Counted from the stretch's first letter, positions 1 through 32,000 are shown. The stretch: DNA of 32,000 bases from Nostoc sp. PCC 7120 = FACHB-418 (GCF_000009705.1 NC_003240.1:1-32000), one strand, 5' to 3'. The notes: generated from the sequence alone by a model not told the origin. Numbers and translations: made by a program.

Positions 1-116
1 GTCGACGCACTAACACCAGATTCTTCGGCGACTTGTTTCCAATTCAGTCGTTTTGACTGCCTCTGGCTGTCTAATGCTGCGTAAAAGGCTTCAACGTCAA
101 ACTGTCCTTTTGCCAT
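1..116 (-). CDS. XRE/Cro-type helix-turn-helix protein, N-terminal 38 codons only (runs off the window start)
   Basis: The reverse complement from ATG (116..114) reads MAKGQFDVEAFYAALDSQRQSKRLNWKQVAEESGVSAS with no stop before base 1. LNWKQVAEESGVS looks like an HTH_3 recognition region. GGAGA (complement of 121-125) lies 4 nt upstream of the ATG. The ORF is absent from the track because it is truncated. Confidence 0.5.
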   Translation of the reverse strand, partial: MAKGQFDVEAFYAALDSQRQSKRLNWKQVAEESGVSAS

Positions 117-135
117 TTCATCTCCAATTTCACTC

Positions 136-163
136 TTGCAATTCTACGTCATGTGTGTAATAT
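136..163 (+). promoter_or_regulatory. Candidate sigma70-type promoter for the Ubl operon
   Basis: TTGCAA (136-141), a 16-nt spacer, then TAATAT (158-163), with TATAAT also at 161-166. It sits in the 99-bp divergent gap between the HTH gene and the Ubl gene. If used, the ATG at 153 is not transcribed. Confidence 0.3.
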
Positions 164-215
164 AATAAATAAAATTTCATTAATGAAATTGAGAGTCAGA
201 TTTGCAATTAAACTT

Positions 216-740
216 ATGACGAACAATATTGTGGTTGAGGAAATTGAATTGGAAAAATGGGTTAGACAGCACGGGGCTGTACAACCCCCGCTTGCAAAAC
301 ACTACTTGGTGCGGATTGATGACCGAAGTTATAAAGTAGACGACCCCGTGATTACAGGAGGGCAGCTGCTTGATAAAGCAAGCAAGAGGCCTGTGGATGA
401 GTACCTTATCTTCCAAATGCTAAACAACGGTCAGTTAGAAGAAATCCGCCTTGATGAAACCGTTGAACTCAGAAAGCCTGGTATCGAGCGATTCATTACT
501 TGGCGCAGCGATCGCTCCTTCCGTTTTGTCATCGACGGTCGGCGATTTGAATGGGGAGCGCCAATTATCACAGGGTTAAAGCTGAAGGAACTTGCTGGCG
601 TTGACCTTGCATCCTATGGAGTTTGGCTTGAACTACGTGGTGCAGAAGACCGCCCAATTGCCGATAACGAATCTGTCGATTTACAAGCACCAGGAGTCGA
701 GCGATTCTTCACTGGTAAAAAGACTACAACGGAGGGTTAA
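216..740 (+). CDS. Tandem beta-grasp (multiubiquitin-type) ubiquitin-like protein ending in Gly
   Basis: There is an internal duplication. HYLVRIDDRSYKVDDPVITGGQLLDKA...ETVELRKPGIERFIT matches FRFVIDGRRFEWGAPIITGLKLKELA...ESVDLQAPGVERFFT. The C-terminus is ...KKTTTEG directly before the stop. It is the first gene of the E2/E1/JAB operon. Start chosen at ATG 216 (MTNNIVVEE); ATG 183 or 153 are alternatives. Confidence 0.7.
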   Translation: MTNNIVVEEIELEKWVRQHGAVQPPLAKHYLVRIDDRSYKVDDPVITGGQLLDKASKRPVDEYLIFQMLNNGQLEEIRLDETVELRKPGIERFITWRSDRSFRFVIDGRRFEWGAPIITGLKLKELAGVDLASYGVWLELRGAEDRPIADNESVDLQAPGVERFFTGKKTTTEG

Positions 741-743
741 GTA

Positions 744-1124
744 ATGAGCTTTTTACCCTCAAACGATCGCCAATACCTGGAAAACAGGGGTTTACCTTTT
801 GAAGAAGTGGTAGATGCCAGTCAAAAGGGCGTTATTTTACGCGAATTTCAGTTACCACTTGGCCGTTTTGATACTGAACAGGCAGATATCTTAATTCTCT
901 TGCCGAGCGGATACCCAGATGCACCCCCCGATATGTTTTACCTGCTGCCGTGGGTAAAGCTGGTACAAGGTGCAAAATACCCAAAGGCAGCCGATCAACC
1001 ACACCAATTTAATGGTCAGAAATGGCAGCGATGGTCGAGACATAACAATGAGTGGCGACCTGGTACAGATGGCATATGGACAATGCTCAAACGGATTGAA
1101 AATGCTCTGGAGGTGGCTGCTTGA
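744..1124 (+). CDS. Prokaryotic E2 (UBC-fold)-like protein lacking any cysteine
   Basis: ILILLPSGYPDAPPDMFYLLP resembles the E2 'fP..YP..pP.v.F' strand-loop. The 126-aa protein contains no Cys at all. It starts 3 nt after the Ubl stop, and its TGA overlaps the TTG start of the next gene. Confidence 0.6.
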   Translation: MSFLPSNDRQYLENRGLPFEEVVDASQKGVILREFQLPLGRFDTEQADILILLPSGYPDAPPDMFYLLPWVKLVQGAKYPKAADQPHQFNGQKWQRWSRHNNEWRPGTDGIWTMLKRIENALEVAA

Positions 1125-2548
1125 ATACTGTAAGCTTGACATTGCAAGAGCAACACTCAAATTACCTGCACGAATTGCTATTAACCATAGATGGTAAAGA
1201 GCGAGCAGCCTATGTCTTGTGTGGACAGGCCGTTATCAATGCCGACCCTTGGGATGGGCAGCCGCACCAAAAATTCATTTCTTATGAAGTAATACCAGTG
1301 CCAGAGGATGAAATTGTTTCTTTCTCTGCCAAACACATTACCTGGAAAACGGATTCTTTTGTTCGGGCATTGCAAGCGGCACAAGCAAAAAACCTGACAC
1401 TAGCCGTTTTCCACAGCCACCCAGAAGGCTTGAGAGAATTCTCTATTCAAGATGATACTAACGAACCAGACTTGATTCAACTGGCACAAAACCGCAACGG
1501 CTCAGATACACAGATTTTGAGTGTTATCCTAATGCCGGATGGAAATTTGATTGGTCGCCTGTGGGTTAGTTCGCAGGAAGTTATCTCCTTGCGGATAATT
1601 CGTGTTATTGGGCAGAAAATCCGTTTGCATTATCCAAACCGGGGGCTGGGGGTTTCTCCTCCAGCATTGCAGCGACAAGCTTTAGCTTTTGGGGAAGCCC
1701 TCAATCAAGACTTATCGATGTTGCGTGTTGGGGTCATTGGTTGCGGCGGTACAGGAAGTGCGATCGCTATGTTGCTGCCAAAGATGGGTATTCGGAACAT
1801 TGCACTTTTCGATAAAGACATTGTTGAGGATACAAATTTAAATCGGCTACACGGTGCGCGTCAGCCAGATGCTGATGCTATGAGTCCCAAAGTTGAAGTT
1901 GTTGCCAAGTCACTTGTGGAACTTGGACTTGGTGTTCAAGTGAGAACATATCAAGCTTGGATTGGAGAAGCAGACTGCCGCGATCCCCTGAAAGCGTGCG
2001 ACGTAATTTTTTGTTGCACTGATGACCACACGGGTCGCCTAATGCTGAATAGGTTTGCCTACTACTATGCAACACCTGTGTTTGATATGGGTTTAGCAAT
2101 TGAGGTTTCTCAAGGGGAAACGCCCAATTTTCAGGCTTTGGATGGTCGCGTCACGGTGCTTGTACCTGCGCCAGGACACGCCTGCCTGTTGTGCCGAGAA
2201 ATTATTAACCCTGTGATTGCACGAGATGAAGCATTGAAACGTAGTAATCCTGATGAGTACGAACGTCGTAAGGCAGAAGCCTACGTCATTGGAGAAGGAA
2301 ACCCCAGTCCTGCCGTTGTTTTATTTACAACAGAGGTAGCAATTATGGCAATGCAAGAACTTGTCCACCGCCTTCAGGGTTTCCGTGGTGAGGATGGTGC
2401 AGCAGCTCACAGGGTTCGTAAATTCCATCTGACGACTGACCGTAAACCAGCAGCAATTCTTAATTCCAATTGCCCAGTTTGTGGAACAGTCGGCTCTCAA
2501 TCGTGGGGTAGAGGGGATGTTATACCTTTCCTTAATTTGGTGGAGTAA
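1121..2548 (+). CDS. JAB/JAMM metallopeptidase fused to an E1-like (ThiF/MoeB-type) adenylation domain
   Basis: The N-terminal part carries a JAMM motif: GKERAAYVLCG, then FHSHPEGLREFSIQDD (HxH-x7-S-xx-D). The C-terminal part has a Rossmann loop VGVIGCGGTGSAIA, DKDIVEDTNLNRL, CTDDH and two CxxC pairs (CLLC, CPVC) typical of the E1/ThiF zinc site. The TTG start at 1121 overlaps the E2 stop (TTGA). There is no in-frame ATG upstream of the JAB motifs. Confidence 0.85.
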   Translation: MNTVSLTLQEQHSNYLHELLLTIDGKERAAYVLCGQAVINADPWDGQPHQKFISYEVIPVPEDEIVSFSAKHITWKTDSFVRALQAAQAKNLTLAVFHSHPEGLREFSIQDDTNEPDLIQLAQNRNGSDTQILSVILMPDGNLIGRLWVSSQEVISLRIIRVIGQKIRLHYPNRGLGVSPPALQRQALAFGEALNQDLSMLRVGVIGCGGTGSAIAMLLPKMGIRNIALFDKDIVEDTNLNRLHGARQPDADAMSPKVEVVAKSLVELGLGVQVRTYQAWIGEADCRDPLKACDVIFCCTDDHTGRLMLNRFAYYYATPVFDMGLAIEVSQGETPNFQALDGRVTVLVPAPGHACLLCREIINPVIARDEALKRSNPDEYERRKAEAYVIGEGNPSPAVVLFTTEVAIMAMQELVHRLQGFRGEDGAAAHRVRKFHLTTDRKPAAILNSNCPVCGTVGSQSWGRGDVIPFLNLVE

Positions 2549-2551
2549 GGG

Positions 2552-2911
2552 ATGTTTCTTCGCGGTGTAATTAGGCGGCTGTTAATCTGGCTACGTTTTC
2601 TTCCCCAGCCAGACTTATCAGCACGGATAGTTCCAACACATCCTGCACCTGAGAATATAAAACCAGGGGAGATTTTAGTCGTTGGTGATGCTGAATATCA
2701 GAAATGGGCTTGTTTTCGTTGCCCTGGAGGATGTGGTGAAAATATTTTGCTGTCTTTGAATCAAAAGCGGCATCCTTGCTGGGCGATCGCCATTGATTCG
2801 TTGGGACGACCAACACTTAATCCTTCTGTTAGGCAGCTTAACGAATGCCACTGCCACTTTTGGGTGCGTCAGGGAGTTGTTGAATGGTGCGCTGATTCAG
2901 GACAGAAATAA
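2552..2911 (+). CDS. Small Cys/His-rich protein, DUF6527-like (fourth gene of the Ubl operon)
   Basis: CFRCPGGCGE...HPCW...TLNPSV...ECHCHFW...EWC. As I recall, the CPxGCG and LxPS-type motifs match DUF6527, a family found next to ThiF/E2 genes. It starts 3 nt after the E1 stop. Confidence 0.5.
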   Translation: MFLRGVIRRLLIWLRFLPQPDLSARIVPTHPAPENIKPGEILVVGDAEYQKWACFRCPGGCGENILLSLNQKRHPCWAIAIDSLGRPTLNPSVRQLNECHCHFWVRQGVVEWCADSGQK

Positions 2912-3034
2912 ACCTTATAGTCTCGTTTAGCAGAAAAATCCACTTCTTACTTACTCCTGGGTAAGCAATATTCCCATTGCATGAATTATTTGCGGAGCAA
3001 CAACTCTATGACGAAGTGTACATGAATTGAGAGG

Positions 3035-3052
3035 AGAGCGATCGCTCTTTTT
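3035..3052 (+). terminator. Weak hairpin plus T-run built on a HIP1 palindrome
   Basis: AGAGCGATCGCTCT followed by TTTT, about 125 nt downstream of the operon stop. The stem is short, so it is weak. Confidence 0.25.
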
Positions 3053-3367
3053 ACTTTGAGTTAATCACCAGACTGAACGATAAACCGTAAAATTACTACT
3101 AACTCTAGTACGGTTTTCACTAGTAGTACAATTGTTCTTTTTAATCAAAAAGCATTAAAATACAGTGTAGTAAAGTGCTACACACTGACATAGTGTGAGT
3201 CAATGTCGGCTGAATTCAAATGAATTTGGTTACTAACGATAGGTAATACGAGTAAGTTTTTCTGGAAGATATATTTGATTCAAATATTGATGATGGTGGC
3301 ATATGAAAAGAAATTACCATAGCGCTGCGCTATGAATAGCCCAATTCAGTAAAGGTAAAAAAAATAG

Positions 3368-4456
3368 ATGTTTCCGCTTATCACACACTTTGAAGAACTG
3401 CTCAAGAACATTCAACCACCCCAAGAACGCCTTGATGCAGCACGCGATTTGCCACCCTTAGTCCGTGAGTACATTGCCAAAAGCAAAGATTTTCCCACTG
3501 TCTACCCTCACTCTCGACTTGCAGGCTCATACGCCCAAAAAATGGCAGTAGGTGATGTTAAAGACGTAGATACCCTAATACGTGTCCCTGGTGATCCAAA
3601 GGCAAATGAACCAGAGGCTAAACGATTAATTCAAGATATGAAAAAGTTGCTTGATGGCTTGCCAAAAGCTTTGGGCTTTGAGGGATATGCAGAAGCGGAA
3701 ATAGAAGTAGAGCGGGCACGCCGATCCGTCCATGTCTACTTCAAAGGCAAAGACTTCCACCTAGACTTTGTTCCTTGCATTGCACCAGATGGATTCGAGA
3801 GTGTGCTTTACGTCCCAGATCGAGGATTCAATAAGTGGATTGCATCGCACCCCATCGGGTATCTCAACTTACTCAATGAGCTACAGGAAAAACACGACCA
3901 CAAAGTTAAACCACTTGGCAAGCTTCTGAAGCACTTCCGTGACTGCCAAATGAAAAGCCGCAAACCCAAAAGTTACTGGCTTGGCGCTCTGCTGGTTTAT
4001 CACATCCAAAAGAACACTTTAGACATGACACAGCCATTGGCAGTCCTATTTTACGAGCTTTTGGATGCTATTTACCGCCAATACGATCACCTGCTATATA
4101 CTAGCAATGTTGCAACCCCAAACCTCCCCGATCCGATCCTTGGTCATAACATCTCTTGGAACTGGAGTCGCACCCACTTTGAAACCTTCATGAGACGGAT
4201 TAATGAGGGACGGAATTGGGCAGCTAAAGCTTTAGAGACTGATGATCGGGAGAAGGCGATTAAATACTGGCAAAAAATCTTTGGAGAAGAATATTTTCCA
4301 TCAGAGGTAGAAACCGCTGCGTCTCAATTGGCTAAAGCGGGTTTACCTGGCAAATCTTACGTCAGCTCTACTGGTTTAATTCTACCCAGCCAACCTGCTT
4401 CTGGTTTATACACTTCAACCATTGCAACCAAGTTTCATGGGATTGACCAAGGCTGA
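3368..4456 (+). CDS. CD-NTase / SMODS-type nucleotidyltransferase (CBASS cyclase) with a C-terminal Gly
   Basis: Pol-beta NTase motifs are present: LAGSYAQKMAVGDVKDVDTLI (GS...DxD) and a third acidic residue in HLDFVPC. A long tail ends ...TKFHGIDQG before the stop. It is followed by E2-like and SAVED-effector genes. Confidence 0.8.
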   Translation: MFPLITHFEELLKNIQPPQERLDAARDLPPLVREYIAKSKDFPTVYPHSRLAGSYAQKMAVGDVKDVDTLIRVPGDPKANEPEAKRLIQDMKKLLDGLPKALGFEGYAEAEIEVERARRSVHVYFKGKDFHLDFVPCIAPDGFESVLYVPDRGFNKWIASHPIGYLNLLNELQEKHDHKVKPLGKLLKHFRDCQMKSRKPKSYWLGALLVYHIQKNTLDMTQPLAVLFYELLDAIYRQYDHLLYTSNVATPNLPDPILGHNISWNWSRTHFETFMRRINEGRNWAAKALETDDREKAIKYWQKIFGEEYFPSEVETAASQLAKAGLPGKSYVSSTGLILPSQPASGLYTSTIATKFHGIDQG

Positions 4457-4931
4457 ATATTCTCAACTGAAACCCACTATCAACCTGGGGCTGCAAAACC
4501 TACACATATTGCACCGATTTCCTGGGTTCGCTTACAGGCGAGAGCGTGGGGTAGCTGTATGGCGAGGCACGCTTCAACCCCGTCAGTTTTCCCCAAAATA
4601 TCGAGTAGCAATCCGCTACAAACTCAGCTCTTACCCAACCGTTAATGTCATATCTCCCACTCTGGCATCACGACCTCCCCATGTTTGGAAAGACGGAACT
4701 TTATGCCTCTACTACCCCAAAGAAAAACCGTGGCAGAAAGATATGCTGCTTGCAAAGACTATCATCCCGTGGACTGCATTATGGTTATATTACTATGAAC
4801 TGTGGCTAGATACTGGAAAATGGCTCGGACCATCATCACACGCCTCAGATTCAAAACTCCAAAGTTGGAGTTCCAATCCCGTTGAAGGGTATTCTATTTT
4901 GGAAAAACCGACTGAGCAGCAAACCGCATGA
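4422..4931 (+). CDS. E2-like (UBC-fold) CBASS accessory protein, E2-only ('short' Cap2-type)
   Basis: YRVAIRYKLSSYPTVNVISP...PPHVWKDGTLCLYYP mimics the E2 'YP..pP.v' and 'HPN...G.iCL' active-site region, with a candidate catalytic Cys. It overlaps the cyclase 3' end (alternative start ATG 4437). Its TGA overlaps the effector ATG (ATGA at 4928). Confidence 0.7.
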   Translation: MQPSFMGLTKAEYSQLKPTINLGLQNLHILHRFPGFAYRRERGVAVWRGTLQPRQFSPKYRVAIRYKLSSYPTVNVISPTLASRPPHVWKDGTLCLYYPKEKPWQKDMLLAKTIIPWTALWLYYYELWLDTGKWLGPSSHASDSKLQSWSSNPVEGYSILEKPTEQQTA

Positions 4932-6382
4932 CAGAGAGTGAACATTTGACTCCCTCACTTCTAGAACCACAGTCTCGTGGTGGTGATATTGCTGAAGGTG
5001 GCTTTTCCTTTCAGGAGCAAGTCATGCTTGCTCGCATTCCTGCTTGGCTAGCTCAGGATGGCTTCACAGCTATGATCCGGGAAGGAATTGGAGATGTAGA
5101 GGCAAAGTTTTTTGTACCCGGCCGTGGGTTTGCGATAGAGTTTCTTGAAGTTAAAGACCATACACTCCAACCATCTAAGTTTTTAAATGAAATTCAACGG
5201 TTCCGAGAAGTAGATGCTGGTAGTCCAAACACCTATCAGCAGTTTATACTTGTAGCAGCAGGAGTTTCCAGAGACTTAGAGCCTTTGGTAAATGGATTGC
5301 GCCGCGTTCGTAATCCTCAAGATTTTTATGAAGAAAACTCTACAGTCAAAGAAAATTCTTTTAAAGAGTATACCCGCCTAGTCAAAAAAATTGGCGGCAC
5401 AGAACAAGATGCCTTTTTCATTTTTGAAAAGGTGATAGTCGAGGCAGATTGGAACACTGCAAAATCTCATGGCGAAGCTCTTTTTAAGCAGTCTTTAGCT
5501 GACAATCTGAGTGAATATGAAGATTTATCTTTTAAAACTTTTGATAATATTTATAATCACTTAGGCACATTTATACGACAGCGCAAGAATCAAATTATTA
5601 CCCGCAAAGAGTTAGAGACAAAACTGCGAGAAAAAATTCCTCCCAGTCAACTACCAGCCCTTAGTCCCATCCTGATTTACACAGCCATTGCCTCTGAAAA
5701 TAACCCAGAGCATCATGGATTGTGTTTCGATTGGGCCCCTTTTTCTGGTGGTGAAACTCGTGCGATTGCCCCATCCCAACAGTGGAATCGCTTACTCATT
5801 GAACTACAGGATACTCGAAGCTGGATTGAAAAGTATAGAAATACTAAGCGAATCAGGCTTGCTGGCAATCGTCGTCTGGCAGCATGTCTTGCAATAGGAT
5901 CTGTCTTCTCAGCTGTTAGGGGCTACGCAATTGAAATGGAATACCGTGAAGAGGTATGGGCAACAGATGCTCATCCCACTCAAGAAACCCCCGTTTATCC
6001 TTTGGCTCATCAGATGATAGGCGGAACAGGAACCCGCTTGGTTGTTAGCATAGGTATTCTTCGAGATATTATTCCTGAAGTCGAAGTCAATCTGGAGAAG
6101 TATGGACTCACAGGTGAGCCACTGCTTCACATTAGAGGAGAGCATCCTATTATTTCTCCACAACATGCCAACAATGCCGTTGGAGGCATTAAAAAATTAA
6201 TTGTCAATAACTTAGTGTGCATAGGCGGTAAAGAAATCCATTTATTTTTTGCTGGGCCTGCTCATCTTGCTCTGTTCCTGGGACATCGCTTGGACGCTAC
6301 AGCACCAGTCACTTGCTACGCATGGGTATCTAATGGTCAATACTCTAAAACATTTCAACTCTTCTCAGGAATTTCCAGCTAA
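4928..6382 (+). CDS. cap4: Cap4-like effector: N-terminal PD-(D/E)xK nuclease (DUF4297-like) fused to a C-terminal SAVED sensor domain
   Basis: The N-terminus has GGDIAEGGFSFQEQVMLA, then GDVEAKF...EFLEVKD (D...ExK). The C-terminus ends ...IHLFFAGPAHLALFLGHRL, typical of SAVED domain ends. It occupies the third position of a CBASS operon. Confidence 0.7.
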   Translation: MTESEHLTPSLLEPQSRGGDIAEGGFSFQEQVMLARIPAWLAQDGFTAMIREGIGDVEAKFFVPGRGFAIEFLEVKDHTLQPSKFLNEIQRFREVDAGSPNTYQQFILVAAGVSRDLEPLVNGLRRVRNPQDFYEENSTVKENSFKEYTRLVKKIGGTEQDAFFIFEKVIVEADWNTAKSHGEALFKQSLADNLSEYEDLSFKTFDNIYNHLGTFIRQRKNQIITRKELETKLREKIPPSQLPALSPILIYTAIASENNPEHHGLCFDWAPFSGGETRAIAPSQQWNRLLIELQDTRSWIEKYRNTKRIRLAGNRRLAACLAIGSVFSAVRGYAIEMEYREEVWATDAHPTQETPVYPLAHQMIGGTGTRLVVSIGILRDIIPEVEVNLEKYGLTGEPLLHIRGEHPIISPQHANNAVGGIKKLIVNNLVCIGGKEIHLFFAGPAHLALFLGHRLDATAPVTCYAWVSNGQYSKTFQLFSGISS

Positions 6383-6461
6383 ATTTGCTGAAGCGCTCCT
6401 GAATGGTATGTACTGAACTACCATTGGTGTAAACTTAAGCCCAAACTCCTTTAAAATCTCG

Positions 6462-6482
6462 TTTCCAGCCAGAGGCTGGAAA
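6462..6482 (+). terminator. 9-bp stem hairpin downstream of the CBASS effector
   Basis: TTTCCAGCC-AGA-GGCTGGAAA lies 80 nt after the stop. No clear T-run follows, so its terminator function is uncertain. Confidence 0.25.
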
Positions 6483-6519
6483 TGCTATTCATTGCGGCTT
6501 CCAATGCTGAACTACCCTC

Positions 6520-6538
6520 CCCTACTTTGCTATCGGGT
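6520..6538. repeat. Left copy of a 19-bp direct repeat, CCCTACTTTGCTATCGGGT
   Basis: An identical 19-mer occurs at 6926-6944. It abuts the left terminal inverted repeat of the element. Confidence 0.85.
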
Positions 6539-6925
6539 CAGGGTGGTTTCATACGAAAAAAGAAAAATACATAGATATTGATTTGTCGCTTTGTAGCAGA
6601 AATCTTGACCCCTCTCCAAACCTCTCCCCCCGTGGGGGCTACGGTGTACACACAAGTGGTAGCTGTAAGGGTTTCAGGCGTTATAGACCCCTTAAATTGT
6701 CATTACGAGCGGAGCGAAGTAATCACATAATCCCGTAGTTTTTGCGATTGCTTCGTCGTTCCTCCTCGCTGCGGACAGGCTTCCAGAGCGATCGCACAAC
6801 CTAAACCTAGATGACGAAACCAAGTGCTAGGGGGAATTTTAAGACTTGTGTGTACACCGTAGCCCGTGGGGGAGAGGCTTTGAAACAAAGTTTGGCTTTT
6901 TCTCTGTTTGTATGAAACCACCCTG
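6539..6925. mobile_element. MITE-like non-autonomous element with nested inverted repeats
   Basis: The termini CAGGGTGGTTTCATAC (6539-6554) and GTATGAAACCACCCTG (6910-6925) are perfect 16-bp inverted repeats, extending imperfectly to about 29 bp. An inner inverted pair is GCTACGGTGTACACACAAGT (6638-6657) and its complement (6844-6863). The core carries a HIP1 site and Nostoc-type dispersed-repeat sequence (CATTACGAGCGGAGCGAAGTAATC, GATTGCTTCGTCGTTCCTCCTCGC). I see no credible ORF in it. Confidence 0.65.
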
Positions 6926-6944
6926 CCCTACTTTGCTATCGGGT
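6926..6944. repeat. Right copy of the 19-bp direct repeat
   Basis: Identical to 6520-6538 and immediately outside the right terminal inverted repeat. Confidence 0.85.
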
Positions 6945-6966
6945 GGGGACTGCCGCCATCCCATGC

Positions 6967-7449
6967 TTAAGTTAACGGTAGTTCAGCACCGGAGTCTTCC
7001 CCAAAAAGCCAATCGCCATCACTGTTTGAATTTACCTCGCCATCCACTTGAAGATTTAAAGAAGGCACCAACTGTTCAATTTGGCTTTCAAGGCGGGAGA
7101 GCGCCAGCGCCAAAGAAGCAAGTTGCTCTCTATCCTTCTTAATTTCATTTGAAATACCCACCCGCAATTGATTTAACCGCTCCTGGAGGGTATGCACTTC
7201 CGTTTTGCTTGCAGAAGGGATATTCACTTTCTCTGACAGGGCGGCGATTTGAGCTTTCAAAGCTTCAATTTCGGCAGCAGTTGCACTATCTGCATCATCC
7301 GGACTCTCTTCAAAGAGTGCATTTCTAATACAATCCAGCACAAACTCTTTAAAAGTTAAGCGCAAATCCTCAGCACGCTGCTTGGCCTGCTTCACCAACT
7401 CCCGGTCTTCTTCTGACAGAAGTTTTATATTTATCTGCGGATATTCCAC
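6967..7449 (-). CDS. Hypothetical coiled-coil protein with a possible N-terminal ribbon-helix-helix
   Basis: It is a 160-aa ORF. The N-terminus QINIKLLSEEDRELVKQAKQRAEDLRLTFKEFVLDCIRNAL fits a strand-helix-helix pattern. The middle is heptad-like (AAEIEALKAQIAALSEKV, LASLALALSRLESQIEQL). It is divergent from the integrase gene. Confidence 0.5.
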   Translation of the reverse strand: MEYPQINIKLLSEEDRELVKQAKQRAEDLRLTFKEFVLDCIRNALFEESPDDADSATAAEIEALKAQIAALSEKVNIPSASKTEVHTLQERLNQLRVGISNEIKKDREQLASLALALSRLESQIEQLVPSLNLQVDGEVNSNSDGDWLFGEDSGAELPLT

Positions 7450-7708
7450 CAGTCCCTCGCGCTTTTGTTGTGGAGAAGTGATTTCTAACCAGTTCTTTAA
7501 CCATTTGCTTCGAGTTCTAATATTTACTTACTTCCCCTACCTCCCTATCTCCCCACTACCATCATCGCATACGGGATATCCGCGTATATACGATATAGAT
7601 TATTTTAGATGGGCAATTTGATCGTGTCTGGGAAACAACTATCATAAAGATACCGGGAATTATAGTTCTCGGCATCATAATTATCAGTGGGGATTGGGGA
7701 TTTATCTT

Positions 7709-8791
7709 ATGGAAAATTTACCCGTCAAAAGCGTGGAATCACTTGCTGTGGAGGTGGTGACTCTACCGCTTGATGAAGCTCGTGTTGCGCTTGTGGATTA
7801 TTATTTTCCCAACCGCCAGAAAATTAATTCGACACAGCAGCTAATTGAGCTATGGGTGCATTCTGTCACTATCAAAAGCGACCAAACGCGACGGGCATAT
7901 CGGCAAATCGGTTATGAGCTTGTCGATTATATGCATTCGCGGTTTGGGATATCTGATTTGAGGATGGTAACGTTATTTCATCTACACGCTTATCTGACTT
8001 GGCTCAAGGATGAAAAGCCAGTACGGGGAAAGAAAAATACTTATGGAATTAGTAAAAATACTGCGGCTAAGTACACGGCGGCGATTAAAAGTTTGTGGGA
8101 ATGGGGTACTAGAGCTTCTATTGGTTATTTTGCTATCGACTTGGGCAAGGACTTAAGCATCCAGTGGGACGATAAGCTTGCAGAGCGGATTCTGTCGGAA
8201 CGCGAGATTGCTAAGTTGGAAAAAGCGGCGATGGCAGTAGACTTGCAACACAACACTAATAAGATGCATTGGCTGTTGTTTACTCTCGTCTTTTACAGTG
8301 GGGTGAGGGCGGGAGAAATTGCCCGGCAAACTTCTGATTATGGTAAGCGCGTAATTACGCCGGGGTTATTTTGGCGGCAGTTTCGGGAGGATGGGGACTG
8401 TCTATTGTTAACTGTGACGGGGAAACGAAATAAAACTAGAACCATTAGTCTCGATCCGGAAACTAGTGCGGTACTACTGGATTACCGTGGCGATGCCAGC
8501 AATGATCAGCCTGTGTTTCCTAGTCCCAGCCGGCGGGATAGGGGTAAACCTTTAAGCGATCGCGGGTTGCGACTGATGATGGAGGAAATTTCTGCTTGTG
8601 CGGGAATTAAGTTCAGCGCCCACTTTTTGCGCCACACCCACGCAACGCTGGCTAAGAAAAATGGAGCTTCTGATTTTGACTTGCAAGCAGATTTGGGCCA
8701 CGCTTCCCCGGCGACAACTGCAAAGTACATTCACCATGTTGGGCGTGTTGGGACTTCTCACGCACTGCGTAGAAAAAGCAAACATAGGTAA
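7709..8791 (+). CDS. Tyrosine site-specific recombinase (phage-integrase / Xer family)
   Basis: Catalytic signature: SGVRAGEIAR (Arg), HFLRHTHATLA (HxxR), DLGHASPATTAKYIH (His and the Tyr nucleophile). The N-terminal SAM-like region is HLHAYLTWL. The ATG at 7709 is preferred over the TTG at 7694. Confidence 0.9.
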   Translation: MENLPVKSVESLAVEVVTLPLDEARVALVDYYFPNRQKINSTQQLIELWVHSVTIKSDQTRRAYRQIGYELVDYMHSRFGISDLRMVTLFHLHAYLTWLKDEKPVRGKKNTYGISKNTAAKYTAAIKSLWEWGTRASIGYFAIDLGKDLSIQWDDKLAERILSEREIAKLEKAAMAVDLQHNTNKMHWLLFTLVFYSGVRAGEIARQTSDYGKRVITPGLFWRQFREDGDCLLLTVTGKRNKTRTISLDPETSAVLLDYRGDASNDQPVFPSPSRRDRGKPLSDRGLRLMMEEISACAGIKFSAHFLRHTHATLAKKNGASDFDLQADLGHASPATTAKYIHHVGRVGTSHALRRKSKHR

Positions 8792-8951
8792 TAAAAAACG
8801 TAGGTGTACCCCTACGGGGAAGCCGCTCCAGAAGGCATCGCCTCCGCCGGGCGGTTATATTAGGGCATCGCACTCATAGGCTCATCATGATAGTGTCAAG
8901 GTAGTTATCAAGATGGAAACACGCTCAGTTGTTCCTGTCTGCGGATAAGTT

Positions 8952-8981
8952 TACCTAGATAATACCTAGACATTACCTAGA
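8952..8981 (+). promoter_or_regulatory. Three direct TACCTAGA repeats with exact 11-bp phasing (candidate operator or iteron-like site)
   Basis: TACCTAGA occurs at 8952-8959, 8963-8970 and 8974-8981. The last copy ends 1 nt before the ATG (8983) of the RHH-like gene. Confidence 0.5.
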
Positions 8982-8982
8982 T

Positions 8983-9507
8983 ATGAGCAATACAGGGAGA
9001 ACAAAGAAGCTAGCATCTTTCAACTGTGACCAAAAGATGTGGGAGCAGTTTATCGCCCGTTGCAACTCGAAAGGCACAACGGCAACGGCAACACTCACCC
9101 GTTTTATTGAGCTATACCTAGATGGTTCTTTAGATGATCTTGATGCAACTGCTGGTAATCAAGATAAACGTTTGGACTCTTTAGAACAAAAAACTGAAGA
9201 GATAACAGCCCAAATGAAACAATTTGCTGAGGCGATTATTAAAATTCAAAATTATCTCAACAACCAACCGAAACGGCAGAAGAAATCGTACAACAACAAT
9301 TCATATTATCAAGGGCAAACTCCTCGAATCCAACCACTAACCGAAGAAGGTTTAGCTTCAAGACTTGGTGTAAGTGTAGAAACTATACGCGAGCAGCGAA
9401 TTAATCTGCCACCACCGCTTTTTGTGGGATGGTGCAAAGGCAAGGATAGAGCAGGGTTAGGGTGGGAATTTAATCAGGATACGGGGTTATATCATCCGGC
9501 AAGTTAG
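8983..9507 (+). CDS. Putative DNA-binding protein with an RHH-like N-terminus and an HTH-like C-terminal segment
   Basis: KKLASFNCDQKMWEQFIARCNSKGTTATATLTRFIELYL fits a strand-helix-helix (CopG/Arc-like) pattern. A coiled middle follows, and LTEEGLASRLGVSVETIREQR looks like an HTH. Confidence 0.5.
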   Translation: MSNTGRTKKLASFNCDQKMWEQFIARCNSKGTTATATLTRFIELYLDGSLDDLDATAGNQDKRLDSLEQKTEEITAQMKQFAEAIIKIQNYLNNQPKRQKKSYNNNSYYQGQTPRIQPLTEEGLASRLGVSVETIREQRINLPPPLFVGWCKGKDRAGLGWEFNQDTGLYHPAS

Positions 9508-9769
9508 AAATTTTTATTAATTTTAAGAATTTCTGAATTTACACTGATTCGCTCTGTTAATGCGATCGCGGGTAAGAAAAAGAATAGGGCTTTAGTTCCT
9601 CCTGGAGATAATGCCGATCCGCGCTAACACTACGGTGCTGGCTGGTGTACACAAACAAAACTTCCTTCCAGGTAAGGGATTAGAACCAACAGAGCGTTCT
9701 GATTATTGTGTAACTGAAAGCTAAAATTTTAATAATGTAGGGGTATATCTGACGAAGCAATGCAGGGAA

Positions 9770-10288
9770 ATGACCGAACTATATAAGGCTGGAATCATTG
9801 AGGTAACAGAAGCAGAAGCCGAAGATGAGGATGAAGATTTATTTGAAGTCGCGGTACATTTTGACGGCGATATTTTTCTTCCCAGCGTTGTTTTTGAAGG
9901 CAAAGACCACGCATTGAGGCAAGCTAAAAAACTTTATGATTGGCTAGAAGCTAATCCAAAAGAAATTAAGGGTGAGCGACTACGTTGGCAATCATACACA
10001 GTTAATCGCGAATCTTTAAGAGAATACCCAGCTTGCTATTTACCTTACTACTACTCAAGATATGAGCAAAGTTTAGAAGTTTCAATTTTTGAGCGAGACC
10101 AAGAAGCCATTGCTTATGGTTGGTTGAGTGCTGAACCTTTACCTTACTATGTAGATAAAGAAAATAGTTTGGTAGTTATTGGAGAAATTTCAGATGATGC
10201 TGTGCTAGCTGGTTGGCATAAAGCTATTGATATACGCATTCACATTTATTCTTTTATCTATCAGTCAAATAGCAGCCACAAGCTTTAA
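9770..10288 (+). CDS. Hypothetical protein with an acidic N-terminus
   Basis: It is a 172-aa ORF with an EVTEAEAEDEDEDLFE acidic tract. I recognise no family. It is the first of three closely spaced same-strand ORFs. Confidence 0.45.
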   Translation: MTELYKAGIIEVTEAEAEDEDEDLFEVAVHFDGDIFLPSVVFEGKDHALRQAKKLYDWLEANPKEIKGERLRWQSYTVNRESLREYPACYLPYYYSRYEQSLEVSIFERDQEAIAYGWLSAEPLPYYVDKENSLVVIGEISDDAVLAGWHKAIDIRIHIYSFIYQSNSSHKL

Positions 10289-10315
10289 TAATCAGTTGAG
10301 CATTAGGAGCTTTAT

Positions 10316-10879
10316 GTGCAACTAAAAATCGAATTAAAAAGGGGTGTTGATAATACACCTGTTGAAGCCTATCTGGTAGATTTAGGACAAAAACATGTTG
10401 ATGATTATGTCAATGATTGGGTCGAAAAGTTAAGGTTATTTACTCAAGAAGATAAATACTGGGACTGGATATTTAAATTAAGATATATTGCTAATCAAGC
10501 AAATCTTGAAGGTTATGCAGTTGAGTGCGAAAACACAACTCAAGGATTAATGATCATAGAAACACAAATGCACGGTTCCCGGTTGAATATTGGTAAGAGA
10601 CTAGTTTATGTTGATGGTATTGCAACTGCCCCCACTAACCGAATTGAAATTCAGCGTCCGCCTCAATTCAAAGGTGTTGGTCAAGCACTTTTAAATTTCG
10701 CCAGAATTAGAAGTGTTGAGCTAGGGTATGAAGGTAGAGTTGGGTTGCATTCTTTACCAAGGTCTGTAGGATTTTACGAAAAACAAAATATGTTTAACTG
10801 CGGGCCTGAAGAAGAATACGATAATTTGGTTTACTTTGAGTATGGTGTATTGAGACGAAGATCGGGTGAAAATTTATGA
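10316..10879 (+). CDS. GNAT-family N-acetyltransferase-like protein
   Basis: VYVDGIATAP...QFKGVGQALLNFARIRSVELGYEGRVGLHSLPRSVGFYEKQNMF resembles the GNAT acetyl-CoA binding core (Q/R-x-x-G-x-G/A, then a helix, then FYEK). It has a GTG start, and its stop overlaps the next ATG (ATGA at 10876). Confidence 0.55.
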   Translation: MQLKIELKRGVDNTPVEAYLVDLGQKHVDDYVNDWVEKLRLFTQEDKYWDWIFKLRYIANQANLEGYAVECENTTQGLMIIETQMHGSRLNIGKRLVYVDGIATAPTNRIEIQRPPQFKGVGQALLNFARIRSVELGYEGRVGLHSLPRSVGFYEKQNMFNCGPEEEYDNLVYFEYGVLRRRSGENL

Positions 10880-11415
10880 ATCATCAACAGCAAAATAATA
10901 ATTCTCAGGTGAATGAGCCAGTAACAACCCAAGAAGCTATAGATTTACTTTTTGGTGAAGGATGGCTCGATGAGGCTGTTCGTATCGAAGACGAAGCCAA
11001 TTGCACTATTGGTGCTGGTTTGGATTGGGGTAATGCACTACCACCTTTAATGCTCAACCTTCCTTTATTTGGTCGCCTATCAACGCTGCGTGTATCACTT
11101 AACCGTGAAATCAGGCTAATAATTGAAACATGGGATTTAGGTGTAGGTACAAAAGCGGCAACAGAGACTGCAAGAAGACGCATTAAAGAACGGTTGCTAT
11201 CTCCTGCGCCTGAGCTATTACCTTACTTAGAAGCCACCCTGCTGCAAGATGATTTATACGGTGAAGAGTTTATATCTAACCGCGAAGCTCTCAAATCACT
11301 ACTTGCAGTACTTCTTACTGATTCTGATAGAGCAGAAATTGCAGAGACAGCTGCTAATTCAGTACGCGCACAAGTTATGTCGCAGGTAAATTTTTCCGAA
11401 AAACTTTCTGCTTAA
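10876..11415 (+). CDS. Hypothetical protein, translationally coupled to the GNAT gene
   Basis: It is a 179-aa ORF with an ATGA overlap and is acidic and helical-looking. I recognise no family. Confidence 0.45.
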   Translation: MNHQQQNNNSQVNEPVTTQEAIDLLFGEGWLDEAVRIEDEANCTIGAGLDWGNALPPLMLNLPLFGRLSTLRVSLNREIRLIIETWDLGVGTKAATETARRRIKERLLSPAPELLPYLEATLLQDDLYGEEFISNREALKSLLAVLLTDSDRAEIAETAANSVRAQVMSQVNFSEKLSA

Positions 11416-11736
11416 ATACTTAATATAAAAACAACAATATTGCATCAAATTCATCAAAGGAGCAACTGCAAGAGTAGTAGATAATCTGCGTCAATCATTA
11501 GCTTGCTCCGCTAGAAATCCGCACCGATATCAAAGACTTATATTTTATTTTTTGGCGTAACCTGCGTTATTCAATTACAATAATCAGTGCATATATATCC
11601 TTTTTTAAAAGTTAAGAGTCCCTTAACTACGCAAATAAATTTATAAACAAAACTGAATATAAAAAAATAAGTATATTATAATCGACATTAACGATATAAT
11701 CAAAATTATTTTTGTGTAACCCAAAAGGACTGATTA

Positions 11737-12036
11737 ATGACTAGCAAAACCCGCAGTCGCTATTCTTCAAACTGGGATACTATCGCACTTGAGGTCAAAT
11801 CAAAATCAGACTGGAAATGCACGCGCTGTGCTATACAATGCTTACGCCCAACTGATAAAAGAGATGGGTTAAATCGTAGAGAACGCAGTATTAAAACTTT
11901 AGTGGTTCACCATTGGAATTATCTGCCCGAAGATAATCGAGTCGAGAATCTCGCGGCTTTATGCACGGCTTGTCATCTGCTGTTCCATACGCGACGACGG
12001 GGAAACATATCACCAGGACAACTATCTTTGTGGTAG
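11737..12036 (+). CDS. HNH endonuclease (small, stand-alone)
   Basis: CTRC...VVHHWNYLPEDNRVENLAALCTACHLLFH contains the H-N-H residues with flanking Cys pairs (zinc-binding HNH). Confidence 0.8.
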   Translation: MTSKTRSRYSSNWDTIALEVKSKSDWKCTRCAIQCLRPTDKRDGLNRRERSIKTLVVHHWNYLPEDNRVENLAALCTACHLLFHTRRRGNISPGQLSLW

Positions 12037-12170
12037 AAAAGCCAGTGGTTAAAGACAAATCAGTAGTAGATAGTTATGAGAAAGGTAAAAAATAAATATT
12101 ATCTTTCTAAGTCAATATCACAACATTTGCTAACGCAATAACTTCATTGAAAAATTGAAGTTGTATAGAC

Positions 12171-12338
12171 ATGAAAACTACTACTAATTCTAATCTAAAA
12201 GCTAACAAAAAATTAGTAACCTCTGCCCAGCAAATTCAACAAATAAGCACCTTAATAAGCGAGGCGGATTACTACGACTATGAAGCAGAATTAGCACAAG
12301 AAAAGTCAGATTACTATCACTTGCGGTACGGGTACTAG
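12171..12338 (+). CDS. Possible small ORF (55 aa), hypothetical
   Basis: The ATG at 12171 to TAG at 12336-12338 reads MKTTTNSNLKANKKLVTSAQQIQQISTLISEADYYDYEAELAQEKSDYYHLRYGY. It is below the track cutoff, has no clear SD, and is followed by a terminator-like hairpin. Confidence 0.2.
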   Translation: MKTTTNSNLKANKKLVTSAQQIQQISTLISEADYYDYEAELAQEKSDYYHLRYGY

Positions 12339-12380
12339 ATTCAATCTCCCTTCAAGCATCAACTCTTCCTAGTCAACAAG

Positions 12381-12417
12381 CAGTAGCAGGTAAATAGGTA
12401 ACTGCTACTGGCTTTTC
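12381..12417 (+). terminator. Rho-independent terminator-like hairpin
   Basis: CAGTAGCAG (12381-12389) pairs with CTGCTACTG (12402-12410) across a 12-nt loop. GCTTTTC follows. Confidence 0.5.
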
Positions 12418-12434
12418 ATATCAAAAAGTAAATC

Positions 12435-13037
12435 ATGACTCAAGCAATTGAACGCGAAATCAATCAACTCACGCTCAAAGAGTTAAGTTTAGATGCTGCT
12501 AAACTCTGGTCACAGATAGAAGAAGCAAGCGAGTTAGGCGAAGAAGGTAAAGTAGAACAACTCGTACAAGAACTCATGGGTGTTCAAGATGGTATCGAAA
12601 CTAAAATCGATGCGATCGCCTGGGTAGTTGACCAGTTAAATCTTGACCTTGAAACCTGGGAAGAAAGAAAAGTGCGAGTAGCCGAACTCCACGACCGGGT
12701 AATCTCACGTCGTAAAACTCAACTTGAACAAATCAAGCGTACCCTGATCCATCTGCACGAGATTGGATTAATCAGCGACAAAAATATTGGTAAAGAAAGG
12801 GTAATTGAAATCAGGGATAACCCACCCAAAGTCGCTAACTTACTAGTAGAGGTAGACGATCAAGAATTTCCTGATGAATTTAGAGTTATTAAGTACCAAG
12901 CTAATAATAAGGCAATTCTTGAAGCCTATAAATCTGGTAAAGATACTAGCGATGTTGCTGAAATAACTATTGGGAAACAGGTACGGTTTAAGGTGCAATC
13001 AGCTACTAAGGGGCGCAACAAGAAAAACCACAACTAA
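12435..13037 (+). CDS. Siphovirus Gp157-like protein
   Basis: It is 200 aa and helical. The N-terminal organisation (LKEL...EEA...KIDAIAWVVDQL...LE.W..R......L) matches my recollection of the Sipho_Gp157 family. The call rests on pattern memory only. Confidence 0.45.
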   Translation: MTQAIEREINQLTLKELSLDAAKLWSQIEEASELGEEGKVEQLVQELMGVQDGIETKIDAIAWVVDQLNLDLETWEERKVRVAELHDRVISRRKTQLEQIKRTLIHLHEIGLISDKNIGKERVIEIRDNPPKVANLLVEVDDQEFPDEFRVIKYQANNKAILEAYKSGKDTSDVAEITIGKQVRFKVQSATKGRNKKNHN

Positions 13038-13467
13038 TGGCATACGCCTCAACCATATAAATCAAACACAGGTATATCCCATCATTTTACAAATAAATTA
13101 TCAAATGGTTAAGAGTCAAATCTTAATCATTTTTATTTTTTCTAACAACTATACTTCTATTTTAAACTTATTAAAAAAATTATCAAAACTTTGCTTAGAT
13201 TTAAAATCAGTGAATATATAATCGGTAAAACAGTAAATATCAATTTTAGCAGCAGTAATTATGTGCCGGACTAGGTACAAACATCGTTACGATAGGTTGG
13301 TATATTTAACCTTCTGTGATGTGGTTCAGTAGGTAATTGCAATTGATTATGTATTTTCTAATTTCCAACTATCAAGATGATAGTTCAAACTAGCCTTAAG
13401 TTTAATCTTCAGGTATGTAATCACCATAAATAAAAATTAAATATTAGCTATCGGGAGACACCTTAAA

Positions 13468-13917
13468 ATGTCATATCATCAAAATCGAAGTATAGTTATC
13501 CGTAACGCTATTATCAACAGTTTGTTTATTATTTGGTGTTTAGTTTGGCGTACTGGTTTAGGGCTAACCTTTTTCATCATCTATGCTTCGCTGGGCTATA
13601 TGTATAACTGGCCATTCTACCTTCCCATTTCGATTATTTTGGGATTTGTCCCTTGGGGCTGGAAGGTACAAGAAGAAAGAAGGATTAGAGAAGAAGAACA
13701 AAAAATGAGGAATTTGAAAAATCAAAGTGGGGATAGTTTTATCTATGCCAGAGCCGAATCAAATGTCGAGATAAATTACAGGGGAGTTATCTTCCTTAAA
13801 TCAGTACTTGGTCTATTTGTTAGCGGATTTTGGGGAATAATACTAGGCTGGAAAGCTATTTTGGGAATGATACTCCAGTTATTTGATAATATTAGAACAG
13901 TTGTTAGATATATGTAG
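13468..13917 (+). CDS. Small integral membrane protein, hypothetical
   Basis: It is 149 aa with three to four hydrophobic segments (LFIIWCLVWRTGLGLTFFIIYASLGYM, LPISIILGFVPWGW, LGLFVSGFWGIILGWKAILGMIL) and a basic/acidic loop. Confidence 0.5.
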   Translation: MSYHQNRSIVIRNAIINSLFIIWCLVWRTGLGLTFFIIYASLGYMYNWPFYLPISIILGFVPWGWKVQEERRIREEEQKMRNLKNQSGDSFIYARAESNVEINYRGVIFLKSVLGLFVSGFWGIILGWKAILGMILQLFDNIRTVVRYM

Positions 13918-14099
13918 AGTGGCATCTTTATTTAAGTAAACCAAGCCCAAAATATTTCATTACTATTACACCATTAATTGATTATCGAGCTTTTGTTCAA
14001 AGTAAATTTCCACAAGCTAACGCTTTGATATAAACAGAAAGCTGGTATACCGCTTCATTAAATAGCCAGTTACTAATTATATCAACAGGAGTTAAAACA

Positions 14100-14468
14100 A
14101 TGGAATTAGCACAGTATATGCTAACAGGGCTTCTCTACATTCTTATTTACGGATTTTCTACTCTCTTCATTTTCCAATTCTTGCTAGAGATATCTATCGC
14201 TTTTGAAAAGCACTGCAACTGCACTACATCCATAAAATACACTGTAAGTAAAATTGAAAATTTAACTGATAAATCCAACCTTCTGGTATCTAACAAAAAT
14301 AAAGTATCTACAAACAAACATATCACTGTTCAACAGTTAAGGAAAAGATGCTCACAAGCTGGAATAAAATGGAGTTACGCTATCCAAGTATCTAAAACAG
14401 GCAAGAAACGACATCTCAATCGAGAAGAAATGTTAATAGCTCTAAGCCAGATTAAACAGTCAGCATAA
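14100..14468 (+). CDS. Membrane-anchored small protein, hypothetical
   Basis: It is 122 aa with an N-terminal hydrophobic helix (LTGLLYILIYGFSTLFIFQFLLEISIAF) and a basic C-terminal half. Confidence 0.4.
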   Translation: MELAQYMLTGLLYILIYGFSTLFIFQFLLEISIAFEKHCNCTTSIKYTVSKIENLTDKSNLLVSNKNKVSTNKHITVQQLRKRCSQAGIKWSYAIQVSKTGKKRHLNREEMLIALSQIKQSA

Positions 14469-14474
14469 TAAAAA

Positions 14475-14512
14475 TATAAACTGATAGTAATTATTTTTAT
14501 TATCAGTTTATA
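14475..14512. terminator. 12-bp perfect AT-rich hairpin
   Basis: TATAAACTGATA (14475-14486) pairs with TATCAGTTTATA (14501-14512) across a 14-nt loop rich in T. It begins 7 nt after the stop at 14468. Confidence 0.4.
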
Positions 14513-14516
14513 TACA

Positions 14517-14687
14517 ATGGACAAGTATTGTATTTGTTGGCGAAGAAAAAATTCTAGTAAAGACACATCACCCCTAATTTTCAATCATCCAAATTCTAGA
14601 CAAGAAGCAATGATGAAAGGTGATTATGGAGAGATGGAATTATGGGATAACCGAACTGCTGCTCAAGCAGAAGTAAAAAAAATTTAA
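14517..14687 (+). CDS. Possible small ORF (56 aa), hypothetical
   Basis: It reads MDKYCICWRRKNSSKDTSPLIFNHPNSRQEAMMKGDYGEMELWDNRTAAQAEVKKI. It is below the track cutoff and I recognise no family. Confidence 0.2.
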   Translation: MDKYCICWRRKNSSKDTSPLIFNHPNSRQEAMMKGDYGEMELWDNRTAAQAEVKKI

Positions 14688-14728
14688 TCATAGATATCCC
14701 AATCTTTTCTTTTGGGTAAAAGAACCAA

Positions 14729-14971
14729 ATGTCAAATAATCATCCCTACAAAATTATTCCTGATAGAGTTATCAAACTAGCAGAAAACCAGATTTTTGTA
14801 TTTGGCAGCAACACAGAAGGAAGACATGGTGCTGGAAGTGCTTTATTTGCGCGACAGTACTGCAATGCAGAATACGGTAATCCCCAAGGACGACAAGGAC
14901 AATCCTGGGCGATGGCTACGCCCTGTTTAGCGATAGCTTCGCTCTCTTCTCTTCGAGACGCTACGCGTTAG
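14729..14971 (+). pseudogene. Truncated remnant of a conserved phage/plasmid gene (A1S_2505-like, FVFGSN..G.HGAG motif)
   Basis: NQIFVFGSNTEGRHGAGSALFARQYCNAEYGNPQGRQGQSWAMAT matches the N-terminal part of a family I recall being roughly twice this length. From about 14905 the frame runs into low-complexity repeat DNA (GCTACGCC..., CTACGCGTTAGCGGAGC) and stops. Confidence 0.45.
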
Positions 14972-15076
14972 CGGAGCTTTCACTTTAGCGATACGCCGCA
15001 GGCATTTCATCTTATTCGGGTATCTCGGTGGCTACCCCATAACCCCATAACGTGAGCTAAAAGCCCATTTTTTCAT

Positions 15077-15757
15077 TCAAGTCACATGGCTAGCTGTATG
15101 TGATGCTTCGATCAAAGGTTTGGCAACCTTTAACACAGCTTGTACCAAACTAGAAGGGGCTTTTTCTGGGGAACCAACGCCAAAAGGAGGAGCTGGATTA
15201 TACTCCAACATCAACTCAATAAATTTGGCTGTATAGTCTCCACACAACATAGCCGCGATAGTTAAAGCAAAATCAATTCCTGCTGTTACGCCTCCACCTG
15301 TGATTCGGTTACTGTCTACTACTACTCTCTCGTTACTTACTTCTACACCCATTAATCTTAGCTGTTCTCGAAACGCCCAATGAGAAGCTGCACGGTATCC
15401 TTTGAGTAATCCCGCAGCTGCCAAGATTAAAGAACCAGTACACACAGCAGTCACATACTTAGCGGACTGTGCTTGCTTTTGCAAAAAAGCTAACATTTGG
15501 GCATCTTGCATCATTTCTACAGCCCCAAAAACACCGCCAGGAACACACAATACATCAAGTTGCGGACATTCATCAAAGGTAGTAGTCGGTAAAATCGTCA
15601 ATCCACCATTACTCACAATCGGTTGGAGCGTTTTCCACAATAGCAAAACTTGAGTATTGGGCATAGATGCAAACACTTGATGTGGCCCAGTAATGTCTAG
15701 TTGGGTCATATCAGGATAAATGACTAAACCAATTATATGTTGAGGCATCGTTTCCAT
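15077..15757 (-). CDS. DJ-1/PfpI (class I glutamine amidotransferase-like) family protein
   Basis: LDVLCVPGG...YVTAVCTGSLILAAAGLLKGYRAASHW shows the nucleophile-elbow Cys followed by His, typical of DJ-1/PfpI and isocyanide-hydratase-like proteins. Confidence 0.75.
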   Translation of the reverse strand: METMPQHIIGLVIYPDMTQLDITGPHQVFASMPNTQVLLLWKTLQPIVSNGGLTILPTTTFDECPQLDVLCVPGGVFGAVEMMQDAQMLAFLQKQAQSAKYVTAVCTGSLILAAAGLLKGYRAASHWAFREQLRLMGVEVSNERVVVDSNRITGGGVTAGIDFALTIAAMLCGDYTAKFIELMLEYNPAPPFGVGSPEKAPSSLVQAVLKVAKPLIEASHTASHVT

Positions 15758-15845
15758 ACTTCAATTCCAGTCCCGGTAATGATTACAGTTATCGTAGAAT
15801 TGAATATGTTGGCTGCCAATTACCCAGTTGAGTACATTTTGGCTC

Positions 15846-16568
15846 ATGTCTGTTACTTTACCAACATTGATTCAAAAAGTCACAAATGCTTCATCAGTAA
15901 ACCAACTATGTGGACATTATATGGATGCAGCAGGAGAGTTGTTTGGCAGTCAACATTGGGGTATTTATATACATGACTGGGCCGGACAACAAGGTACTAT
16001 TCATCTCCAAGGCTTACCAGATAGTTTTATTGATTATTACTCTAAGGTTGGTGCAGCTTTAGATAAAGTGATGGAGTATGTTGTTTGCCATCATGCACCC
16101 GCCCACGAACAAATTATTTTCACGGAAGCTACTTGGAAGCAAAGTGAACTGTATCAAATTGGTTGTGGCAAAATATATGACCACGAACATATTATGACTG
16201 GGCCGATTGTTGGAGAAGGAAGGTTAATTGGTACAGTTCAATTTGCCCGCACTAGTGGAAATCCAGCTTATAATACGCAAGACTTGTTGCAATTGAGTGC
16301 CATCTGCGCCCATCTTTCTGCCAAATTAGCACTTTTACGCTCCCAACACGAGTTATTTGTGCCCAAACCGGAAATTTCTTTAACACCACGAGAATTGCAA
16401 ATGGCTGCTTTGGTAGCCAAAGGTCTGACAAATGCAGAAATTGCAGCCGAGTTATGGATTAGTCAAAATACTGTTAAGCAGACTTTAAAACGTATTTTTC
16501 GGAAGCTGGATGTATCTGCAAGAGCGGAAATGGTTGCACGGCTGCAATTAAGTAGGGTGTGCCATTAA
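15846..16568 (+). CDS. LuxR-family transcriptional regulator with an N-terminal sensory (GAF-like) domain
   Basis: The C-terminal LTPRELQMAALVAKGLTNAEIAAELWISQNTVKQTLKRIFRKLDV is a canonical LuxR/GerE HTH. The ATG at 15846 is preferred over the TTG at 15828. Confidence 0.75.
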   Translation: MSVTLPTLIQKVTNASSVNQLCGHYMDAAGELFGSQHWGIYIHDWAGQQGTIHLQGLPDSFIDYYSKVGAALDKVMEYVVCHHAPAHEQIIFTEATWKQSELYQIGCGKIYDHEHIMTGPIVGEGRLIGTVQFARTSGNPAYNTQDLLQLSAICAHLSAKLALLRSQHELFVPKPEISLTPRELQMAALVAKGLTNAEIAAELWISQNTVKQTLKRIFRKLDVSARAEMVARLQLSRVCH

Positions 16569-16707
16569 CAACTGGACTTTAGACTAAAATAGAGCACTTG
16601 CGCTTCCGCGCACCTAGAGGGGCAATCGCATCCTTGAGAAATTCCCTACTTGTATGAGCGATTTAGGAAAAATATTGAGTGTGAGAGTATTTTTCTAGAT
16701 TTTGTGT

Positions 16708-17280
16708 CTAAGTACCACTAGCATCAATCAATACAGACAAAGCATTTCTGGCATATTGCGCTCCAATGGGATTGCCCTCAATCGTTGCCATTAAACTAGC
16801 TCCCCCAATTAAAAGCAAATACTGCTGTGAAAAAGATTCCGGGTCGCGCACACCCGCTTGCTCTGCTAGCTGCATGATATAAGTGCGGATAGATTCTCTC
16901 AACTGAACTGAGACTTGATGAGCTGGATGAGAAGCATCAGCAATTTCTAAGACCGCATTGATAAATGGACAACCGCGAAAGTCAGGCAGAGCGTACCAAC
17001 CCTGGAGAACATCAAAGGTTGCCAGTAACCGCTCTTTAGGAGTGTTTCCTTGATCTGCAACTGCATTTTCAAACCAACGTAACCATTGAGCAGCACGATA
17101 TTTCATCACTTCTTCAATTAGTTGGTCTTTGGAAGAAAACCATCGGTAAAGGGTTCTTTTTGCTACACCAGACGCGGCAATGACTTCATTTATTCCTACG
17201 TGTTGAATTCCCTTCTGATAAAACAGCAGAGAAGCAGTTTCTAAAATTTGTTGACGTGCAGCACTTGATTCAGTAGTCAT
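16708..17280 (-). CDS. TetR-family transcriptional regulator
   Basis: The N-terminal ILETASLLFYQKGIQHVGINEVIAASGVAKRTLYRWFSSKDQLI is a TetR_N HTH. Confidence 0.85.
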   Translation of the reverse strand: MTTESSAARQQILETASLLFYQKGIQHVGINEVIAASGVAKRTLYRWFSSKDQLIEEVMKYRAAQWLRWFENAVADQGNTPKERLLATFDVLQGWYALPDFRGCPFINAVLEIADASHPAHQVSVQLRESIRTYIMQLAEQAGVRDPESFSQQYLLLIGGASLMATIEGNPIGAQYARNALSVLIDASGT

Positions 17281-17288
17281 AAATTTAG

Positions 17289-17351
17289 GTAGACAAGTTT
17301 GTCTCCATAGAGATATACTAGCACCTGTTCTCAGTAGACAATCTTGTCTAC
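17289..17351. promoter_or_regulatory. Two TetR-type palindromic operators in the divergent intergenic region
   Basis: GTAGACAA-TC-TTGTCTAC is a perfect 8+2+8 palindrome at 17334-17351. GTAGACAA-GT-TTGTCTCC matches 7 of 8 at 17289-17306. Their centres are 45 bp apart, between the TetR gene (-) and the AhpD-like gene (+). Confidence 0.65.
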
Positions 17352-17379
17352 TTGGGAGGTGATTAAGAGGAGTAAAGTA

Positions 17380-17940
17380 ATGGATTTTACGATTTATACC
17401 ATTGAAACTGCAAAAGAAGCCTCAAAAGAAGCTCTGCTCCATGCCAAAGAGACATTTGGTTTGATTCCAAATCTAGAGGGGATTCTTGCGGAATCTCCCG
17501 CCACCTTGAGGGGAGGCATGGCATTGTGGGATTTATTTGAAACAACCAGTTTTACGCCTATCGAACAACAGGTCATCTATCTGACTGCTAATTACGAACA
17601 TGACTGTCGCTACTGCATGGCAGCTCATTCAGGTTTAGCAAAAATGATTGGGATGACTCCCGAAGACATTGAGGCTCTGCGTCACGGGCAACCTTTAGCA
17701 GATCAGAAGTTACAAGCGTTGCGGCTGTTTACTAAGCGGATGATTGAGGCGCGAGGTTGGGTGAGTGAGCCAGAAATTGAAGAGTTCCTAGCAGCAGGTT
17801 ACACAAAGCAGCAGGTTTTGGAAGTCATTTTAGGAATTGCTGTAAAAATTATCCACAACTACACTAACCACATTGCTAAAACTCCTTTAGATAAGGCTTT
17901 TCAACCTTACGTTTGGTCAAAACCTGCGCCAGTTTCTTAA
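17380..17940 (+). CDS. Carboxymuconolactone decarboxylase (AhpD-like) family protein
   Basis: It has the CRYCMAAH (CxxC...H) motif of AhpD-like/CMD proteins. AGGAG at 17367-17371 precedes ATG 17380, which is preferred over the TTG at 17344. Confidence 0.7.
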   Translation: MDFTIYTIETAKEASKEALLHAKETFGLIPNLEGILAESPATLRGGMALWDLFETTSFTPIEQQVIYLTANYEHDCRYCMAAHSGLAKMIGMTPEDIEALRHGQPLADQKLQALRLFTKRMIEARGWVSEPEIEEFLAAGYTKQQVLEVILGIAVKIIHNYTNHIAKTPLDKAFQPYVWSKPAPVS

Positions 17941-18123
17941 TCAGAGCAGATTTGGCGAGTGCGGACTGTCAAAGTTCTCTAGTCCTGAGTTCGAGATGAT
18001 TGGCAGCCGCTCAACAAAATGTTTTTTTAATTTTGAACTTACTTGCTCAAAAGCTTGATTGACAAGGGTTTCATCTGCCAATGCAGTGTACATTTGTTGC
18101 GTAGATGTGATTGCGCTTTTTAG

Positions 18124-19605
18124 TTAAATAATTTCAAACGGGCTTCGGAAAGCATTAATTACTTTATCAAGTTCCTGAGCGATCGCTAATAACTCCATCT
18201 CACGCCACCGTTTGCCAACAACTTGCATTCCAATCGGTAGACCATCTTGAGTGTGTCCAATCGGAATCACTACCGCAGGATGTCCACTCAGATTAAATGG
18301 CATAGTGTAAGCTCCGTTTGCCACTGCATGAGGGTAGGGTCGGCCATCAATCTCAATAGCACTCCAAGCGGGACGATGGGTAAAGGCAGGGGTGGCAGCA
18401 ACAGGAGTGAGCCACGCATCCCACGGTTCTAATGCCTCATCCATTTGGGCAGTGAAGCAATCGCGCTCGGTAAGTACCTCAAAATATCCTTTCAGACGTG
18501 GGTTCAACAGGTCTGGTAGAAGGCGGCTAAAATCCCCCAATTTGCGGAGTTCTTTTTCCCCTTGGGTGGCGGTGCGAAAAATCTGCTGCCAACTGCGATG
18601 CAAGTTATATCGATCTACAGGTTGAGCGTAAATGTTGATGTATGCAGCCATCCGCCCGTAGAGGTTCAGTGTTTTTGATAGGTCAAAATTTTTGGGAAGC
18701 CAGGGTTCAATTTGGACACCTGCTTGAGTCAGGGTGTGTGCGATCGCAGTCATCGCCACTTGAATTTCAGACGCAACAGGAACCTCTACCCATTCATCGA
18801 GCCAAGCAATTTTGAGATTCTGCAAAGACTTACCAGAAGGGTTATCAAGAGGAATTGGCGGCACATCAGGACGGCGAAGATCAGAGCCTGCAATCAAGGA
18901 GAAGCACAGCCGGATATCTTCGAGCGATCGCGCAAAACAACCCACTGTCATCATTTGCCGAAGACACACTGGCATTCCAGGTACTTCTGGAATTTGTCCT
19001 GCTGTAGAAATGCGGCGATCCGTAGGTTTCAAACCATACACACCGCAGAAATGAGCAGGCTGACGCACTGAACCCGCAATATCGTTGCCTAAATCCAATG
19101 ACGATAACCCTGCTGCCACAGCCGCAGCACTCCCCCCAGAACTCCCGCCAGCAGTGTAGTCAAGATTCCAAGGATTATTGACTTGTGGAAAGAGGGAATT
19201 CGTACTTTGGTAATCGCCAGCTAGTTCCGCCATGTTTGTTTTTCCCAGGATGACTGCTCCTGCTGTCCGAAGTCTGGCAACGACGGTGGCATCTTGTTGA
19301 GGTACGTAGTCTTTGAGAGGGATGTAGCCTGCGGTGGTGAGCAACCCTGCGGTTTCAAAAATGTCTTTAATCGTGATGGGAACCCCATGTAAAGCACCCC
19401 AGTTTTCGCCTCTAGCTAAAGCCTCATCAGCCAGCCTAGCCCTAAGATAAGCATTTTCCTCATCCAGCGTGCAAATGGCATTTAACTTCGAGTTGTGTTT
19501 GGCGATTTGAGCCAAGTAAGCATTGAGAACTTCAACGGCAGAAACTTCGCGATTGCGAATCATTCGCGCCAGCTGATGGGCAGGAGCAAACGTCAGGCTA
19601 CTCAT
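18124..19605 (-). CDS. Amidase (amidase-signature family)
   Basis: It has the GGSSGGSAAAVAAG signature, the KD...T/S context (ITIKDIF) and an N-terminal SAVEVLNAYLAQI. The ATG at 19605 (MSSLTF...) is preferred. The GTG at 19647 would leave only 30 bp for two divergent promoters. Confidence 0.85.
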   Translation of the reverse strand: MSSLTFAPAHQLARMIRNREVSAVEVLNAYLAQIAKHNSKLNAICTLDEENAYLRARLADEALARGENWGALHGVPITIKDIFETAGLLTTAGYIPLKDYVPQQDATVVARLRTAGAVILGKTNMAELAGDYQSTNSLFPQVNNPWNLDYTAGGSSGGSAAAVAAGLSSLDLGNDIAGSVRQPAHFCGVYGLKPTDRRISTAGQIPEVPGMPVCLRQMMTVGCFARSLEDIRLCFSLIAGSDLRRPDVPPIPLDNPSGKSLQNLKIAWLDEWVEVPVASEIQVAMTAIAHTLTQAGVQIEPWLPKNFDLSKTLNLYGRMAAYINIYAQPVDRYNLHRSWQQIFRTATQGEKELRKLGDFSRLLPDLLNPRLKGYFEVLTERDCFTAQMDEALEPWDAWLTPVAATPAFTHRPAWSAIEIDGRPYPHAVANGAYTMPFNLSGHPAVVIPIGHTQDGLPIGMQVVGKRWREMELLAIAQELDKVINAFRSPFEII

Positions 19606-19650
19606 AGGCGTAGACAGGTAATTCTTGATAAAGTTAATTATATTCACTTT

Positions 19651-19669
19651 TAGTTAATTGCATTAACTA
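19651..19669. promoter_or_regulatory. 19-bp palindrome, candidate operator of the adjacent TetR regulator
   Basis: TAGTTAAT-TGC-ATTAACTA ends 9 nt upstream of the TetR ATG (19678). A half-site-like AAGTTAAT occurs at 19631-19638. Confidence 0.55.
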
Positions 19670-19677
19670 AATTCTTT

Positions 19678-20271
19678 ATGGGTCGTCCAGTCAAAGAAAA
19701 GTCCTTAACACAGCAGGATGTAATTAATGCTGCGATCGCCTGTCTCGATCAAGAAGGGGAAGCTGCTTTAGGTGTGAATCGGGTTGCAAGGGAATTAGGT
19801 ATTAAGCCTCCTGCGATTTACAAGCATCTAGATGGCAATTTAGCTTTGCGACGGGCAGTTGCACTTACCATTTGGCAGCAATATATTGAATGGTCTCGTC
19901 AACAAACCAACGGACTGGAAGATCCCCAAGCACTACTGCGGGCAGGGGGACGTGCGACGCGGGATTTTGCGCGGTCTTATCCCAACCGCTATCGAGTTAT
20001 GACCCAATTTCAACTCAATCTCCAAGATCCAGAAACTTCCCCACTGATTCAGGAAGTCTTCCACTTCCTCAAACGTGTGCTGCAATCCTACAATCTCAGC
20101 GAAACAAAATTAATTGATGCAATGCGAATGGTTAACGCAGCAATTACTGGTTTTATCGCCATCGAACAGGCTGGATTAATGACATTAGAACGTTCTACTG
20201 ATGCTAGTTATGAGGTGATGATAGACGCGTTAGTAGTTGCAATCCAACATATTCAAAAAGTTGACTCATGA
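19678..20271 (+). CDS. TetR-family transcriptional regulator
   Basis: The N-terminal VINAAIACLDQEGEAALGVNRVARELGIKPPAIYKHL is a TetR_N HTH. It is divergent from the amidase gene. Confidence 0.8.
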   Translation: MGRPVKEKSLTQQDVINAAIACLDQEGEAALGVNRVARELGIKPPAIYKHLDGNLALRRAVALTIWQQYIEWSRQQTNGLEDPQALLRAGGRATRDFARSYPNRYRVMTQFQLNLQDPETSPLIQEVFHFLKRVLQSYNLSETKLIDAMRMVNAAITGFIAIEQAGLMTLERSTDASYEVMIDALVVAIQHIQKVDS

Positions 20272-20434
20272 CGTATAACGACCAAGTTGAACTGACATTG
20301 AATTGTTTTTGCTGGCTAGCTTAACAACTCAACTCAATGATCTTTGCGATCGCCCTACCAACTATCTCAATACAAAACCCTCACTAATAAATTTCAAAAC
20401 TGATTAACGCTAATCGCTTTCACCAAATTATCTC

Positions 20435-21013
20435 TTAGTTCTTTCTTTGGACAAGATAGCCTTGGCGGTAATCACTCTTTTTTAATTTGGAAGCTTGACG
20501 TACAGACCACTGACGCATAGGAGTAACTTTCTCTACATGAAGTAGCTTCTGGCGATAAGTATTATTATCTGTCAGTTGGGCGATCGCACCAGCAATAAAT
20601 CGAGCGCAGCGTTCTGGTTGAGATGATACTTGTTCTTCTGCAAACCGGATAACCAGCCAGTTTGCATCGACAAAACACTTGTTTCTATAGTCATCCTCGC
20701 CGATACAGTGAGTGGGCTTGCCAGTCGCAAATGAGATAGGTTCATCAACCTCCAAGTCTATGTGTAAGCCAGTATTTGGTTCAATCAACAGAAAATCAGC
20801 CGTAAATGGTAGTCGATGCCCTGGTGGAAACATCACCTGCTGGGGAGAAACAATTTCACCAAAATAATGTTTGAGAACATTTTCAAACAGCCCCTCACTT
20901 GCCCCAATTGGTGCATCTCCTTGTCCAGATGGAAAAACTAATGGGGTAAACTGTTTTTTGTCTTTAACTAACTCTGGAATAACAACGATTGGATATTCCG
21001 GTGTCTTTGCCAT
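20435..21013 (-). CDS. PD-(D/E)xK-superfamily (DUF559/Vsr-like) endonuclease-domain protein
   Basis: FTADFLLIEPNTGLHIDLEVDEP...H...EDDYRNKCFVDANWLVIRFAEEQV follows the DUF559-type pattern (D...iE.D...H...D..R...L...GW.V.RF). The ATG at 21013 (MAKTPEYP) is preferred over the track start at 21055. Confidence 0.5.
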   Translation of the reverse strand: MAKTPEYPIVVIPELVKDKKQFTPLVFPSGQGDAPIGASEGLFENVLKHYFGEIVSPQQVMFPPGHRLPFTADFLLIEPNTGLHIDLEVDEPISFATGKPTHCIGEDDYRNKCFVDANWLVIRFAEEQVSSQPERCARFIAGAIAQLTDNNTYRQKLLHVEKVTPMRQWSVRQASKLKKSDYRQGYLVQRKN

Positions 21014-21115
21014 AACTAAAAATCGGAAAACTTGGAAAATCAGAGTTCTTGGCAATTATCTAAATTCACAACACCATTACACAATCAACAAAATACTGAA
21101 AATAAACCAACTTTT

Positions 21116-21144
21116 TTCTAATTTTTTGGATTTAGAAATTAGAA
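21116..21144. promoter_or_regulatory. 9-bp inverted repeat with an 11-nt spacer in a divergent promoter region
   Basis: TTCTAATTT (21116-21124) and AAATTAGAA (21136-21144) lie between the nuclease-like gene (-) and the AAA+ gene (+). Confidence 0.3.
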
Positions 21145-21212
21145 AATTATCAGTTATCGTACAGCATCCCTTCTAGATAAGATTGCTTCTGATTACGCTA
21201 CAAGCAACTAAG

Positions 21213-22850
21213 ATGAAGTCTAGCTTTGAGTATCTAGAAGACCTGCTTGCGGACAATTATCCAATCATCGCCTGTGAATCCCCCCTCCAAGAACGTCACC
21301 GCTTCCTCATTCGTCTTACTACTTCCTGTCAGCAAGTAGGTAAAAAAATCTATATATGGAATTTAAGCGAGGACAGTATTAAAGAATTAGCCGTCAGCAC
21401 CGAAAATAATCTTGTTTTTCAAGAATTTGAGGACTATAAACATTCTGTTAAACAAAATACAGAAGACTATTTTCAAGTACTCAATTTTTGGAGAGTTTAT
21501 TCTGGCACTGGAGTATTAATCGTTGAGAATATTTTTCCTTGGTTAAAAGAAAGCATAACTAAAGATACTGAATTTATTCTTCTATCAGAATGGATTAAGT
21601 CATCGCTAGTTAATCTAAAATTTCATACAAACAATAGTGATAAGACTACTATATTACTAGGAGCCAATGCCGAGATAGCAAGCGAAATAGTAGCAGAAAT
21701 ACCCCTTTGGAGTCAAGAATTACCAGATACACAAGAAATAATTGCTAGTTTAATCAGCAGTAATTTATTTCCTTTAATTTATACTGAACAAGATTATTTA
21801 GAAATTGCTAACGCTAGTGCTGGTCTGTATATTTCTGATATTATTCATTGCTTAACCGATATTAGAAAAAATCATGACTTAGGAAATTCCAGTGAGATAG
21901 CAAAGCTTCTATTAGCAAAAAAAATTCAACTGCTTAACCGCTTATATGACATCGAATTCTTACCTCCACCAAAAGTCCAACTTGGTGGGTTAGAACTCAT
22001 GCAGCAGTCATTCAAAAAGTTCAAGCGATTGCTTACCCCGCGTGCTAAACAATACAATCTGCGCGTACCAAAGGGGATTATGCTTGTGGGGCCACCGGGG
22101 ACAGGAAAATCACACTCAGCAAAAGCCTGTTCCCAGAATATGGGTATTCCCCTCATCATGGTCGATTGGGGCAACTTTAGAAGTTTTGGCAACCAAGCAG
22201 AAATGAAACTCAAACGCTTGTTGCGACTGGCAGATAGGCTCAACCAAGTAATTTTGTATTTCGACGACTTTGATAAAGGGTTCGCCGGGGATGATGACCT
22301 CGCCAAACGGCTGGCTGGTCAGCTGTTGACGTGGATGCAAGAGCGTATATCAGATGTACTGGTCATCGCGTCAGTTAACCGTATGGAATGGCTGCCACCC
22401 GAACTCACCCGTGCTGGACGGTTTGACTATTTATTTAAAGTAGACCTGCCGAATAATGGGGAAAGATATAGTATCTTCAAACTGCACGCCGCCCGGTTTG
22501 ACGAACGCTTTCGCAATGGCGGCGACCCTTGGAGTGAAGAACAGTGGCGCAGAATTCTTAAAGCCACCAATCGGTGTGTAGGTGCAGAAATCCAGACAAT
22601 TGTAGAACGCGCCGCTAGTACGATATTCTGCGAAACCATAACAGAAGATACCTACTCAGAAAGCCAACTCCCAGCACTGGAACTAACAATCGAGGCATTA
22701 CTAGAAGAACGCCGTCAGATTAACCCGCTTGCCATCCGCGAAGCCGATAGAGTCGAATCGATGCGTAACAAAGCTGACCAACAAGCTTTACCTAGTAGTC
22801 CCCTAGACGAAAGCAAATTTGCTGTTGGCAACATTGATATTTTCAGCTAG
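21213..22850 (+). CDS. AAA+ ATPase (classic FtsH/Cdc48-type module) with an unrecognised ~290-aa N-terminal domain
   Basis: Walker A is GIMLVGPPGTGKSHSAKA and Walker B is VILYFDDFDK. The sensor and arginine-finger region is SVNRMEWLPPELTRAGRFDYLFKVDLPNNGERYSIF. The ATG at 21213 is preferred over the TTG at 21183. Confidence 0.85.
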   Translation: MKSSFEYLEDLLADNYPIIACESPLQERHRFLIRLTTSCQQVGKKIYIWNLSEDSIKELAVSTENNLVFQEFEDYKHSVKQNTEDYFQVLNFWRVYSGTGVLIVENIFPWLKESITKDTEFILLSEWIKSSLVNLKFHTNNSDKTTILLGANAEIASEIVAEIPLWSQELPDTQEIIASLISSNLFPLIYTEQDYLEIANASAGLYISDIIHCLTDIRKNHDLGNSSEIAKLLLAKKIQLLNRLYDIEFLPPPKVQLGGLELMQQSFKKFKRLLTPRAKQYNLRVPKGIMLVGPPGTGKSHSAKACSQNMGIPLIMVDWGNFRSFGNQAEMKLKRLLRLADRLNQVILYFDDFDKGFAGDDDLAKRLAGQLLTWMQERISDVLVIASVNRMEWLPPELTRAGRFDYLFKVDLPNNGERYSIFKLHAARFDERFRNGGDPWSEEQWRRILKATNRCVGAEIQTIVERAASTIFCETITEDTYSESQLPALELTIEALLEERRQINPLAIREADRVESMRNKADQQALPSSPLDESKFAVGNIDIFS

Positions 22851-22974
22851 CACACATCATAAATCAATTCAAAGTTTCATCATGTTTGGACGAAAGCAAA
22901 TGTAACCAAAACATTTCAACTGTTTATAATCCTTACTATTTCTAAACACTTTACTACCTTATTTAGCTAAAACT

Positions 22975-23541
22975 ATGGAAGTCACAAGACAAACTGCTCA
23001 AACCAACATTCAAACTAAACAATCACAAAATCCAGAAAAAAGCCTATTTTACAAATTCATCAAATTTATCAAATTTGTTGGGCCAATTGCTGGTTTTACT
23101 GCTGCCCTCTCACCCCTACCGCTATACTTTTGGACTCGCCAGCCCCAGTATTTACCTATTGGCGCAACCTTTACCAGTAACAATCAAACAGTTCAACTCG
23201 AATTAGCAGACGATAGAAAAGAATATGCCCACGGACTCAAATTTCGTAATTCGATTCCTGAGAATCACGGAATGTTATTTGTCCTTAACAAACCTGAAAA
23301 AGTTAAACTTTGGATGAAAGATACGTATATTCCTTTAGATATGATATTCCTCAAAGATGGAGTTATCAAATCAATCGTAGAAGCAGTTCCCCCTTGCAAA
23401 ACCAAAACCTGTCCTAAATATGATTCAATTTATCCTGTTAACCAGGTTATTGAATTACCTGCTAACAGTACTAAAACCCTGAATCTCAAAGTAGGTAAGA
23501 AACTCCAACTCAATTTCAACCCAAACAAAACGCAGAATTAG
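22975..23541 (+). CDS. DUF192-domain protein with an N-terminal membrane anchor or signal
   Basis: HGLKFRNSIPENHGMLFVLNKPEKVKLWMKDTYIPLDMIFL matches the DUF192 (COG1430) core (GLM.r..l....GMLF.f......fWMknt..pLDi.f). There is an N-terminal hydrophobic segment, FVGPIAGFTAALSPLPLYFW. Confidence 0.6.
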   Translation: MEVTRQTAQTNIQTKQSQNPEKSLFYKFIKFIKFVGPIAGFTAALSPLPLYFWTRQPQYLPIGATFTSNNQTVQLELADDRKEYAHGLKFRNSIPENHGMLFVLNKPEKVKLWMKDTYIPLDMIFLKDGVIKSIVEAVPPCKTKTCPKYDSIYPVNQVIELPANSTKTLNLKVGKKLQLNFNPNKTQN

Positions 23542-23613
23542 TTGCCGGAGAGTTTATCCATCACAACAACCTAGCGGTAAACAACCGTAATTACACTACC
23601 TCATATATCAATC

Positions 23614-23648
23614 TTTGACCCCCGATATAGGCTATATCGGGGGTCAAA
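23614..23648. other. Perfect 16-bp stem / 3-nt loop hairpin (terminator or oriT-type inverted repeat candidate)
   Basis: TTTGACCCCCGATATA-GGC-TATATCGGGGGTCAAA. It lies 73 nt after the DUF192 stop and 266 nt before the first T4SS gene. No T-run follows it. Confidence 0.4.
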
Positions 23649-23652
23649 CATT

Positions 23653-23793
23653 ATGAAATCAATCACTGATTTAATTATTGGAACTTGTCAAGCAAATTTG
23701 CCTGAGTTTTCACTGAATGATTTACTGAAAAACATAGTGTCTAAAAATAGAAAATTTTTAGATGATTTCACGGTTATTAATCTCATAAAATAA
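23653..23793 (+). CDS. Possible small ORF (46 aa), hypothetical
   Basis: It reads MKSITDLIIGTCQANLPEFSLNDLLKNIVSKNRKFLDDFTVINLIK. It is below the track cutoff and I recognise no family. Confidence 0.15.
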   Translation: MKSITDLIIGTCQANLPEFSLNDLLKNIVSKNRKFLDDFTVINLIK

Positions 23794-23913
23794 TTTCACA
23801 AGTGAGAAGTTGGAGCAGATATTTACTCCAATTAAAACTTAGGTAAAAAGCAGTAATTCAGCCTTAATTACCCCTACAAAGTTTCATCCAGTAATTTCTG
23901 AAATAATCTTTTT

Positions 23914-24510
23914 ATGAAAATAGACTACGAATCTGATTTTGGCAGCGATCGCATTCCTTCCTACGAAGAATACGGATACCCCGCTCCCACCCGTCGCCGT
24001 CGCAACTGGAAAGAAAACGCCAGCATCACCGGACTAATGGCAGTTGGTACTGGTTTGATGATTGCAGATATCTCACTCCACCACATGGTGATGGCATCAC
24101 TCGCGTTTGGAACTGGCATTGTAGCGTTACTACCCAAGGAAGCAAACTTGCTACTTTCCAACTTTGAGAAATGGCAGCGCAAGTATGGCATCAATATTTA
24201 TACTGTTCTGTTCTGCTTGGTAGGTGTAGTATTTATGTTGGATATCGCCACTGCACCCGCAAACGCCCAGTTTATGCAAAACGCAGAGGACTTCTTCACA
24301 GAATACTTTACTGGTGTCAATGAAGATATTATTAGGTACGTATTTGCGGTACTGCGCGGTTTGTTCCTAATTTATCTGGGTATTGGTCTTATTAGGGTTG
24401 TTCAAGCAGCCAGAAACGACGAAGATTGGCAAACGATCGCCCGTACACCAATTATCGTTGCCCTCACAGTTGTAGTCGGAGACTTGCTCGCAGGACTGGT
24501 AACAGGCTGA
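23914..24510 (+). CDS. Polytopic membrane protein; the C-terminal ~80 aa resemble a VirB2/TrbC-type pilin with a very long leader
   Basis: There is an ATAPANA|QF signal-peptidase-like site. Two hydrophobic helices follow (IIRYVFAVLRGLFLIYLGIGLIRVV and TPIIVALTVVVGDLLAGLVTG), separated by the charged loop QAARNDEDWQTIAR. It is the first gene of the T4SS cluster. Confidence 0.4.
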   Translation: MKIDYESDFGSDRIPSYEEYGYPAPTRRRRNWKENASITGLMAVGTGLMIADISLHHMVMASLAFGTGIVALLPKEANLLLSNFEKWQRKYGINIYTVLFCLVGVVFMLDIATAPANAQFMQNAEDFFTEYFTGVNEDIIRYVFAVLRGLFLIYLGIGLIRVVQAARNDEDWQTIARTPIIVALTVVVGDLLAGLVTG

Positions 24511-24603
24511 TACGTCACTCGTCAAAAAAGCCACCACGAGTGGCACAATTCCACAAGTGCCACTCATCAAAATTTCAACAACTGACTTTTGTCTTTCGTA
24601 ATA

Positions 24604-24939
24604 ATGGCCAGAGAACGGGAATTTCGTACTGTCAACCGCGTGTTAGGAGAACAGCCGCGCCTTGGGCCATTCCCCGCCGACCAAATTGTTCCCTGGAGTG
24701 CGATCGCTCTCATCTCCTACATGGTAGTCAAGGGTTTTATGCAAGCTTCTTGGCTTGCAACCGGAATTGTAACCGCCTGGGGATGGGCAACCTGGTGGAC
24801 AGTAAGTTCTAACAAAGCCTTTTTCGGTAAGTTTGTCGGCACGCCCCGCATCACCCGTGGTTACAAACCATTTGCCTCCCTCGTTAATCCTCTACAACCT
24901 CAACCCAAGAAGAAGCGCCAGCTGAAAAAACGCAGATAA
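24604..24939 (+). CDS. VirB3/TrbD-like small membrane protein
   Basis: It is 111 aa with a basic N-terminus (REREFRTVNRVLGEQPRLG), then two hydrophobic segments. It sits directly upstream of the VirB4-like ATPase, which is the canonical order. The ATG at 24604 is preferred over the track start. Confidence 0.4.
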   Translation: MAREREFRTVNRVLGEQPRLGPFPADQIVPWSAIALISYMVVKGFMQASWLATGIVTAWGWATWWTVSSNKAFFGKFVGTPRITRGYKPFASLVNPLQPQPKKKRQLKKRR

Positions 24940-24981
24940 AGCTTCTGAATTAATAAATATCAGCGAACAAAAATATAGGCT

Positions 24982-27810
24982 ATGAGTTCGACCGCCTCAA
25001 CAAAAATAAAGCACAAAATTGGTAAAAAATCTCTCGATACCGAACAATTAGGTGTTGTCAAAAATCTGACACCGTTTGAGGATATTACCCATTTAGCCGG
25101 GATTGCAAGTATCTCGCTTGCTGGTCGTAGAGATATCGGCGCACTTATTCTCCAGAAAAAAGAGGATATTCAAATCAAGTTCTGCTTTGACGTACAGGGA
25201 ATTCACCCGTCCTTGCCCGAAGAACAGATTCTCCCCATTTTTGAAAATATTGAAGGCGGACTCAAAGAACTTCCCGAACGAGAAACCTTAACAATTCACC
25301 TTGGTTCGTTCACTGATGATTTTCTCCGGCAGCAGGAACTAAAAAAGATAGAGGATAAATGCGATCTAGAGCAATTAACTTTATTAGTGCGATCGGAACG
25401 TCTGCGAGCAAGAGAACTCACCGAAGCAGGAACTCGTAAAAATAAGTTTTTACGTTTCTGGTGTACCTATAGTGTCCTGGCTTCTGAAGACAGTCGCTCA
25501 AATGATGCAATTGAAAAAACTATCAAACAATTGCAAAATGCCTGGTTTCAATTTACTGGACAAATTCACGGTGTGCGGCAAGAACGAATTGAAACAATCT
25601 TACGGGATAGTTTTACCTCTGGGTTTCAACGGTGGGAACAACTTTTGACAAACTCAATGGGGCTTTCAGTGCGAGCAGTCACCAGTGAGGAAGTATGGTC
25701 AATTCTTTGGAGTCAATTTAACCGTAGCGATGCACCCAAAGTTCCCAATCCCCTCATATTAGATGAAGAGGGACTTCGAGAAGTTCAAACTAGCGATTTC
25801 CACATTCGCCACCTGATGCTAGAGAACGAAAAATCTGTCCCGTTTCTCGATCGCAGCTGGGTAAGACTGCAAGACAGGTATATCGGCGTTCTTCAGTTTA
25901 GCGAAAAGCCCCAAGGCTGGGTAGATGAATACGCCCAGCTTCGATACCTCTGGGAGGTAATATCCAAAGAAAAAATCTCCGACACCGAGATTATTTGCCA
26001 GCTATCTAAAGCCAACCAGGGACTTGCCAAAACTGCTTTGCAACGGATTACCAAACAGTCAATTACCTCCAGCGCCATGTCTTCTGAGAAGGGGTCAATT
26101 GACGTAAAAGCCAATATGAATATTGAGGAGGCAGTTAAGGCACAAGAAACTATCCTCAGAGGCAGTCTCCCCATCCATACTGCTGTTGTTTTTTGTGTCC
26201 ATCGTCACAGTCGTCAAAAACTTGATGAAGCTTGTCAATACCTTTCTAGCTGTTTCTTGCGACCTGCTGTAGTTGATAGAGAAATCGAGTATGCCTGGAA
26301 AACATGGTTACAATGTGTACCTGTTATTTGGGAAAACCTACTTACAAGACCCTTTAACCGTCGCCTCCCCTATTTCTCATCAGAAGTTCCCGGACTCATG
26401 CCGATAGTTAGAACGGCTACGGGAGATAAATCCGGGTTTGAGCTAATTGCTGAAGAGGGAGGAACTCCAGTACATCTCGACTTGTACAAGCAGCACAAAA
26501 ATCTCGCCATTTTCGGTACTACCCGTGCTGGTAAATCTGTCTTAGTAGCAGGTCTATTAACACCTGCCTTGGCTCAAAACATTCCCGTAATTGCACTTGA
26601 TTATCCCAAACCCGATGGTACTAGTACGTTTACCGACTATACCAAATTTATGGGAGAAGAAGGGGCATATTTTGATATTAGTAAAGAATCGAACAACTTA
26701 TTTGAATTACCTGATTTAAGGGGCTATGAACCTGAAGTTATTAAAGAAAGGATGACCGATTTCAAGGAATTCTTGAAATCCACATTAATGATAATGGTAC
26801 TTGGGACAAATCCTGTCGGGGTAAGTCCCACAATGATATCAAATATCGAAAGTATCATTACAATCACAATTGAAACTTTTTACAACGATGAAGATATCAA
26901 ACTACGGTATAAGCTAGCACTAGAAAATGGATTAGGAACACCTGAATGGGCAGATATTCCAACACTTAAGGATTTCTATAATTATTGTTCACCTGGATTT
27001 ATCAAACTCGATTCCATCACCAATAATAGTAAAGAAATTCTCGATGCCCTTGACCAAATCAGATTGCGATTAAAGTTTTGGCTAAATTCACGAGTTGGGC
27101 AATCAATCGCCAATCCATCTAGCTTTAGAACTGATGCTCGATTGCTTGTATTCGCACTGCGATCGCTTGGGAGTGAAGCCGATGCCGCAGTCCTTGCCCT
27201 GAGTGCCTATTCCGCAGCTTTACGTAGAGCTTTATCATCTAAAGTATCAATATTTTTCTTAGATGAAGCACCAATTTTATTCAATTTTGAGAGCATAGCC
27301 GAGCTAATTGGTAGACTCTGCGCTAATGGGGCGAAAGCAGGTATACGTGTAATTTTATCTGCCCAAGAACCAGAAAGTATCTTCCAAAGTAAGTCTGCTT
27401 CCAAGATATTTGCTAACATCACAACCCGCCTGATCGGTCGGATTCAAACATCGGCAGTTGACCCATTTGTGAACAGGTTTAAATATCCTTATGAAATTAT
27501 CTCGCGTAATAGTACCGAAGCATTCTTTCCCAAATGCGAAAGTATTTATTCACAGTGGTTACTTGATGACAATGGCAAACTTACTTTCTGTAGATATTAT
27601 CCTGCTTATTGCTTACTTGCAGCAGTAGCAAATAACCCGAATGAGCAAGAATTACGCACTCTATTTCTCAATAAATATGCCGATAATCCAATGCTGGGTA
27701 TGGTGAAATTTTCAGAAAGCTATATACAACTGCTTCGGGGAGATGAGTTAAGCCAAGAAGCACAACAATTACTGGATAACAATAACAATCAGCAATTAAA
27801 GTCAGCATAA
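24982..27810 (+). CDS. virB4: VirB4/TrbE/TraC-family conjugative T4SS ATPase
   Basis: It is 942 aa. Walker A is LAIFGTTRAGKSVLVAG and Walker B is KVSIFFLDEAPILF. It is flanked by small membrane proteins upstream and by TrbJ/TrbL-like genes downstream. Confidence 0.8.
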   Translation: MSSTASTKIKHKIGKKSLDTEQLGVVKNLTPFEDITHLAGIASISLAGRRDIGALILQKKEDIQIKFCFDVQGIHPSLPEEQILPIFENIEGGLKELPERETLTIHLGSFTDDFLRQQELKKIEDKCDLEQLTLLVRSERLRARELTEAGTRKNKFLRFWCTYSVLASEDSRSNDAIEKTIKQLQNAWFQFTGQIHGVRQERIETILRDSFTSGFQRWEQLLTNSMGLSVRAVTSEEVWSILWSQFNRSDAPKVPNPLILDEEGLREVQTSDFHIRHLMLENEKSVPFLDRSWVRLQDRYIGVLQFSEKPQGWVDEYAQLRYLWEVISKEKISDTEIICQLSKANQGLAKTALQRITKQSITSSAMSSEKGSIDVKANMNIEEAVKAQETILRGSLPIHTAVVFCVHRHSRQKLDEACQYLSSCFLRPAVVDREIEYAWKTWLQCVPVIWENLLTRPFNRRLPYFSSEVPGLMPIVRTATGDKSGFELIAEEGGTPVHLDLYKQHKNLAIFGTTRAGKSVLVAGLLTPALAQNIPVIALDYPKPDGTSTFTDYTKFMGEEGAYFDISKESNNLFELPDLRGYEPEVIKERMTDFKEFLKSTLMIMVLGTNPVGVSPTMISNIESIITITIETFYNDEDIKLRYKLALENGLGTPEWADIPTLKDFYNYCSPGFIKLDSITNNSKEILDALDQIRLRLKFWLNSRVGQSIANPSSFRTDARLLVFALRSLGSEADAAVLALSAYSAALRRALSSKVSIFFLDEAPILFNFESIAELIGRLCANGAKAGIRVILSAQEPESIFQSKSASKIFANITTRLIGRIQTSAVDPFVNRFKYPYEIISRNSTEAFFPKCESIYSQWLLDDNGKLTFCRYYPAYCLLAAVANNPNEQELRTLFLNKYADNPMLGMVKFSESYIQLLRGDELSQEAQQLLDNNNNQQLKSA

Positions 27811-27922
27811 ATTATAGAAGAAAAGCTAAGAATAATCTGGATTTATAACAAGAAGAATCAATAACTCATAAACAAGTGGCTTAACTTTGATTGCCACATT
27901 GATTATTTTATCCACGAAAAGT

Positions 27923-28654
27923 ATGAAACCAAAATTCAAGTTTACTAAGAAAGGAGTAATAATCGGGTCAATAATTGGTCTGGTTACTTTACTCGGTACA
28001 GCACCCAGTTATGCCTTTTCAATTGACGATTTCTTCAAGGTTTTAGGGAAATTCAATAACTATTTTGAGGAAACCAAAAAGGAACTCACTTCAGGAACTA
28101 ATAAATGGGGTGGGATGAAAGGCGAAGCTAAAACTGCTATTCAGACTGGCAGTATGGATATGCCAGATCCAGTAAACTCAGCCGAAAAGCTCAAAGAGCA
28201 ACTCAAGAGCAAGGGTAACTGGAATGAAAGCAACACAGTTGAAGCTGCGGTCAGTGCAGCTAACGAACTGGAGAGAGAAACCACCCGCGCCACGATCGCC
28301 AGCGTCTTAGGGGAAGTCGGTCAGGAACGTACCAAAAATGAGATAGAAGCAACTGAACAAACTGTAGCTGAGGCCAAAGAACTCGCAGAATCTGCACAAC
28401 CAATGGATGCTTCACAAAACATCCTCAAGGTCATTGCTGCCCAAAACTCGCAAATTGTCTCAATGTTGGGTCAATCTCGCATTGACGGACTGCAAACACG
28501 GCACGATGCCCAGCAAACTAACCTGATGCTATCTCAACTTGCCGAACAAGGGGCCAGCGATCGCCGTCGTCAAAACCTGATGATGGACGGTATCAGCGCC
28601 CAGTATATCGAAATCAGTGGGTTTAGCAGTCTCAAAACTACCGCAGGTGAATAA
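27923..28654 (+). CDS. Secreted helical protein, TrbJ/VirB5-like by position
   Basis: It has a signal peptide, MKPKFKFTKKGVIIGSIIGLVTLLGTAPSYA|FS, followed by alpha-helical, coiled sequence. It lies between the VirB4-like and VirB6-like genes. The ATG at 27923 is preferred over the TTG at 27887. Confidence 0.4.
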   Translation: MKPKFKFTKKGVIIGSIIGLVTLLGTAPSYAFSIDDFFKVLGKFNNYFEETKKELTSGTNKWGGMKGEAKTAIQTGSMDMPDPVNSAEKLKEQLKSKGNWNESNTVEAAVSAANELERETTRATIASVLGEVGQERTKNEIEATEQTVAEAKELAESAQPMDASQNILKVIAAQNSQIVSMLGQSRIDGLQTRHDAQQTNLMLSQLAEQGASDRRRQNLMMDGISAQYIEISGFSSLKTTAGE

Positions 28655-28666
28655 TTCACCCTAATT

Positions 28667-28699
28667 AGTTGGTCATCTCTGCAATTGAGATGACCAACT
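28667..28699 (+). other. Perfect 13-bp stem hairpin inside the T4SS operon
   Basis: AGTTGGTCATCTC-TGCAATT-GAGATGACCAACT lies in the 70-nt gap between the TrbJ-like and TrbL-like genes. It has no T-run. Confidence 0.4.
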
Positions 28700-28724
28700 C
28701 TCTATCAGGTACATAATACAGACC

Positions 28725-29876
28725 ATGTTAGAACATCTTGTAATTGCAACCGACCCATTTTTTGGGCAAGACATTTTAGAAAATGCGTCAGCTGGAGCGC
28801 AATTAGTAGCAGAAGGTTTCAATGAACTTTGGCAAGAAACCCTCAACGGCAATTTGTACGGCTCGATGTGCAAAGTTGGTCAGTTTTTTGCGATCGCCAC
28901 ACTCACCCTTTTTATGGTTGAGTTAGGCAAAAACTGGATAAATCAAGAAGATATGAAAGCCCTCTCCAGTTGGATATGGCCCATTCTGGTGATCGGACTA
29001 CTAGCTAACAATGGCACTTTACTCAGAAGTGGAACACTCGCCATCCGGGGATACATTAATACTGTTAATAATGACATCCTAGAATTTACTGCTGCCGGAG
29101 CCAACCTAGAAGTAGCATTCAACCGTGCAGTCGGCAATATTGCCCTCCAGCAGCAAGTAGGGGCGGCAATGGAAAGATGCCGTTCCATCCCTGGTAACAC
29201 GCAAGATTCAATCACCTGCTTGCAACAAGCAGAAGCAGAACTTAAAACCTCTGCGCCCGATCTATTTAAAGGAGAAGCCCCCGATAGCGGTAGTTGGGAA
29301 TTTAATCCACTTCAGGCTTTATCTGATGCTAAAGACGCGCTCGAAAATCTCTCCCCTGGTCAAATAGCCGAAAAAATTGGTAATACTATCACCAGTACAA
29401 TCGGTTCGATGATCACCGGATTTGTCGCAGTTATCCTCCTCGCGCTCAATAACGCTTACCAATGGGGTATAGAATTCACAATGCTTTTAACTGCCCTACT
29501 TGGCCCGTTGGCAATAGGCGGTTCGCTACTCCCCTTTGGCGCAAAACCTATTTTCGCTTGGCTAACTGGTTATTTCACCGTTGGAATGGCGAAACTCTGC
29601 TTCAACATGATTATTGGTTTATGCGGACAACTTATCGCTAATTCCGAACAAAATCAACCGATGATATTTCTGCTTTTTGTTGGGCTAGTTTCTCCTATCC
29701 TGGCATCTGCATTAGCCGCAGGTGGTGGAATAGCTGTTTGGACAGGATTAGGTAAAACAGTAGCATTTGGCTCTGAAATTGCAGCAGGAATCGCTACAGG
29801 TGGAGCAAGTACAACTGCTACGGTTGCTGTCAACGCCACTAAATTTGTTAGTTCCAAAATCAAAGTTAAAAAGTAA
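28725..29876 (+). CDS. VirB6/TrbL-like polytopic inner-membrane protein
   Basis: It is 383 aa with multiple hydrophobic helices (FFAIATLTLFMVEL, WIWPILVIGLLA, ITGFVAVILLALNNAY, LLTALLGPLAIGGSLLPF, IFAWLTGYFTVGMAKLCFNMIIGL, MIFLLFVGLVSPILASALAAGGGIAVW), a central soluble loop and a Gly/Ala-rich tail. Confidence 0.5.
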   Translation: MLEHLVIATDPFFGQDILENASAGAQLVAEGFNELWQETLNGNLYGSMCKVGQFFAIATLTLFMVELGKNWINQEDMKALSSWIWPILVIGLLANNGTLLRSGTLAIRGYINTVNNDILEFTAAGANLEVAFNRAVGNIALQQQVGAAMERCRSIPGNTQDSITCLQQAEAELKTSAPDLFKGEAPDSGSWEFNPLQALSDAKDALENLSPGQIAEKIGNTITSTIGSMITGFVAVILLALNNAYQWGIEFTMLLTALLGPLAIGGSLLPFGAKPIFAWLTGYFTVGMAKLCFNMIIGLCGQLIANSEQNQPMIFLLFVGLVSPILASALAAGGGIAVWTGLGKTVAFGSEIAAGIATGGASTTATVAVNATKFVSSKIKVKK

Positions 29877-29889
29877 TTAACAAATAATT

Positions 29890-30666
29890 ATGCTTAAACC
29901 TAAGTCTAAATCTCAACCAGCTCGGCTTCTCAGTTATGGTCAATCTACCTCCACACCTATTGCAATGGCGATCGCCGTAACAGCAGGAGGAACTATCTTA
30001 TCTACCCTATTGCAAATAATAAATATTGGCATGAGTGCTAGTACAAATCATCATGTCAAAGGCATGACGATAGTTCAACTCCAAGATGGGTCTATTTCAC
30101 CTGGTAAATTTGCTGCTCCCAACGAACGCGAAGCCGAAACTATCAAACGCTTTATCTCAGATAGCATGATTAAAATGTTCGGCTGGAACGGAATAATCGA
30201 AGCAACAGAAAATGGCGAAAATGTCACTAAACCTGATAGGGGAATAGATATTCAAACAACAAAAAATAGTAGAAAAAAAATTCCTACTAGAGCCTGGGAA
30301 GCTGCATTTGCACTATCTGAAAATCAAGATTTCCGGGCAAATTTTCTTAAGAAATTAGCAGAAATCGTTCCAAGTGGTGTATTTAACGGTGAAGTTCAAG
30401 TTTCACTCGTCACCCGCCATATCTCTGAACCCAGAAAAATTAAGGATGGACAGTGGGAAGTCGATTATATTGCTACACTCGTCAGCTTTAATAGGAACGA
30501 AAACCAAGGCAAAGGAATCGCCTTTAACAAAACAATCACTGTTGAAGCTGTCGATACTCCCAAGTTACCAAATAAGCCAACTGAACTCGATAAGAAAATT
30601 TATTTAGTACGAGAACCAGGTTTAGAAATTACTCAAATTGTTGATTATAACCTCGGCAAGAAATAA
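29890..30666 (+). CDS. Bitopic membrane protein, VirB8/TrbF/DotI-like by architecture and position
   Basis: It has a single N-terminal TM segment (IAMAIAVTAGGTILSTLLQIINIG), then a ~200-aa soluble domain. It is located between the VirB6-like and VirB10-like genes. Confidence 0.35.
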   Translation: MLKPKSKSQPARLLSYGQSTSTPIAMAIAVTAGGTILSTLLQIINIGMSASTNHHVKGMTIVQLQDGSISPGKFAAPNEREAETIKRFISDSMIKMFGWNGIIEATENGENVTKPDRGIDIQTTKNSRKKIPTRAWEAAFALSENQDFRANFLKKLAEIVPSGVFNGEVQVSLVTRHISEPRKIKDGQWEVDYIATLVSFNRNENQGKGIAFNKTITVEAVDTPKLPNKPTELDKKIYLVREPGLEITQIVDYNLGKK

Positions 30667-30690
30667 AAATCATTAATCAAGCATAGAACT

Positions 30691-32000
30691 ATGTTACAGC
30701 TAGAACATGAGGCTTCCAATAAACATATATCTTCCGTAAATAGTCTTTTACCAATCGATAGTGCAGAAGAAGATGAAGTTGAAAATTCACAATTTGAGGT
30801 GGTTGAAGAAGATGAAACTGAAGTAGAAGACCCCGCGTTAATCCAAACTAAACACGACTTTGTTACATCTCCCTGGTCAAGATTAGGAATTATTGGTGGT
30901 GCATTCGGAGCTGGGTTTCTAGTTATATTTGTTGTCCTCAACGGCATAATGAATGGGAGTGGTAAAAACGCCAAAAAACCAGAATTAACTACTACTCCAA
31001 CTCCCACAGTTGCCGCATCTGAGAAAAAAGAAGGTGATGTTTATGCCAAGCTTGCTCTCGCCAAGCAACAGGAAGAACTTGATGCACTAAATGGTCAAGC
31101 TAACACAGAAGACAAAGAGGAGAAAAAGGAAACTACTGAAGAACAATCCAAAAACCAAGAGAAAACCCGTTCTATTCGACAACGAAGGGTAGTTGCTCAA
31201 GAAACTCCCCCTAATTCCAGAAGACGTGTATACCGAGAAGAAACACCCGAACCTGTTAGACCAACACGTAGAGTAGTGGCCTCACAGCCAATACCACCTC
31301 TACGTCCTAGCGCTCCTCTGCCAAAATTTGCCAAACAAACAGTTGCCAGCAACCAGAGTGTCGCCAAAGATCCAATAGCTGAACTCGAACGCCTGCGTAA
31401 CCTGGGTTCGGTTGGTCGAGTTGAGTATATGCTAGCCAGTACCACTGTCAGTGAACCTACAAACACGACAGTACCAGAAGTTACAGCTAAAACTGAAGAA
31501 ACATTACGCCCAGCAGAACAAAATAGCGATCGCTCTCGTCGTCGCCGTAGCCGACGCAGCGAGAATACCGAAACAGTTACCAATACCCCTAATCAAATTG
31601 AAGAACTGCGCCCGCGTTGGCAACCTGTAACCACAAACGACAGTACTCCAGAGTATAGCAATACTGATGACAAAGATAACAATCAAGCCGTGCCAGTTAT
31701 TTATAGCTTCTCGGTAAAAGAACCACAAACCATCTCAGAACTTGACAAAGAAAAGACCGTAGAATCCAGTTTTGCTAGTAATAAAGGAAACAACTCCACT
31801 CAGCAAGTCGAACAAGTTGCAAATAACTACCTGCCAGAAGAAGCACAGATACTCCAAGAAACACAACCGCAGTATCTAGTTGTCGGTTCGTTTGCAAGTG
31901 CAACCCTGGTAACTCCGCTCGTTATGCCCCAAACCAGTAATAACGCTCGTTCCCAAGAACAGACAAATACATTACGGTTTGTCGCCCGGTTGGACGAGCC
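30691..32000 (+). CDS. VirB10/TrbI-like protein, partial (runs off the window end)
   Basis: The frame from ATG 30691 is open to base 32000, so it is absent from the track. It has an acidic N-terminus, one TM segment (LGIIGGAFGAGFLVIFVVL), a long Pro/Arg/Glu-rich linker (ETPEPVRPTRRVVASQPIPPLRPSAPLP) and then LVVGSFASATLVTPLV, resembling the start of the TrbI/VirB10 C-terminal domain. Confidence 0.55.
   Translation, partial: MLQLEHEASNKHISSVNSLLPIDSAEEDEVENSQFEVVEEDETEVEDPALIQTKHDFVTSPWSRLGIIGGAFGAGFLVIFVVLNGIMNGSGKNAKKPELTTTPTPTVAASEKKEGDVYAKLALAKQQEELDALNGQANTEDKEEKKETTEEQSKNQEKTRSIRQRRVVAQETPPNSRRRVYREETPEPVRPTRRVVASQPIPPLRPSAPLPKFAKQTVASNQSVAKDPIAELERLRNLGSVGRVEYMLASTTVSEPTNTTVPEVTAKTEETLRPAEQNSDRSRRRRSRRSENTETVTNTPNQIEELRPRWQPVTTNDSTPEYSNTDDKDNNQAVPVIYSFSVKEPQTISELDKEKTVESSFASNKGNNSTQQVEQVANNYLPEEAQILQETQPQYLVVGSFASATLVTPLVMPQTSNNARSQEQTNTLRFVARLDE

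Follow-up and report, generated by a model that had tools for sequence, protein, structure and literature searches.

Bub operons and their closest relatives

The combination of a ubiquitin-like protein (Ubl), an E2, a JAB-E1 fusion, and a DUF6527 protein was published as this exact four-gene architecture in 2006, when Iyer et al. listed it for Anabaena and Synechocystis (row '6e'; PMC1779556); the biochemistry followed in 2024. According to Table S1 of Ye et al., operons with a separate Ubl and E2, a DUB+E1 fusion, and a DUF6527 gene are 'Type I Bub' (10.1101/2024.11.21.623953). Type I Bub operons were formerly referred to as '6E.1' or DUF6527 operons, while Type II corresponds to 6E.2. The Citrobacter residues addressed by mutagenesis are R227, Y370, E28, and D104 in BubCD, S333 and H335 in BubB, and S92 and H102 in BubE (10.1101/2024.11.21.623953).

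According to our analysis of the window, i.e., the whole 32,000-nucleotide stretch of Nostoc sp. PCC 7120 DNA, the best explanation of positions 216 to 2911 (+ strand) is a complete Type I Bub operon encoding separate BubA and BubB and paired with divergent capH and capP genes, a reading in which we place high confidence. The original prediction had likened the locus to multiubiquitin/E2/JAB-E1/DUF6527 and Bub systems, with which the Pfam families, the crystal-structure relatives (Citrobacter or E. coli Bub structures for the three proteins BubA, BubB, and BubCD), and the conserved catalytic residues agree. Each residue mutated in Citrobacter, as well as the invariant BubB D299, has an aligned counterpart in the Nostoc operon. 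As in other Type I Bub operons, we found a Multi_ubiq protein with the Gly of a TEG motif, a Cys-free Prok-E2_E protein, an E1 with an N-terminal JAB domain and a Cys-free loop bearing an invariant Tyr, and a DUF6527 protein with a Ser-His dyad and a Cys cluster. The BubAB fusion of the main-text Type I layout is absent, a TAA stop and a 3-nt spacer parting bubA from bubB; this fusion is typical rather than defining, since Table S1 labels many split operons as Type I Bub. The two proteins are split in 64 and fused in 16 of the 80 loci closest to this operon. In the conjugation assays of Ye et al., BubA and BubB were expressed separately (10.1101/2024.11.21.623953), which is the natively encoded state in Nostoc.

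The Type I Bub operon of Citrobacter sp. RHBSTW-00271 (PDB 9ea4, 9ea5, 9ea8, 9eae, and 9eav) has the same gene order and, like that of Nostoc, encodes a JAB-E1 fusion with a JAMM site, adenylation residues, and a crossover-loop Tyr, a Cys-free BubB with Ser, His, and Asp, and a BubE whose Ser-His dyad even bears the same residue numbers, S92 and H102. It differs in encoding BubAB, whereas the Nostoc BubA is separate from BubB and ends at its mature Gly, making JAB cleavage unneeded; in having three beta-grasp domains in BubA instead of two; and in its E1, which lacks the CxxC...CxxC set invariant in the Nostoc clade (TLSD at the aligned position). On pSYSX of Synechocystis sp. PCC 6803, the genes sll6055 to sll6052 belong to the six-gene module also seen in Nostoc, composed of capP, capH, a two-domain Ubl ending in TEG-stop, an E2 of 126 to 127 aa, a JAB-E1, and a DUF6527 protein, each of these proteins being 54 to 70% identical to its Nostoc counterpart. 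This module resides on another replicon among other neighbors (MmeI-type restriction-modification [RM] and PIN genes) without an adjoining CBASS. The N terminus of its BubA is shorter (152 aa in total versus 174 aa in Nostoc), and its bubCD and bubE overlap, whereas they are separated by 3 nt in Nostoc.

Type II Bub (BubA, BubBD, and BubE of E. coli ZDHYS365) shares the Multi_ubiq Ubl, the Ser-based E2, the Tyr-based E1, and BubE, but features an E2-E1 fusion, typically lacks JAB, and pairs the E2 serine with Lys and His instead of the His and Asp of Nostoc and Type I; we rejected Type II (6E.2) given the free-standing 126-aa E2 and the N-terminal JAB on the E1. The bacterial ISG15-like (Bil) Type I/II systems likewise combine Ubl, E2, JAB peptidase, and E1 in a defense context and conjugate the Ubl to lysine. 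They are defined by a Cys-dependent E2 and by an E1 in which a catalytic Cys domain accompanies inactive and active adenylation domains, and were rejected here, as BubB has no Cys and the E1 consists of JAB joined to just one ThiF domain of ~300 aa. Type II CBASS (Cap2/Cap3) and E2-only CBASS are akin to Bub in regulating immunity through E1/E2/JAB-related chemistry, and PADLOC E1-E2 models match the BubCD adenylation core. This likeness is confined to the ThiF core: in CBASS the 'Ubl' is the C terminus of the CD-NTase, the E2 has a catalytic Cys, and both a beta-grasp Ubl and a DUF6527 protein are absent.

Operon layout and flanking regions

Table 1. Positions of the bub genes and neighboring features in the window
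Feature	Position	Strand	Basis
capH, first 38 codons (HTH_3/XRE-type repressor, truncated at the window edge)	3..116	-	translation MAKGQFDVEAFYAALDSQRQSKRLNWKQVAEESGVSAS
Putative divergent capH/bubA promoter-operator region	117..215	.	motifs and conservation
bubA, two beta-grasp (Multi_ubiq) domains, 174 aa	216..740	+	Pfam, PDB match
bubB, Cys-free E2, 126 aa	744..1124	+	Pfam Prok-E2_E, PDB 9eae_C
bubC part, JAB/JAMM metallopeptidase domain, residues 1 to ~170	1121..1630	+	Pfam Prok-JAB
bubD part, ThiF-type E1 adenylation domain	1631..2548	+	Pfam ThiF
bubE, DUF6527 protein, 119 aa	2552..2911	+	Pfam DUF6527
Terminator-like hairpin GAGGAGAGCGATCGCTCTTTTT in the 456-nt spacer 3' of bubE	3031..3052	+	consensus scan

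The ORFs agree with the four genes predicted from the sequence (Ubl, E2, JAB-E1, and a small Cys/His protein): they are co-directional and close set, and encode a two-domain Ubl, a Cys-free E2, a JAB-E1 fusion (bubCD, one ORF of 475 aa at 1121..2548 with a TTG start), and a DUF6527 protein. The profiles proposed for them, namely Multi_ubiq, Prok-E2_E, Prok-JAB/ThiF, and DUF6527, were all matched far above the family cut-offs, which rules out chance. The junctions are exactly those originally read, i.e., +3 nt for bubA/bubB, -4 nt (TTGA) for bubB/bubCD, and +3 nt for bubCD/bubE, and suggest that the four genes are probably translationally coupled. The order A-B-CD-E is kept in 80 of 80 related genome loci, as far as the contigs allow. 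The start had been set at 136, which is off by 80 nt and corresponds to an out-of-frame TTGCAA promoter hexamer. The bubA ORF is open from 153, with its start ATG at 216 and its stop at 740. We place the start at 216 for three reasons: this ATG is conserved; in two relatives (L006 and L016) the alignment shows a 1-nt gap after the alternative in-frame ATG 183 and ahead of ATG 216, which would shift ATG 183 out of the reading frame in both; and the product annotated by RefSeq on a plasmid of 96% identity has 174 aa.

The capH/capP pair, divergent from and upstream of bubA, is a new context brought by the present analysis. capP (Peptidase_M78/ImmA-IrrE) lies beyond the window edge, as seen at the same locus in other assemblies; in L001 to L004 the full regulators are of 118 aa (HTH_3/HTH_31) and 187 aa (Peptidase_M78), the Pfam matches at this locus being 3e-06 for HTH_3 and 2.3e-19 for Peptidase_M78, and on plasmid pC052_E their RefSeq entries read 'helix-turn-helix transcriptional regulator' and 'ImmA/IrrE family metallo-endopeptidase'. 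Divergent genes for an HTH protein and a PF06114 peptidase around a shared promoter region correspond to the layout of CapH/CapP-regulated immune operons, and CapH and CapP are carried by 31% of Bub operons. The shared region contains an operator-like site (126-143) that includes the TTGCAA hexamer (136-141), a TATAAT (161-166), a perfect 18-bp palindrome AATTTCATTAATGAAATT (173-190), and a second site TTGCAATT (202-209). The pattern AATTTCAYNNRTGAAATT, for which 1.2 matches are expected over the whole window, occurs with 0 mismatches at 173-190 and with 2 mismatches at 126-143. The region is 81% conserved across nine Nostocales loci, in which the palindrome retains both of its arms, where C/G versus T/A changes occur, and the TTTCACnnTTGCAATTTTAAATCA core is found again in Synechocystis pSYSX. 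From this conservation we infer the promoter and deem the palindromes a candidate CapH operator.

At the downstream end, homology of the capHP-bub block to relatives lacking CBASS stops at ~2913-2921. The hairpin in the spacer is possibly the end of the bub transcript; it is weak evidence, because the number of such sites is no higher than chance. On pC052_E, a conjugative Nostoc plasmid, the block stands between an Eco29kI RM system and an AIPR gene with CBASS adjoining, so that the defense-island setting originally proposed is borne out. The bub flanks differ in every relative: the distribution is patchy and mobile, and the operon lies on a mobile defense island of a Nostocales plasmid.

Conserved residues of the four Bub proteins

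BubA matches Multi_ubiq in two stretches (5.7e-50) and its halves are 31% identical over 68 aa (half-versus-half comparison, E 1e-9), which bears out the internal duplication read from the sequence; its best PDB match, over residues 27 to 168, is 9cd2, the Ubl of E. coli ZDHYS365 (2.3e-36). Its translated ORF contains no Cys and ends in ...KKTTTEG*, with TAA directly after the Gly174 codon (735-737), in agreement with the TTEG-stop ending originally read. Since the reactive Gly174 is already C-terminal, maturation is unneeded here. The TEG motif is present in 80/80 related loci, and mature Gly is the last residue in 51 of them.

BubB matches Prok-E2_E over its full length (6.7e-57) and, as originally noted, bears YPDAPPDMF (at residue 57) and no Cys among its 126 aa. 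It matches 9eae_C, the Citrobacter BubB (3.3e-13), with WQRWSRH (WSRH at residue 97) over YQRWSRH and PDMFY over LDMFY, so that the putative catalytic Ser98 (codon 1035-1037), His100 (1041-1043), and Asp63 align with S333, H335, and D299. The proposed E2 fold is supported by the AF2 model (pLDDT 84.5), which Foldseek superposes on the 9eae_C crystal structure with a TM of 0.87 at a low 27% identity in the structural alignment; the next matches are eukaryotic E2/UEV structures (E 0.08-0.8). Among 120 homologues, Ser98 and His100 never vary and Asp63 hardly does, and every column holds at most 6% Cys, which speaks against the concern that this copy is a degenerate member of a Cys-bearing family. 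As for the two serines put forward as candidates, Ser98 of QRWSRH is thereby retained, while Ser55 of LPSGYP falls in a column that is not conserved.

BubCD aligns end to end with Citrobacter BubCD (PDB 9ea4, 6.8e-37), and its single ORF matches both Prok-JAB (1.8e-07) and ThiF (3.6e-39), in keeping with the proposed fusion, whose motifs we found as HSHP at 98, FSIQDD at 107, GCGGTGS at 207 (GCGGTG 207-212), DTNLNRL at 237 (NR 241-242), CTDD at 299 (DD 301-302), CLLC at 355, and CPVC at 451 (CxxC 355/358 and 451/454). The JAB site is intact (E27, H98, H100, S108, and D111), aligns with Citrobacter E28, H91, H93, and D104, and is kept as an EHHSD signature in 72 of 74 related loci. It is also kept in 46/48 although the Ubl ends at mature Gly in 51 of the 80 loci, which hints at some role of the JAB domain other than precursor processing. 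In Citrobacter, the JAB mutation D104A left conjugation unaffected (10.1101/2024.11.21.623953). The E1 crossover loop (~362-395) is Cys-free, with zero Cys between residues 359 and 450, and Tyr388 (codon 2282-2284), invariant in 75/75 sequences (74 related loci plus the window), aligns with Citrobacter Y370, the nucleophile reported by Ye et al. (10.1101/2024.11.21.623953). A Tyr nucleophile was absent from the original prediction. C355 and C358 occur in all of the same 75 sequences, C451 in 74, and C454 in 73. The CxxC...CxxC pattern, invariant in the clade, is that of the structural zinc site in ThiF/MoeB/UBA5 enzymes; a Cys-based step at the E1 is conceivable but unlikely.

BubE matches DUF6527 (2.1e-23), a family that newer Pfam annotation names 'BubE'. 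It has Cys at 54, 57, 61, 76, 99, 101, and 113, of which C57, C61, C99, C101, and C113 form its Cys cluster, Ser92 (codon 2825-2827), and His at 100 and 102 (codon of His102, 2855-2857). P91, S92, C57, C99, and H102 are invariant among 60 homologues, in which C61, C101, and C113 are at least 90% conserved, and Ser92 and His102 are each kept in 72/74 related loci. The AF2 model (pLDDT 85.5) comprises a hydrophobic N-terminal helix (3-13) and an all-beta core of eight strands, for which searches of the PDB by sequence and by fold returned no relative. The role of the fourth gene, originally called unresolved, is addressed by Ye et al., who describe BubE as a Ser-His protease with a Zn finger, acting to remove BubA conjugates; its activity in vitro was very weak and required 48-hour incubations (10.1101/2024.11.21.623953).

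Predicted working and biological role

By homology, CapH would repress the shared capH/bubA promoter until DNA damage or phage infection yields single-stranded DNA that activates the CapP peptidase, which would cut CapH and allow transcription of the four bub genes. BubA, made with Gly174 terminal and in need of no maturation step, would be adenylated by the E1 half of the BubCD dimer, transferred to Tyr388 in the Cys-free crossover loop as a tyrosyl oxyester and then to BubB Ser98 as a seryl oxyester, aided by His100 and Asp63, and finally passed to target lysines. BubE, predicted to be a zinc-stabilized beta-sandwich, would cut BubA conjugates through its Ser92/His102 dyad and so restrain or reset the system, while the intact JAB, having no precursor to cut here, would most likely trim or remove aberrant conjugates. 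In Citrobacter the oxyester intermediates rest on the Y370F and S333A/H335A mutants together with structures, not on direct trapping (10.1101/2024.11.21.623953); for the Nostoc operon, ATP-dependent conjugation through Tyr and Ser oxyesters is a prediction drawn from the aligned residues.

Two other readings of the machinery deserve consideration. BubB might be a dead E2 serving as an RWD-like Ubl-binding adaptor, the system adenylating or binding the Ubl without protein conjugation, as its lack of Cys, the classification of such domains as inactive E2/RWD-like by Iyer et al. (PMC1779556), and the weak Foldseek likeness to eukaryotic E2/UEV structures would allow. We consider this very unlikely: the invariance of Ser98 and His100 within WQRWSRH and the near-invariance of Asp63 are difficult to explain for a passive adaptor, S333A/H335A in Citrobacter BubB abolishes the BubA-BubB and BubA-target products both in vitro and in cells (10.1101/2024.11.21.623953), and the conserved C-terminal Gly of the Ubl together with two dedicated peptidases favors covalent conjugation. 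We give even less credence to the idea that Bub and the co-directional E2-only CBASS at 3368-6382, 456 nt away, form one unit in which BubCD supplies the E1 and/or JAB missing from this short Type II CBASS and activates its Gly-terminated CD-NTase. It is true that the CBASS cassette has an E2 alone, with no E1 or JAB gene according to Pfam and PADLOC, that its CD-NTase ends in ...IDQG, and that the entire 6.4-kb block is co-inherited with 94 to 97% identity in L006, L007, L015, and plasmid pC052_E. However, no more than 5 of the 80 related loci have CBASS genes beside Bub, and only three have the full cassette; L012, L013, and L014, whose Bub is 90 to 92% identical, lose homology right after bubE (~2921); the cassette stands alone on a Brasilonema plasmid and is separated from Bub by a 1.28-kb insertion in Calothrix brevissima NIES-22; and a pattern scan of the window found no capH operator-like site before CBASS. 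In the literature, moreover, the purified CD-NTase and E2 of E2-CBASS ligate covalently in vitro without E1, and an E2-CBASS operon alone protects against phage T4. The neighboring CBASS, which is E2-only, is a cassette of its own and occurs in only a few relatives.

With the Type I Bub chemistry left as it is, the operon could instead serve general stress or stationary-phase proteome remodeling rather than antiphage defense, which we regard as a less likely though serious alternative. The Synechocystis orthologues sll6052 to sll6055 are reported to be co-induced in late growth phase (in 6/6 nutrient regimes) and under production stress (in stressed isoprene-producing cells), CapH/CapP react to DNA damage in general, and the Bub authors keep a stress response as a possibility. 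Against it stand the RM, AIPR, and CBASS genes around the operon on pC052_E, the MmeI-type RM, PIN, and PLD-helicase neighbors on pSYSX, the patchy, mobile distribution with ever-changing flanks, and CapH/CapP, which, like CapW, are characteristic of immune operons. The antiphage and stress roles are not mutually exclusive, and the operon, a well-preserved cyanobacterial plasmid copy and an ordinary member of the recently characterized Bub family, most likely serves antiphage or stress defense.

The four-gene operon and its products

According to our analysis, bubA, bubB, bubCD and bubE encode, in this order, a ubiquitin-like protein (Ubl), an E2, a JAB-E1 fusion and a DUF6527 protein, and the operon adds one more member to a kind of system that is already known and was characterised recently, and does not constitute a new kind. 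Such systems were named Bub by Ye, Gong, Chambers and Corbett (bioRxiv 10.1101/2024.11.21.623953), having previously been referred to as "6E" or DUF6527 operons. The same four-gene architecture was already listed by Iyer, Burroughs and Aravind in 2006 (PMC1779556), where row 6e of Table 1 gives a polyUbl, an inactive E2/RWD-like domain, a JAB-E1 fusion and a metal-binding protein and cites Anabaena and Synechocystis (sll6052) as organisms that have it. The original prediction of a Bub neighbourhood is supported by family matches, structural relatives and residue conservation, while its view of the operon as the least understood system of the window does not stand in light of these publications.

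Features of the window discussed in the text, with family and structural matches
Feature	Position	Strand	Remarks
capH-type HTH repressor, N-terminus	3-116	-	encodes MAKGQFDVEAFYAALDSQRQSKRLNWKQVAEESGVSAS; cut by the window edge
Operator-like site	126-143		related to the palindrome at 173-190
TATAAT box	161-166
Palindrome	173-190		perfect, 18 bp, AATTTCAY..RTGAAATT type
TTGCAAT motif	202-209		one of several repeats
bubA	153/216-740	+	open frame from 153, start ATG 216; Pfam Multi_ubiq x2, 5.7e-50; structure: E. coli ZDHYS365 multi-ubiquitin protein 9cd2, 2.3e-36
bubB	744-1124	+	126 aa; Pfam Prok-E2_E over the full length, 6.7e-57; structure: Citrobacter BubB 9eae_C, 3.3e-13
bubCD	1121-2548	+	TTG start; Pfam Prok-JAB 1.8e-07 and ThiF 3.6e-39 on a single chain; structure: Citrobacter BubCD 9ea4, 6.8e-37
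bubE	2552-2911	+	Pfam DUF6527, 2.1e-23; no solved-structure relative
CBASS cassette, E2-only Type II	2922-6394		downstream of bub
CD-NTase	3368-4456		ends ...IDQG
E2-CBASS protein	4437-4931		one Cys; overlaps the CD-NTase gene by 20 nt
SAVED/Cap4-type nuclease	4928-6382
Tyrosine recombinase	7709-8791		Phage_integrase, 1.6e-15
Siphovirus Gp157-like protein	12435-13037		3.8e-07
Gene cluster	15077-20271		DJ-1/PfpI (-), GAF-LuxR, TetR (-), CMD-family protein, amidase (-; 507 aa, 3.4e-107), second TetR
AAA ATPase	21183-22850		555 aa
Palindrome copy	23792-23809		3 mismatches; upstream of ORF 23914-24510
942-aa protein	24982-27810		weak FtsK/HerA/AAA_22 P-loop matches only
Three ORFs	27887-30666		after the 942-aa protein; no Pfam match

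The sequence details on which this assignment had been based were confirmed by script, namely the end of the first protein (...KKTTTEG, then TAA), the YPDAPPDMF and WSRH motifs and the complete lack of cysteine in the second, the motifs HSHP...FSIQDD, GCGGTGS, DTNLNRL, CTDD, CLLC and CPVC in the third, the NPS and CHCH motifs in the fourth, which has seven Cys residues, and gene junctions of +3, -4 (TTGA) and +3 nt. The proposed internal duplication of BubA was also recovered, its halves aligning over 68 residues with 31% identity (E 1e-9). Only the start coordinate was wrong: the TTG at 136 is out of frame and lies within a promoter hexamer, and the conserved start ATG 216 yields a protein of 174 aa. 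Longer bubA reading frames beginning at GTG 153 or ATG 183 were rejected because the RefSeq product is 174 aa long and because two relatives have a 1-nt alignment gap 5' of ATG 216; ATG 183, in addition, lies inside a conserved palindrome. On the opposite strand of the bub region, no ORF above 89 aa competes with these genes.

The expected Pfam families were all matched by the four products. The AlphaFold2 model of BubB (pLDDT 84.5) superimposes on Citrobacter 9eae_C with a TM score of 0.87 and an rmsd of 2.4 A, followed by a long tail of weakly scoring eukaryotic E2 and UEV structures, so that the UBC fold anticipated for this protein is backed by the model, BubB being a diverged form of it. 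The model of BubE is also confident (pLDDT 85.5) and consists of an N-terminal helix and eight strands, but neither its sequence (best E 0.59) nor its fold (best Foldseek E 2) retrieved a relative from the PDB, in agreement with the report by Ye et al. that it has no structural homologues. PADLOC-DB 2023 contains no Bub models and left BubA, BubB and BubE unmatched, BubCD matching only a generic CBASS E1-E2 adenylation core; in NCBIfam, no specific model was found for any of the four proteins, which gave sub-threshold ThiF/MoeB matches only.

Catalytic residues and the retained JAB site

In the reference system of Citrobacter, the E1 has a crossover loop without cysteine and an invariant Tyr370, and the catalytic Cys of the E2 is replaced by Ser333, His335 and Asp299 (10.1101/2024.11.21.623953). 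Conjugation is lost in the Y370F and S333A/H335A mutants, both in vitro and in cells, and the oxyester intermediates were deduced in that preprint from mutants and structures, not directly trapped. The role of the fourth gene, which the original prediction had considered unresolved, was reported in the same work, where Citrobacter BubE, which has a zinc cluster of Cys residues, acts as a weak protease through Ser92/His102 and strips BubA conjugates.

When HMMER alignments and a position map were used to transfer these residues to the window, E1 Tyr388 and R242 were found to correspond to Y370 and R227, BubB Ser98, His100 and Asp63 to S333, H335 and D299, and the JAB residues E27, H98, H100, S108 and D111 to E28, H91, H93, (S) and D104, while Ser92 and His102 of BubE carry the same numbers in both organisms. 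The equivalent of the crossover loop (residues 362-395) contains no Cys, and Tyr388 is present in 75/75 BubCD sequences. Among 120 BubB homologues, Ser98 and His100 are invariant, Asp63 is nearly so, and Cys does not exceed 6% in any alignment column; lack of cysteine thus characterises the family and does not reflect the decay of a single copy. In 60 BubE homologues Ser92, His102, C57 and C99 are invariant. The chemistry of Bub is transferable from Citrobacter with good confidence, a confidence that does not extend to the biology.

The E1 of this clade differs from that of Citrobacter in an invariant CxxC (355/358), located directly before the crossover loop and outside it, and a near-invariant CxxC (451/454), the Citrobacter sequence being TLSD at the aligned position. 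We read this CxxC...CxxC arrangement as having the layout of the structural zinc site in ThiF, MoeB and UBA5.

A further difference concerns the Ubl and the E2, which are separate proteins here, whereas a BubAB fusion is what Ye et al. use to define Type I in their main text, Type II combining a free Ubl with an E2-E1 fusion and BubE (10.1101/2024.11.21.623953). Many operons with separate Ubl and E2 are, however, already labelled Type I in their Table S1. A free-standing BubB of 124-127 aa occurs in 115/120 of the closest BubB clusters, and when the whole library of 1.84 billion representatives was searched with a profile, yielding 689 clusters at E <= 1e-3, most of the top 150 were free-standing as well. 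We also compared 80 genomic loci, drawn from 272 species genomes with a relative and covering Cyanobacteria, Alpha- and Gammaproteobacteria, Leptospira, Planctomycetes and Myxococcota, across which the A-B-CD-E order is constant. Split operons whose Ubl ends in ...TEG-stop (mature-Gly), mostly with a 3-nt spacer as in the window, make up 51 loci and outnumber the 16 with a fused Ubl-E2; in 13 loci the split Ubl bears a 2-8-residue tail behind the Gly (e.g., TEGGA-stop with a 4-nt overlap). The JAB site (E-H-H-S-D) is intact in 46/48 mature-Gly, 12/12 tailed and 14/14 fused operons. Damage was thus detected in only 2/74 BubCD sequences, both from mature-Gly operons of metagenome-assembled genomes: an uncultured Pleurocapsa, in which R-Y-A-I-T replaces the whole site, and Scytonematopsis contorta, with an E-to-K exchange. 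Such numbers (2/48 versus 0/26 in the other classes) are too small for a conclusion on JAB loss by junction class.

In Citrobacter, the JAB domain cleaves BubAB behind a conserved Gly, and Ye et al. suggested this cleavage as what the domain does "primarily or solely" in Type I. Their conjugation assays, in which a JAB-dead mutant had no effect, were run with BubA and BubB expressed separately, which is in effect the native state of the window operon. Precursor processing cannot be what the BubCD JAB domain does in mature-Gly Type I operons, and the retention of a processing peptidase where the Ubl needs no processing goes slightly beyond the published suggestion. Since the site is kept although no precursor has to be cut, we tentatively propose, with more doubt than conviction, that JAB is a second, mechanistically distinct deconjugase or proof-reader, i.e., a metalloprotease beside the serine protease BubE. 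The two enzymes might then even share out the substrates, one taking isopeptide products and the other off-pathway (oxy)ester or auto-conjugates.

Regulator genes and the neighbouring cassette

The capH fragment at the window edge appears to cross the origin of record CP183475.1, as the window spans the initial 32 kb of that record. In other assemblies of the same locus, a 118-aa HTH_3 protein is followed by a 187-aa Peptidase_M78 (IrrE/ImmA-like) protein, capP, which thus lies just beyond the window start, both being divergent from bubA; judged by its domains, this pair has the CapH/CapP layout. In this layout, CapH is a repressor of the shared promoter and is cut by CapP upon activation of the latter by single-stranded DNA. 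The pair accompanies 31% of catalogued Bub operons (10.1101/2024.11.21.623953). The capH-bubA intergenic region (99 bp) is strongly conserved in Nostocales, where both palindrome arms are kept, and part of its motif recurs in Synechocystis plasmid pSYSX; the palindromic sites are putative CapH operators. Scans of 1-3500 for sigma-70 promoters and terminators returned nothing above chance, the former passing over the intergenic TATAAT owing to spacing limits, and the promoter assignment therefore rests on sequence reading and conservation. The degenerate palindrome copy elsewhere in the window is identical to the relatives' consensus over its first 14 bases (AATTTCACAAGTGA).

Downstream of bubE, the CD-NTase, E2 and SAVED nuclease together constitute an E2-only Type II CBASS, which only a few Nostocales relatives carry at this position. 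Homology stops at about 2913-2921 in relatives with 90-92% identical Bub and continues through to 6394 only in three loci (L006, L007 and L015) and the Nostoc sp. C052 plasmid pC052_E. In Calothrix brevissima NIES-22 (L006, AP018207.1), a 1.28-kb insertion (12212-13495 of L006), possibly an insertion sequence, parts bubE from CBASS with a breakpoint at about window 2951-2955, and the Brasilonema plasmid CP030122.1 has the CBASS cassette alone. E2-CBASS proteins, moreover, ligate in vitro without any E1. Functional coupling of Bub and CBASS was rejected on the grounds of co-occurrence, cassette boundaries and literature; CBASS is a separate, independent cassette, and its adjacency is therefore not to be taken as coupling. 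A Bub and CBASS copy on the Chroococcidiopsis sp. CCNUC1 plasmid NZ_CP097481.1 (120478-125580; 83% identical, 54% query coverage) has annotations for an IS4 transposase and, separately, for a "Mov34/MPN/PAD-1 family protein"; this points to disruption by an insertion sequence.

Elsewhere in the window, the recombinase and Gp157-like genes lie amid small ORFs without family assignment, and this region, which follows closely on the defence genes, may represent an integrated element of phage-like or mobile type. The genes at 15077-20271 resemble a set for accessory metabolism or detoxification more than one for defence. For the AAA ATPase and the 942-aa protein with the ORFs behind it, a role in plasmid transfer or partition is possible, albeit unsupported.

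Defence-island settings and the Synechocystis orthologue

On the conjugative plasmid pC052_E, the block is flanked by an Eco29kI restriction-modification pair and an AIPR gene. Plasmid pSYSX of Synechocystis sp. PCC 6803 (3775-6396 of our locus from AP006585.1) carries an orthologous capP-capH-bubA-B-CD-E module, the proteins of which are each 54-70% identical to their window counterparts and the bub genes of which are sll6055-sll6052; beyond it lie one small DUF2513 gene and then an MmeI-type enzyme, a PIN protein and a PLD-helicase. Both surroundings are defence-island settings. Viral contigs are almost devoid of Bub, one scan of 2.9 million of them having retrieved a single truncated remnant, and phage-borne Bub was rejected. 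Joint induction of sll6052-sll6055 was reported by two independent transcriptome studies, of which one saw it late in growth in each of six nutrient regimes (PMC7853294) and the other in isoprene producers under stress (PMC4836186). This co-induction fits damage- or stress-triggered derepression and is compatible with both defence and general stress roles.

The locus is a clean natural example of the least-studied Bub configuration, with a free mature-Gly Ubl, two beta-grasp domains and CapH/CapP. Its remaining interest lies in the two-domain Ubl, in the tractable Synechocystis PCC 6803, whose stress- and late-growth-induced module makes it a native host in which to seek targets, and in the retained JAB site of mature-Gly operons. 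If JAB does act as a deconjugase, the published suggestion that it serves "primarily or solely" in BubAB cleavage would be revised.
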